The notes beneath the pieces are model-generated. The model had not been told where the DNA came from. It ran no database searches and saw only the letters and a program-made list of their open reading frames with translations. Both the position numbers and the translations under genes were made by a program. Shown one piece after another: positions 1 through 64,000 of a DNA stretch of 64,000 nt. How positions within the stretch are numbered: position 1 is the first letter of the stretch; every line of letters starts with the position of its first letter. Origin of the DNA: Podarcis vaucheri (lineage: Eukaryota); assembly GCA_965113315.1 (NCBI GenBank), contig OZ220364.1; one strand, written 5' to 3'.

Positions 1-1191
1 AACATGTGAGCCTCCAAAATAAGGTAATATGTAAGAAAATTCAAAAAGTCAAGTAGTGAGACTGGATTAATTAGGAACCTTGTCTAATCCATATAATATT
101 GGCACTTGCTTTTCGCTGCAGGAATTCTTTATTAACATATGCATAAGTTTATGTTTTACTCTATCCTGCTGCTGTCTTGACAGTTAGGTTAAATGGTGCT
201 GAATACACTTTAGAAAGAAGAAGAATTCAAATCTCTTTTTTCCCCTAATCTGAAAAAGCATTGCATACAAGAGAGGCAGAATTCATTCAATTTCCTGTTA
301 ATTTCCTTGGTTGTCTAATTTTATGTAAATCCACAGAGCACAAGTTTTAATTCAGCCACTCTCATCAAGAGACCAGAGACAGACACAGAATAGGGGTTGG
401 GGTGGGGATAAAATTTACCATTTGGGGGAGGGGGGCTTTAAAAAGAATTCAGCAGCAGGAGAAATTTTACATTTTAATTGAAAGTGTTTGTTTTTCTCCA
501 CACAATAAACCTTACTTTCAACAGGAAAGAGGGGGAAGGGTATTAGATAGTGAAAGGAACTAATTCTGCATCTCAGGAAAATGACAATTTCTTCCAGGCA
601 GACCTATAGTATCATCTGGGATTAGTAATGGTGGCATTCTTTGTCAACATGTCATCCTTGAAAGTGAGGAACAAGGGGAGCGGCTATCATTTTCCCTGCT
701 GCAGGGTGTCAGCAAAAGATTCATTTGACTCTAAAGGGGATTATCCCTTCTTCTGTCCCCTGGAGAGACAAGAGAGTTTATTACAGAAGCTGAGGAAAAG
801 GGGGTTAGCACAGATTAGTATTATATTATTGGCAGGGCAATGATGTATGTTACATACAAAAAAATTGCAAGATGTCTCTACCCCCCCCTTCTTATTTCTG
901 ACAGAGTCCTCATCACTCTGTCCTCCTAGCTGTATCATCAGAATGCAGGACGTCACATGAAAATAGTGGTTGATGTGACTCTGGATTCTGTGGCCAAGGA
1001 CACTCTGATTCTTCATCATGCCTGAACTACAAACTGGAATGCAGCAAAACTGAGAAAACCTTTAAGTGTGAAGCAGACTGAGGCCCAGCCAGAGTTTAGG
1101 ACATGACTGCAGTCCTTCCCACTCCACTTAGCACCCCTAAACTCCACCTGCCTCGCTGGGGACAGTAAGGGGGTGGTTCCAGAAGGCAGAA

Positions 1192-1215
1192 ACACACACA
1201 CACACACACACACAC
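1192..1215. repeat. (AC)n microsatellite
   Basis: Direct reading. Confidence 0.95.
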
Positions 1216-1390
1216 TGTGTTTTGTTGCTGATTGTCTTCAAAAGGAAAGACAGGGAAGTTGGAATATACTTGATAAGGCACTAAGGACTCAGCTATACAG
1301 CTGCAAATGTAACATTTTAAGTGTGTTTTAAGTGCATTATACAAATGTGACACTAGGTGGTGCTGATGAGCTAATGACAAGTTCCATATA

Positions 1391-1619
1391 CAGTTGTACC
1401 TCGGGTTACAGACGCTTCAGGTTACAGACTCCACTAACCCAGAAATAGTACCTCAGGTTAAGAACTTTGCTTCAGGATGAGAACAGAAATCGTGCTCTGG
1501 CAGCGCGGCGGCGGCAGCGGGAGGCCCCATTAGCTAAAGTGGTGCTTCAGGTTAAGAACAGTTTCAGATTAAGAACAGACCTGGAGAACGAATTAAGTTC
1601 TTAACCCGAGGTACCACTG
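1391..1619 (+). mobile_element. Tc1/mariner (Tigger-like) MITE
   Basis: TIRs CAGTTGTACCTCGGGTTA ... TAACCCGAGGTACCACTG flanked by TA on both sides; sibling copies at 6311 and 13424. Confidence 0.9.
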
Positions 1620-3162
1620 TATACTTTACAACTTTTTTTAAAAAAAAATCATTTTCCACAGCATTTTTTAGATCTATGTAGATTCAGCCTGAGAGAGACG
1701 GGAGGCAGAAGAGACACACGTATACTATCGGTGGTGGGATGGAACACATACACAGTGAAAATAGTTTGTTACAGATCCTGCATGGCACATATTAGTACAG
1801 TATGCTCAACCAGTATCCAGCTGTGTATTCACCCCCCTCTGATGTTAGCTTATGTAAGGGGCTGTGTCTAGTAGTCTCTTAGCGTTGAGCATCTTTGGAA
1901 GCTGAGCTGCCCTTAACGTTATCCACTGGAAATCGTACACACCCAAGCCTTGAAGAGAAAAAATGTTCCACTGCTATACTTTTATCATAGGTAATACTAG
2001 GTTGTCAATGGGGTTATTCCAAAGTGTGTAGCTTAAGGGCTATGGCATAGTCTGAAGCAGACCTTTGAAGGTCGTTGAGTTGAATGGGCGTGCTCTTTGG
2101 CCACTCATTTCAGTTGGGGGTTGTTTGTTTTTAATGGGACTTGTGCAAGTAAGTTGTTGTGCTCACCCCATGAATCAGATGATCACCAATTGACCCAGTT
2201 TTGTTAATTGGCTTCTATATACTTCAAGCGGAAATCTTGGAGCATGCTACCACATCAAAATATGAAAGTAATGAAAGAATAAGACCCTGGCATGAACAGG
2301 AATAGAAGGGCTCAGTTCACATCTTATGTAAGCAGATGTAAATAGTCATCCGCTGGAGTTAAAAGATATGCTCAGCAATGAATCCAGCTGGTATGTTACA
2401 TAGTTAACACTGGAGAATGAGACATGTCTGTCTTGCTCACAAGTGATGCCTTTTAAGGACTTTAATTAAGTTTGCATTGAGTTGGTCCTTAATTCATTTA
2501 GTAGAAGTTGTAAAGGGGCAGAGAAATCTGCCACAGCGATGTGACCATTGAAAACGTGTTTCTTATCAAGCACAAGGTCAGTGAATTATTTTTCATCTGT
2601 GCATTGCCTGCAGTGTAAAAGGTGTCACACACATCAAAACTGTTCTGCATAGATAGAAGTCCGTACCTGATTTGAAAGAAATGGCATGATTCATATTTTA
2701 TTAATGCTTCCTATGTTTGCTCATTGTCATCTCTGATTAATCTGTTGGAAACAAAACAAGTACAAAGGAACTTACAGTGACAACAACTGAAAAAATAATC
2801 AGCCAGTGCAAGAATGAGACCTTGAAGAAGAGAGATTCTCATGGTTTCGGGGGATTTTTACATAATTAATAAAAACTTTTTTAGGTTAGGCATAATCAGT
2901 CATGAGCTTTGTAGAAAGGCTTGCAGCTGAAATGATGAAAGTGTGTGGAAACCATGATCTCCCCAAGTTCAGATGTGCAAATTCAAAATGAAATTCTTCA
3001 TTTAACTTGTGAAGTTAAGAAATAGGAGTGTGGTTGCATTGTGATATCATTGCAATTTGTCATTGGAATATTTAAAACTGGTGTTTATGAATGCTGCATA
3101 GATAGCAATTTCCCGCTTATTTTTATCTAACCTATTTCCCCCTGTTTTTAATTAACCTATAT

Positions 3163-3301
3163 CAAGGATGGGGAACTGCCAACCCTCTGGATATTGCTGT
3201 ACTGCAGTTCCCCATCATCCCTAATCTTCGACCCAGCTGGATGGCACTAATAGGCATTGGAGCCAAACAGCTTCTGGAGGACCACAGCTTTCGCAACCCT
3301 G
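3163..3301. mobile_element. Older copy of the palindromic hAT MITE family; further decayed copies near 17007-17137, 32434-32567, 34985-35105 and 61717-61833
   Basis: Shared cccatcatccct ... atggcactaataggcattgg core; 8-bp TSD ACCTATAT / ACCTTTAT. Confidence 0.7.
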
Positions 3302-4862
3302 ACCTTTATTGGTCTACATCTGTGCTCAGATTCATAGCTGTAGAATTGAGATTCTTAAATGGTCCAAGATATATCCAAATCATGAGTCAATCCACTTTTC
3401 TGAAGTCCATTTCTTATGAACATGGAAACTGGTTGCAGGGTGGTTTCAGAGGAATGTGGGTTAAGCTTGGTTGCATGACAAAGTGGCCAAACAACCCACC
3501 ACAACCCAGAAGTGCTTCAGCCTACAGGTTCCATTTAATGGTCTGAAGAGATAGGCAATTTTTCCTGCTGTGTGCCTCCCTCTATCCTCCTCCCTTCTCT
3601 ACCTGCTGTAGCAAACAGAAGGGTGAGTGTCAGCAAAGAGGCCAAATGAGAAACACACGGGAGAAGTTGTCACTTCATTGTCCTCCAGCTCTTGGTGGCA
3701 CTTTTCAAAGTACCTATTTGGCATCTCCAGGTCATGTGACCTGGTCTCTGTATGGAAACAGTGGCTGGCAGACTGAGAACAACCAAGGGAATAAAACACC
3801 TGCCTCAGTTCTGGTGCAAAGCTGTCAAGGAATTATATTCTGGTTTCAGCATCTCAGACCAAGTAGCGGCAGTCAGGCATTTTGAAACACATCTTGGAGG
3901 GTAGGGAGAGAAGGCTCATAGCTTCATGAAAAAGGGCAGGGCTGAGAATGCCCCCATCTGAAAATCTGGAGTGTCTCTGCCAGTTAGCATAGACAATATT
4001 GTATGAGGGAGCCTTCTATGTTCATATTTGTACAAGGCAAAGTGAGTGAGTGATTCTTCTGCGGATGTCTGGAAGTCCACAGTAACCAGGTAGCATATCA
4101 TAGACAGTCAGCTTCATGTAATGAACCAGGCAGTGTTTCGTGATCCCCACTTGACCCCCCTCTATTCTCCTTATATTTGCAAAGGAGAAATGCAAGTCAT
4201 TGATAAGCTTGCACGAGTGTGAGATTGAGAGGAACTCAAGCAATCAAGTGTGAAGCAATCAAGTTTCACCCCTTCTGATGTTGGAAGAATCGAAACCCCC
4301 ATGATTCACTTCAGATATTTCACATTTCCCTTCCATACTTTCAGGGCAGTGTTTTTGTTTATAAGAAGCAGGAATTGGTGCGATTAAGGAGGCGTCAAGT
4401 CCAGTTATGAGCAAATAAATAAGATGCTAAACTCTGTTTAACGATACCACATGGTTTCCTCGTGTTCTTTTCCATTAGATGTGCAATTTTGTACAAATGA
4501 GCTGAGGTATTCAAAATATTCAGACTATCTGTTGTTCGGGAAAAAGAGAATCTCCCCTTTTCTAGGGTTGCATCAGCATGTTAATTTTTGGAGGGTCCAG
4601 TCAATTCAGAGAACCTAACTTGAAATGTCAATAATATTTCTGAAAACTCATTTGGAAGTTCTTTCAGAAACCTTTCTGTAACTGAATGTGATTTATTTTA
4701 AAAGGATGCTGTTTTACTGCAGTTTTAGTTGTGGGTATTTTGTATATAATTTCCAAGCTTGATCAATCCACAGTGCATCTTTAAAAACAAACCACACATA
4801 CACACAAAGGCATCTTTTTACCAAAGGATCAGGTTACAACGTATGTCCTCCATCACCAAGGT

Positions 4863-5371
4863 TAGAATCATAGAATCATAGAATCATAGAGTTGGAAGAG
4901 ACCACAAGGGCCATCGAGTCCAACCCCCTGCCAAGCAGGAAACACCATCAGAGCACTCCTGACATATGGTTGTCAAGCCTCTGCTTAAAGACCTCCAAAA
5001 AAGGAGACTCCACCACACTCCTTGGCAGCAAATTCCATTGTCGAACAGCTCTTACTGTCAGGAAGTTCTTCCTAATGTTTAGGTGGAATCTTCTTTCTTG
5101 TAGTTTGGATCCATTGCTCCGTGTCCGCTTCTCTGGAGCAGCAGAAAACAACCTTTCTCCCTCCTCTATGTGACATCCTTTTATATATTTGAACATGGCT
5201 ATCATATCACCCCTTAACTTCCTCTTCTCCAGGGTAAACATGCCCAGCTCCCTTAGCCGTTCCTCATAAGGCATCGTTTCCAGGCCTTTGACCATTTTGG
5301 TTGCCCTCCTCTGGACACGTTCCAGTTTGTCAGTGTCCTTCTTGAATTGTGGTGCCCAGAACTGGACACAG
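4863..5371 (-). mobile_element. CR1 LINE, young 5'-truncated 3' end
   Basis: (ATTCTATG)n tail on the minus strand; uninterrupted ORF2 C-terminus ([23 protein letters not shown] ... [14 protein letters not shown]); apparent TSD AGGTTAGA at 4859-4866 and 5403-5410. Confidence 0.93.
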
Positions 5372-6310
5372 TTCTGTGTCCAGTTCTTCTCTAACCTTCT
5401 TCAGGTTAGAGAAGAAAGGCCTTATGTTGTACATATAATGTGCCTTAATTAGCATCAAAAGTGAAGAGGATTGCACACTTTCAAACAAAGTACAATTTGA
5501 TTACATGGAACAGAACTTTTATTGTGATCATCTCAGGCCTTTGGCACAATGTGGGGAAATTGTAATGGTGCACTCTTCCAACACAGACCTTTCCCCCACC
5601 CCCATTAATGTCATTCTTTTGTTGAAGAGCATAGTGGTGGAGCATTTGATAACAACCAAGGATCAGCTGGAGAGTGCCTGGGCTTTCTACGTGGCTAAAA
5701 TACTGGTCAGAGTGAGGTTGGGGTTTTTTCCTCTTCTACACATAACTGGGAAATGATATGAGGCATCACATGACTTCTTTGCCCCGGCAGAAATTTAGTA
5801 TCTTCACTTCTCATCTCCTTCAACTGCTGGGGCAACACAAATAGCCTCTGTTGAACCTTTTGACCTTTATTTTTCCACATCCAAACTATTTTTTCTCTTC
5901 TGAAGCACCCGCAACTTTCTCTCAAAAGAGAAATGCTTGCAAAGCAAACAAGAAGGAAAATGCCTAGTTCTTCCATAATTAAAAACCTCCTTTTAAAAAA
6001 ATAAATCAGAAACTTACTGCAAGCTACCATTTGCATAAAGAGTATAATGTCTAGAAATTTAGAATTTCCACATTTACTCACAGTTATTTGAATCCATTAT
6101 GTCATTTAATGATACATAAAATGGATTATTAGGGCATAAACAATTACATCAATAAAGTAAGAATGCTGTGGTCTTCCGCAGATGAATTCTGCACTAATAG
6201 GTATCTCTGGAATATGGCTATGATAAATATGACAATTCTTCCCATTACTTGGTGGTTTTTGCCTTGGGGTTTTTTTAAAAAACCTTTTTTTTAGCACAAC
6301 CCTATCTATA

Positions 6311-6552
6311 CAGTAGTACCTCAGGTTAAGTACTTAATTCGTTCCAGAGGTCCGTTCTTAACTTGAAACTGTTCTTAACCTGAAGCACCACTTTAGCTAA
6401 TGGGGCCTTCCACTGCTGCCATGCCACCGGAGTACGATTTCTGTTCTCATCCTGAAGCAAAGTTCTTAACCCGAGGTACTATTTCTGGGTTAGCGGCGTC
6501 TGTAACCTGAAGCATCTGTAACCTGAAGCGTATGTAACCCGAGGTACCGCTG
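6311..6552 (-). mobile_element. Tc1/mariner MITE, same family as 1391-1619, opposite orientation
   Basis: CAGTAGTACCTC ... GAGGTACCGCTG TIRs with TA TSD; internal sequence is the reverse complement of the first copy. Confidence 0.9.
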
Positions 6553-8018
6553 TACATGTTTACTCTAAATCTCACTTGGTGGGGCTTGTTCCTAGCTTAG
6601 TGTGCCTAAGATTGCATCCTTAAAGATTAAAATGCACTCATCTGTTTATCCTGGTAGATAAAAAGGAGCTATTACCCAACTTGGCATCCTTCTCTGCTGG
6701 TTTCAGACTCATACCCCAACACTCCAGTTGTGCAGAGCTGTGATATTTGTGAAGAGCATCTTATGTCATTGTCACTATAGTGACATCTTACGGAATGGAC
6801 TGCTGCCCAGTCTTCAGAGCACATGATTTGCACACCAGGTTCAGTTTCCAGCATCTCTCGACAGGGCTGTGGAATTGCCACTGTCAATCATTGTAGGAAA
6901 CTAGATGGGCCAAGGGCTGCTTCCTGTCTCCCTATTCAACTTCTGTTAGACTACTGTTTCGTCCGTTGACTGCAGAAGCCTCTCTCGTAATTTTGCACTG
7001 CAGTACTTAAAGCATGCAATGCACCCATGCATTAACAAAACACCACCAGTTCATTCTGCTGTACAACCCCTCTGGCCACACTGGCCCTCCTTTCTTCACT
7101 GTGATAAAAACTTTGCATGTTATGATGACTGTTGCCTGCCTCCCAGGGCCTTGCAGAGCCAGGCAGAGGCCCTGGCCAGGTAGATAATGTGCCCCCCTTT
7201 TTTTTACCCTGGGGATAACTGAAGTCTTACAAATAAGTAAGTATATAAATAATTTTCACAAATGTTACGCTGACAAATAATTTTATTTCAAGGCTTGAAC
7301 TGTATCTGCAGTACAAAATGGAAAATATAGATAAATATGCTGACTGAGGCCCCCTTTGGAATCGGAGGCCCGGGCCAATGGCCATATGCCCCCCCCCCCC
7401 CGTCTGGGCCTGCTGCCTCCACTTCATAAGCTGAATGAGGCTAGTTGTGACATTTTGTCTGAGTGCAGCCTTTAAATGCCAAATCGTTCTTTATTTGCTG
7501 ACCCAGCAAGTCACAGGCTCAACTATACGTAAGTTTCGGGCTCAGTTGCGTATAACTGCTCTTATCGGGCTAATCATGTCAGAGAAAAGCTTACGTATTC
7601 TGCTATAATGTGGTCAGACACAAATAGCATCAAAGATACTTCTCCCGAATTCAGATCTCATGGCAAGGACAGTGTGGGAAGGAACCAGCAATAATAAAAC
7701 CCAAGCGTAGGTGGTATTAACTTTCCCTTATTTCCTTTTTGTTATGGCAGTGGGCTGAAGCAATCTTGTCTACAGCAAAAGTGAGAAAACAGAAACAGTC
7801 CACCGAACTCTGAAATGACTAGATGTTGATCACATCCTGATAACGGGTTCAAAGGAGTTACTGACATTGCTCTTGCCATATTCTGTGACATGTACAGAAA
7901 GCAACGTTTTAAAAGCTTAAAAGTGAAAACTTCTAAGCCCATTTTGGAGGGGGAACTTTCTCCCTTTGTGCAATTTGCAGTAGCCTTTGTTGAGCAGCTG
8001 TAGTTTGACAGTTTAAGG

Positions 8019-8154
8019 CAGGCATAGGCAAACGCAGCCTTCCAGATGTTTTGGGACTACAATTCCCATCATCCCTGACCACAGGTCCTGTTAGCTAGGG
8101 ATGATGAGAGTTGTAGTCCCAAAACATCTGGAAGGCAGAGTTTGCCTATGCCTG
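8019..8154. mobile_element. Palindromic hAT-type MITE
   Basis: TIR CAGGCATAGGCAAAC / GTTTGCCTATGCCTG; near-perfect full hairpin; 8-bp TSD GTTTAAGG / GTTTAAGT. Confidence 0.9.
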
Positions 8155-11100
8155 GTTTAAGTGCAGGTGGCAGCAACCATGAGCTTGGGATGCATATCCC
8201 AGCCCTGTCCATGGTTCCTTTTGTTTGGTTTTTTTTTACCTTATATTTTTATTGTCCATGGTTCCTTTTGGATGTGGGCCACTGTATGAAACTTCTAGTA
8301 GAGTTCACTAGTAGAATTCTATCAACCTTAAGTTTCAGTTATGAAATATAGTGACAGGATAAGTGCACTAATGAAAGGTGGTTGCCATTGAAGATCCCTG
8401 CAGATGCCACAACACTTCCAAAGTTCTATTTTTTAAACTGCAAATTCTCAAGTTAGGGCTCAAGAAAGCTGTAAATAGATGCCTTACTAAAGTGTTAGGG
8501 TGGCTCTTTCTCTTTCCTCCCTTGCCCAACATTATTTGTCCCATCTCCAAAATACTCTTTGATCCATAGCTCTTTTTGTTCCTGAACTTTCCTAGCTGTC
8601 TCCAGAATCTAGTAGCTTCCGGCAAACCTAACCAAAAGCGCTCACATTGTCAAGATTACAGTGACACAGAGTTAGCGCTCCTTTCTCTTTTGTGTAGAAT
8701 ACTTTCCCTTCTTGTATAAGCTGATAGACTCAGCCACTCTTCTTTTTGTTTTTAATAGCTCTTTTGGGGGCTAGCAAACTGGGAAAGTTTTGGGGGTGAA
8801 ATGACTAATCTAGCATACCACCAGTTGATACACTTGCCTGAGTGCAAGAACCACAGTGGTAATTTGCTCAGCAGCAGCAGCAAAGTTGTGTACAATGTTT
8901 GGTTGGGAATAGTGCACAGCAAGTCATATCAAAACTTAGTGGGGTGTTTCCGCAGTGGCCTCACCAGTGGCCAAAGATTGCTACTAGGAGCTTGCTGAGG
9001 GCGTGGAGGCCCTGGACCACAAGAGAAATGGAGCTGTGAACATTGCAGTGTCAAAAACAATGTAGCCCAACCAGCTTCTCTAGCAGGGACACTGACGTCT
9101 GCTAACTAAGCCATCCTTCTGGGTTCCTTTTCTGTCATTATCTTGGTATGGGGAAAAACACAGGCATGCACTTTTAGACCCTTCTCCCATGCATCTGCAT
9201 CAGAGGAGTAAATAATCTTTAGCTTTTCGAGGTGAAAGAAACTATGCAGCTGGCATTGGTAAAATATATGCTTTCAGAAATGGAACAGGTATTGCTCACT
9301 TGTTGGCCACATTCACACAAAGCCAGATTTTGACTTCTGCTGCTTCAAGATAGCAACTCTTTCTCTGCATTAAAAGGTCTGGTTGTGGAAGGCCTTTGCC
9401 TTGCTTATGCTTATAAAAGATTTTGTATTCCTTCCTTAAATTGTTTTTTTAATGAGTTGGGGAAGCAAATAAGCTGTTCAGTCCCTCCCAAAATATTTAC
9501 TCAGTTGTCTTTGCCTACTTGGACAGTTTTGATAATATCTTTGCCCAGTTTTATCAAGACATGGAACAGCATGCTCTGGCAAACCTTGGGGGGAAAGTTT
9601 AGGAGCCAGGTCATCTCGGGGTCAGTTCTGATGTTTCTCCTTTAGTGACAGAGAACACATGAGCAAGGGATGGTTACAAGTAGATATATTACATTACTCA
9701 TTTATAAGAATGTTCGTCCTAGTCTAACTTTACTTTGAAACATGTGGATGAACATCACCTGTGCCAATGAAATTTGCATTAGCTTTGCCATCCCCAAAGA
9801 ATAATTGCCTCATCAAATGCAAGGTACAAACTCAAGAAGGATGTTCTCAGTGTAGGTGTTGTCTGTGGTCAATAGCTGTTTTCTGCTTTCTTTAGGCTAA
9901 TAAGTGACCTCAACATTTGCTTACATCTCTTTTGTCATACTACATCCACAGGGTTACAGAATATGAATCACAATGGCAAAAAACAAAAATAACTGAGTTC
10001 ATTCCATTTCTGAAAGCAATATGAACTGGCCCTGTCATTTGGTCAAGTGAGGCAGCTACCTCAGGTGGTGGATGCCAGGGTATGTGTGTGTGGAGTGATG
10101 GCAAAATGTTTGAGGAAAAAGCTGTGTGTACCAAGTTATGTCTTTTGCCCTCAAGTGCAGCGGAGGGCGTCCTGGTCACCTGTGTTCAACTGGCAGCCCA
10201 GTCAGTTAGCTCTGTGTATGAAAAGAAATTGACACAGATAACAACATGTCTTGGGCTGGCCCTCCTATTTAAGGATGCTTCCAAAAGACAAAACTAAGGG
10301 GCAGTTCTCAGCTATTGGCATCTGTGTGTCCTCTGTCGGTTGCAGAAATAAACACTGGAAGAAAGATTGCGGCTGCTGCACTCTTTCCTTGGTCCTGTAA
10401 TTGCTGCCCTACCTACAGGTAAGGGGTGGTTTGACACAGCATTATGCCCAAACTTGGGCTTATGATAGATCTCATTCCAGGTGAGCCACAAACTGTAACC
10501 ACAGTTTGTTCTTCGCTCACCACTCATGGTTTGTCTGGGAAAGATGAACCATGAACCTGGGTTTGGCTGTGACCCTAAACTAATCTACAGCTTAGCTCTG
10601 GGTAGTGCAGTAGCAGCAGGACCAAACCCACACGTTTGCTCATTCACACTAAGTTTTGACAACATTATTGTGTGAACTGAGTCTATTTATAGCCATACTT
10701 GATAAGATTATAGAGGCAGATAAATCTTTAAGTCTGTGAGGCAGGACAAGGTTTAGGAAGGACCGAGTGTCCACTTTTGGATTCATCCAGTGTTAAATTG
10801 TGAAGAAGCAAGGTACTTTAGCAAACTGTCATTATTTTCTGGATCTCAAAATGCTGCCCAATATAAAACCAGCATGTACTATGAGCAAGGCATAATAACA
10901 TACGGTCTTAAATATGGGGGCGATGACAACCATTCCTTGACTTAAAACTTTTTGCAAATGCAGCATTTTTTCCTCATGTGCACATTTCTGCTCTAAGAGA
11001 TGTGTGTTTTGTGCACTTTTCTTTAGAAAACTGGCTTTCTTGAGAACCTGAGTACAAAATTTACAAAACGCAAGAGACATTTCTCAGACTTGCAGGTGGC

Positions 11101-11334
11101 TTTTCCAGTAGAAGCACACACCCCTTTTCAGACCCAGCTAAGGTACGAGGTTCACCACGGAAGTCAAAAGCCTCTTTACTGTTATGTCATTTGAACTTTG
11201 TGGTTAGAATGGGTGTATTTTTGATTGACTAGGGTAGTACCTGCTTATCTCTTTAAAAAGAAAAGAAAGGAAGGCATTCTGTATCTGGTAAATAAATGAA
11301 ATTTGCAGGTGTGTGTCCACAAGAACTTTGGGAG

Positions 11335-12310
11335 TGTGCCAAGTACTTAATTTAGCAGTTGCGTGTTGAGTCCCACAATTGCCACCCCCAAAAAATTCAC
11401 ACTTCACACAACAATTTTTTGTTTAGGTTTTTGGCATAATTTTGGCCACAACTTTATTCAATACAAAATGTGAGTGGTTGCTTAGGCATTGGTTAAGACT
11501 ATCTGTCCATGCCCTCAGGGACAGAGCTGGCATTCCGGACACCAGCGGAATCCAGTATGGGAAACAAGTTTTGGGTGAGAAAGTGAAGCTGGGCCTCAGT
11601 CCCGCACTTCTCACCCTCTTGTTCCTGTGGGGCTTGCACGGCCCAAGTCCGATGCCAGGGACAAGGACGAAAAGAATGGCAAGCCCCTGGATTCCTTTAA
11701 CGGAATTCCCTTCGCTCATTTGGAGGGGTAGGCACTTACCCCTCCAAGCACCATTTAACCATTGCCTAACCGCCAACCTTACAAGTTGTGACGATTTGCT
11801 ACGCAGTAGGCAAAAACCAAATGGCACCAGCCAATCAGCCAGATGGCAAAATTCCTACCGTGCCCCCGCACCAAGGCAGACGACACCATGACAGGCATAG
11901 CAAGGTCAAGCGAACAAAACAAAAAACCACCCTATTAAAGGGAGGGAGGGCGGGTGATCCGATGCAAAAACGGCCAAGAGGAAGTCCAAACTCTGGCCCC
12001 CTGTATTTATAGCCTCTAACCCCTCCCGTTTTCTCCACACACGAGACTCCCCAGCAACCCAATTTTAACCCCTTAGGAGGCTTGGGTTTACACAAATCTG
12101 CCTAATCACGGTCAGGTGGCTTGTTTCCCCCAACCGCAACACGTGCTCTCTGTTAAAGAGAACACGCTTTAACTTCTTATGGGCTGCCTAAAAGGTGTGA
12201 GTGCCAAGTCTTAAATTGCTGAAGTCCACAAGAAAACTTTACTTGGATTGTATCCACAGAGAATTAAGGAATCGCCCGATCTACCAAGAGACTAAGAGAA
12301 GAGCCTGTCA
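11335..12310 (-). mobile_element. Probable solo LTR of an ERV or LTR retrotransposon (boundaries uncertain)
   Basis: About 1 kb GC/CpG-richer island. On the minus strand it runs TG...CA, with TATAAATA at 12011-12004 and AATAAA at 11458-11453. TSD is only imperfect (GGAG/GGAA). Confidence 0.45.
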
Positions 12311-12375
12311 GGAACTCGCTGTTGAGGCAGTCTTGTAGAGAATGAGAGGGTTGGGTGTATTTACTTACTTACTTA

Positions 12376-12544
12376 CCGTATTTTTTGCACCATAACACTC
12401 ACTTTTTTCCTCCTAAAAAGGAAGGGGAAATGTCTGTGCGTGTTATGGAGGGAATGCCTACGGGTGGCATGCCTACGGATTTTCCTCCTCTAAAAGCTGC
12501 GTGCGTGTTGTGGTCGGGTGCGTGTTATAGAGCGAAAAATACGG
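12376..12544. mobile_element. Tc1/mariner MITE with CCGTA-type TIR, inserted in a (TACT)n microsatellite
   Basis: CCGTATTTTTTGC ... GCGAAAAATACGG TIRs with TA TSD; related to 19960-20219. Confidence 0.85.
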
Positions 12545-13423
12545 TACTTACTTACTTACTTACTTAAACATTTCAGATTTTAAGCCCAATTTGCATTTTA
12601 GCGATAACATACTTTTTATTAAGAATCTCCTCGACCTTGTTATACCAACCACTAAATATTCTCAGTGGGAAGGTTACGTTAAGTAATATGTTTGAACATT
12701 GAATGTGTAAGTTTATGTCTTGAGTCAATGAATAAAACAAACACAATTAGATGTACTGCTGGATAAATGTTTAATGGTCCTTGTATTCGTATTTGTTTAA
12801 AAACTAATAAAAATTGGGGGGGGGGTTAATAAGAAAGGAATCTCTTCAATCTAAGCTTTCTTAAAAAACACACCACACAAATAAATCTGCAAACCTTCAG
12901 AGAGGTATATTAGTCTTTTTCCAGAAAACCAGCAAAGAATCTTGGGGCACCTTAAATACTTAAAAAATGTGATGGCAAGGCTTTGGAATAAAATTTCTGC
13001 AATTTAATGAAAATCCTGTGCTGAATAGTTTCACAATTAATTTGATTATGAATTAACCACATGCCATAAACAAAAAAAAGGTTTTGATAGGGTTATCTTT
13101 TCAAATGGAAGGTTGTGCTTCTTCTAAGAAAATAACCCATCAGGATTGGTCAAGCAGAGCACTCATTCACTCTAGAGTAGTTTTAAAGCTGCTGGCTAGG
13201 TGGCCCTGACTACCTGCACATTTCTTAACATTTCCAAAGACCTATCTTTATGGCCTTGCTTATATGACCTTACCACCACTCTTCTGTGATTGAATGCTCC
13301 AGCTAGATGTGCCACTTCGGACTATATGTGCTGACATGGCCATTAGTTGAGAAGTAAAGCACCAGCATAGAAGAACTTACATATGGATGATTACCCAAAT
13401 CACATATTATGTTTATGCCAATA

Positions 13424-13647
13424 CAGTGGTACCTCTGGTTACGTGCTTAATTTGTTCTGGAGGTCTGTTCTTAACCTGAAACTGTTCTTAACCTGAAGAC
13501 CCTTTAGCTAATGAGGCCTCCCACTGCCGCTGCGCCACCACTGCATGATTTCTGTTCTCATCCTGAAGCAAAGTTTTTAACCCAAGGTAATATTTCTGGG
13601 TTAGCAGAGTCTGTAACCTGAAGCGTATGTAACCCGAGGTACCACTG
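13424..13647 (-). mobile_element. Tc1/mariner MITE, same family, third copy
   Basis: CAGTGGTACCTC ... GAGGTACCACTG TIRs with TA TSD. Confidence 0.9.
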
Positions 13648-16600
13648 TACATGCATGTTTGGCAGACTGTTGGCAGGGCTGGCCCAAGATGTTTCGCAAA
13701 ACTGTAGGTGGCACCCCAAGTTAAATTTCAAGCTATTTTGGTACTTGAGGCAGAAAATCCACAATTACCTTCCCCCTCCTTGGCAGTAATAACCTAACAG
13801 TATATATATATATAGAGAGAGAGAGAGAGACCCAAAAGCATTTGGAATTGCTAGTGCAGGCATAAAAGGTGGTGTTGCATTAACCAGCTCTTACTTCTGA
13901 GTAAATGCATTCACAGTTAGAATCGGAGCTGGCCCAACCAAGGAGGCGAAGTAGGCAATCATCAGGGTGACTCAATTTCAGAAGTTCCTGTCTTCGTTCT
14001 ATAATGCATTGGGGAGATAAGCCACTGTTTGCACTTAGTGGAGGAGAGGTGCACAAAGGCATCTCTGGCTGGTTGATATTCCTTTCTGTCCAGGAGGAGA
14101 CAGTAGGAAGCCTTCTGATGTCCATTAGCTGTTTGTGGCATAGAAAAAAAGTGGCAAGGGAAAGGAAAAGAAGCAATGGGCATAAATAACCAAATAAGCT
14201 CATAGTATCACAGCTAGCTCATCATGTCATGTGTTGCTGTGCTGTTTGGAATATAAAGTGTTTTCTTAGGAAAGCAGGAATAAAAGACAACCTTGGGCTA
14301 GCCCTGGCTGAGATGTTAAGCTCGATTCACTACAATGAGATTAACTACTAGTGCTCTAATTTTATAGGGCTGATATGTTTGAGAGTACAGTATGAACAGT
14401 TATAAAATCAAGTGGGAGACCTCGTTTCTCACTTCAGGAACATCGTGCTCACATTCCTAGCTTAGGGGATGCTTTCTCCTTGGTTGCAGTTCAGTGAGCA
14501 TTTAGCCACTTAATACCCACTGATGTTTAATTTGCCTAACCACCTCCTGGCCTGCTGCCTCTGGGGGTGCAGCTAGACAGGGGTTTACTATTGCAGATGA
14601 GTCACTGTAAATGGGTCATTGGCAACAGTTTGGTTTTTTAAAAAACTTACTAGATTTTGCATGTAAATGGTAAATCCCAATTGAATTTGACTGGGGTAGG
14701 GGTTAGGGCTGGCATTTTTGAACCCTAAAAAAAAAAATCATTCCCAGAATAAGCACCCATCCAGAGGCACCCTGGGTACAATGGGGAGAGTTGTGCTGGC
14801 TGCTAGTTCCCAGTGTCGACTCCAGAAGGCAAAAGACCTGAGAGTGCTTGGTATTCTCAAGCCAAGTGGCAGAAACCAGCTATTTTGCTTGGCTGGTTAG
14901 GGAGCTTCATAGAAAAGCTTTTTTGATTCAAACAAACGAATATGGGGTTGCACTGGCTGCACATGTGGCTGCAGCAGCATGTCGGGACTTCTGGAGAACT
15001 TTGTGCTTTGAACCTGAACCTCGTGAGACACAGAAGTGAATGCAAGGAGTGTAAATCATTGGCTATGTGAATAGCAGCAGCATAAAGCCTCTATAGGCTG
15101 ACGAAGATGCTCAGAGTTTGGCCTTCTCAACTTTAGACTTCAGAAGCAAGGCTCAGGACTCCAGGTTTCATTATGGCTGCACACAGTCCAAACAGGACTC
15201 TGATAGGTGGCCTCTTTATTCCATCCATTTCACAGAAGTAAACAACCCCCTAAATTACATTCTTTTTAAAAATAGGAGGGACAGGGATGTGAAAACTGAA
15301 GTTTAGGGGGTTGCCTGCCTTTGTTTGTCTGTGTTTCATTTGTTGTGGGGAGGTCGTCTTCGCATCGCCAGTTATTCTTATGTGAAATTGGTATTTAGTG
15401 GTTCCCACAATAGTTTCTATGGCAGGGGGGATCCCTGCCATAATACAAATTTGTGACTTTACTCTGTGGGTTCACTTACTTTCTTCAGTTACGTTCTATA
15501 CATGCGCATATTATGTTTAAAAAAATATGTTTAACCATAAAGCCGCGTAGAGGTTTAATTTACAGTTAGGCAGGGTACAGATTTGGTTAGATAAATAAAA
15601 TGTAGGTCTGAGAATAGGGCTATTTCCTGTCGTCCCCCCCCCCCCCGGCTTCTGTTGTGGCACAGTTGCATTGTGTTACCATCTGCTGTGGCCTGATAAT
15701 CATGTATGATTTGGTGGCAGCACATGCAGTGGTTGCATATCTCAGAATGAACAGAGCATTTTCCATGGGCTCTAACTCCTGACCCCTGGCAGCTCTAGTG
15801 ATGGTGGGACATGTGTATTTCGGCAGCACATGCACAGCTGATGTCTTCCTCTGGAGCATTTCTCTATCCGATTCCAGTTCACTGGCTGCTGTTTGCAAAA
15901 GGCATCAGAAAACGAAATGCAGTGATGTCCCCTGCATATTTATTTTTATAAAATTGAATGGGGAGATATTCTGGGAGAAATGCAGATAGATAGCGGTTTA
16001 ATACACTCCATAACATATAGTTAGGTCCTCAGAAGCAGGAGTTATTAGCACCAACTTCTTCCTATCATGTGTACAGTCCACAAAACATATGTGTGACACT
16101 ATCAATCGCAGCTTCATTCCTTTCTTTCCTGAAGTGTTTTTCCATGTAGAACATGTGCGGTGCTCCACTTTTAACACTGAATGAGATCCTTGCCTCTACT
16201 GATCCTACCTTTATTATTCCTCATGAGATTATTTTCTGAGTTTTTTCTCTGTTTCTGAGTGACAAATTTGATTTTTCCAGTTCTGGTGAAGTCAGTGTCA
16301 ATTTAAAGGCAACTGTGGGCGAAACTGGGCAAGTATGAAATGGCAGAAATGCTTGAGGCAGTCAGGAAAGAAGCAAAACTGCTTCTTCATATGTTACTTT
16401 TAAAACAAGCTCCTCTGTGTTTGCTCTGTCAGAAAAGGGTTGACGGTTCATGGTCTAGTCTTCTCTTCCAATTCTTGCTTTTAAATAAAAATAATAATAA
16501 TAACCTTAGAGGAATCAGCTGCTACATCATGTCGTCCTCCTTTGGAAGGTGCAAGGTAGAAGCTGAATGTTGTGTGCTTGTTTGACACATTCCTTATGAA

Positions 16601-17776
16601 TGAGCTGAAATTCTCAGAGTGAAGGCCTGCATGTTGCATTTACGGACCCTAAGACTGAAGAATAATTTCTTAACGTGAAGTAGCTTCACATAACAGCACT
16701 GGTGGATACTCCCCCATTCAAAAGTAATTCCTCTAAGTGGGTCCTCTAAAACTGAGACCCATCAAATGTGGCCCACAAAGCATGGGTTTGAGAGGTTGTG
16801 CATGTGTGCTTGCCACACTCTGGTGTTCTATACACCATGCAGTAGTGCCATGGGACCTCCTTTTCCATAGGCTCACCCCACAGTCTTCTGCAATGTTTAA
16901 AGGCCTGCAACAACATGGGTCTTTCCATGGTGCCATCACTCTACAGAGAGTTCTATGGGAAAGACCCATTCAGTGACTTCAGCAACATGCCTGCAAGCTT
17001 TTAAAGCAGGGATGGAGACATCCCACCCACCAGAAGTTGCTTAACTACAGTGCCTGTTAACAGTTATCATCAGTCACGCTGACTAAGGGTGATGGGAGTC
17101 CAACAGTATCTGAGTACTCACTGGTTCCCCATCCCTGCATTAAAGATTGCAGTAGTTGTGAGACAAGACTTTCCCCAGAAGCTGTCAAGACGCACCTGAA
17201 AGCCTGTAGTTCTTTGGCTGTGTGGTGATCTTCACCATGCGTGCAAGCCTGCTTGCCTGCTTCCATGAGCTCCGTAAAAGTAAAACATATCACTCTAAAG
17301 GTGGTACGTTGTGATATACTGATGGAGATAAGCACTTCATCTGGGAAGACCATGTCACAGAAACAATCTCTAGACTTTAGCCAGTGCTTCACACAAGAGC
17401 ACAGCACATTTAGACAATTAGAGTGGCATGATAAATGGGCCTGTGAATCCTCCCCTTTGATGGGACCTGTTTCCCATTCATTATCATTCCAACCATCTTG
17501 CTAACAAAAGCAGAGCCAGACCTGGATTCAGAACTTGCAGCCGTACCCAGGCTGGAGTGTTTGCTTTCATGTATTTGTCTCTAAGGCTTCTGTCCTGCCT
17601 GTTGAACAGCCCCTGTGTTGCTTCTAACATAGACAGCTACTTTAAAACTTACTTAGCCATCGGTAAGGTTCATTTTAGGATGCCTCCGTCTCTCTGTCAC
17701 CCCATCCTCATGAATTGTGAAACTCAAAAGGCTAAAATTACTCAAGCCCCTCTCTCCTCTGACTTGTATTTTTCAG

Positions 17777-17909
17777 TCCAACAAGGTTCCAGTAGTGCAG
17801 CCGTCCCATGGTGTCCATCCACTCACGCCACTCATCCCATACAGCAATGAACATTTCAGCCATGGCTCCCATTCGCCACACCTGCCAGCTGACATCAACC
17901 AGAAACAAG
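17777..17909 (+). CDS. TCF7: TCF7 internal coding exon, context-dependent regulatory domain ([44 protein letters not shown])
   Basis: tttttcag acceptor and G|gtaacc donor; 133 nt, phase 0 to 1. The [21 protein letters not shown] peptide is the conserved TCF/LEF motif. Phase fits the next exon. Confidence 0.95.
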
Positions 17910-19467
17910 GTAACCATGATACTATCAGCTTCCTCTATTTACTTTGCAAGGAATGGGGGAGAGGAGGGGAGGCGTCTGAAAATAATTTTAGAAAACCTAT
18001 GGGTTAAAAAAAAGGTAGGCTGATAATAGGATTGTCAACTCACTAAACTTTACCCATATCAATGAAAGTCAGAATGATTACTGCAAATATTCACCCTTGA
18101 ACTGTATTTCACAGCCATCCTCATCCATTTTGCACATCACCTATGAATGTCTGAAAGCTATTCTCAAGCACCAGAGCTGCTGGCATATGTATTTCTACTT
18201 TTAGGGGCAGCATTCAGGGGCCCTTGTGAGCAAAGAAGCAGCAGCAGGAGGGGTGCTTAACCCTTCCCTACCGGCCACTTGACTCTCAAAAATTGTTCCA
18301 GTTTGCTTCTTTTTGCCCTCCTCCTTGGGATTAAAAAAATACTTCTTACAAAGGCAAATGTGCTTTGATCTTGGTGGGTGATTGGCTTGCTAGATGATTT
18401 GGAATGGAGACATTGCAGGAAGGGGAAAGGGGTCAAGCACTTCCTCAAAGAAGAACCCTTCCCTAGACTTCAAGGCAACCATGTGAGGCTGCTAATTAGT
18501 AAAATAAAATAAAACCTGAAAACATGTATGATCCTAATCATGGGCCTCCTGCTTCTCATCTAAGTTTGGCCCTGAGTGATTAATGTGGGTTCAAGAGCAA
18601 GTTGTGGTCTTGGTCACACACTCTTTTCTGACATTTAGTGGTATTTTCTTTCACAACCCCCTTACAGCGTCGAGGTGTGCCTAAGCTGACTATTTAGATA
18701 CGACTGGGACCAAAAGCATTTTTTCCTAGTGGTTTCTGCATAACATTTCTTCAAAGAGCCCATCAAAATAAGTGAGAGATATGCCACTGTGATGTTTGGT
18801 GTATTGTGGCTCAACTTCCATTGGCTGAATAATGACAGTATAATAATATTGTCTTTAAATTTCCAGAGTAAATTTGTTTCCTTTCTCATATTGTAGTGGG
18901 CACCGTGTCACATAATAGCATTTATCCTATAAACTATGGAATATACGCACCTTGTTTCTGTGTTAATAAAAATATTTGATTTTTAAAAGTTAGTGGCCAC
19001 ATTCACATGTCAAGATGAACTAAGATCCCTAGATTATTGTTGTTTTGTCCCTTTCTTCTCATATGCAGATAAAGCTAACTGGAATGTGATAGCTTATCAC
19101 AGAATCATAGAATTGTAGAATGGAAGCACGGCCAGTGTCCTTCTTGGTCTGCATTTTAGGGGAATTTGAATGGGGACATAAAACAATATTTAAATATGGT
19201 TATCGTGGCATGTGAACTCTGGAGCTTACTCTCAATCAGGACAGAAATGTAAGCCAGGGTTAAAGTTGACTTCATGAATCCTGGGTTCACACATCATAAT
19301 AAGATACCCTCTCCTGGTTTGTTTTATCCACACATGCAAAGGAAGAACAGGTTGTGCGTACTAGCATGCTGCTCTTTCACAGTAAGATAGGGTCAGCCAG
19401 GAGTCCTGGCTTATTGTGTCATGAAATTGCAGTCAGTGGTACAAAACTGTTAGGTACTTCCTACCCT

Positions 19468-19825
19468 TAAAGGTAAAGGTAAAGGGACCCCTGACTGTTA
19501 GGTCCAGTCGCGAATGACTCTGGAGTTGCGGCGCTCATCTTGCTTTACTGGCCAAGGGAGCCGGCATACAACCTCCGGCTCATTTGGCCAGCATGACTAA
19601 GCCGCTTCTGGCGAACCAGAGCAGTGCACGGAAATACCGTTTACCTTCCCACCGGAGCAGTACCTATTTATCTACTTGTACTTTGATGTGCTTTCAAACT
19701 GCTAGGTTGGCAGGAGCAGGGACTGATCAATGGGAGCTCACCCCGTCGCGGGTATTCAAACCGCCGACCTTCTGATCGGCAAGCCCTAGGCCCTGTGGTT
19801 TGGACCACAGCGCCACCCGCATCCC
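19468..19825 (-). mobile_element. Sauria SINE, full length
   Basis: Minus strand starts GGGATGCGGGTGGCGCTGTGG and ends in an (ACCTTT)n tail. Confidence 0.9.
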
Positions 19826-19959
19826 TTATAAAAACAAAAAATCATGACCATTTTGATTGCTTCAGTTCTTTGTCACGGGGCAAAGGAAAACTGATGGGTT
19901 ATGCTAGGATGTGCAGGATTTTACATTTACCAGCTTTACAGCTTGTCATTTAAGAACTA

Positions 19960-20219
19960 CTGTATTTTTTGTTCTATAAGACTCACTTTTTCCCTCCTAA
20001 AAAGTAAGGGGAAATGTGTGTGCGTCTTATGGAGCAAATGCAGGCTGTGCAGCTATCACAGAAGCCAGAACAGCAAGAGGGATTGCTGCTTTCACTGCAC
20101 AGTGATCCCTCTTGCTGTTCTGGCTTCTGAGATTCAGAATATATTTTTTTCTTGTTTTCTTCCTCCAAAAACTAGGTGCGTCTTGTGGTCTGGTACGTCT
20201 TATAGAGCAAAAACTACGG
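19960..20219. mobile_element. Tc1/mariner MITE with CCGTA-type TIR
   Basis: CTGTATTTTTTGTTCTATAAGAC ... GTCTTATAGAGCAAAAACTACGG TIRs with TA flanks; shares subterminal sequence with the 12376 copy. Confidence 0.85.
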
Positions 20220-22707
20220 TACTTTCACTTTAACTCTCTGATAGCGCTTTTTATTACTGAGTTTTAAGTGTGTACTTTTATATAGATTGGGAACAGACAC
20301 ACAAACAAGCAACAATCCAGATGTATCATTTCTTATTTGAAATTCCTTAATGAAGATGAGGTGATTGTGGTGATGATCATGAAAATCCCATTTCATTTAT
20401 AATCCATAACCTACCCAGATTCACAAGCCCGTGGGAATCGTCAGGGGGCAGTTTTCACTTGTATCTGTGGTACTTTTGATGGCCTGTGCATGTTCATTCT
20501 CAACTCTGAATTTCTGTCTCAGAAACAATTTTGGCAAGTGGTATAGTCCTAAAATGTTTATTTCAATGGAGAATGCACCTGGAATAGCACACAGTAGGCT
20601 CCAAGTCCTGTTGTCTTTAGTTTCCATAAATGGGGATTATGGCTTGGATCTTATACCAACAGAAACCCATTTCAGCCAAGCATAAGAATCTTGTGTGAGA
20701 AAAGTAAGGTCCATCCACCTGCAGAAGCTCTTTGCTCAAGAGATTTTCGTGGCCCAGTAGAGTTTATGTGCTGCAGCCCATATCTTTCTTATTAGCCTTG
20801 TTTCTCATCCTGTAACACAGCCCATCTGCCCACTCCCAAGAGATTATGATGCTGTACTTCTTACACTCATAGCTCTTTGGCCTTCAAATAGGTGGTTCTC
20901 CACAGTCCTACACTTATACCACCTGACCTTCCTAGACATTTGCATCCACTCTCAGTGGGGTATTCCTGAACAAACATGTCTTGAGAGATGTAAAGAATGT
21001 TTGTTTCATAGAATTTCTCCTTACAGCTTTCTGGAGTTGGATATGGTTTCATAGTAGTGATTACCAGTTGCATATTTCCCCCCCCCCCACCCTACTCAAG
21101 CTCCTAAGCAATGGCAAAGCAATGCACCATGTATGGTTAAGCATGCTGTCAAACACCAAGGCTGTTAAGAAGTGTGTTTAGCAAATGTCATGAAGTTAGC
21201 ACATGTGCTATCTTAAGCCCCTTAGAGAATTATTCTGCTGCGCTTTAGACCCCAGAAAATGTTGAGAATGTTTGACCTGGGCTCAGAAGACTTTTCATTC
21301 TCCTGCTCCCTACAAACTGAACATGTTCTCTACACATCTAGTCTCTTGGATCTAAAATTGCCCGCCAGCATTCAGAGAAAATTAAACCTAAAACATAAGA
21401 ATAAAAAGAGTTAACGAATTATAACCTACAAGAAGCTTAGCTAAGGGCAAATATTGAAGTCTGGCAGGAAGTGGTGAATGAGGATAGTTCAAATCTTGCT
21501 TGGCTCTTCAGGGAATATAACACAAAGTACCTTATATCCAGCTGTCCTTGAACATACCCACAGAATAAGTCCCATGACTTTTGAAGAGGCTTTGAAAGTC
21601 TCTGTGAGTGCACCTCAAGAGACTTATTCTTAGAATAAAAAGCCATAACACAAGTCTACCCTGAGGATGGAAAGCTCCCCTGTTGCATGGGCTGGCTTGA
21701 AGTTAAGCTTGTTGCTGTGGCTGCTGACAGAATCCCAGTGTGACTGACTGTAGAAGGCCCATGGCTTAAGGACTCTCATGGATTGGACATGCGCCACAGC
21801 AGATCCACAGCATCCTTAAGTTTACGATGAGGCAGCTTATGTGAGAGAAAGGAGCTGTCTTAATTCATTTTTACAGACTGGAAAAAATAATTAAGGCTGC
21901 TCATTCCTGTCAGCGATTAAAATTGCAACGTGGGAATTTTGATGAGGCTTACCACTTGTTTCTGATTTCGTGATTTTTACTCATGTGAGAAGCCAATGGG
22001 AACACTTCCATAAAGGAACATCACCATGTTGGAAGTACGTTGCCCTGAAGTGGGAAGCGTAATCTGAAGCGTCCTTCTGGATGTGACCAAAGTGTAACTG
22101 CCCATCTTTACAGATGGAGAATGGAAGCAGGAGGCTCTGCTTATGATTGAATGAGTATTACCACATCCCATACTGCTTTGGATTTCTAAGCAGTTGTGTG
22201 ATATTGTAACATTGGCTGGAGGCCGCAGAGGGCTGTCTCTCAGGTAGTTACAACCACTGCCACCACCTGCATAGTTTGTTCTCTTTTCACCCTGCACACA
22301 GGTTCGTGTATACAGTGTTTGTGATATCAAGCAATGACTTTCATACATCACAGATCAAACACATGTGGTGGAATTTCCATATCACCTAAAAGATTATTAT
22401 TCCGTGAAGGCCATTCAGCCACCCTGGGGGGTGGGGGTGCTAAACATAACCTGCAGTCAGAAAGAAGCAGCATACACTTTTTCCAAACACAATAAGAATG
22501 CAACCTAATGTCGCGGTAGTGCTCATTCTATTTAAGATTCTGTCTCTTGTTGGTAATTAACATAGATATATTTTAAACTATAGAAAGTTGGGGTGGAAGG
22601 GAGAAAAAAACTTCTCTAGGAACTAACATACCCCAGCTGGTCAACAAACTGGTGTGCTAAACAGAAGCAGCAGAAACCAAGAAACTAAGGTCCTAAAGGA
22701 GGAAGAA

Positions 22708-23062
22708 GTGGCGCTGTGGGTAAAAGCCTCAGCGCCTAGGGCTTGCCGATCGAAAGGTCGGTGGTTCGAATCCCTGCGGCGGGGTGCGCTCCCGTTGCTC
22801 GGTCCCAGCGCCTGCCAACCTAGCAGTTCGAAAGCACCCCCGGGTGCAAGTAGATAAATAGGGACCGCTTACAAGCGGGAAGGTAAACGGCGTTTCCGTG
22901 TGCTGCGCTGGCTCACCAGATGCAGCTTTGTCACGCTGGCCACGTGACCCGGAAGTGTCTTCGGACAGCGCTGGCCCCCGGCCTCTTGAGTGAGATGGGC
23001 GCACAAACCCCAGAGTCTGGCAAGACTGGCCCGTACGGGCAGGGGTACCTTTACCTTTACCT
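22708..23062 (+). mobile_element. Sauria SINE
   Basis: GTGGCGCTGTGG head, B box GGTTCGAATCCC, (ACCTTT)n tail; CpG-rich, so probably young. Confidence 0.92.
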
Positions 23063-23489
23063 ATAGTTTGTTTTAGCAAACTGATGTGCACTGGGTGAAT
23101 TGAGAAGAAAGAAAGAAATCCTTTCCCCACGCCTTTTCTCCCACACTCATGCTCCTTCTAATGACCATCCACTCATTCCTGAGTAAATTACCTTTCCAAC
23201 CCCACATATGAAAACCGGTGACTTAACTTGGTGGTGGTTGGGTTTTTTTGTACTTTGATGATAATACTTAGAAATTACATACCACATTCAAAGTACTTCA
23301 CATATATTATCTCTGCCATGCTTCCCGCAGCATTGTGGTGTAGGCCCACATTGCTATCCCTCTATTATAGATAGGGGTTTGGGGATGAGGCTGAGAAGGC
23401 TGGCCCAAGGCCATCTTTTGAGGTTGTGGGTGGCTGAGGTGAGATTTTGAACTGAGGACTCCCCAACTCAAATCTTTTCTGCTGCATTA

Positions 23490-23673
23490 CACCAGCTTTA
23501 TCTTGTCTCTACTCCATGTGCTTTTGTCCCACTCATTTCCTGTACTTGCCACCTCCTTCAGTGCCCTACCTTGGCTGACTACGCCGCACCAACTTCATCT
23601 TTTCTGTACTCCGGATACTTTTGTCCCACTCACTTCCTGTACTACTCACCCCATCAGTGCTGTACCTTGATTG
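23490..23673. repeat. Diverged tandem duplication, period about 97 nt
   Basis: cacca.ctt.atctt.tct.tactcc ... cttttgtcccactca.ttcctgtact ... tcagtgc..taccttg occurs at 23490 and 23587. Confidence 0.8.
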
Positions 23674-23690
23674 TCTGATTGCAGTATTCT

Positions 23691-23794
23691 TCATAGAATC
23701 ATAGAATCATAGAGTTGGAAGAGACCACAAGGGCCATCGAGTCCAACCCCCTGCCAAGCAGGAAACACCATCAGAGCACTCCAGACATATGGTT
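23691..23794 (-). mobile_element. CR1 LINE extreme 3' fragment, near-identical to the 4863 copy
   Basis: Same (ATTCTATG)n tail and about 100 nt of 3' sequence, with one visible mismatch. Confidence 0.9.
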
Positions 23795-24003
23795 ATCTTA
23801 ATAGATAGGAAAGCCTAAGGATATTTATTAAGTCCAGAAATGGGGGACAAGGGAGAGACAAAGTAAGTTAATCAATTCTGATTATTGGATGCTAAGAAAT
23901 ACTGAACCTTTGAACCATGTCCATTTTAGCCAGGTTAATGCTACTTAAAAGAAAGCTAGAAATTGCTTCGTCTAAACTTCCTGATGTTTCGGTTTTCTGC
24001 CAG

Positions 24004-24094
24004 GTGTACACCGTCCTTCTCAAACATCAGACATTTCTGGTTTCTATTCCCTCCCTCCTAGTGGAGTTGGACAGATAACACCTTCTATGGGATG
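24004..24094 (+). CDS. TCF7: TCF7 internal coding exon (GVHRPSQTSDISGFYSLPPSGVGQITPSMGW)
   Basis: ttttctgccag acceptor and TG|gtaagt donor; 91 nt, phase 1 to 2. Resembles human TCF7 VHRPLQTPDLSGFYSL. Confidence 0.95.
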
Positions 24095-24899
24095 GTAAGT
24101 ATGAAATACCTATAACTGAGGGAAGTTTGTCCAAATTGGGCTACCTGGGCAACACCAACCATTCTCCACAACACCTGAAACTGTATATGTACACACTTCA
24201 GTATAATTTTCCCTGGCACCACAATTAGTTCTTGGCACTGGTCTAGGTGTGGGGGGAAAAGATTTTGAGCAAGATATTGGTTCTCTCTCCTGCTCTCCTA
24301 CTTTGATCAAGGACTGTTGTGTTGACCCTTAGCCTAGAATCTCTTGTTCAGCCACATGCTGCCATTCTGAAATGCCAATAACAAGGAAGAGCGTGGTAGG
24401 TCATAGAATTCGCTTTCTTCTCACCCGGGCATATGCATACCTGAGTTATTGAAGAAATGTTGTTGTTAAATTCGGTCCCTAAAACATGTTTCTGCAGATG
24501 GCCTTTCCCTTCTTACTATGGATTAATGGTAATCCAGTGTGGGTCCTGGTAAACATGCAAGAGAGAGGGAAAATGCAATCTGTGGCAGAGTCTTTTAAAT
24601 GAAGATGGACAGCATTTTCTCCATTTCATGGCTGTATATTTAGGCCAGAAGCTGAGGAGACAAAGGCATTCAACACACATTCAACCATAAGTAGACCTCT
24701 CCCCACCCCTTCCATGTTTTAATTCACTTACGTGATGCAGCAGGCGTTGGTAGAACTGTGCAATGCATGACAATGTGGAATTGTAGAAACTTCAACCCAC
24801 CATTTCTGAACTGGAGGTTGCCAGAATATTACTGCTACTACTACTACAAATAATAATAATAGAGAGCAAAGTTCCTGCATATCAGCTGAACGCACTCTG

Positions 24900-25339
24900 T
24901 AGAGATGGGGGAGATATTTGTTTCAGTTTGCATTTAAAGGTGAACCTAACTAATTTGTGTTTTCCAAAACGATACCGAAATCTAAAGACAGCCTTCAAAA
25001 TTTGTGCTTTTCTGAATTTTGCACTGTAGTTCTCCAGCCAAGTAATGTGTGCAAAAATGAATGTACTGGGACAAATTGTGCGTAAAAATGCACATGTTAG
25101 TGAAAGTAACCTACAAAGATGCATTATGTTCAGCCATACTGTTTTGCAAAAATGTAAAACTGCATATAAACATGTGCATCTTGGGAGAAATTCACACTAA
25201 AATGTTAGTGAATTTCCACAAAGATTTTTTAAAACACACACACACACACAATGTGCAAACTGATATTGGAGAACTAAACTTAAGATTGGAAGAATGAGAA
25301 ATGGAAAGAAACCATCATTTGCAGATTCACCCATCCTTA
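24900..25339. mobile_element. Decayed non-autonomous DNA transposon, unclassified
   Basis: Imperfect TIRs TAGAGATGGGGGAGAT / ATTCACCCATCCTTA around an AT-rich interior. Confidence 0.5.
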
Positions 25340-25512
25340 GCAGTATGCAGATAGGAATTTCTGCCATAACTGTGGCACAGGCATGTTAAGTACGTCACCT
25401 AAGGGAGATGCAATAAAACACATCACAAAGCAATACAATACAATATTTGACTACCAAATGATGTTCTATATATTTATTCACAAAGAAGAGGCACCTGAGG
25501 CTTCAGGCTTTA

Positions 25513-25553
25513 TGGTTGGTTGGTTGGTTGGTTGGTTGGTTGGTTGGTTGGTT
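25513..25553. repeat. (TGGT)n microsatellite
   Basis: Direct reading. Confidence 0.95.
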
Positions 25554-27883
25554 CTTTAGATGTTTTATGTTTAACATTGCATCTGTCCTAGACTTGCTAT
25601 AATTTGGGCGATGATTAACTACTGTTTAAAAGGAATAAAGTAATTTGGAGAGGATAGGAAGACCTCTGAGTTATTTTTCTGTCGGCTTGGAAGGGTGTCC
25701 GCAGAAAAGACAGACAGGAAGTATGTAAGGCACAAACCCTGCTTCTAGAAAGCAAAGCTGATACTGATACTAATATTGGTTTGTTGCTTGATCAGGCAGC
25801 ATCTTCATGCTTTTACTTTCTATTATCCCCTCTTGCCAACTTTAACCACTAGTGATCAGACAGCCAGATTTTTAGTAAGGGATTAAAGAGATCAGGAGGC
25901 AGAAATTTCCATTAGCAATTTCTCCTCATAGCCAGCACCAAGTATTTCTCCATTTTCAATGCAATGTCTGTTTCCATCAAAAAATTGCATCTAGAGGAAG
26001 CCCAGTTTTTCTTCCAGTTGCACTGGCGCTGGAATCCAGAGGCCTGCACATATGTAGAAAACTCCTTTGTATCTGACCATGCGCCAGGCTACATGTTACA
26101 TTAAATGTGTGTCTTCATTTACATCTTTCTGTTTTAAAAAAAAAACAGCAACACTGCAGCAGGACCCAAGCAGGAATGGGACTCACAGCATATCAGGAAA
26201 GGGTCTATCTTTTCCAAACCTAGGTGCACAGCAGAGTCAGACCAGTTTCATGCTTTATGCAGAAATTGTGTTTGCTGATAGTACACCACCGGTTTTTGTT
26301 TCTCACAGCATACGTCAAAAATGACAACCCAGCTGTGTCCCTAAATGCGCAACAGGGAGCCCCAATATGGCCATGACTTTGCACTCTTTCACTCGTATTG
26401 ACATTCCTAAATGCAGCGAAATTCCTGCACAAAATTCAAATACCTATAAAAACGTTGAGGAAACCCATATGTAAATCATAAAGATGTTATGATAGCATTT
26501 TCCAGAGCTTGCTGGATTGCAGCACTTGGCTATGAACTCCTGGTGCATCAGCGTGCAGTGGAAAATCCCACAATGTATGCACAGTACCATTTGCATGTGG
26601 GTGTACTTCAGATGCTTACGCAGAAGTACACTTTGTGACCCTATAAAGCTCTGGTGCAAGTTTATCTTTGGATTGCAGTCATTGCATAGAGCTCGAAGAA
26701 AGTTAGGTGTGGCTTAATTTGTCTGCAAGCTCAGTAAGATATAAGCACTTAGTTAAAAACTTGTTCTCGGGGATTTTATATTTACTTGGCTTCTCCAAAT
26801 TTGCAGTTTAAATGTTTCCCGGCCTATATACTGTATGCGATCTTCTCCCATTTGCATACACTGAGCTGTCTGCAAGCAAGTGCAACTGTTGCCCCTCCAA
26901 TAATACATCCAGGGGTGGGGGGGGCGTGTTTTGTTACTTGGTCTCTCCACACCATGCTTTGCAGAGGTTTGGCAGCGTTAGCAGTGCTGAAATTAATTGT
27001 GGAGGAGGAGGAAGACTTCAGAGCCCCCATCTGCCAGTAACAAGCACTGTGGTATGTGAATGGCTCTGAACGTTCACTGATCTGGAATGAGGCTGACTTC
27101 AAACACAAAGGGGTCTGAATGCAGGAAGCAGCTTTTCCTTAGCAAGAAAGAGTTCGGCAGGAATGTCCTTTGTACCTGCCAAGTATTTTGGGGAAGAGGC
27201 CCTGTAATAAGTCTCCCTTTAATTAGGTGGAATGACAAGTCAAGAACCTCAAATAAAAATGACTTGCAGTCCAGTCTGGTGAGCTTGTTCACTGAAGCTT
27301 AGCTACAAACACACCTTCCCTAAAAAGCCTTGTAAATGGTGTCAGCTGCACAATATGAGCTACGTATGCAACAATTTAACTTGATGCCTCATGCTGGTTT
27401 TGAAATAACTTAAGTAAATAAATATTTCCATTCTACTTTCACAGGGGTTTTTTTTAAAAAAAAAAACACATACAGACACATACAAAAAAAGCACTTTCAT
27501 TCTGAATAGTCAGAATCGTGGATTGATTTTCCAGTTGAAATAATTTCCATGCCAGGTTCACATTGATGAAAAAACTTCCTTGGCTACGACCATTTCTTTT
27601 CTTGGGGAATCTTGGCCTATGGAATAATAAATGTCGCTTCAGAATTAAACTGTGTGCTCATCTCCAAGGCCCAAATGTTGAAACTTCAAAAGCCTGCTTC
27701 CTGTTGTAGCACTTGGCTAGTGTTCAGCATATTTTTACATGTGCTCCTAAGTTTGCAGCAATGTTGCTTGGGTTGCAAGTTTTTAAGCAAGTAATGAATT
27801 AGTAGGAATAGTAATGATACTTAGGAGATTTAAAGTGTTGCATATGTCATTGATCCCTCTGTTCAGCCTGTCAAGTGGGCCTC

Positions 27884-27935
<52 letters not shown>
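27884..27935. repeat. (TAT)n microsatellite
   Basis: Direct reading. Confidence 0.95.
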
Positions 27936-27939
<4 letters not shown>

Positions 27940-28699
27940 CTTAGGGAGAAGGAGCAGAGAGTTGTCTAAGTTCACCATTATTATTCACCATTATTGAACT
28001 CATTAGAGTTCAAGTGTGAGTTTAACCTACTGACTCAGAACTCAACAGCCACTGTAATATGCCTACTAATATTGATACAGAGAGGGCTACCCAGACCTTA
28101 GCACTAACCCACAAGGGGAGCAAGGGCATAGATCAAAGAGCAGGCACAAACTATTGTGGGAGATTGAACTCCACTCAGTCTTCCAGCTGTGCCACTCATG
28201 CTGATCCTGCTCATCTTCGCCCTGCAACAGCTTTTAGGGACTAAGGTACAGAATCAAGAGTAAGCAATGCCATCAACAGCACGCCAGACCCAAAGGTTCC
28301 TGCTTCAATTACAGCTAAGGAGAAAGCATTTGGAATCGACATGCAGTAGGATTTGAAATGTCACCCTTTTGGGGCTATAGGGAGGGTGCGTCAAGAAGCT
28401 TGTGTGCAAATCAACTTGGATCAAGGCCTAGTTATTTAGCAACATTGCCAAGCTGGGAGTATAATAAGCACAGGTAGGGTTTTAAGGTGGCATTAGTGGA
28501 ACTTTCCTGTAGACCTGTTTAGACCCACCTCCAGCTGAAGCTCACCTCACCTCCCCATTGGGACAAAAGCCAATGTAGAACAGGAGGCTTCTCCTTTTCC
28601 CAAAAATACAAGTCCGTGACGAGTCCACTTGCGAAAAGGGTATGCAGGAAAAGTGGCACCGATATAGATGCTTTATGGACTCTTTCTTCCTGATCCCAG

Positions 28700-28786
28700 G
28701 CAGAGCCAGCCTGTCTGTCCTTTCCAGTCATGTGGATTTAGACAGCCCTATACGTCGGCGCTCACTGCTGGGGCTTCTTTCTCTAG
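28700..28786 (+). CDS. TCF7: TCF7 symmetric cassette exon (QSQPVCPFQSCGFRQPYTSALTAGASFSR), equivalent to TCF-1 exon IVA / LEF1 exon 6
   Basis: cttcctgatcccag acceptor and AG|gtaagt donor; 87 nt, phase 2 to 2, open frame. Similar to LEF1 QGQPVYPITGGFRQPYPSSL. Confidence 0.88.
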
Positions 28787-30009
28787 GTAAGTATGAGCTG
28801 CCTAAGTCAGGACAAAATCGCTCTGCTTCTTTTGCAGTCCACGCCGTTCAAGCTTGCAGCACTTAGGGAGGCTTCTGGGTGGCAGCAACAGGGAAGGGAC
28901 TCTCCTGTTTTAGGCAGGTGGCTTTTTAAAACAACAAACAAACTTAGCACGCTCTCAAAAAGGAGTAACACAATTTTGGCTTTGGTCAACAATAGTAGGG
29001 GGTGGAGAGAGAGAACCCTCATGAAGATGCTGTAAAGTCCGTCTTCATGTGAGCACCACCACTGCAGCCTCAAAACGCCAGTATGTCTCTTAGTCTTATG
29101 TGGCTGGAGACAAAAAATAGAGTTTGTAAGTGCTTTGACGAAAGGTTTCACCTCTCATGGTGTGCAAATATTTCTTTTGTTCTATTGTTGCCTGTGGTTA
29201 AACAGTTCTTCCTCCCCAGATTTTTTTAAAAAACAGTAACAGCAGCAACAACAACAACAATGCAAAACTTTGCAAAAGTTATTTACCAGGCCTGGTAAGA
29301 AGGATGAGCACTCAAAAGCACTTTCAGCTCTCAAAAGAACCAACAACGCTGTTGTCTGTTTCCAGCATAAGGCTCCCCTTGTGGTATCACTTCATAACAC
29401 TGCAGAACATAATGGGCACCCTTATTACTACCTCTGCAATGTTCGTCATCTTCAGCTAACAAGAGTAGAAATTGGTCTTGTTTGGGACAGAGAACCTGAT
29501 AAATTCAAACCATCAGGTCAGGTTCTCATTCCTACCTCACTCCACTACTTGAGTCCACTGTCAGCTTTCCTCCATGCATCATGCACTACTTGAGTGCAAG
29601 GCAGATGCCTGGCAATGTCCTCCTTGTTCAGTTAATTCCTTGTATGGCCCCTGACAAGAGCCCTCACTTGGTTTAAGATTGCTGGCTTTGGTAACCTGGA
29701 AATGTATGGAAATTTACAATGGCTGAGGATGGCAGTAAACTAGAAGCATCAGTGTACCATGATGCAAACCAAATATTTGCTTTTGTCAGGCTGTTCCTTT
29801 TGTGGTGGCAGGACTGTGTGCTGCAGTGCCCCCCATGCAACACTTTAAAAAACTTAGACCTGCCTTCATAAGGGAACACAAATTTCCCATTGCCCCTCCA
29901 CATCTGCACTACCAATCCAGATGCTGGTTGTGAGTTGTTCAAGAATTCATTAGAAGGATCTGAAGCCAACTTCCATCTTCCTTGTCTGTCTTGAGAAGGT
30001 CCGACAGGG

Positions 30010-30232
30010 NNNNNNNNNNNNNNNNNNNNNNNNNNNNNNNNNNNNNNNNNNNNNNNNNNNNNNNNNNNNNNNNNNNNNNNNNNNNNNNNNNNNNNNNNNN
30101 NNNNNNNNNNNNNNNNNNNNNNNNNNNNNNNNNNNNNNNNNNNNNNNNNNNNNNNNNNNNNNNNNNNNNNNNNNNNNNNNNNNNNNNNNNNNNNNNNNNN
30201 NNNNNNNNNNNNNNNNNNNNNNNNNNNNNNNN
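30010..30232. other. Assembly gap (223 N) within a TCF7 intron
   Basis: Run of N flanked by GGG on both sides. Flanking exon phases are compatible, so no constitutive exon needs to be hidden here. Confidence 0.99.
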
Positions 30233-31504
30233 GGGCATCTCTCTAGCTTTGGCTTCTACTCTGTGTAGTCTTAATGAGAGTGCTCAGTACGTCTCTTGAT
30301 AAAGACATCATGAGATTTGCTTTAGGAACAGTAGTCGAAAAGGCACTTGATTATTATGATGAGGACGATAGTATTATTGTTATTACCTTAATTTTCAGCC
30401 TGCCGGAGGCAACTACTCCAGTCTAAGCATCTTAATATTTAAGATAAATGACTCTGCAGACCTCCTTGGTTGCCTGACAGTTTCATTCTTCATCATACCG
30501 GCATTCCCACTTTACAGGTTTTGCAGACAAGAACACACACCTCGGCAGATAATGATCAAGCTTCAAGTCATGCCAGTAGATTAAAATCAAGCATCATTTC
30601 TTTTTGTGCCAACAGAGCTAATGAACAGTTGGTTGTCTCCCATGGGCAATCCTGCTGTCTCAAGCTTCTGTCATGAAGCTTGGTAAACTGACAGCATCAT
30701 TCTCCAGTGCTGAAAATATTTTACAGGCCTGATGAAGGGTGTATAAACTATTAATCTTAAGTAGCTGTGTTATGATCGCAATGATAGCATTGGCTTTACC
30801 CTCCCAGGTCCCATTGTGCTCAGAATTGCTCCAGGGAGGCAATGAGGCCTGGAGACGGCCATAATGTTTATGTTACAGCCCTAACAATACAGTGTCAACA
30901 AGTGAGATCTGAATATCCAGTGTGAGGTGCTAGATCACACGGTTAGGCTGAGGCTTAGTGAGAGGGCATCTGCTTCAATCATTGGTATCTCCAGATATGG
31001 CTGTGAGAGAACCCTGCCTGAAACCCTGGAGAGCCATGGCCAATCAGAGCAGATGATACTGAGCTAGATGGACCAATGGCTTAATTCCATATTGTTTTTG
31101 CAAAGCAGTTGGTATGAAAATTTTGCCCAAGGCCTAACCTGAAATGGGCTTAGCTACACTTCACAGTGCCACTAACTAGGACCATGGATTACTTGGGCAA
31201 GACAGCCCCAAACCAAACATATGCAGCCAAAAGCCAGTGCAAAATGCCCACTCTTTGAAACTGAAAACTGGTGTGTGCGCTGAGAACAGTTAAGTACAGC
31301 TCTTTAAGTTTAATCACACACCAAATTAAGTCTTGTAGCCTCTATTTAACTGCAGGCCCGATGAGGAGAAAATACTAAGTCAGGCTTGGCATTGCCATCA
31401 GCTTCGTCAAGCGCTGAGATGCAGCACTCTTGGGTGTTATTATAGTTCAGGAAGAATGCTTCACTTACAGAAATCCAGCCAGGTGGTTGGGGTATAAATT
31501 ATAA

Positions 31505-31520
31505 ATTATTATTATTATTA

Positions 31521-31558
<38 letters not shown>

Positions 31559-31569
31559 ACTACTACTAC
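31505..31569. repeat. Compound (ATT)n(CTG)n(CTA)n microsatellite, intronic
   Basis: Direct reading; about 11 CTG units. Confidence 0.95.
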
Positions 31570-31992
31570 AGAATGTCAGGATGGCCTAGGATAATGCAAA
31601 TGGATGTCAGAGAGCTACTTCACATGTAAATTGTACTCAGTTAATGGGCTCCTGCTCAGTTGCTACTATGAATATAGAAGGAAAAATTCAAAGAGTGCCA
31701 CCTAGTGGGCAAACCTCTGTCTCCCAAACACTTGAAAAACAAATCATTAGGTAGGATTGCCATTGCTAAATGTCCCAGTGTTGCCTGTCTTAATTCAATG
31801 GCCCTGTTCCAGAATGTGGCAGCTCCACAGAATATAACTAAGGATCCATGCTACAGACCTTTTGCAGCTGCGTAAGCTTTTAGAAACCCATCCACCATGT
31901 TTCCGCTGCTGTGTGTTTTTTGGAATTGTCATTGAATATGCAACCCTTCCGTTTTAATATCAAACTGTCTACTGAGCATTCTTAAAGGTGGT

Positions 31993-31995
<3 letters not shown>

Positions 31996-32024
<29 letters not shown>
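31996..32024. repeat. (CT)n microsatellite
   Basis: Direct reading. Confidence 0.95.
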
Positions 32025-32029
<5 letters not shown>

Positions 32030-32119
32030 TTTAGAATGAGTCCAACTGCAGTATGAAACCCAGGAGGTCTGTAATCTGTTTAAAAGCCCAGGCAGTCACA
32101 AACATGCTTTATGTTACAG

Positions 32120-32230
32120 GATCACACATCCCTTGATGCTCGGCTCTGGAATGCACACCACAGGAATCCCGCACCCGGGTATCACATCTCCCTCTGGGAA
32201 ACAAGAGTTTGACCATTACGACCGGAGCAT
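32120..32230 (+). CDS. TCF7: TCF7 internal coding exon (ITHPLMLGSGMHTTGIPHPGITSPSGKQEFDHYDRSM)
   Basis: atgttacag acceptor and AT|gtaagt donor; 111 nt, phase 2 to 2. Carries the HTTGIPHP.I..P..KQE TCF/LEF motif. Confidence 0.95.
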
Positions 32231-32876
32231 GTAAGTGACCATTTTTGGGGGGAAAAGGTTAGGCTGGAACGATATAATTCCGCATCCATTTTGCACCTTT
32301 TTGAAGCTGCTTCTCCTTGGCAAAGCAGAGCCAGTATGGTGCCACTTCCAGTGGGGAAAAGATAGCTAGGAGGATGACATTTCACGCCTCTCTCAGCCAC
32401 TCTTCTTCCCCCTGCCCCAAGGCCTGTTTCGATGAGGGTGGGGGAACTGATGCCCTTCAAATGTTTCTGGGTTCCTGTGCCATCATCCCTGACCATTGAG
32501 AATGTGGGCTGGGGCTGATGGAAGTTGGAATCCAACAACACCTGGAGGACCACAGAGGTCCCCAGCCCAGATGCAGACCATTTACTGTTCTTCAAATTGG
32601 AACAGTAAATGCAGTGGGTTTTGCCTCACATTTAATAAATCACGAGTAATATCTGTCTGTGCTGAATCAGATCAGAGATTGTACAGAGTCCAGCATTGTG
32701 TCTCCAATGGTAGCAACTAGGCCATTGCTGAAGTCTGTATTTTACTGTTAATATATATATATTTAAATCTAAGTTTTGGCTCATGGATTTTAGTCTTTTC
32801 CCAGCAGCCAAGATTTCCAGTTACCACTCAGTTCTTTTTTACTAACCGGTTGCTGTTTTTTCCTGTTTCTGGCAAG

Positions 32877-33039
32877 GAAATCACAACCAGAACCAAAGAG
32901 AGAGAAGGAAGCGAAGAAGCCTACCATCAAGAAGCCTCTGAACGCTTTCATGCTGTATATGAAAGAGATGCGGGGGACAGTCATTGCTGAGTGCACCTTG
33001 AAAGAAAGTGCAGCCATCAATCAGATATTAGGAAGGCGG
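32877..33039 (+). CDS. TCF7: TCF7 HMG-box exon 1 ([54 protein letters not shown])
   Basis: TACTAAC branch point at 32840-32846, pyrimidine tract, AAG acceptor and CGG|gtaag donor; 163 nt. [22 protein letters not shown] is the TCF7-type HMG box. Confidence 0.98.
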
Positions 33040-35199
33040 GTAAGAGCGCAAAAAGGAGGCAGGGGTGTTCTGATGACTAGGGAGGCGTCATGGATATGCG
33101 CTCGCAAATGCATCTTCAGTACTTCCAGAGGCTGTGGGCTTTTTGGATCCATGGTTTAAGAACATGGAGAGAGCCTTGACTAGAAGATCAGGCCTATCTA
33201 GTCCACTATATTGTTCTCACAGCACCCAGCCTGATGTCTGTGGGAAGCCTACAAGCAGGATCTGAACACAGGCTTCATCCAGCCTCCTGAAGAGCAAATA
33301 CAGACCCAACTCCACTGGGTTGGGAAAGATGGTGGAAGATGGCTGGCCTTTCATGCTTGGTGATGTAGATTCCCAAATGGCCATTTGCAAGCTGAATTAG
33401 CTGGAGGTTCCTGCAGCGCTGTGGATGGGCTGCTATGCTGCTGTTAGGGTAACCATGCTCAGCAAGGAGGTTAATGGGGTGTGTGGGTGAAGCTGGGCTC
33501 AAGTGAAGCTGGGACTGGTGATTGTGGCCCATGCAGGGTATTTCTTTTCTTTAGGATACTCATTAATGGTTTTGAAACCACTCTCTTAGTTGTAGTGGCC
33601 TGGCAGACTCTATTACAGACTTGCAGCAGAATCTGAAAGGGTCAGCAGAAACTTAGGGACCCAAGGCCTCCATGCTTTTACTCCACCTCCTCCCTATATA
33701 GCCTAACTGTCCTCCACTGAGTGCATTTATGTGGGCTTCAAGATCCACTATAATGAATTTCATAGGTTGTCTTAAGGAACCTTACGTTGCTGTAGGAACT
33801 GCCAAGGAAAGCCTTCAACGCCTTGCTTTGTGTTTTATTGTCTTTTGCCAGCCCACTTCCACCTGTGGCAGACTGTATGCCACTCCTCACGTCACTGAGC
33901 ATAATTCATTTTATTATTGGGGTTTTCCAAGGCTGCTGTGTTGTCAGGAAATTTAAGTTGCAGCAATATGTTTTCAGCTAAGACTCCAAAATTGTTTCTG
34001 GATTACTTCTAACATGTAAAGTGCTTTTCACTTCACAAAGCACTCGTCTGCAAAACCATGTGAGACAAGTCCCAGTTATTTTCACCATGTAAGTGGGGAA
34101 CTTTTGAGTGAGGCCTTGGGACCTACCAGTGACCACTCAGCGATTCTATGGCTGAGCAAGGATTTGACTCTGGGTTCCCCAAGTTCATGATCAGTGGATT
34201 TACTGGGCTCCTTCCCCCCCCCCCTTAACCTTGGCATACAACTTTCCCTTGCTTCTGTGAGCACAAACCACTGAGCCACACAACTTTAAATTTAATCCCA
34301 AGAACTCTACATTATAACTCTGATTTTAAATTTTGACAGTAAAGACCTGGTTTTTCCTGTACTTTTGTTTGTTCTGTAGAAGCCAAAGGAGGAGAAAACC
34401 CACAAAAAGAAATGGTTGTTTAGTCCAATGTGGGCTTCTCCATTTTCCCAAAACAGTTTTGTCCTACTTGAGCAGTCAAAATGCTTCACCATTCATGTCT
34501 AGAAATAAGAGACTGTTGCTTTCTGGTTATATGGCAAAGGCTTCCTGCTCCCTGCACACAGCAGTCTATTTGAATAAAAACAGAGAGCTGTGTGCAACTA
34601 CATTACAGTGACTAGAGTAATGATGTATAAGGACCAAACTAAGTCTTTGCTTAGTATGTAGCAGGCAGCTTAGCATCTAGCATTTTTTTAGTTGATTACA
34701 GGTTCTGGGGGTGGGGCAGGTAATTGTTTGCAGTGCATAGGGAGGGGAGCTTTATCTACTCTTCCCCAGCTGCAACCCACCTGAAAATCTCCACTACCAT
34801 CACTACCACCACTTGGTATGGCTACAAACATTAAAGATTTCCCATTGATACCAATGGAAACTTTATTAAATTATTCCCTTGCCTTCCAAAATTCCAGAAA
34901 CTTTCTGTTTTCCGATTCAGGGTGGTTTTGCCGGTCCTCTCAGAAGTGGTTGTGAGCTGCCTCAGCACTGTTTCCATATGTGGCAGGCCTGGGGAACATT
35001 TGGCCCTCCAGGTGCTGCTAGGCACACCTCCCATCATCCCTAGCCATTGGAGCTGGTGGGAGGTGCAGTTCAGCAACATCTGCAGGGGCAAAGGTTCCCT
35101 GGGCCTGATGTTTGGTATCCACTCTTAGCATTTGCTCTTTTCTGATCAGAGGGATGGTGTCTCTTGGTGTCTCACGGCTTTCTGTGGTTTCTGTTTCAG

Positions 35200-35307
35200 T
35201 GGCACGCGCTGTCACGGGAGGAACAAGCCAAGTACTATGAACTGGCCCGCAAGGAAAGGCAGCTCCACATGCAGCTCTACCCCGGCTGGTCTGCAAGAGA
35301 TAACTAC
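35200..35307 (+). CDS. TCF7: TCF7 HMG-box exon 2 ([36 protein letters not shown])
   Basis: ctgtttcag acceptor and TAC|gtgagt donor; 108 nt. Canonical TCF/LEF HMG C-terminal half. Confidence 0.98.
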
Positions 35308-36162
35308 GTGAGTACTCTGGGTCTCTGGTGGCCTCCAAAGAATCTTATGTCCATGAAGTTTTGATGTTGCCTTTCAAACTGTGTGCCTTTCCAGACATTC
35401 AGCCTGAAGTGGGAGGGGCTGAAGTAGGAAGGGGGCACAAGCATCGCAAAAGTGGGAAGGGAAACTGAGAGCATGGGCATCACCCACAGCCCTTCCATGC
35501 CTGACCTTCACTTGTTTGGGATGGAGGTCTGAAAGGGGCTTTGCTTGGGCAATGCCTTATCGGGATTCCCAGTATCAGAGAAGCTTGTAAGCTTATGCAC
35601 CCAAATGCACTTGCGTGTTTTTTAGGGGGGAAAACGTCAGACTTTCACAGTTTGCAAGTGAAGGTCAGATTTGGGGGGGGGGGGAGAAGCCATGTGCCAC
35701 TCCCACCACACCCACTTTAGCCCACAGGGCTCCAGGTCAAATCCCTGAAGAAGACTTATTTTGCAGATAATGGTTTACAGCAATTTTTCTCACAGATAGT
35801 GTGCAGATGACACAAATTCAGAGAAGCAATTCCCAGAGGGTTAGATCACAGGGACATATATATAGATAGTTGGTCAGGTTGACATTAGACGCAAGGCAGC
35901 CAACAATGCTGAGAGGTTTTCACTTTTAGGCTTCTGGATGTTTGGTGGGGCTGCTGGCTTTTCTCCCCTACCTTAACATCAGCTTCCCACACACCATGGC
36001 AAACTGCTTTTGATGTACACAAACACCAAGATCTAGGCACTTCAGTTAGAAAAAGAAGAGTTGGGAAAACCCCTACCGATCTCAAGGAGTCACCACACTA
36101 TTTCCCAGACTAGCACCCAGGTGTTCAAAGGAACCAATAGAGATACAAATTTAACTGGAGGG

Positions 36163-36490
36163 CAGGAGTGGATCTACTATGAAACAAATGAAGCTTAGGC
36201 TCCAGAGCCCTAATCCTGGAGGGGCCCCAGAAGCAACTTGAGTCCACATTGATTTTTGGGTCTAGTAGACCCAATTTGAGTGGCGTGACTCAAATTGTTA
36301 TTTTATTGTCTGTATTTCAACAATCCAAAAGTTTGAGAGTCAGTAGCACAGGTGTTATAAAGGTGTGATCTGTCACGGAACAACCCCATTGAAGATGATA
36401 ACAGAACTTACTCAGACATTGCTGCTGGTGGTAAAGGGGCCCCCATGACAGTTCAAGGTTCAGGGCCCCCAAAATGTAGTTCTGTCACTG
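36163..36490. mobile_element. Decayed hAT-like MITE; a similar-type remnant near 7144-7412
   Basis: CAG...CTG ends with repeated GGGGCCCC subterminal motifs. Confidence 0.45.
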
Positions 36491-36826
36491 CTGGAGGGTC
36501 CCTGCAGTAAACTCTTCTGAAACTACTGGGTTTAGGGGGTTAATTTAATAAACTATAATACATCACAATATTTCCAGCAGATTGAACATTGCCATGCTGT
36601 AGCTGTTATTCAACAGCTCTTTTTAGCCCAGATGTAGTAGAGTGCAATCCAGATAAAGTTATGTATACCTGATATTAATATCTACATAGAGAGTGGCTGT
36701 GGGTATCTATGTATATTGGAAGGGGAGAAATAAGAATGCCTGGTGGCAGAAGGGAGTTGGGAGTCCAACCATATCTAGAGGGCCTCAGCTTCCCCAACCC
36801 TGTGCTTCTGCCTCCATCTTTCCTGC

Positions 36827-37012
36827 GCCTGTGTGGTGTAGTGGTTAAGAGCAGTGGACTCGTAATCTGGGGAACCGGGTTCGCGTCTCCGCTCCTCCAC
36901 ATGCAGCTGCTGGGTGACCTTGGGCCAGTCACACTTCTCTGAAGTCTCTCAGCCCCACTCACCTCACAGAGTGTTTGTTGTGGGGGAGGAAGGGAAAGGA
37001 GAATGTTAGCCA
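36827..37012 (+). mobile_element. tRNA-derived SINE (Squam3-like), 3'-truncated
   Basis: A box TGGTGTAGTGG, B box GGGTTCGCGTC, body ...GGGTGACCTTGGGCCAGTCACAC...; family name from recall. Confidence 0.8.
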
Positions 37013-38339
37013 CTCAAGTCCAAACTCTTTTTTTTTCTTCTTCTCCTTTGCTTCCCCTCTTTCCATGGATCTCAGAGGCCCTTGTGCTCTGTATGCCTCC
37101 CTCCTTGCTAGCTAAACACAACATCCAAAAACGTGTTTCTCCTAAACTATTAACCTCTGATCTCTTTCTCCCCCTCCACTTTTTGCCCTTCTTTAAATTG
37201 TAGTAGGCAAGATAGTAGTGGGAAAATATGGTTTATATTATTATTATTATCATCATATTAAATAGTGTTGGTTTCAGGATATGAGGGCCCTGAGCCATGC
37301 AGCCATCAGTAAGCCGCCTAAACCCTGAAGAGGCAGCACATAAAAACTGAGAATTCTCTTAATGCTGCATCCGATCTTTTTGGATACTCTTTGCAAAGTG
37401 GGAAAGGTAGTTCTGTCTGGGCAGTGGCCTCCTCCCCGTTGGGCTTGAGCCGCTGGCAAATGTCCAACATCTGGAGCTGGCCGAAGGAATCAAAATGCAA
37501 CAACTGCTAATGAGGTGCGACTCCAATATATTCAGTTTCTTGTTTGATTGAAACTTAGCATATTAAGGGTCTGTTTCATAACTAGTAATTTATCTGTTTA
37601 CACTGTGGAGACACTTTAGTTTGAGGGTTTGCACTCCCTGTTTAGAAGTTCATGGTAATACCCACTTTCCTATCGTCTGTCTCCAGGTGCTCGCAGTGTG
37701 AAATAGGCAGGAAAGCTGTGAGGTAATAAGCAGTGGTTTCTTTTTAATTTATATGAGCTTGCACTAGATTTATGGTCATCAGAAAAAAGGCCCTCAAGAG
37801 AAATTAAAATGCACAGAGAGAAGAGACTCGCAGCTAATAATAATAACCACACCCATATTTGTCTTAGAGCTCTTAATTATATCAATGCAAATAAACACGT
37901 ATTCTCTCTTGGGTGATATGTCATACTTAACTTTTGTTTGACATGATCATACACTTACCTAGCGAGAGATTAATATTGCTCAATCCATCTTGATCACGGC
38001 TTGCCCCAACATCATGTGCCGCGTTTGCTTTTAGCTCATGCTGACTCTGCATTTTGCATTTGCCAGGTTCACATTGCTAGGTCCTGTTTGCTTCCATTGC
38101 CTCTTCTGATCTCATCCATGGAAGGTGACAAAAGCCCAGGATTTAAAGAAAGCAAATACTGCCCAAATGTCAGCTGATAGCTGAACTGAAGCAAATACTT
38201 CAAATTTGATAGTTCCCTTCCCTTTCTGAAATGTGTGCCAAAGATCTTGGGGGTTTAGGAGGCTGTCTGAGTGAACCCAGCATCATCCAAGCTTCTTTGA
38301 ACTCTACTGTTCATTGATTTGCCTTCATTCTATCATATA

Positions 38340-38556
38340 TTTATCAAATTTGTATCCCACCTCTCCTCCAAGGAATTCATACCTGGCTCTCCATTTCCAT
38401 ATTACCCTCACAACAACCCTTTGAGGTACTTTGGGCTAGGAGTTGGCGACTGGACCAACTTCACACCCAATGAGTTTTGTGGCAGAAGATGGAGATTTGA
38501 ACCCTGGTCTCTTGGGTCATGAACTCGACACTCTAACCACTACACCACTCTGCCTC
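38340..38556 (-). mobile_element. Decayed Squam3-like SINE
   Basis: ctctaaccactacaccac (reverse A box), tttgaaccc (reverse B box) and ccctcacaacaaccct body. Confidence 0.65.
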
Positions 38557-38857
38557 TCCCTGTTTCTAATGGTCCTGCCAGGCCAACACTTCTTTGCTTT
38601 AAATTTGAGAGACAACTGGGAAAGGAAGTTGCAGTTTGCAACTGTACTTCCTGTCTGCCCCCCCCCAAAAAAACACAACATATGTGAGAGCTTATATCTC
38701 ATTAAAAGAGGTTCATCCAAGCTGTTTTCGTTGATGCATGCCTGGTTGGCAGCGTTGAAATTTTAATTTTTTTAAGAGAGGGCTTCCCACACCCTCCTCG
38801 GGACTTGTTAATGCACATGAACATGCAATTATGGGGCATGTGCCCATCAATGAGCCC

Positions 38858-38990
38858 TGTATACATTTAGGGAAGTTTTTAATGTTTGATGTTTTGCCAC
38901 TTTTTATTATTACTAATAATAATATTCTGTTGGGAGCTGCCCAGAGCGGCTGAGGAGGCCTAGCCAGATGAGCGGGGTATAAATAAATCA

Positions 38991-39028
<38 letters not shown>
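38858..39028 (+). mobile_element. 3' tail of an L2-like LINE ending in (TAT)n; related tails near 40470-40535 (-) and 51010-51080 (+)
   Basis: gctgcccagagcggctg ... gccagatgagcggggtataaataa followed by (TAT)n, repeated in the window. Confidence 0.65.
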
Positions 39029-41672
39029 GCCAACTCTGTGAGCCGCTTTTCCACCCCAGAGTGCAGCTGCAGTGTTTAAAAGTCTGTAGTTGGCTGGGCA
39101 GGGCTGTGTGCATGCATCTTCCCTGTAGACTCAGCACTCCGCAAACGCAGTTTGTGCTCCATTGTCAGGTAGTTCTACATCCCAACTTCCTGCACAAGCG
39201 CAGCATATCACCAAATTTACATAGGCGGCTGTCTTATTCCAAGTCGGACCACTGGTCCAGCTTGCTCAGTATTGCCTACACCAACAGGCGAGGAGGGGTC
39301 TCTCCAAGGTCTACCTGGAGGTGCTGGAAACCAAACCAGAGACCTGCATGCAAGCAGATGCTCTACCACGGAGCTATGGCCCTTCGGCTCCTGTGCATCA
39401 TTCTCTTCCTATCAGGTGCATGCCAACATGGGTGGTAGTTTCACAGCATGTGAGCCTAGAGCAAGAGTAGGAAGATCTCTGGTGCTTGGAGGCTACTGTG
39501 CAAGAAACATATAGTTAGCCTTAAAGAACAGGGTACTTCTGAGCCTAGGAATTTGTTTTCAGTGCCAGAACTGAACCAGGTTCACATTCCCTTTTGCGCA
39601 GAAGTCCACCCACACGGTTAGCTTCCCTTACTTCAGCAGCCGGATTTAGGTGGCAAAAGTCAGGTTGCTGTTAAATAATTGAGAGTCAGAAATCTTTGCT
39701 CCAGGGATTGCAAATCACCCAGAGATCTGCTCAGGGTCCCCCAGAATTTCTGAACTCAAATCTTTTCCTCCATGCAGATATGCAACTATCTTAGCCTGGA
39801 ATCATCCAGCTAAATGTAAAATGAGGATTTTGCATATCGTTTCCTCAACTGCTTTAGCCAGATGGTTTTCTTCTAGGGTGTTTCCTTTCAACTTTTTCAC
39901 CATTCCCTATTTAGACTCATTTATAAATAGCCTGCTCTGGGAACTGGCAGAGAGTAAGCATTGGGCAACAACCTGGCCCCATTCTGTTTTTATTTTTATG
40001 CCACTGGAGGGAGCCTGTTTGCAGGTAATAGATGGCCCTCTGCTCAGCTTCACCTGTTTGCTTTTCATTTTTGAGAGACACATCTACCTTGTATCATCTA
40101 GTTTGGCCAACATATTACCCTTTAAGTATTCCCCTTAAAATGCCCGTGAAGTAGTGGTGTATTGCTTGGGATCCCAAATCCTCATCCCAGGGATAAGAGG
40201 AGAGGTGATCAAAGAGATCCTCTAGACTGGTCTTATATTTGGGGTATATTATTCTATGTGTTGATTACAGTAGATTTATTATGCTTTCCTTGTTCTGCAA
40301 TTCCGTCCAATTATTGCTGTCTGGAAGGGACCGTATACAGTGCAGCAAAAGTGGGATTTAAAAAAAGAAACCCAGAATATTCATGCTATGGAAAGTTATT
40401 TGATTTCAGCAGGAAGTTACAGGATATGCACTGATTGAAAATGAAGCATCATCATCATCGTTGTTGTTGTTGTTAATTTTTTATACCCCATCCATCTGAT
40501 TGGGTTGCCCGAACTACTCTGTGTGGCTTCCAACATAATATTACTCCCCCAGAACTTTTGCAGACGTTTGCGTATGGTAATCCCAACATGAATGTGCAAT
40601 TAAAAGGATATCTGGCGGGGCCCATAGGTTAAGTGGCCACATGCAGGAAGTTTTGCATGGGAGAACTCTACATATGTTCAGTTGTCCAACTCTACATATG
40701 TTCAGTTGAAGCTTCTCAGCTAGCAGAGTTGGGAAAGACTACAGAGTGAAATGTGGGACAAAGGGGACAAAATTCAATGGCATTTACTCCCCTGTATGCA
40801 TGCATAGGATTGCCACCTTGTACTCAGGTTTCTTGAGCAAGTTGCTTTGTTGCTGAGACTCGCCACTTTATCTTCTGTGGCTTTGGGGAGCTGCTTTGTT
40901 GCAGCAGCAAAACATCAGTGAATGCCCGTTTTGCAATGGCACCCATGGCAATTTCTCAAACATATATTGGAGAATCCACAGCCATAACAAGTTTGGGGGA
41001 CTCTGAGTTAAAGTATTTAACCTGGAAGGTCTGAGTGTTCTGCCTCGGAGCAACAAGACCAGTGATGTGGGCTGGCTGAATATAAGGAAGTCAGTTCGTG
41101 AAAGTGACTGCCTGACTTCTGGGCACTGCATGTTTCCCTCCCCTGTTAAATGAACAGCCCATGGGAAGGCTTAGGAGTAGACTAGGCCCAGGCCCAAATG
41201 TGCTTATTGTGATATGCTGGAAGCCAGGAAGCAGCTGCTTTGGGAATCTCTCTGCCACCCTGCCCACACTGACTGTTAAGCTCTATCCCTGAAGGGAGGA
41301 GGAGAAGGAAGAATTTAGGTCAGCTTGCCGTCATATGACTTGTCAGACAGGAAATGAATTCACTCCCACACTTATGAGCTTTTCTACCTTTACGCAGAGT
41401 ACAAGGAGTTGCATTTAAATGTTTGCAGGTCTAAAACAGCAACCCCACCAGCAGCTATGACTCCCAAGCCAGCTTTGTTCACAAAGCTTGTGATGGCAAC
41501 TCATGAGAAAGCAAAGGATGACACATATTCCCTGAATGAACCAATGAAAGGACTGAGTGGCATTTCTTTAATAATTGCTGAGGAAAACAAAAAACACGTG
41601 CAAAGGAGCCAACTATTTGCCCCAAAGTTGATGGACGTTGCCATTCAAGTAGTGTGCATGCACTGCATCATG

Positions 41673-41707
<35 letters not shown>

Positions 41708-41708
41708 G
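41673..41708. repeat. (TGAT)n microsatellite
   Basis: Direct reading. Confidence 0.95.
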
Positions 41709-43354
41709 TGAGTGATTGGATTTATATACTGCCTTTCAGCATAAGATCTCAGGGCAGTTCACAGAATAAAATACAGGATAAAAAGCAAGTAAATAAGTAA
41801 AACAAAACAGCAAAATATTAACCCCCACTTCCCACAGGCACATTTTAAAGGCTGTAGAATATTAATCAGTCAAAGGCAAACACTTACCTGTTCTTCCCAT
41901 GTATTTTATTCAAGTTGCCACCCCTGGACATAGGGGTGAAATAACGGGGTTGTATCTAACTCTGTCCATGTTGAACAGACTTCTGCATGTGTGATGAGAC
42001 TTCACCTTCCTTTCCTTCCCCCTGCAGCTCTCTACACACCCTCAAATCGGTTCTGTAACCCATGGGGATGTTCCAGCCAGATTTTGAGGGTTCATAGGGG
42101 GCTGCAGGGGGGAAGAGAGGAAGACTAAAGTTCAACAGCCTTAGCAGACGTCTGCTCAGGCGACGTTGGATTCTGCTCACTGAAAACACCAGCGTGGATG
42201 TCTTAAGTCTTTTGCAAAAAGGCTTCCTTAATTAATGCATGGTCTCTTGCTCTTGTGTTGCTATAGCTACTTTTCTAATTTCCTTTCCTAATAGCTCTCC
42301 ACTGACGCATCTTATTTGAAGACATTTCTGTTAGGCTGCTGCTTTGTGTTTTGTTTTTGTTTTTTGTAAGTAAAGAAATATTAACGTCCCAAAATGTAGA
42401 GTTTTATTAAGAACAAATACAAGGGCATCATTTCCCAGTACTCTTTCTATATGCTATTAAAAAGTGATGTTCACTAAAAGGGTTGGTCAGCAGAAGACTT
42501 TCCAAGTCTTCTGGAGATAAAACAACCTGATGGAAAATGTGCCAAGCACAGCAGAGGGTGGGGGAATCAACATGGCTTCACAATCCACAGGGAGATCCTG
42601 CACATGAACTGCAGCTGTGCATGGCCACACTCGATCCAATTTAAATATAAAGAGCAGGTTTCCCCTAGGAAAGGAGTGGGGCAAGGGGGAAAGCGCTCTA
42701 ACCTGTGCTTTCTAGGCATGGGACAAGTGGAAGTGTGGATGAGCCCTTAATGCCTCCTTCACCTCCTTCTAGAATGGGAGCAGGGGAGGAGGCTGCAGGG
42801 GAAATCAGCAAAAATTCTACTTTTCCATTAGCAAAAGCTTCTGCTGGATCAAAAGCCCTTCCCAGAAGTGCACCGCTGGATGTGGCCCACTTGAGGTTTG
42901 GTGTGTGTTTTGGCCCCTCCTAAGTATCTGCAGGATTTTCAAGAGGTGCTTCATGGTGTGTGAAGACTAAGCAGGGATGACCTGCTAGCTGGCTACAACT
43001 ATTCTGCCCGTAAACCCACAGTACTGTTATTATTTTTTACAACAGATGTGACCCAAAATAGTAAATACCCAATGGTTAAAAAAAGAAAATAAATGTATGT
43101 CTGCTTCCTCCCTCCAAGGCCTTCAAAATTCATCTGCCATTTTGTGACTCGAGGCGCTTTTAGTTTCCCAGGTTCCTTTTCAGCTGCACAAGTGGCTTGT
43201 TTTAATCAGCCGGGTTGGGGTGCTGTTCTCTGTAGAGGCTCTCTGCTAGGTTGTTTTTCTATCTGCTTCCTGATGTGCTTTGTGTACGTATTTGGTGCAT
43301 TGTTTCAGTGCTCCCCGCAGCTGCTCTTTTAACGCTTTCCCCCTTGCTCTTCAG

Positions 43355-43447
43355 TCTTCTTCAGGCTCTTCGTCCCGTGATCACACAAAGTTTAACTCAG
43401 GGCCCCTGGAATTCAGCAGCACCTCGGGGCCGGTTTCTGCGGCAAGG
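43355..43447 (+). CDS. Candidate alternative in-frame TCF7 cassette exon (SSSGSSSRDHTKFNSGPLEFSSTSGPVSAAR) between the HMG box and basic tail
   Basis: tttaac branch-like site, pyrimidine tract and ttcag acceptor; strong AGG|gtaagc donor. 93 nt, open in phase 0, matching the host intron phase. CpGs retained. No homology recognised and no transcript evidence. Confidence 0.55.
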
Positions 43448-44783
43448 GTAAGCGAATTCTGCAGCGAATGTCCTTCTGCATTACGGCAGTGAGAGTCTGT
43501 AACCATCTGCCACTCATGCACCCACCTAACCCAGCGTTGGCTGCAGAATTCCAGGAGCCCTGAGCTTTTCCATGGCCATAGAATTGCTCATTGGCTGTGG
43601 AATTTGTTGAGTTGAAGGGGAACAATCAGTGGGCTATGTGTGCTTGTGGCGAGCTTGTGCATCAGGGAAGCGAGTGGACGCTTCATGACAGCACTTTCCT
43701 TTTTTTAGACAAATAGGTCGTTAATGTCTCATCAGCTTCAAAAACAAAACCATTGCCCTTGGGAGCATGGTTTCGGGGGAAACCCTTGCACAGAACTGAA
43801 CAAATAAATGGAGGGTTTGCAGGTTGGACGTGTGGCTTTCCTTTAAAAGCAGTAAAAACAATGCATCCATGACCTGGAACATATTGGCCTTGCACAGGGT
43901 CAAAGGTGACCACCAAGAAATACATTTTTTTTGGAGTGGCAATTTCATTTTGAACACAATCAGCCTCCTGAGCTGCAAATGCTGTGGACATTATTTTATT
44001 TAAATTTGAATCGGATGTAGCAAAGTAGACAAAGGATGGGTTGTTTGCATCCCACAAGGAAACAATGCAGACTGTACTGATTTGATGTGTCATCGCACAA
44101 ATATATATTTTTTAATAACAATGGGGTTGCTCTTTCTGGATCCAACCAACAAAGGTCCATCTGGTCCAGCAGACAGAGCCTTCCAGGAAACCCACAAGCA
44201 AGGCATGAAGGTAGTGCCCGTCCCCTTGTTTGTCCCCAGCATCTGGTAATGATCATGGGTTGTGAAGGTTTGTGTGTCTTGCACATACATATTACCTCTC
44301 TTAAGATACTACTGTCCATGCTAGGATTTTGTCTTACCTGTGGCTTTTGCTAGTCAGCTTGTGCGCTAAGGTGACAGCCCATGCATTCTAACCCCCTTCC
44401 TTAACTGAATTCCATTCCTACGCGGCGTGTACATGGATAAGCCACCTTGGCTTTTTGCCTCAGCCAAACTGAAAGGGAGGAAGCCTTAAGGGGCTCTCCA
44501 GAAGTCTATCCATAGGTCTTCTGCCTTCCCCCATCCTAGTAACTTATTCAGGTTGTCAGAGTCATGCATGTTTTGTAGCCCACCCTATCCCCAGGGAGAG
44601 CAATAGTAAACAGAGCAATTGTTGTGTTAATCCAAAAAGGCTAATGGGAGAGGCTGGTACTGGTTCCCCTCTCGCCTACTGGTAGTTGATGCTTTCTAGT
44701 GGAAGCAGCTGGTAAAGCAGCTAGAAATCTGGCTTTTGGTTCTTCTTGGTAACTGGTGGCAGGAGGACCTGAGCTTTTCTTAG

Positions 44784-44954
44784 GGGAAGGGTCGGGGCTC
44801 AGTGGCAGAGCACCTTCTTTGAATGCAGGGGGTCCCAGATTCAATCCCTGGCAACTCTAGGTAGGGCTGGGAGAGACCTCCGGTCTCAAATCCTGCAGAG
44901 CTGCTGAGTCAGTGCAGACAGTCTGACTCAGTACTGTATAAGGCAGCTTCCTAT
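44784..44954 (+). mobile_element. tRNA-derived SINE (Squam2-like); more decayed relatives near 30945-31090 (+) and 39215-39385 (-)
   Basis: GCTCAGTGGCAGAGCA A box, GATTCAATCCC B box and ...ATAAGGCAGCTTCCTAT tail. Confidence 0.7.
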
Positions 44955-45068
44955 AGAGAGAAATAGCTCGATGTGCCGTCTTTCTTGACTGCAGCCAACA
45001 GTCAAGGCCTCCTTAAGCCTGTTATTTGGTGCAGGACATCAAGCTCTGACTTGGCATTTTATCTTCCG

Positions 45069-45336
45069 CTTCTCCTGCGCAAAGAATGAGGGGCGCAATT
45101 TGCAACAGAGAAGCTCTGGAAGGAGGAAGGTGTTTAACTTTCCACTAGTCTGTTTTCCTCTGCAACTCAGCAAGCTGCTGTGTTTCTGCTGCAAACAGAA
45201 ATGGGAGAAAGCAGCTGCAGCTAAGGGGCAGCTGAAGAAGATAGCTGGCAAGGAAGGGAAGGGTGAAGTGCTCTTCTCCTGCCCAAAGCTCCTCTGTTGC
45301 AAATGGTGCCCTCTAGCCCAGTTTGCAGAGGAGAAG
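45069..45336. repeat. Long imperfect inverted repeat, probably an old MITE
   Basis: Arms of about 60 nt; perfect 13-bp core 45098-45110 / 45292-45304. Confidence 0.7.
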
Positions 45337-47014
45337 TAGCTGTTGGGCTTTCAGGTTAGAGCACAATGTGCCGTACCGTCTTTAGAACTCGAGGCCAGTG
45401 GAGGAGCACATAAAAAATCAAATGCAAGTAGAAAGCTCGTACATCAGAGAGAACACTTGGCTAGAACCTTGTTCCTTGTCATGCTAGCTTTCCATGTGCC
45501 GCAACATTCGATGTAGGGAAGCATTCAGATATGCAAAACCCCACGGCCATTCCAATGGGAAATGTCCATAAGGATACCACCACTAGCTGTCTTAGAATGT
45601 TGGAGTTCATTTTTCAGCATTGGAGAGGCAGTCCAAAAACTGTATGTGGCAACTCAAGACAGTTTCTCAAAACCATACACATGGATTTAAAACATGTTTC
45701 CATCTTACAGCCGACACTGGCAGAGCTTGTAAGACAGTAACTGCCACCAGCATTATGTTTTAATTGTAGTGTTGGGCAGCTGCGTAATAATGTAGGCCTC
45801 CCAATGCAAGCAAAATCAATACTATGTGGAGAGGAGTGTAAGGAAAGACAATCTGGTTTGATTTTGCCTGCTTTCATCAGCGAAGCGGTTTTTGTGCCTC
45901 GCTAATGACAAACATGTTTAAACACTGTTTGAACTTAAAATGGAAAAGGCTTTGTTGTGCTCCATGTTTGCAATCTCGTCTCTAGAAGTGAAAACAAAAA
46001 AGCTGCAGTCCTCAACATGTTTACAACAGCGAGTGTGTCCTCTTGAGGGACTTCCTTCTGAATGAAATAGGACTGGGACTGGGCTGCCCAAGCTTGCAAA
46101 TACTATGCACTTTTCAAGCTGCTAGTGAGTGCAGTTTCTGTACCCTAGAAAAATCTGAGACTAGCATGAAGACCTCACAAATGCTGGTGCAAGAAAGATG
46201 TGAATAACGAAAAACAGACCTTAGGTTTATCTCACTTTTATTTGTAATAGTTACTTTGACATTATTCTTCATTCACGGAAAGTTGCTTTGGTGACCAAAG
46301 CTCATTTTTAACTATGATGTTCCATGTGCTGTTCCTGAAATACGGTCCAATTTCTCCCCCCGCTTAAAAGACATTTTAAAAAGAGACCTTTTTCATTGAG
46401 AAAGTAACTGTGTGCAGGCTGCAAGCCTGCTGAAAATAAGATCACTGTCCACTTTATTCCACCCATGCACAGCAACCTTTTGCTGGAAATACATTCCTTC
46501 ATGTATGCACAGAATGCAGCTGGTCTTTGTTCAGATGGCTGGTGTGTGTGCATAAAGAAAGTTAGGTTTGCTCCTTAAGCCAGGTCATTGCACCGTGGTG
46601 GCAGCACACTTTTTTCTGACACTTTGGGACACAGGAAAGACTGTGGCACAATCCTCATCTATGAGCTCAATATATCTTAGCTGTGGGGAAGAGTGGCAGT
46701 CTTTCCGGTATTTCAAAATGTAAGCCAGAGACAATCTATGTGCAGGTAGGCATGAAAAGGGGACTGGATTCATACCAATTTGTTCCAGCTATGGTCAGGG
46801 ACCATAATATCTTAGAGAAGTATTTTATCAGAGACAATGAACAAGAGTGCAGTTTGGGATTTTTTTTTTGTGTGTGTGTGTACTGTAAAGGATGGCATAA
46901 AAATTTAATGAATAAACTACCAGTATGGTGGGGCAGTGCCATTTATGAGGAGGGTCCCTGGCCTCCCCATGCTCTCTATTTTGACCTCTTTTTATATTTG
47001 CAATCTGCCTTTAT

Positions 47015-47376
47015 AAGGTAAAGGTAAAGGTACCCCTGCCTGTACAGGCCAGTCGTGTCCGACTCTGGGGTTGCGCGCCCATCTCGCTTAAGAGGCCGGG
47101 GGCCAGCACTGTCCGAAGACACTTCCGGGTCACATGGCCAGTGTGACAAGCTGCATCTGGCGAGCCAGCGCAGCACACGGAAACGCCGTTTACCTTCCCG
47201 CTAGTAAGCGGTCCCTATTTATCTACTTGCACCCGGGGGTGCTTTCGAACTGCTAGGTTGGCAGACGCTGGGACCGAGCGACTGGAGCGCACCCCACCGC
47301 GGGGATTCGAACCGCCGACCTGACGATCGGCAAGTCCTAGGCGCTGAGGTTTTACCCACAGCGCCACCCACGTCCC
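47015..47376 (-). mobile_element. Sauria SINE, full length, with 12-bp TSD
   Basis: Close reverse complement of the 22708 copy; TSD AATCTGCCTTTA at 47002-47013 and 47381-47392. Confidence 0.93.
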
Positions 47377-48120
47377 TACAAATCTGCCTTTAGCATATGT
47401 TAATTTCAGCCACAGCATAAAGCACATGAAATGTTGATGTAAAAAGTAGCCATAATAAATAGCTAACCAGTCTTGGGGGGGGGGGAGAGAGTTCCCAAGT
47501 AACATCCAATACTAACTGATGTTGAGAAGGGTGGGTGTATGTATGTGTACACACAGAGAGGTTTCTTGCTTTTAACTGTAATCGTAGCCTTTCCTTCTTT
47601 TACATCTATAGGTCCCAGGGGCTCCTCTCCCAAATCAGCTAAACTGTTGCTTGCAAAATGTAGGTCTGGAAATGGCAGACTGTCAAAAGCTCTACCAAGC
47701 TGGTGCCACTCTCAGCCAGCTGGGCAGAATGCTGCAGTATGAGTTAATGAGGGGTTACTTCTGAATTAAGAATTCAAAGCAATAGGTGGATCCATCTCAT
47801 TTGTGGTTTTCTTTCAGTGTGAAGAAGCATTTGTGTAAAAATGATGTACATTTTAAACAACATGTCCCTGACTGCCTGTAGAGCATATTTTGACCACTAG
47901 GGGGAGGGTGCTACCTGCAATTGCCAATTGCACACCATACAAGGGGTCTAGATTAGCAAGAATCCATGGTGACCAGAAATGAAGCAGGCAGTTTGGAAGG
48001 GATGAAAGTAGGAGCCTTGGCCACAACCCCCTTATTCCCTCTGGAAAGATATGCCTGTATTTGTTCACTTATGATTTGTGTTCTCCCCCCCCCCCCTTTT
48101 CTCTTTCTCTTTGATTCTAG

Positions 48121-48169
48121 GGGAAAAAGAAAAGACGAACAAGAGAAAAGCAGCAAGACTCCAACTCAG
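48121..48169 (+). CDS. TCF7: TCF7 basic tail / NLS exon (GKKKRRTREKQQDSNS)
   Basis: Long pyrimidine tract with ttctag acceptor and G|gtaaat donor; 49 nt, phase 0 to 1. Confidence 0.96.
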
Positions 48170-49044
48170 GTAAATCCACTGGTGCAAACTCCAGTACATT
48201 ATCTGGTAACCAACGCTTTGTTTATGTTGGTAGGGGATTAGTTGAGGCAGCTGAACAATAGCTATAATCTTCCTTTGGATTTGCATCTGTGGCTTAATGT
48301 GACTGGGGTAATCCATATCTATGCTAATACTACCTCCATTTCATCTGTAGACTGGGTTGCTATCTGTGCTTATAAACTTTAATCTGTGTTTCATTTTCAT
48401 ATGAGACCTAACTGCTATTTCTTCTAGCTTTGCTGCTATCTGCAATTGTCTCTCCTGTCTGCTCTCCTCTGACATTAGCCTCAGAGAAAAGGAATACTAT
48501 TCAGCTCATTCCTAGTTGCATTTTGACACATCAAATTTAGCCCCCTCCTCTTGCCATTAACTTTTATGGTTGTTACCGTTGTAGTTTCCCAATCACCTAG
48601 TTCTCTGCAAAGATGCAGAAAGCAAAAGGTCTTTAAAATGCAGTACAGTAGCAAATTCTTAACCTGTTATCCAAGAAGGGACTATTTTGCCATAAACTAG
48701 ATTTCTAGGGCAGGCAGAATCCTAACCCACAGAGTCTTACACATCATATCTTTGGGTGCTATCAGGCTAAAACATCTCATCAGCGCAAGCATTTCCACTT
48801 GTGAAATACAAACCCCCACCCCCATGCACACTCTCCCCAAATCTGCTCCATAGGATTGAGGGGAACTCCTAGAACAAAGTTAGGGGGAACACAGAGTGAG
48901 AGAAAGACCAACTGCACAAGCAGTGCTTTGGATAGAAGAAGAGATGGTAAGGGAACAGCTAGCTACAGATAGAACAGGTGAGGTCCCTGTGGACTAGAGG
49001 TGGGCAAATGTTGGCAGAAAAAATGTTGGTGGAAAAAAGAAGGC

Positions 49045-49545
49045 CCAGGCAACTACTAACCAGTCAACTTGACATACCAGGAATGTCCTAGAACAGATAA
49101 TTTAACAGTCTGTGAGCACTTAGAAAAGGATGCGGGGATTACTAAGACCCAGCATGGATTTCTCAAAAGCAAGTCATGCAATACTAATCTTTTTTCTTTT
49201 TTTAAATGGAGTTACAAGCTTGGTGGATAAGGGGAATGCTGTGGAAACAGCGTATCTTGATTTCAGCAAGGCTTTTGACTAAGTCCCCCATGATATTCTT
49301 GCGGGGAAGCCGGTAAGATGTGGGTTGGGTGAGGTAGCTGTTAGGTGGATTTGTAGCTGGCTGACTGACCGAACCCAATGAGTTCTCACTCATGGTTCCT
49401 CATCATTCTGGGAAAAGAGGACAAGTGGGTGCTGCACTTGTCCTGGGCTTGTTGATGTTCAACATCTTTATAAATGACTTGAAGGAATAGAGGGGTTGTT
49501 TGTCAAATTTGCAAATGACACCAAACTGGGAGGGGTAGCTAATGC
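49045..49545 (+). mobile_element. Decayed CR1 reverse-transcriptase fragment
   Basis: Remnants of QHGFLK.KSC.TNL, YLDFSKAFD and KFA(D)DTKLGG motifs, with stops and frameshifts. Confidence 0.85.
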
Positions 49546-49791
49546 CACTGTTCTCCCAGTCACTGCATTCTTGGCCCTCCCGTGTGAGGTTAGTTTTGGT
49601 ATTTGCCTAAACCTGCTTTGTTTCCTGAAGAGATGCTGCTTCCAGCAGAAACTGGGTTGATGTGGCCTGTTTAGTTTTGTCTCCAGCTGCTAAATTGATG
49701 CTGCATCTTTTCTTCTTCCTCTTCCTCCTGCTCTTGCTGCTGTTTGTGCCTCTGCCTTGCCCATTCTCCACCACGCATGCTCCTTCCTCAG

Positions 49792-49864
49792 ATCCTGCTT
49801 CTCCTAAGAAATGCAGAGCTCGCTTTGGTCTCAACCAACAAATGGACTGGTGTGGACCGTGCAG
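49792..49864 (+). CDS. TCF7: TCF7 C-clamp (CRARF) alternative exon ([25 protein letters not shown])
   Basis: ccttcctcag acceptor and AG|gtgtgt donor; 73 nt, phase 1 to 2. Nearly identical to human [25 protein letters not shown]. Confidence 0.97.
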
Positions 49865-52193
49865 GTGTGTATTGGATATCTTTGCTTTCTAAGCTTGTTG
49901 CTTACCATGCAGGTTGTTCTTTGCTGTGCAATTTTTATTTTTCATGCCCCTTTTCTGCAGCTGCCCTTGCCCCTAACACTACTAATGGCGCTCCTTATGG
50001 CCTGCCTAGGTTTTCCATGGATTTCAACTGTTTATGAGTGATGCTTCCAAAAGCTTTCTACTTCTGAGAAGGGAAAGTACAATGCCGGGGGGGGGGGGGG
50101 AATCTTAACCATGCAATCCTATGTATGTCTACTCAGAAGCAAGTTTCTTCCAGTGCAGACAGATGTCTGTTTTTTTTACATAACAGGAAGGGTCAAAGTT
50201 GGCATTCATTTCTCCCTTGTAGCATGGACTCCACGTACCTTCACACTTGCAAGATCTTCCTTTATGGGTATCACACTGGCAAGGTCTGGATGACCACATA
50301 GCCGGGAATCTGGAGTTGGGAATTCCCTGCACTGACGGAGGTTTAGATTAGATCACCTGTTGAGATGCTTTCCAATATTGTGGTTTTCAGCCCTTCAAAA
50401 TAAGTTTTTTCTAGATTTATGAATCACAAGGTCCAAAAACCTACTCTCAACAACCTTCCCATGTGCCTTTGTGCCATCACCATCATCCATTTTCTCTCAT
50501 TAAAGGGTGGAGTCTTGTTCTCTTATCAGGAGACTTCAGTGAAGAGAAAATTGGTTGTCTGAAGAGGGCCAGTATAGAAGGGGCATTGCAGCCACTGTGT
50601 ATCCAGTTCTTTGCTGTTCACACCTCCCCACAGAACACAGCATTTGTTACAGGAAGAACTGGTAGTTTCCAGCTACTATCTGATAAAAGTTGGTGATCCA
50701 GTTATTCTCATTAACCATTAAGTGGCTTGTCATCTTTTACTAGCAGGCTCTGTATTGAATTTCAGCCTAAAATTATGCAAAGCAATTTAAAAGGTCAACT
50801 CACAAGACTAGACTTCTGATTCCCACCCAGCAGCATAACTAATGCCAGTCTTAATAGCTTTCCTTTCAAAATGCAAGAAAATGATTTGCATTAATTAATG
50901 AACACTCCCTTTGCTTTTGTGCAGCACTGATTAGTCCAGAAGCAAATGAGCTGGGGCCTTCCTTACACCACCAGCAGAGTATTAGGGTCAAGGGGACATA
51001 TTCCTTATATATGTTGTAAGCCGCACAGAGTGGCTAGCCTATCCAGATGGGCGGGTATAAATAATAAAATTATTATTAATAGTTATTTGCAGGCCATGGC
51101 CACCTCTGTGCAAGTCTGCTATATTTTATTCATATAGCAGACCACAGGGTAGCTGGTGATAGGGAATACAGGTTTGGAGTATGGGATATACCTGCACCAA
51201 TGGGCCTAGTTTGAGGGCTTCTATGCAACAGGGAACAGAAAGCAGGGCTCTCTGCACACATATGACACCTGCTGTTGGCTGGTCTCATAATATTTGGTTG
51301 CTGGTTTTAGTACCTAGGCTAACTGATCTGTGATGTGTACATACACATGCACGCACAGAGAGACTTTTTTTCACATTACCACGCTGGTGTTCCACCCTAG
51401 AGATATGCAGAACTGCAACAATTGGTAAGAGTGATTTGTGACTTCATCATCTATGCAATTCAAGTGGGGCATGTTTACATGCAAATATTCTGTCAGGAGA
51501 TGGAGTGGGGTAAATAGCGACAAAAATAATCAATAGCATTTATTCCTTCCCATTCATATTCCTTGACCCCCATACATTTTACTTAATTTCCCCTCTCCCC
51601 AGTTCTGTCATTGTCTTTAGAGGGCCACATCCCTTTGGGAAGGTCATTCTGGAATGACCATTTGACCCATCTTTCTAACAAAGCAGCACACTATTTCATG
51701 CAAGCAAGATAAGAAGCTGATGTGCGCAGTAGCTTTCCAACTTCTTCAGTCATGGAAAATCCTCACGCTGCATTCACATGGCATTTTGCAAGTGACGGCA
51801 AATACAACTGATCACACCAAACTTTTCACATCTGCAATTTCTCCATTTCTTTGCTGCTACTCGTAAGCAGAACGCTTAGAACCTGCTGATCTCCCTTTAC
51901 AAGTATGCTGATGCCACAAAAGACTAATCTGCTTCCACTTTTGTCCACTCTGAAACAGGCTGCAGCACCATAGTTACACTGCCACCCAGTGGTAAACACT
52001 GCAAATTGTCAGTGTATTTTAGAAAAATGCTTCTGATGCAAGAGTGTGCAGCAGAGAGCTGACAAGAATAAACATGTATTTCCCCCACCACTCATCCAGC
52101 CTTTGCTGTGGGGTGCAGAGAAATGACTGTAATGACTGCTGTCACTCTATCATTTTAAGAATATGACCCTGTAAATTCACCCTTTATTTACAG

Positions 52194-52216
52194 ATAACTC
52201 TCTTCACTGTTCTTAG
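52194..52216 (+). CDS. TCF7: TCF7 upstream alternative acceptor segment, D-type tail (DNSLHCS*)
   Basis: ctttatttacag acceptor at 52193. Joined to 48169 it gives DNSLHCS-stop, matching the recalled human TCF-1D tail DNSLHYS. Confidence 0.8.
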
Positions 52217-52296
52217 GAGGAAAAAGAAGTGCATTCGGTACCTACAAGGAGAAGGACGCTGTGCCAGCCCAGTTTCTTCCGATGGAAGTGCTATAG
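52217..52296 (+). CDS. TCF7: TCF7 last exon read in the B-tail frame when the C-clamp exon is skipped (GGKRSAFGTYKEKDAVPAQFLPMEVL*)
   Basis: Joining 48169 to 52217 gives a peptide matching the recalled human TCF-1B tail GGKRNAFGTYPEKAAAPAPFLPMTVL; stop at 52294-52296. Confidence 0.85.
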
Positions 52297-52535
52297 ATTC
52301 CCCTCCCTCCCCCTTGGATGTGCTGCAGTGCATATCCACTGCTTTTACTTCAGACAAGCTTGCTGCCCCTGCTGATTTCACACACCAAAACCAAGCCAGT
52401 CCTTTCCCTGCATCTACGTGTATCAAAACTGCTACAAGCACATCAGGACTCACTTCCAAATGCTCAGCAGTGTCTCAAACATCTGTAGCACCCAGCGAAT
52501 CCTCAGGGTACAGTGTCCTATCAATAGGAACGTAG
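52217..52535 (+). CDS. TCF7: TCF7 last coding exon, E-tail frame (RRKKKCIRYLQGEGRCASPVSSDGSAIDSPPSP...SVLSIGT*)
   Basis: ttcttag acceptor; continues the C-clamp frame with RKKKCIRY; stop TAG at 52533-52535. Confidence 0.93.
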
Positions 52536-55500
52536 TACTCATGCAGCAGTGACCAGCAAGGCCGGCAAATTCATCAGGCACTTTGATGAGTGGTTTCACT
52601 ACCTGTGGAAGCTGCCAGAGACAAGCCTACCATGCCATCAAATGGCAGTCTCAAAGTCAGGAGAAAGCTGTCAATAATTGGAAAACATTGGAGCACTGAA
52701 AGTGCTTTTTATAATGTAAGTAAGGACACACGGTGTCTCTCTTCAGAAGTAGGAACAAGGACATAAAACTGCGTTCTGGTCAGTAACTTGAGAATTTCTT
52801 TGTCTACCAAACCAGCTAAAACTGAAATAGGACACCCAGATTTTTAAAAGTAGCTAAGAGGTGCTAAATGTTAGGCATTCTTTTCTTTCTTACAGTTCAA
52901 AGATTTGCATTTCAATCATAGTCCTCTTGTAGATATGACACTGGTATGCCAAAGCAGCTGAAAGAACAGTGTGGTTTTGTTTTACACAAGCCTAGTTGCT
53001 TGACAGGGGCAATGTAAAGTAGCTGACCTGTCTGGCATGAGAATATATGGAATAAATTATTACACCTCATCTTGTGAGGGGAAATGTTGATTCCAGGTGA
53101 AAGTATTCTTAATACATTTTGGAGGAGATACCCACTGCTTGAAAACGAATACTTATCAAATGATAAAGGAAGCATGCACTGGCTCCTTTAAAGTTTTAAC
53201 TGTCAAGTATTATTTTCTTGTCACTACCTTTAAACAATAAGTTACAATTCTTTTATTGCCCCATTTCTATTCACTATATACACTCTGGAAAACGGATCTT
53301 TCTGCAGGGTTTTTTGTTTTGTTTCTGTACAAACTTAGTGTGCATTTATTATGGCCATGCTTTGCTTTTATCACAAGCAATTACAGCAATGGATTGCAGC
53401 TGCAAAAAAAAAAAAAGGCGGCATTCTACTGCATTCCAAACAAAAAACAAAAATATTTTCTGCTATGACACTGAGCTCTGCAATGTGCATTAACTACGTA
53501 AAATTCATAAATGCTTATTTTGCATGATTTATTCTGTATCTGCTAGTCATTGGGACAGGCCAAGGAGTGATAAAAGGCACTGAAAAGCTAGACACATACA
53601 GCATCACTATAAATTTTACTAAGCACATTTTTGGTCTTCTAAAAACTTACCCAGACTAAGCCACCACACATTGTTAAGCCTTTGCTGACAGCCATTAAGG
53701 ACTAGAAAAGTATGCAAGGATCCTGATGTTGCTGAATTTTCTCACTCTGTACTAAACACTGTTACACAGATCATGGAACATATTACGAATTTAGCAATGT
53801 AAGCCCTGCTTGTTAGAAATAGTATGCGATACAATTTCTGACAGAGAGCCGTAAAACCTAAGCCTAGTCCCACTGCATTAGTTGCTCAAACACCTCAGCC
53901 TATTGTGCAATCTTTATTTTAAAAAATGATATTTGGGAGCTATGTGCTCCCTGCCCCCATTGCATTTCCAGTGCTAGGCAAAGATGGCTGCTTATTAGCC
54001 CTAATACCAGTCAAGCAACATCCTGTGTGTTATTTTTCTTGGAGGCCCCAAACACACACAGAATGCCATGTGTATTAAAATACTGCAGAAAGGAACAATG
54101 GCCTCTTGGAGAAAGGATAGGAAAATGCATACTATGGAATAGCTAAAATTTGCAGGTGGTATTATTCTCTCACTTTGCAATGAGTCCTATGTCCTTCACA
54201 GTTATACTTCAGCAAGTTTTAATATAAACCCACTTGTATACAAGGGGCATGCAAGCACCTACTCCAGTGTGTGGACACAAAGCTGAACCACACAAGAGAC
54301 GCTCCCCATTCAACTCAAAAGCATCAAATGAAGCTGAAAAGGTATGTAGCCTCGGGCAGGAGTGACAAATATAATGAAGGCAAACCTTAAACTCATGTTC
54401 ACTTTTCCTCCTGTAACACTTCTTCTCTAGCCTGACCAAACTGGCACCATTACTGATCTCATGGGCAGAAAGTTGCCAAAACAATTTAACCATTTGGTAA
54501 AACTGAATCCAAACATAAAAGATTTCTTGCCAAAATAAACGACTTCCAGATACTCAACATAAGGGCCAGATTCAACTAACTAGTCCCACTAGCGGAAGTC
54601 TGCCCTGAGAATTCAACTAGCATAATGGTGATATATGATTACAGCCTTAAAAACCTAGGTCACATGAGTCATATTCACATTAACCTCACTAAAAGACTGT
54701 TGTTCCCATTTTTTTTTAGCAAACCTGTCTTTGCTGTTTGAAAAAAAGTGCGCACTAACACAACCAGGAAGTCTCTTCTTTTCACCTGCAGCATTTTGAA
54801 CACAAAGCACAGTATTGCAATTATTGCAGTGGTATAACCAGAATACACCGTTTTAATATCCAATCTATTTTTGTATTTAAAGCAAATACGTAAAGGCCTA
54901 AACTATTTTTCTACATATTGGAATAAGCTCTACAGTATATAAAGCTTGTTTGCACTAGTATACCCCCTTTTAACTTTTTTTTTTTTTTTTGCAGTATTCC
55001 AAAACCTATTCCTAGACAATCTTTAAAAATGTTGCTTAATTGTAGTGGAACTTTGCAAGCACAAGTACACTGGCACAAAGAGGCACACATCTAAAAAGCC
55101 CTTGCGTGTTATGTGGTAATGTGGACATGTTCCATTTATATAACTGAAATATTCTCGATTTCCTCCCATCTCTGCACCCTGAATTAATTTCACTCTCAAT
55201 TTTTCTGAGATCAATATAGTATGTATATGAGAGTATATTTTCTGGTTAAATATTTATATACCACACACAATCATGATTTCCTATTTTTAAAAAATGTTAA
55301 GGTTTTCCTGTTATTTTTTAATATACAAAATACGTGCACACCACTGCCCTTACTGTACTGGCAAAGCCTTTCCTCTTGTACATACATGCATGCGTATACA
55401 CACACAACATAGGCTAAAATCATCATTAGTTAAAAGCTGGTATGTTCCTACCCAACTACTAAAGGAGAAACTGTGAAATCTAAGGCCCAAATCTAGGTTG

Positions 55501-57230
55501 CAGCTGCATTACACTCAGTTGTATTACTTGAAGAAAAAAAAGTTACTTGAAAATATGATTTTGCAGCAAAGGCACAAAATCTCAAACGGTTTGCAATATG
55601 GGGGAGTCCTCTTATCCCTGAGAAAAAGTGTGTCATCCTTATCTAGTAAAAAGATCTGTGAACCTCATGAGGCATCTGTTATCGTGAGCTTTTTAATCAG
55701 TGAAAGAGCTGGACAGGCTTTTCCTCCAATATCTGTAAGAGAATGTATCAGAAAATTTAAATATCTTTTATAAAGACAGTGGCTGCAGCAGATGACCACG
55801 CTGGGATTATTTTCAATGGTCCCTCCAATTCAAAGCAGTGTTTGCTTCTCCAAATTTGGGGAAAATATATCCAACATCTTGCTTTGGAAACAAATTTAAA
55901 ATAGGAGATATTCTACCAATGCAAAAAGGATTTACCAGTTTGCAACTGCAGTCAGTGCAATTTTCTTGTAAGAAACTTTCTTTTGTACACGTAATAAATA
56001 CTCTACACTTGTCCTGAATTTTCCCCACAACATGGCAGGGAAGTGGTAGAGAAGATGTATGTGAAAGGCCAGCTAGCAATTTGATATTAGAAATATATTC
56101 AACAATACATACCTCTGATTTAGACTTAAATTTGGTGTGGATTAAGGAGTGCACCCCTGCTGAAACACACTGACAATTCCACTTTTCATTCAGCCGCAAA
56201 CAGCATACATATTTCAAGCCTTCATCATATGCTAGTCCTTTTCTTTTTTTCATAAAACAAATACAAATAAATACATTTAATGTAAGTTATTGTGTCCCAG
56301 TTTGGGGAGTGGTTCAACAATGGCATTTTCTATGTTTTTAACGCTTCTCATTTTTATATGTAAGCTGCCTTGAGCCCTGTCGGGAAAAGGTCTATAAAGA
56401 AATATATCAGAAGGAGGAAGGGTAGATTGGATTTCATATTTCTTGCATTGCTTTCATTCGAGCAACCTGAGAACTGAACGAAAGGTAGCAGTAGGGAAGA
56501 TAGAGAGTCCTATCTCACAAGTCAATGTAATGACTGTGCAAAAGAACTAGTGCCACATTTCGCTCCTTCCAGAAAAAAATCTGTCCCATCTACTCTGAAA
56601 TTCTGTGTAGTCCCCTTGCCTATGCAACAACAGCCCAAGCAGATTTGCATCTCAGTATACGTACAGATTCAGGGCCATTAGGTGTACATAGCTACTTAAT
56701 AAAAATGGAGCTGAATGTGTTGATAAGCATGCAGATTAACATTTATGAAACTAGGAACAACTGCATTGTTTTTAGCAACTGTTTACAATGATGGATTACC
56801 AAAAGGCACAAACTATCCATATTCCATACAGCAAGTAACAGATTCCCAAAAAAGTCACTTAAATGCCAAAAAGTAGATCTTTAGAAATGCTATATGAAGT
56901 CTTGTGTGTCAATACAATTTATATGTTTTTTTAATGAAAGCTTTACCCTTCATGTTTTACTCTTGAGTCTATAATTCATATATGACAATTTCAGTTCTTT
57001 AATCACATATTTGATTTCCTGAAGCCTGTTTGAATGTACAAGTCATAGAAAGACCACTTCAACAAATCATTTAAAACCACTGTATGTTTGTAGCAGGAAA
57101 AAAATTCTGCAGCAGCTCTCTCAGCTATCATCTGTTGTAATTTTTTTTTTACTTTGAGCTTGTATTTTTTGGCTTATGTTCAAGATTTGTTTATGGCTTT
57201 ATAAATAAAGTAATCTACCAGATTGCCCAT
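52536..57230 (+). other. TCF7: Probable long TCF7 3'UTR (3' end uncertain)
   Basis: AT-rich and poor in young TEs. AATAAA at 53051, 54534, 55993, 56266 and 57204; the last follows a U/GU-rich block typical of mRNA 3' ends. Confidence 0.5.
57204..57209 (+). promoter_or_regulatory. Candidate distal polyadenylation signal of TCF7
   Basis: AATAAA after a U-rich upstream region containing TGTA motifs. Confidence 0.45.
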
Positions 57231-59279
57231 TCAAAAACAGGCAACTGGAGACTATAATTCTACAAAATGGACTGTTATGTGTTCCCTTGCTTGGTATACC
57301 TTCTCTGTCTTGCCCAGATGTATCACTGCTCTCTAAATATGGGATCAGACTGAGTAAAGAAAGTCAGACTACAAGGATGCATGGTCTCGTTAAGGGGGCA
57401 AACACACAATTGCTTAACAATGGTGATGTAGACCGTTTTCAGCAGTAGTAATTAAGGATTGCATCCAACTAAGTCATTGCATGAGTGGAACCTCTCCTCC
57501 CTGCCGCCACACATGCCCTTCAAACTGTCTCTGGGGAAGTGCAGAGACATTCTTTTGCACAAGTGGAAATTGTTCTACCCATGCAATGAGTTAGCTGAAT
57601 TAAACTCCTGGAACTTAATTTAAAGCACAGTATGCCAAGGCATTATCTTTAAGAGCAATATGTGTTAACAGCCACAATCCAAAGTCCACAAAATAATGTT
57701 AAGCACACCTCTTATGACCAAAGTTGCAACTATTTTAATGTGACTATTTCACAGTATTCACCTTCTCAGGTTAAGCTAGAAAACAAACACCACACACTAC
57801 TCTTTCTCAAAGTGCAAGCTACCCAGCATATTCAGAACTGTGCCCTTCTAGCCTTGCAGAATGTTTTCAGCAGGCAGTATACCAAATAGATCATCTTCAG
57901 TCAACAGCAAGTAGACTTTTTTCTACTTGAAATATCACAAGAGTACAAAGGGTATTCTTTAGCCTGCTGGAGCAAATTTATTGTTTGCTCCATAACCATC
58001 CGAAAGTACTTTGAACGGCCAGGCTTTTAGATGCTCTCTAACCCACACTGGCATCAAAGTTCTTCACAACCAAAGAGAAGACGGCAACACTAACTGGAAC
58101 TAGAAACACTGAAAATGTCTGGCTTAATCCCACTCTCTGCACAACAGAGTCCTTTAGAGGTTAAAGGGAGATGCTGCCAACATGTCAAAGGCAGGTTTTC
58201 TATCATCTTACCTTCTTGACTCTCTGGTTAGTCAATTCTTTACCCCTCCCCTCCAATGTTTACAGATAACAATGCAGAGAAGTAGCTCACTTCTTTAATG
58301 AGACAACAGTGAAGGGATAGAAGGTACTCACTGCATTGTGTATTATAGGATAATTTCAAAGAGACACAACCTGGATAGGGGATTAGTTGTGGCCTTTGCT
58401 CTCAAATTCTGAAGGGAGAGTATAAGTGCTGGAACTTTTGACATTATCCCCTGCTAGAAGACAACAAGTGTGTTTGAAACCCTCACTGGGAATTCTGATA
58501 ACTGCCCAATTCTTGCGCTTCTGGGTTCAAGATCTCCCTTCCACCAAAACTATCTGGATGACAAGAGCAGTGACCTTGCCAGAAACTCTAGGCGAATGAG
58601 AAGTGTCAAGTATTTCCCTGACCCCAGTCCCTGTCTGACATATTTTCCCCTTGCCATGCTCACAAGACCCAGGGTTAACCTTAACCTGGAGCTGCTGGTT
58701 CTTTCCAAAACCCATGCATCTTGAGCAACATCATCATGAGTCGTGGGAACATTTGAGTTCCTTCCTTCCCATAGACTTCCACAAAAGACAACCATCCCCA
58801 CCCAGAGGTAGATTAGATCCCAGTAATTAGAAATGGTAGAATATTGGACTTTTTCATGTAATCCAGTGCTGGACTCATTGGTTGAGCAAGTAGAATTGGA
58901 GACGTGATCCTGGAAAATGAAAAGTGAGCATATGCAGTTTGATTACTTTAAAAGACACAGGGTTATAGGCATAGAAGACTAGGAACGGAGATGTTTTGAT
59001 AAACCATGGGTTTAAGCAAGAAGACTACTTGAAGAATATTTCAGCTTTCATGTACTGGTAACTGAAGCCCATCTTTTGCAGCCCCTTTCCCCCTCCCCCT
59101 CCCGACTGTTTCTTCTGAAGACAGCAGCTGGCACTATCAAGTATACAATCATTTCATGTTAACAGCTTGTGAAGTTGTGGAGCAATATGCACATTGGTTG
59201 CTATGCATGTTTCAATTTTAACTGCCTCATTTAACTCCAGGTATCTTATTCTGTATAGAACATTCAAAGGTCACCACTG

Positions 59280-60363
59280 ATCTTTGAAGTATATTTATTA
59301 GGGTTTTGTTCTATTCTAGTGTGTATACAGAAAATGGAATGCAATACAAGCCAAGGGGATGCCTCAATGCTTAGTACATATGAACATCCTAATTCCTACA
59401 GGGGAACTGTAGAAACTGGAAAAAAAGAAACAGTCTTACTTGCAAGTGGTTTTTTCCTAAACAACCATCAAATGGCACAACATCAGTATCATACTGCGTA
59501 TGCACAGTGACAAGTCACTGCAATCTGACTTCATGTACAACACTGCAGACTAAGACTTTCACAGAACAATAAGATTTTTTTTAAAACTACAGGAAAATAC
59601 TGCAGCTTGCCTAACATAGCAAGCACCACCATGGAATTTTAGCTTTGGTAATCTCTTTTGATCACACAGTGGGATTTAATCTGCTAGTTCAGGGGACTAA
59701 GCAACTAAACTGTGATTTCCAGAAAGAAGCATGATCTTTGTTATCTGCCAAAAATGGGCTTAATTGTCTACCTCTAACTGCCTAAATCAGTTCTACATTA
59801 CGCCTCTAGAGAACTGACCCTTAGCTAACAAAACCAACATGGTTTGTGGCAGTTGTCACCTGTCCCCAACAAAGAAAGGTGTAGAACTGAAGAAACAATT
59901 ATTGCAACTGGGTTTTCAAGACTTCCCATTGTCCTAAGAAGCCATTAGGATGTGAATGAAAACAGGCTTCATTAATTCTGTTTCAGAAAACTTTTGCAAT
60001 TGATTTTATTTACAGTGCCAGAGGTTGCTGAATTTCTGACATCCTATATATTTTAAATGATACAGTGACACATTTAAAAGCATGGAAAGGCTAGCTTGCG
60101 GTGCGAATTGCCATACAGAGTCCACACTTAGTTTAGTTTTATTGGTATCAGAGGAAAAGTATGGGGACATTGGATTACACTGGTAGAAACTCAGCCAAAA
60201 GGATTTAAATCTATATTCAAATATTACACATGCAAAGAGAACACCACCCTACAAGAACAACTTCATTTGCTGCTGCATTTGTCTAATATTAACAGTTATA
60301 AACAGAGCAGTGCAACTGGTATTTGGAACGATCCTTACAGTGTCAGTTGTCAGGCACAAGACT
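59280..60363 (-). other. SKP1: SKP1 3'UTR with tandem polyA signals
   Basis: Minus-strand AATAAA at 60138-60143, 60005-60010 and 59294-59299. The proximal part resembles the recalled mammalian SKP1 3'UTR. Distal end uncertain. Confidence 0.7.
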
Positions 60364-60399
60364 TCACTTTTCTTCACACCACTGGTTTTCTTTGCGTAC
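60364..60399 (-). CDS. SKP1: SKP1 last coding exon (VRKENQWCEEK*)
   Basis: Minus-strand gatttttag acceptor; TGA stop at 60366-60364; canonical SKP1 C-terminus. Confidence 0.98.
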   Translation of the reverse strand, partial: VRKENQWCEEK

Positions 60400-60815
60400 C
60401 TAAAAATCAAGACAGCCTTTATTACATTACTTAAGGATTCTGAAAGTGTGCAAAGCAAAGGAAATGGTACTCATGCCTGAAACCAAGGGAATGGTATTTA
60501 TTTTCTATTGAGGCTATTTCCATACAGGCTTATCAGGCATGTGGGCAGGAGGAGCACCATACAAAAGTGTGAAGGAAAACTTACATGCATGGCATGTCTC
60601 TCATATGGCACATCTTAGCTTCACATAACAAGCTTTGAGCAAGTACTTTATCTTTGTGAGGATCATTATGACAAAGACCCAGAATCCTAAGTGAGACTAC
60701 AATAATTGGGATAGAATGTCACACAGAGTCCAGCACCAGTGATTTGTTGCTCAACCAATGAGATCATGTATCTTCAAAGGACTAAGAAAAAATGAGTAGT
60801 ACAGATCCTGTTTTA

Positions 60816-61016
<201 letters not shown>

Positions 61017-62109
61017 TTAATGTCTTGTGCTCAATGCAATACCACCAAAATATGCTATACCATCAGGTTTTTATTTATAAAAAGTAACAAAGACATTTCC
61101 TATTTCATTGTAATTTACTTATTTGCATGATATTATAGTAAGATGTCTGGTTTTTTGTTTTTTGTTTAATCAAGATAACTTTATTAATACTTTTTTGTTT
61201 AGCATTTACAAGGACCATCAATTAAGCCAGGCGGGGGACCCCAGGTGCTGAACTGTTATCAATTAAAACTCTATCTTGCCCTTCCACTCAAGGAGCAAAT
61301 AATAAAACAGCAAAATGATACAATTTTAAGAAATTAAAAATATATCAAACATCTTAAGAACAGTCACATATCACAGCTATTAATTTCAAGGTTGCCGCAA
61401 ATTGTCTTTCAGCTATCAAATGCCCAGGTGAACATAAATGTTTTTAAATTCCTCTTGAATATTAATAATGAGGAAGAAACAATTCACCAAGGAGGGCATT
61501 GAAGAACAGTTACCAAGAAGGCCGCCACAGGTCAGTGCTCATCTAGCAGCATCAACATGTCAATCATAAGGTTCAAGATGGCTGATACTGGGGAGATGCA
61601 TTTTTAGCTACTTGAGTGCCAATCAGATTAGGGCCTTCTAAGCCAGCCTGTCACCTTGAATTGGGCTTGGTAGCTCACTGGCAGTCAGTGCATTGTTTTC
61701 TAGACCAGAGACACACCGTCCCATCAGGATGTCCCATTCATAACTTCAATCACTCTAGACTACTGACCGCATTGGCCTGGAAATGTGGGAGGCATAGTCC
61801 AACAACATCTGAAGGGCTCAAGTTCCCCGCCTCTGAATTAAGCATTTTCAGAACACATGGTCATTCAGTTATGGAGCATGCATCTATAATACACCAAATC
61901 TAAACATTTATGCCATAGCAGTCAGCTAGTTTGCTTTGAAAGGCCCTAGGAGCAAGAAAACAGAGTCCTACTCATACAAGTATTGTCATAGATGCCACTT
62001 CATTTCATTTATAGATTCAGCAGCAAAAATTTGGCCGTGTCCTTTAGTTGCAGGTGTCTAGTTTACATGTATGCTTGAAGTAATGTTCACTTGCTGAAGT
62101 GCGACTTTA

Positions 62110-62830
62110 TTATGCATGCAGGACCAAAATAAAGGTTTCCCCTGAAGATCAAACCCAGGCAGGCTCATAGAGGGAGATATGGTCCTTCAGATAGCCTGGA
62201 CACAAGCTTTATTGGGCTTTATAGGTCATAATGAGCACTTTGAAATGTGTCCAGAAACAAACCAGTAGTCAGTGGAACTGTTGACATAAGGAATTTCTGT
62301 TCTTCCTGTAACCAGCTCTGGTCAGCATTCTGAACTGCAGAAGTTTCGAAAAACTGTGCAATGGCACACCCACAGAAAGCTTGATATAAATGGGCTGTAA
62401 CTAAGCTATAGATCACAGTGGCCAGATCAGATATTTCCAGAATGGAAGCAACAAGCCAACAATCAAAATATTGGACAGGAGTTACCCAGGACCACCAAGA
62501 TAGACCACAGCCACCCTGAAACAGTTCCTCCAAGTCTCATAATAGTAGGATACCATGGTCAATGGTCTCAAAAGCCACTGAGAGGTCCAGCACACTCTCC
62601 CTGTCCAGCTTCCAGAATAGGTCATCCACCAAGGGACCCAAAGCCATTTCTTTCCCATAACCAGGCCTGAATCCAGACTGAAATGGATCTAGACAATCAA
62701 TCTCATCCAAGAACTCATGAGGCTGAGAAGCCAACAGATGCTTCAGCACCTTGTTCAAGAATGGAATATTGGAGACGGGCTAATAATTATCCAGACTAGT
62801 GAGACTCTGGGAGGGCTTTTTCAGCAAAGG
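62110..62830 (-). mobile_element. Decayed L2/CR1-clade LINE RT fragment in a SKP1 intron
   Basis: DPFQSGFRPGYG and LDLSVAFETIDH remnants in ORF 62537-62758; boundaries approximate. Confidence 0.8.
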
Positions 62831-63043
62831 TCTTACTACTTAGGCAGGTTGAAACTTCATCTTGCTGAAGAGTTGTTCACCTTTCCCTTACCCACTCAGC
62901 AATTCCTCCCACCTGGCTACTCTTATAAGCCAGGAAGGACAAGGACCCAGCAAACACATGGTGGCTCTCACTTCTCCAAAACAAAACGTATTAGAAATTT
63001 CTATAATACCATGTAATATTCCATTGATCTACAAAGTTCATTA

Positions 63044-63238
<195 letters not shown>

Positions 63239-63749
63239 TTAGAGTAAAGTAGCTTATGAAAGATCTTCATACTTGTTTATTTAGTCTAAAATAAACATTT
63301 GCTCTTAAAACTTCAAGCAAATTAGTTTTATCAGTGCTCAGAGATCTTTTTGCACAGCCACTACTTAATACAATAACACAGAACTGTTAAACATTCATCT
63401 TTTCTGGAAATTTTACTAATTTAAACTAAACATCCTGCCATTTTTAAGCATACCACCAGCTGCTCATAATTATCTCAATACAAACCTTTCGGGGGGAAGA
63501 ACTGACAGTAGCATAATCTCAAAACACAGTCTGCAAATGCTGTAAACAAGATTTCACACACTTAATACTGAACTGCTTTCTCACATTTCAATCTTGTGAT
63601 GCCAATTAAGTACTTTCAAACTGACAGAACTACTGTAAAGATTAAGTGGGAAGAAGCAACAAATAAGTCAAACAGAATGAAAATTTGAAAAGACTGGCTC
63701 ACAAATGCTGCCTTATCTGAAACCAGTTAAATCCCAAAACATTTATACA

Positions 63750-64000
63750 TGCTTAAAGAGTCAATATCATAATGCTGTTATACAAATCTATGATGCAACC
63801 TCATCTGGAACATTGTGTACAGTTCTAGTCACCTCACCTCAAAAAAAAGGGTACTGTCGAGCTGGAAATGGTTTAAAAAAAAGGCAAACAAAATTATCAA
63901 GGGGCTGGATTAACTCCCCTATGAGGAAAGGTTGGAACTTGTGTGGCTTTTTAGTTTAGAGAAAAGGTTAGGTAAAGGGAGGGGAGACATGACAGACATG
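63750..64000 (+). mobile_element. Decayed CR1 ORF2 fragment
   Basis: Remnants of PHLE.CVQF.SPHLKK, YEERL and GDM motifs. Confidence 0.7.

Follow-up and report, generated by a model that had tools for sequence, protein, structure and literature searches.

In the accessible text of three reviews (PMC4999783, PMC4963812, and PMC5996498), the TCF/LEF HMG box and the basic tail that follows it are treated as a single continuous unit, in which the tail stabilizes DNA binding and is also the nuclear localization signal (NLS). For LEF-1, the available part of the structural report places this tail in the major groove, where it is proposed to allow a sharper bend (PMC11458547). The splicing of human TCF7 is one close comparison: as far as the accessible part of that account goes, its alternative exons are Ia, Ib, IVa, and IX, together with three acceptors in exon X (PMC4543455). 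The locus described here belongs to the same gene and likewise derives isoforms from cassette exons, but the human alternative exons given there all precede the HMG box or follow the basic tail, with no entry falling between exon 7 and the exon of the basic tail. In Pangolin/dTCF and Platynereis Tcf, splicing alters the TCF DNA-binding domain, as it does here; according to the portion consulted (PMC5996498), those genes swap duplicated HMG exons, whereas TCF7 keeps its box as it is and gains a spacer ahead of the tail.

RNA structures offer a second set of comparisons, each drawn from the available portions of the reports. A conserved hairpin spanning an exon-intron junction promotes skipping of the optional exon 7 of DROSHA (PMC5473138), and conserved complementary regions in general tend to favor skipping at splice sites (PMC8052449). 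DROSHA and TCF7 share a stable stem over an exon-intron junction with the donor enclosed, although the TCF7 stem is a prediction; moreover, the DROSHA hairpin is microRNA (miRNA)-like and bound by Microprocessor, whereas that of TCF7 is predicted to have a 25-bp stem, 119 enclosed nucleotides, and a second possible partner. Competing RNA pairings are known from the splicing of ATE1 and Dscam1 (PMC7797038 and PMC12962786), and TCF7 too has two sequences predicted for one partner, but ATE1 and Dscam1 choose between mutually exclusive exons, while TCF7 has a single cassette exon with one of the competitors inside it.

We describe a spliced TCF7 cassette exon, as old as the tetrapods, that places 30 to 31 residues rich in Ser and Gly after the HMG box and before its basic tail. 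The full reading, in which a predicted RNA fold-back likely controls inclusion and the resulting isoform would bend and hold DNA less tightly, is one to which we give about even chances. The same exon occurs at the same position in RefSeq/UniRef TCF7 isoforms of lizards, snakes, crocodilians, caecilians, and salamanders (e.g., XP_032995979.1 of Lacerta agilis, XP_019361838.1 of Gavialis, and XP_069508646.1 of Ambystoma), all of which are automated models.

The TCF7 locus in the analyzed window

The window, i.e., the whole stretch of 64,000 nt analyzed from contig OZ220364.1 of Podarcis vaucheri, holds most of the lizard TCF7 gene on the plus strand, to which all coordinates below refer. Its assignment to TCF/LEF is borne out by a TCF-type HMG box, a basic tail, a C-clamp exon, and TCF7-type tails, in that order and on one strand. 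The TCF7 protein of the lacertid Lacerta agilis (P0011) maps onto the window exon by exon, locating one HMG exon at 32878-33039, an exon at 35200-35307 that encodes the second half of the HMG box and ends in WSARDNY with a phase-0 donor, an exon at 48121-48169 that encodes the basic tail/NLS GKKKRRTREKQQDSNS, the C-clamp exon at 49792-49864, and the last exon. Between WSARDNY and GKKKRR lies a phase-0 intron of 12.8 kb (35308-48120), hereafter the host intron.

Several other features of the gene were recorded. The HMG box at 32965-32976 reads MRGTVIAEC in this lizard, Lacerta, and Salvator, which is two changes within an otherwise invariant box from the MRAKVIAEC of most squamate TCF7. Upstream of the box, an optional exon of 29 residues (QSQPVCPF...; 28701-28787) is probably the counterpart of human exon IVa. 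Directly 5′ of the C-clamp exon, the intron at 49629-49784 has a translation that is alike in this lizard, a skink (P0003), and a monitor (P0009), forming the conserved flank of another optional exon. The host intron's most stable fold is an imperfect 190-nt palindrome at 41972-42158, which may be the remnant of a small DNA transposon; a tRNA-like Rfam match at 44788-44859 is possibly the head of a SINE, and a CpG-rich repeat of 350 nt at 47016-47367 recurs at two other places in the window and shows very high read depth.

A spliced cassette exon parts the HMG box from the basic tail

The exon occupies 43355-43447 (93 nt, 31 aa), and its sequence is as originally predicted: the frame is open in phase 0 and reads SSSGSSSRDHTKFNSGPLEFSSTSGPVSAAR, with 11 Ser and 2 Thr. 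It is preceded by a polypyrimidine tract and acceptor AG (43335-43354, ending CTTCAG at 43354), with a branch-point-like TTAAC (43329-43333; consensus match only) 26 nt 5′ of the acceptor, and is followed by the donor GTAAGC (43448-43453; AGG/GTAAGC at 43447/43448). The several CpGs that had been claimed for it number five, a count reached in 3.8% of the 93-nt windows of the intron. By a rough splice-site matrix of approximate frequencies, usable for ranking only, the donor is 2nd of 692 GTs and the acceptor 10th of 923 AGs within the host intron. As a whole, the exon ranks fourth among all AG..GT pairs of 30 to 300 nt in the intron and second among those that are in frame and free of stops; since other pairs outrank it, sequence alone would not have picked it out.

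The decisive evidence is instead external, coming from sequencing runs and stored proteins. Runs were examined as assembled contigs whose RNA status was guessed (RNA for 18 of 24 candidates); they were chosen through a downstream stretch that lacks the exon (47601-57600) and mapped on 35001-52700. Two of four runs (X4 and X18, from different organisms and different studies) contain both of the junctions whose presence had been proposed as a check, 35307^43355 and 43447^48121, each with GT..AG ends, and within each run the two joints have equal depth (13.1 and 53.4). The mean depth in the 590-nt bin that holds the exon matches the value expected from the exon alone in one run (93 × 13.1 / 590 = 2.06, versus 2.04 shown) and in the other (92 × 53.4 / 590 = 8.33, versus 8.32), so the flanking intron is without cover. 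In the other two runs (X1 and X14) the exon is uncovered, which says nothing about its use. Contig depths of exon and last exon (13 versus 55 and 53 versus 110) are too rough for an inclusion rate. As the skip joint 35307^48121 is absent among the joints listed for the four runs, skipping rests on database models.

The stored proteins agree with the predicted position: 153 of 160 TCF7 proteins span the junction, of which 103 carry the insert and 50 skip it, although the set was gathered through insert-bearing cluster representatives and is biased toward inclusion, so these counts are not an inclusion rate. Exact joints in two runs from two organisms, together with in-frame conservation from salamanders to snakes, contradict a chance pseudo-exon or splicing noise. 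Such a reading, which could appeal to the other intronic AG..GT pairs that score as well by the rough matrix and to the two runs in which the exon is uncovered, is hardly credible, and we regard 43355-43447 as a real cassette exon with near certainty.

The original prediction had also pointed to a second AG that would give an 83-nt frameshifting variant. That AG is present at 43363-43364, but its use finds no sign: no stored protein (0/160) has the 83-nt frame, and no joint to 43365 occurs among the joints listed for the four runs. The 43365 acceptor nevertheless bears on whether the element mainly makes a TCF7 without its tail, either from this acceptor, which outscores 43355 by the rough matrix and whose 83-nt paths drop GKKKRR and terminate within the last exon, or by read-through of the donor to an in-frame TGA at 43490-43492 (with AATAAA at 43803), as one Anolis UniRef model (P0002) ends. 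In the snake-type open reading frame (ORF) discussed below, however, the codon at 43490 is Trp, and both X4 and X18 have the depth expected of the 93-nt exon, without intron cover; with the 83-nt frame lacking from the stored proteins as well, we consider a mainly tail-removing role highly improbable.

Two further observations concern the 3′ end of the gene. X4 and X18 each use two acceptors of the last exon, at joints 48169^52194 and 48169^52217, producing the DNSLHCS and GGKRSAF tails that are also present in database isoforms. Contigs of all four runs cover unspliced intron within 46180-52700, beginning at about 46.2 to 47.5 kb and reaching the last exon, and upstream cover is sparse; this may reflect retained 3′ introns or an internal start, and the picking of runs with 47601-57600 biases the observation.

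Distribution and age of the exon

Although the exon had been put forward as unrecognized, RefSeq and UniRef models already include it, and it is no lizard oddity. The suggested search of predicted TCF7 isoforms puts the insert precisely at the WSARDNY/GKKKRR junction in 34 species, comprising 25 squamates (15 lizards and 10 snakes), 3 crocodilians, and 6 amphibians (3 caecilians and 3 salamanders). Since the exon is thus already annotated automatically, the surprise is limited, but it is apparently unstudied. We found no description of the exon, its regulation, its fold-back, or its peptide motif in the literature within reach of our search; catalogues of splicing events could list it.

Included and skipped forms are both present in 21 of the 34 species, and every model has a single cassette exon, with no cluster of mutually exclusive exons. 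Inserts are 30 aa long in geckos, crocodilians, and amphibians and 31 aa in other squamates, and apart from an upstream extension in Pogona no other length occurs, the frame being kept across distant species. The inserts of Lacerta and Podarcis are identical to that of the window. The Pogona extension (models P0006, P0045, P0049-P0051, and P0056) is an additional piece of 28 residues after WSARDNY; it starts like a read-through of the HMG-exon donor, and the same frame is closed in this window.

In all five bird TCF7 proteins listed, from three species, the insert is skipped. Searches among cluster representatives sharing exact words (164, 27, and 19 candidates), a weak method that sees in-frame products only, found no turtle, bird, frog, mammal, or fish match to the insert, and the ESM Atlas gave no usable match for it. 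The occurrence of the insert in salamanders, caecilians, crocodilians, and squamates, as recorded in sequence databases, dates the exon back to the ancestor shared by amphibians and amniotes, making it tetrapod-old. That ancestor lived approximately 350 million years ago.

The original prediction described the insert as a phosphorylatable spacer that could change nuclear import, and a stronger form of this idea would make it mainly a phosphorylation switch on the adjacent NLS. In favor are the 9 to 13 Ser plus Thr found beside the NLS in every insert variant and the kinase control that reviews cite for TCF-1 localization. The conservation is less accommodating: Ser alone varies from 7 to 11, only some Ser positions are conserved, and in amphibians and crocodilians two or three Cys replace lizard serines, two lizard N/S positions being Cys in these groups. 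The GKKKRRTREK stretch, moreover, is unchanged in all included isoforms. As the NLS is untouched and several of the lizard serines are unconserved, an effect on import is the weaker idea, and judging from these sequences import is expected to be largely kept; a function mainly as a phosphorylation switch is very unlikely.

A predicted RNA fold-back across the donor

The original prediction missed a 25-nt inverted repeat through which exon and intron can fold back on each other. The exonic arm (43396-43420; codons S-G-P-L-E-F-S-S) is complementary at 23 of 25 positions to an intronic arm at 43540-43564, and because the two arms flank the donor, the donor lies within the predicted fold-back. The intronic arm has a second predicted partner of 15 nt at 43454-43468 (14/15, 93%), which reads EFCS in the exon frame in this lizard, Anolis, Lerista, and the snake-type ORF. 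A second hairpin, with an 11-bp stem, is predicted at 43568-43602.

The 221-nt block at 43390-43610 folds with −89.5 kcal/mol (z of −3.85), none of 200 shuffles being as stable; among 115 intron windows, 3 equal this stability. Pairing of the two arms has a probability of 0.915, and once the exonic arm is blocked, the alternative pairing with 43454-43468 reaches 0.93. The exon-paired fold (−107.2 kcal/mol) is approximately 18 kcal/mol more stable than the alternative (−89.4), such that a switch would need a protein or cotranscriptional folding, and the modeled accessibility (unpaired state) of the donor shifts only from 0.36 to 0.58. Palindromes as such are not rare, as inverted repeats of at least 21/25 occur at 13 sites in the window (N run excluded), and the minus strand folds even better (z of −5.47), as would that of any palindrome.

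What marks this fold-back out from the other palindromes of the window is its conservation, as seen in translated sequence. Two snake-type ORFs (P0004 and P0083), whose exon peptide is that of colubroid snakes, continue through the intron in the exon frame. Codons match the window at 26 of 31 positions in the exon, 19 of 24 in 43448-43519, 27 of 28 in 43520-43603 (the intronic arm plus the second hairpin), and 10 of 38 beyond 43604, the similarity thus ending just past the second hairpin. This comparison uses translated ORFs from one lineage and is blind to synonymous third positions; as such, it speaks for conservation and not for covariation. A phmmer search of 1.84 billion representatives with the snake-type ORF returned only itself and two lizard proteins, the intronic arm had no match in a metagenome scan, and no Rfam covariance model matched within 43200-43750 up to an E of 5. 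The 17 distinct inserts all agree at 4 of the 8 arm codons. Scored against the intronic arm of this window and not that of each species, the three commonest arm changes (S>C in 7, S>G in 5, and P>S in 3 of 17) would preserve a pair or add one, while four rarer ones (F>L in 3 and S>N, S>N, and S>V in 1 each) would break one.

The same comparisons could be read as marking a DNA element, either an intronic enhancer or the relic of an old palindromic transposon, with the exon a tolerated exonization and its peptide a near-neutral linker. The intron is more alike than the exon, changes in the peptide are frequently both radical and due to a single base (G>W, S>C, and G>E), both strands fold, and the DROSHA hairpin is itself derived from MER5A, according to the part of that report available (PMC5473138). 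At odds with this view are the frame, which is kept in 17 of 17 distinct inserts (in a protein search blind to frame-broken copies), the residues that are invariant outside the arm (SS, S, T, and AAR), the halt of similarity at the end of the second hairpin, and the lack of a second copy of the element elsewhere in the window. We judge a DNA element fairly unlikely.

A duplex of this kind could alternatively be a substrate for ADAR, editing of which would recode the insert, for instance by turning AGC (Ser) into GGC (Gly) at 43415 or 43418, or alter its splicing. ADAR prefers a UAG context, in which no exonic A stands, and no A>G occurs at the exon among the differences listed, from contigs that drop rare variants. 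The geometry is otherwise suitable, a coding exon being paired with a nearby intronic arm with two mismatches; Gly, the product of such editing, stands at the 43418 codon in 5 of the 17 inserts, and conserved complementary regions are enriched in editing sites in the accessible text of PMC8052449. We hold an editing role to be improbable.

We return to structure-controlled splicing. The folding models, read together with the conservation, lean toward a fold-back that is functional in RNA. When the intronic arm pairs with the exon, the donor would be held inside the fold and the exon would tend to be skipped; when it pairs with 43454-43468 instead, the exon would be free and inclusion more frequent. 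A binding protein, or folding during transcription, could switch between the two pairings.

Predicted effect on DNA binding

In an alignment with the LEF-1/DNA structure (2LEF), the insert begins exactly where the GKKKKRK tail begins. The insert, with a net charge of −1 to +1, amounts to a near-neutral Ser/Gly spacer of 30 residues. In the included form, the three HMG helices, the final Tyr, and the NLS would remain intact, but the basic tail would no longer be tethered beside the major groove. Such an isoform would be expected to reach the nucleus, to retain the C-clamp and the ability to bind beta-catenin, and to show lower affinity for DNA and a smaller bend; it would be a tuned-down TCF7 and not a null. 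By analogy with the LEF-1 structure, as given in the available part of its report (PMC11458547), a more weakly binding isoform is a reasonable inference, and the included form probably has reduced DNA binding or bending.

Implications

A broader scenario would cast the element as a two-state RNA switch of the ancestral tetrapod TCF7, in which one intronic arm with two partners doses an isoform in which box and tail are uncoupled. This tuning of Wnt/T-cell output at the DNA-bending step would then have been kept by salamanders, caecilians, crocodilians, and squamates, while mammals, and perhaps birds, would have lost the switch, which could explain why TCF biology never met it. We offer this scenario tentatively, as possible but doubtful.

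The predicted fold-back is a compact and directly testable candidate for structure-controlled splicing. A natural isoform that parts the HMG box from its tail, in animals from amphibians to snakes, offers a ready test of the role of the tail in vivo. Work on TCF7 in axolotl, newt, anole, and gecko involves a DNA-binding variant that is not listed for human TCF7.

What the first reader, a model, noticed from the sequence alone, without database searches (positions are those of the whole stretch)
43396..43564. Competing RNA duplexes around a candidate TCF7 cassette exon: possible structure-based splicing switch
Seen: the intronic element 43534-43564 is complementary to two upstream sites. (A) 43540-43564 pairs with the exon body 43396-43420 at 23/25 bp (mismatches C43404/A43556 and A43415/A43545), which loops in the 5' splice site. 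(B) 43534-43551 pairs with 43454-43471 at 17/18 bp (perfect 12-bp core GAATTCTGCAGC/GCTGCAGAATTC, two G-U pairs); this helix starts at intron position +7, directly after GTAAGC. Both use the same 12-nt core, so they are mutually exclusive. Established: competing pairings control exon choice in Dscam1 (docking site/selector) and other genes. Inference: A masks the exon and favours skipping, while B frees the exon and U1 site and favours inclusion. I know of no such switch described for TCF/LEF genes.
Basis: partly seen in the sequence, partly recalled or inferred. Interest (0 to 1): 0.85.

Follow-up and report, generated by a model that had tools for sequence, protein, structure and literature searches.

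The report
Conserved exon-intron RNA duplex, TCF7 exon
A real, already annotated 93-base optional exon of the lizard TCF7 gene sits beside a strongly conserved intron element that can pair either with the exon's core or with the start of the intron; this probably tunes splicing, but the proposed two-state switch is untested.

Summary
Helix A (43396-43420 with 43540-43564) has 23 of 25 pairs. Helix B (43454-43471 with 43534-43551) has 17 of 18 and starts at intron +7. Both use the same 3' strand.

The "candidate" exon 43355-43447 is real. A contig in a related species joins 43447 to the known downstream exon at 48121 across a GT..AG intron. The 31-residue insert lies between SARDNY and GKKKRR in TCF7 isoforms of at least 13 squamates and one caecilian, so the exon is not new.

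A snake contig that translates straight through the locus shows no inferred change at any of the 69 paired bases, but 8 at unpaired bases of the same 169 nt (P about 0.013). The upstream intron is at least 18% different.

Folding gives helix A at equilibrium (pair probabilities 0.94-1.0). Helix B appears only while transcription is incomplete or when the exon arm is blocked.

The region is single-copy, so it is not a MITE.

Not shown: covariation (no orthologous DNA could be fetched), pairing in vivo, or any effect on inclusion. A-to-I editing and protein-only regulation remain live rivals.

Verdict: a plausible new instance of a known kind of splicing control. The scan had already noted the exon on this same stretch (s1-852222).

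The parts
35200..35307 (+). Upstream constitutive TCF7 exon, second HMG-box exon (WHALSREEQ...SARDNY). It ends in phase 0 and is followed by GTGAGT.
   Evidence: Joined directly to the cassette exon in P0001 and P0005-P0018.
43335..43354 (+). Polypyrimidine tract and acceptor AG (43353-43354) of the cassette exon. A second AG lies at 43363-43364.
   Evidence: The protein junction DNY|SSSG in annotated isoforms fixes the acceptor at 43354|43355.
43355..43447 (+). 93-nt in-frame Ser-rich cassette exon of 31 aa, inserted between the HMG box and its basic tail/NLS.
   Evidence: Spliced joint 43447|48121 in run X20.
43396..43420 (+). Helix A 5' arm, inside the exon. It encodes the invariant core (N)SGPLEFSS.
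   Evidence: The core is unchanged in 13 of 14 squamate sequences.
43448..43453 (+). 5' splice site GTAAGC.
   Evidence: GT..AG joint.
43454..43471 (+). Helix B 5' arm, intron +7 to +24.
   Evidence: EFCS is conserved in Anolis, Lerista and snake read-through translations.
43472..43533 (+). Loop between the helix B arms. It is conserved, but less so than the arms (at least 5 inferred changes against snake), and holds the in-frame stop at 43490-43492 that ends the read-through isoform.
   Evidence: P0001 ends ...ALRQ.
43534..43564 (+). Shared 3' arm: 43534-43551 pairs in helix B and 43540-43564 pairs in helix A.
   Evidence: No inferred change against snake.
43568..43600 (+). Small conserved hairpin just downstream. 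It contains a fourth, degenerate copy of the motif (43591-43604) and is more stable on the sense strand because of G-U pairs.
   Evidence: (D3).
48121..48169 (+). Downstream TCF7 exon (GKKKRRTREKQQDSNS: basic tail/NLS).
   Evidence: It is the acceptor of the joint.

Best explanation
The 31-nt intronic element 43534-43564 is a conserved cis-acting RNA element of the TCF7 pre-mRNA. It works by base pairing with the core of the 93-nt cassette exon (helix A, 23/25 bp, 27 nt upstream of the 5' splice site). Shown here: the exon is real and alternatively used; the complementarity is exact as described; both arms and the block around them are conserved between an iguanian-like lizard and a snake; helix A dominates the predicted ensemble. 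Inferred: once formed, helix A locks a third of the exon into double-stranded RNA and loops out the 5' splice site. This would hinder exon definition and keep the exon a minority isoform. Helix B forms first during transcription, because its 18 nt of 3' strand emerge before the last 13 nt needed for helix A. Helix B, or a protein on the exon arm, would delay or prevent helix A and so allow inclusion. The outcome decides whether TCF7 keeps its basic tail/NLS directly after the HMG box or has it displaced by a 31-residue spacer.
For: Exon reality: joint 43447|48121 across GT..AG, and the insert sits between SARDNY and GKKKRR in RefSeq/UniProt isoforms of at least 13 squamates plus a caecilian. 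Complementarity and non-chance. Thermodynamics: helix A pair probabilities 0.94-1.0. Duplex energies are -42.9 kcal/mol for A, -52.4 for A extended and -25.9 for B. Helix B forms with P 0.89-1.0 when the exon arm is blocked. MFE snapshots show helix B at transcript ends 43545-43560 and a flip to helix A at 43564. Conservation: the snake ORFs P0003/P0004 align in frame and ungapped over 43304-43612, with 27 consecutive identical codon equivalents at 43523-43603. Of the inferred differences, 0 fall in 69 paired bases and 8 in 100 unpaired bases of the helix span (P=0.013). The one change inside an arm is at the G.G mismatch of helix B. Inferred divergence is 18% in the upstream intron, 8% in the loop and 0% in the 3' arm. 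Sense-strand hint: the G-U pairs in helix B and in the downstream hairpin exist only on the + strand (-17.5 vs -11.5 kcal/mol). Single copy: depth in DNA run X18 is flat at about 16-17 over 43200-43599, while true repeats nearby reach 10^4-10^6.
Against: There is no compensatory substitution, because the arms are invariant in what I could see, and an invariant pair says nothing about pairing. The conservation evidence comes from protein translations of one snake lineage, so third-codon-equivalent positions are hidden. The whole 43448-43603 block is conserved, including unpaired parts and 39 nt beyond the helices, so ordinary protein-binding splicing elements could explain it. The exon arm is also under coding constraint. 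The fold z-score of the 271-nt sense segment is only -1.86, while the antisense strand scores -2.79. The predicted change in 5' splice site accessibility is small. The local helices predicted inside the loop are broken by the inferred snake changes. Run X20 is only guessed to be RNA, and the shorter side of its joint is 28 nt.
Confidence: 0.4

Rival explanations
1. The conserved downstream block is an ordinary intronic splicing enhancer/silencer cluster read by proteins. The complementarity to the exon is a relic of an ancient inverted duplication, and it persists only because each copy is conserved for its own reason (coding in the exon, protein binding in the intron).
For: Conservation covers the loop and a further 39 nt beyond the helices. 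The motif GAATT recurs five times in 43409-43604, and TTGGCTG(C/T)(A/G)GAATT recurs twice (D3), which looks like repeated binding sites. No covariation was seen.
Against: The differences against snake avoid exactly the paired bases (P about 0.013-0.026). A 23/25 complement that survives the split between snakes and other lizards is most simply explained by selection on pairing. No specific known protein motif was identified.
Confidence: 0.25
2. Helix A is a substrate for site-selective A-to-I editing by ADAR: the exon paired with an intronic editing-complementary sequence, as at GRIA2 or HTR2C. Editing could recode Ser (AGC at 43415 or 43418) to Gly or Glu (GAA at 43410) to Gly, or could edit the intronic A43556, which lies opposite C43404.
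For: An imperfect 25-35 bp exon-intron duplex with a conserved intronic partner is the classic architecture (established knowledge, recalled). It includes an A.C mismatch (43556/43404) and an A.A mismatch (43415/43545). Conserved complementary regions are enriched in editing sites in human (PMC8052449).
Against: No A-to-G difference in the arms appears in the rows shown, although most rows were not shown and no matched DNA/RNA pair was available. The favoured A.C mismatch has its A on the intronic side, so it would not recode. No S-to-G or E-to-G variant is seen in any retrieved sequence, but those are mostly genome-derived.
Confidence: 0.12
3. The block is a DNA-level regulatory element (an intronic enhancer of TCF7) whose palindromic content reflects dimeric transcription-factor sites rather than RNA pairing.
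For: All helix A pairs are Watson-Crick and therefore symmetric between strands. The antisense strand folds at least as well. The arms contain TTCCAGG, half of a GAS-like site, and there are two TTGGC half-sites (by inspection only).
Against: The conserved block starts at the exon and decays abruptly after 43604, as expected for splicing-associated flanks. One arm lies inside coding sequence. The G-U pairs favour the sense RNA.
Confidence: 0.1
4. A neutral palindrome or MITE relic with no function.
For: Two other strong inverted repeats exist in the same 64 kb, so this genome does generate palindromes.
Against: It is single-copy in the window and in a relative's DNA run (flat depth). No target-site duplication is seen at the ends (by inspection). 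The sequence is conserved in a snake, far beyond neutral expectation.
Confidence: 0.03

Closest known systems
Conserved complementary regions (PCCRs) of human pre-mRNAs (Kalmykova et al. 2021, PMC8052449)
   Same: A pair of conserved complementary segments within one pre-mRNA, close to a splice site and tied to an alternative exon. The catalogue reports that such pairings tend to suppress exons and splice sites and respond to transcription speed.
   Different: Here one arm is exonic and the helix spans the 5' splice site rather than flanking the whole exon. TCF7 is not mentioned in that paper's main text. The lineage here is squamates.
Dscam1 exon 6 docking site/selector system, with ATE1 and DNM1 in mammals (recalled from memory)
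   Same: One element is complementary to more than one upstream site, so only one pairing can form at a time.
   Different: There is no array of mutually exclusive exons, only a single cassette exon. The two 'selectors' are the exon body and the first intronic bases of the same exon. The two pairings are very unequal in stability (-42.9 vs -25.9 kcal/mol).
GRIA2 R/G and Q/R sites and the HTR2C exon 5/intron 5 duplex (ADAR substrates that also affect splicing; recalled from memory)
   Same: An exon paired to a conserved complementary sequence in the downstream intron, an imperfect duplex of a few tens of base pairs, with the 5' splice site within or beside the structure.
   Different: No editing has been shown here. 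The loop is 119 nt and the 5' splice site is in the loop, not in the stem.
MAPT exon 10 and SMN2 exon 7 (TSL2) stem-loops at the 5' splice site; FGFR2 IAS2/ISAR stem (recalled from memory)
   Same: Local RNA structure next to a regulated 5' splice site sets the inclusion of a cassette exon.
   Different: In those cases the 5' splice site itself is in the stem, or in FGFR2 both arms are intronic. Here neither helix covers positions -3 to +6.
Annotated TCF7 isoforms carrying the 31-aa insert (for example Anolis carolinensis A0A803TGJ4 and RefSeq isoform X6; Lacerta agilis X2; Ahaetulla prasina X3)
   Same: The same exon at the same position between SARDNY and GKKKRR, 79-100% identical.
   Different: These are automatic gene models. 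No publication on the exon's function or regulation was found.

Membership tests
Genuine TCF7 cassette exon | AG...GT boundaries, length a multiple of 3, open frame in the phase set by the flanking exons | tested here: met
   AG at 43353-43354 and GT at 43448-43449. The exon is 93 nt, the upstream exon ends in phase 0, and there is no stop.
Genuine TCF7 cassette exon | Spliced junctions to both neighbouring exons observed in transcripts or models, and isoforms without the exon also exist | tested here: met
   Joint 43447|48121. DNY|SSSG and AAR|GKKK junctions are present in P0005-P0018. The isoform numbering (X2, X3, X6, X11) implies alternatives without it.
Conserved structure-regulated exon (PCCR-type exon-intron duplex) | Two complementary segments in the same pre-mRNA with a stable predicted duplex | tested here: met
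   23/25 bp, -42.9 kcal/mol, pair probabilities 0.94-1.0.
Conserved structure-regulated exon (PCCR-type exon-intron duplex) | Both arms conserved across distant species | tested here: met
   No inferred change in either arm between the window and a snake, seen at translation level only. The exon arm is unchanged in 13 of 14 squamate proteins.
Conserved structure-regulated exon (PCCR-type exon-intron duplex) | Compensatory (covarying) substitutions | not testable with these tools
Conserved structure-regulated exon (PCCR-type exon-intron duplex) | Disrupting the pairing changes inclusion and restoring it rescues | not testable with these tools
   Requires a minigene or antisense experiment.
Docking site/selector competing-pairing system (Dscam1 type) | Cluster of mutually exclusive exons, each with its own selector | tested here: not met
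   A single cassette exon lies in a 12.8-kb intron, and both upstream partners belong to the same exon.
Docking site/selector competing-pairing system (Dscam1 type) | One element complementary to two or more alternative partners, with mutually exclusive pairings | tested here: met
   43534-43564 pairs with 43396-43420 or with 43454-43471 through the same 12-nt core.
ADAR exon/ECS recoding substrate | Imperfect exon-intron duplex with a conserved intronic complement | tested here: met
ADAR exon/ECS recoding substrate | A-to-G differences between RNA and DNA of the same individual | tested here: inconclusive
   Only contigs of other species were laid, none of the shown rows lies in the arms, and most rows were not shown.
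MITE / transposon-derived palindrome | Many copies in the genome | tested here: not met
   Two matches in the window, both being the arms themselves. Summed contig depth in DNA run X18 is flat at 16-18 across 43000-43799, against about 11,000 and over 10^6 at real repeats.
MITE / transposon-derived palindrome | Target-site duplication flanking the terminal inverted repeats | tested here: not met
   The flanks ...AAGTTTAA and CTTTTCCA... share no 2-, 4- or 8-bp duplication (by inspection).

The most novel reading that the evidence does not exclude
A kinetic RNA switch conserved across squamates since before the snake-lizard split, with an exon old enough to be shared with a caecilian. During transcription helix B forms first, directly after the U1 site, and holds the shared 3' strand. 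Completion of the last 13 nt lets the far more stable helix A invade and lock the exon core. Polymerase speed, or a factor bound to the exon arm, would therefore set how long the exon stays definable. That timing would choose between three forms of TCF7: canonical, a form with a 31-residue spacer between the HMG box and its basic tail/NLS, and a truncated NLS-less read-through form ending at the stop 43490-43492.
Probability: 0.15. Interest if true: 0.7.

Novelty: new member of a known kind. Interest (0 to 1): 0.45.

Why it matters
TCF7 (TCF-1) is a central Wnt effector and T-cell fate regulator. Its basic tail directly after the HMG box is needed for nuclear import and for high-affinity DNA binding and bending (established knowledge). 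An optional exon that pushes the tail 31 residues away would make a functionally different protein, or a truncated one if the intron is read through.

If inclusion is set by a conserved RNA duplex, this gives a simple, mutable handle on TCF7 isoform choice in reptiles. It would also be a clean natural example of an exon-intron pairing kept unchanged since snakes and other lizards diverged.

The finding is limited in scope. The exon was not found in annotated bird, turtle, crocodilian or mammalian proteins, the principle is already known from other genes, and nothing functional has been tested.

Tried and rejected
- **Rfam:** a scan at E<=1 over 42000-45000, and a gathering-threshold scan of the whole window, found nothing at the site. 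The only hit is a tRNA-like SINE head at 44788-44859.
- **MITE or other repeat origin:** rejected.
  - A degenerate 27-nt pattern for the 3' arm gave 0 hits in metagenome contigs.
- **Second reading frame across the arms:** a search with the antisense open frame 43384-43587 gave no candidates.
- **Lerista model P0002:** its apparent similarity downstream of the exon (E=6.5) was judged noise and not used.
- **Local helices inside the 119-nt loop:** the inferred snake substitutions break them, so they are not part of the claim.
- **Earlier findings by sequence:** nothing to show.
- **Literature:** no paper links TCF7 with competing RNA structures. The Tcf7 exons regulated by MBNL1 (E5; E10, the C-clamp exon) are different exons.
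- **Spliced model:** Exons were searched singly, by reference.

Full report
**Setting.** The window carries TCF7 on the + strand.
- The HMG-box exons lie near 32.9 kb and at 35200-35307 (...[11 protein letters not shown], ending in phase 0).
- The basic-tail exon is 48121-48169 (GKKKRRTREKQQDSNS).
- The C-clamp exons lie near 49.8 and 52.2 kb.
- The finding sits in the 12.8-kb intron between 35307 and 48121.
- A CR1-like ORF, a tRNA-derived SINE and the protein matches show that the genome is a squamate reptile.

**Observation.**
- Helix A pairs 43396-43420 with 43540-43564 at 23 of 25 positions. The mismatches are C43404/A43556 and A43415/A43545.
- Helix B pairs 43454-43471 with 43534-43551. 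It has a perfect 12-bp core, one G.G mismatch (43466/43539) and two G-U pairs.
- The 5' splice site GTAAGC is 43448-43453, so helix B begins at +7.
- The arm motif occurs only at these two places in 64 kb, against none in 100 shuffles.
- Inverted repeats of this quality within 200 nt number three in the window and none in eight simulated sequences. The other two are short-loop perfect palindromes of a different nature.

**The exon is real and already annotated.** I searched the 31-residue translation of 43355-43447 alone, by reference.
- phmmer against 1.84 billion representatives returned three hits. They are Anolis carolinensis "Transcription factor 7" (UniProt A0A803TGJ4), a Lerista edwardsae model, and an unnamed Logan contig ORF.
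- A word search with the Anolis region added TCF7 isoforms from these taxa: A. carolinensis (X6), A. sagrei, Pogona, Sceloporus, Lacerta, Varanus, Salvator, Eublepharis, Heteronotia, Ahaetulla, Pituophis, Crotalus, and the caecilian Microcaecilia at 66%.
- In all spliced models the insert sits exactly between SARDNY and GKKKRR. This fixes the acceptor at 43354|43355 and the donor at 43447|43448.
- Independently, a contig of run X20 (a related species, guessed to be RNA) joins 43447 to 48121 across a GT..AG intron. An unspliced contig of lower depth also crosses the donor.
- No bird, turtle, crocodilian or mammalian protein appeared. The search is word-limited, so this is weak evidence of absence.
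- The UniProt Anolis model reads through the donor to the stop at 43490-43492. That gives a form without the basic tail.

**Conservation of the intronic element.** No orthologous DNA could therefore be aligned. Two Logan ORFs (P0003, P0004) gave an indirect view.
- Their exon is identical to that of the snake Ahaetulla prasina.
- They translate straight through upstream intron, exon and downstream intron. They align to the window in one frame without gaps over 43304-43612.
- Converting amino-acid differences into minimal base changes gives the table below.

| Segment | Minimum inferred divergence |
|---|---|
| Upstream intron 43295-43354 | 18% |
| Exon 43355-43447 | 5% |
| Loop 43472-43533 | 8% |
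| Shared 3' arm 43534-43564 | 0% |
| Next 39 nt, 43565-43603 | 0% |
| Beyond 43604 | Collapses (44% over 43604-43642) |

- Within the 169-nt helix span, all 8 inferred changes fall on the 100 unpaired bases and none on the 69 paired ones (P=0.013).
- The single change inside an arm hits the G.G mismatch of helix B.
- Caveats: this is one lineage pair, third-codon-equivalent positions are invisible, the exon arm is also coding, and invariant pairs cannot prove pairing.
- Among 14 squamate exon sequences the arm codons vary once (Salvator, Ser to Asn), against 10 of 23 columns elsewhere in the exon. That difference is not significant.

**Folding.**
- In the equilibrium ensemble of 43330-43620, helix A has pair probabilities of 0.94-1.0 and helix B is absent.
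- Duplex energies are -42.9 kcal/mol for A, -52.4 for A with its ragged extension, and -25.9 for B.
- Blocking the exon arm costs 18.6 kcal/mol of ensemble energy. Helix B then forms with P 0.89-1.0.
- Minimum-energy snapshots of growing transcripts show helix B when the 3' end is at 43545-43560 and a flip to helix A at 43564.
- The two states are therefore real alternatives but very unequal. Helix B is a transient, or it needs help from a factor.
- Predicted accessibility of the U1 site is 0.36 with helix A, 0.58 with helix B and 0.31 with neither.
- The overall fold z-scores are unremarkable: -1.86 sense and -2.79 antisense.
- The G-U pairs of helix B and of the conserved small hairpin 43568-43600 exist only on the sense strand, at -17.5 against -11.5 kcal/mol.
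- Local helices predicted inside the loop are broken by the inferred snake changes, so I discard them.

**What it is not.**
- It is not a multicopy MITE. Summed contig depth in a relative's DNA run is flat (16-18) across the hairpin, while the SINE at 44.8 kb and the repeat at 47.0-47.4 kb reach about 10^4 and over 10^6.
- No target-site duplication flanks the arms.
- It matches no Rfam family.

**Interpretation.**
- My best reading (about 0.4) is a conserved exon-intron duplex that restrains definition of the cassette exon. Helix B or a protein on the exon arm would act as the antagonist.
- The strict balanced-switch version I put at about 0.15.
- Rivals: a protein-read intronic regulatory block with relic complementarity (0.25), an ADAR exon/ECS substrate (0.12), a DNA enhancer (0.10), and neutral sequence (0.03).
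- It works like the conserved complementary regions catalogued in human genes, which tend to suppress exons and respond to polymerase speed (PMC8052449). It shares the one-site-two-partners logic of docking/selector systems.
- It is not a member of the docking/selector family, because there is no array of mutually exclusive exons.
- No paper was found that connects TCF7 with such a structure. The MBNL1-regulated Tcf7 exons are different ones.

**Verdict.** The exon is already known to annotation. The RNA element is a credible new instance of a known mechanism, and it awaits covariation and mutational tests.

Noticed in passing
window 43448-43492: If the donor at 43448 is not used, the frame continues for 14 codons (VSEFCSECPSALRQ) to a stop at 43490-43492. 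The UniProt Anolis carolinensis model A0A803TGJ4 has exactly this ending, which gives a TCF7 without basic tail/NLS or C-clamp. An AATAAA lies near 43805. In the snake the stop is replaced by Trp.
   Followed up: partly
window 20055-20133: A near-perfect hairpin with a stem of about 30 bp and an 11-nt loop (-58 kcal/mol, z about -10 on both strands) in a TCF7 intron. It has pre-miRNA-like geometry but no Rfam match.
   Followed up: partly
window 8013-8160: An inverted repeat with 64-nt arms (91% complementary) and a 20-nt loop. It looks like a transposon-derived palindrome.
   Followed up: no
window 47000-47400: An extremely high-copy repeat (summed contig depth over 10^6 in a DNA run). A contig of run X23 (organism J) skips about 47001-47381/47448, so the insertion appears to be absent in that related species.
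   Followed up: no
window 44788-44859: A tRNA-like sequence (Rfam tRNA, 41 bits) at the head of a multicopy element (depth about 11,000), that is, a tRNA-derived SINE.
   Followed up: no
window about 32956-32975: The first HMG-box exon reads [13 protein letters not shown]. Every other squamate TCF7 retrieved has YMKEMRAKVIAEC, so there are two adjacent substitutions in an otherwise invariant DNA-binding helix. This could be a real lineage change or an assembly error.
   Followed up: no
window 46224-48999 (runs X19, X20, X23): Three small runs (65-143 million letters) from three studies cover 46.2/46.4-49 kb evenly at 8-57x but barely cover the rest of the intron. This looks like target-capture data centred on the 48121 exon, or a stably retained intron part. 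Only X20 shows an exon-specific bump and the spliced joint.
   Followed up: no
P0016 (Pogona vitticeps isoform X6): This isoform carries a further 28 residues (VTTLPWKSMGTEYKELLLDEELLNILRK) between SARDNY and the Ser-rich exon. This suggests another alternative segment or donor in the same intron.
   Followed up: no
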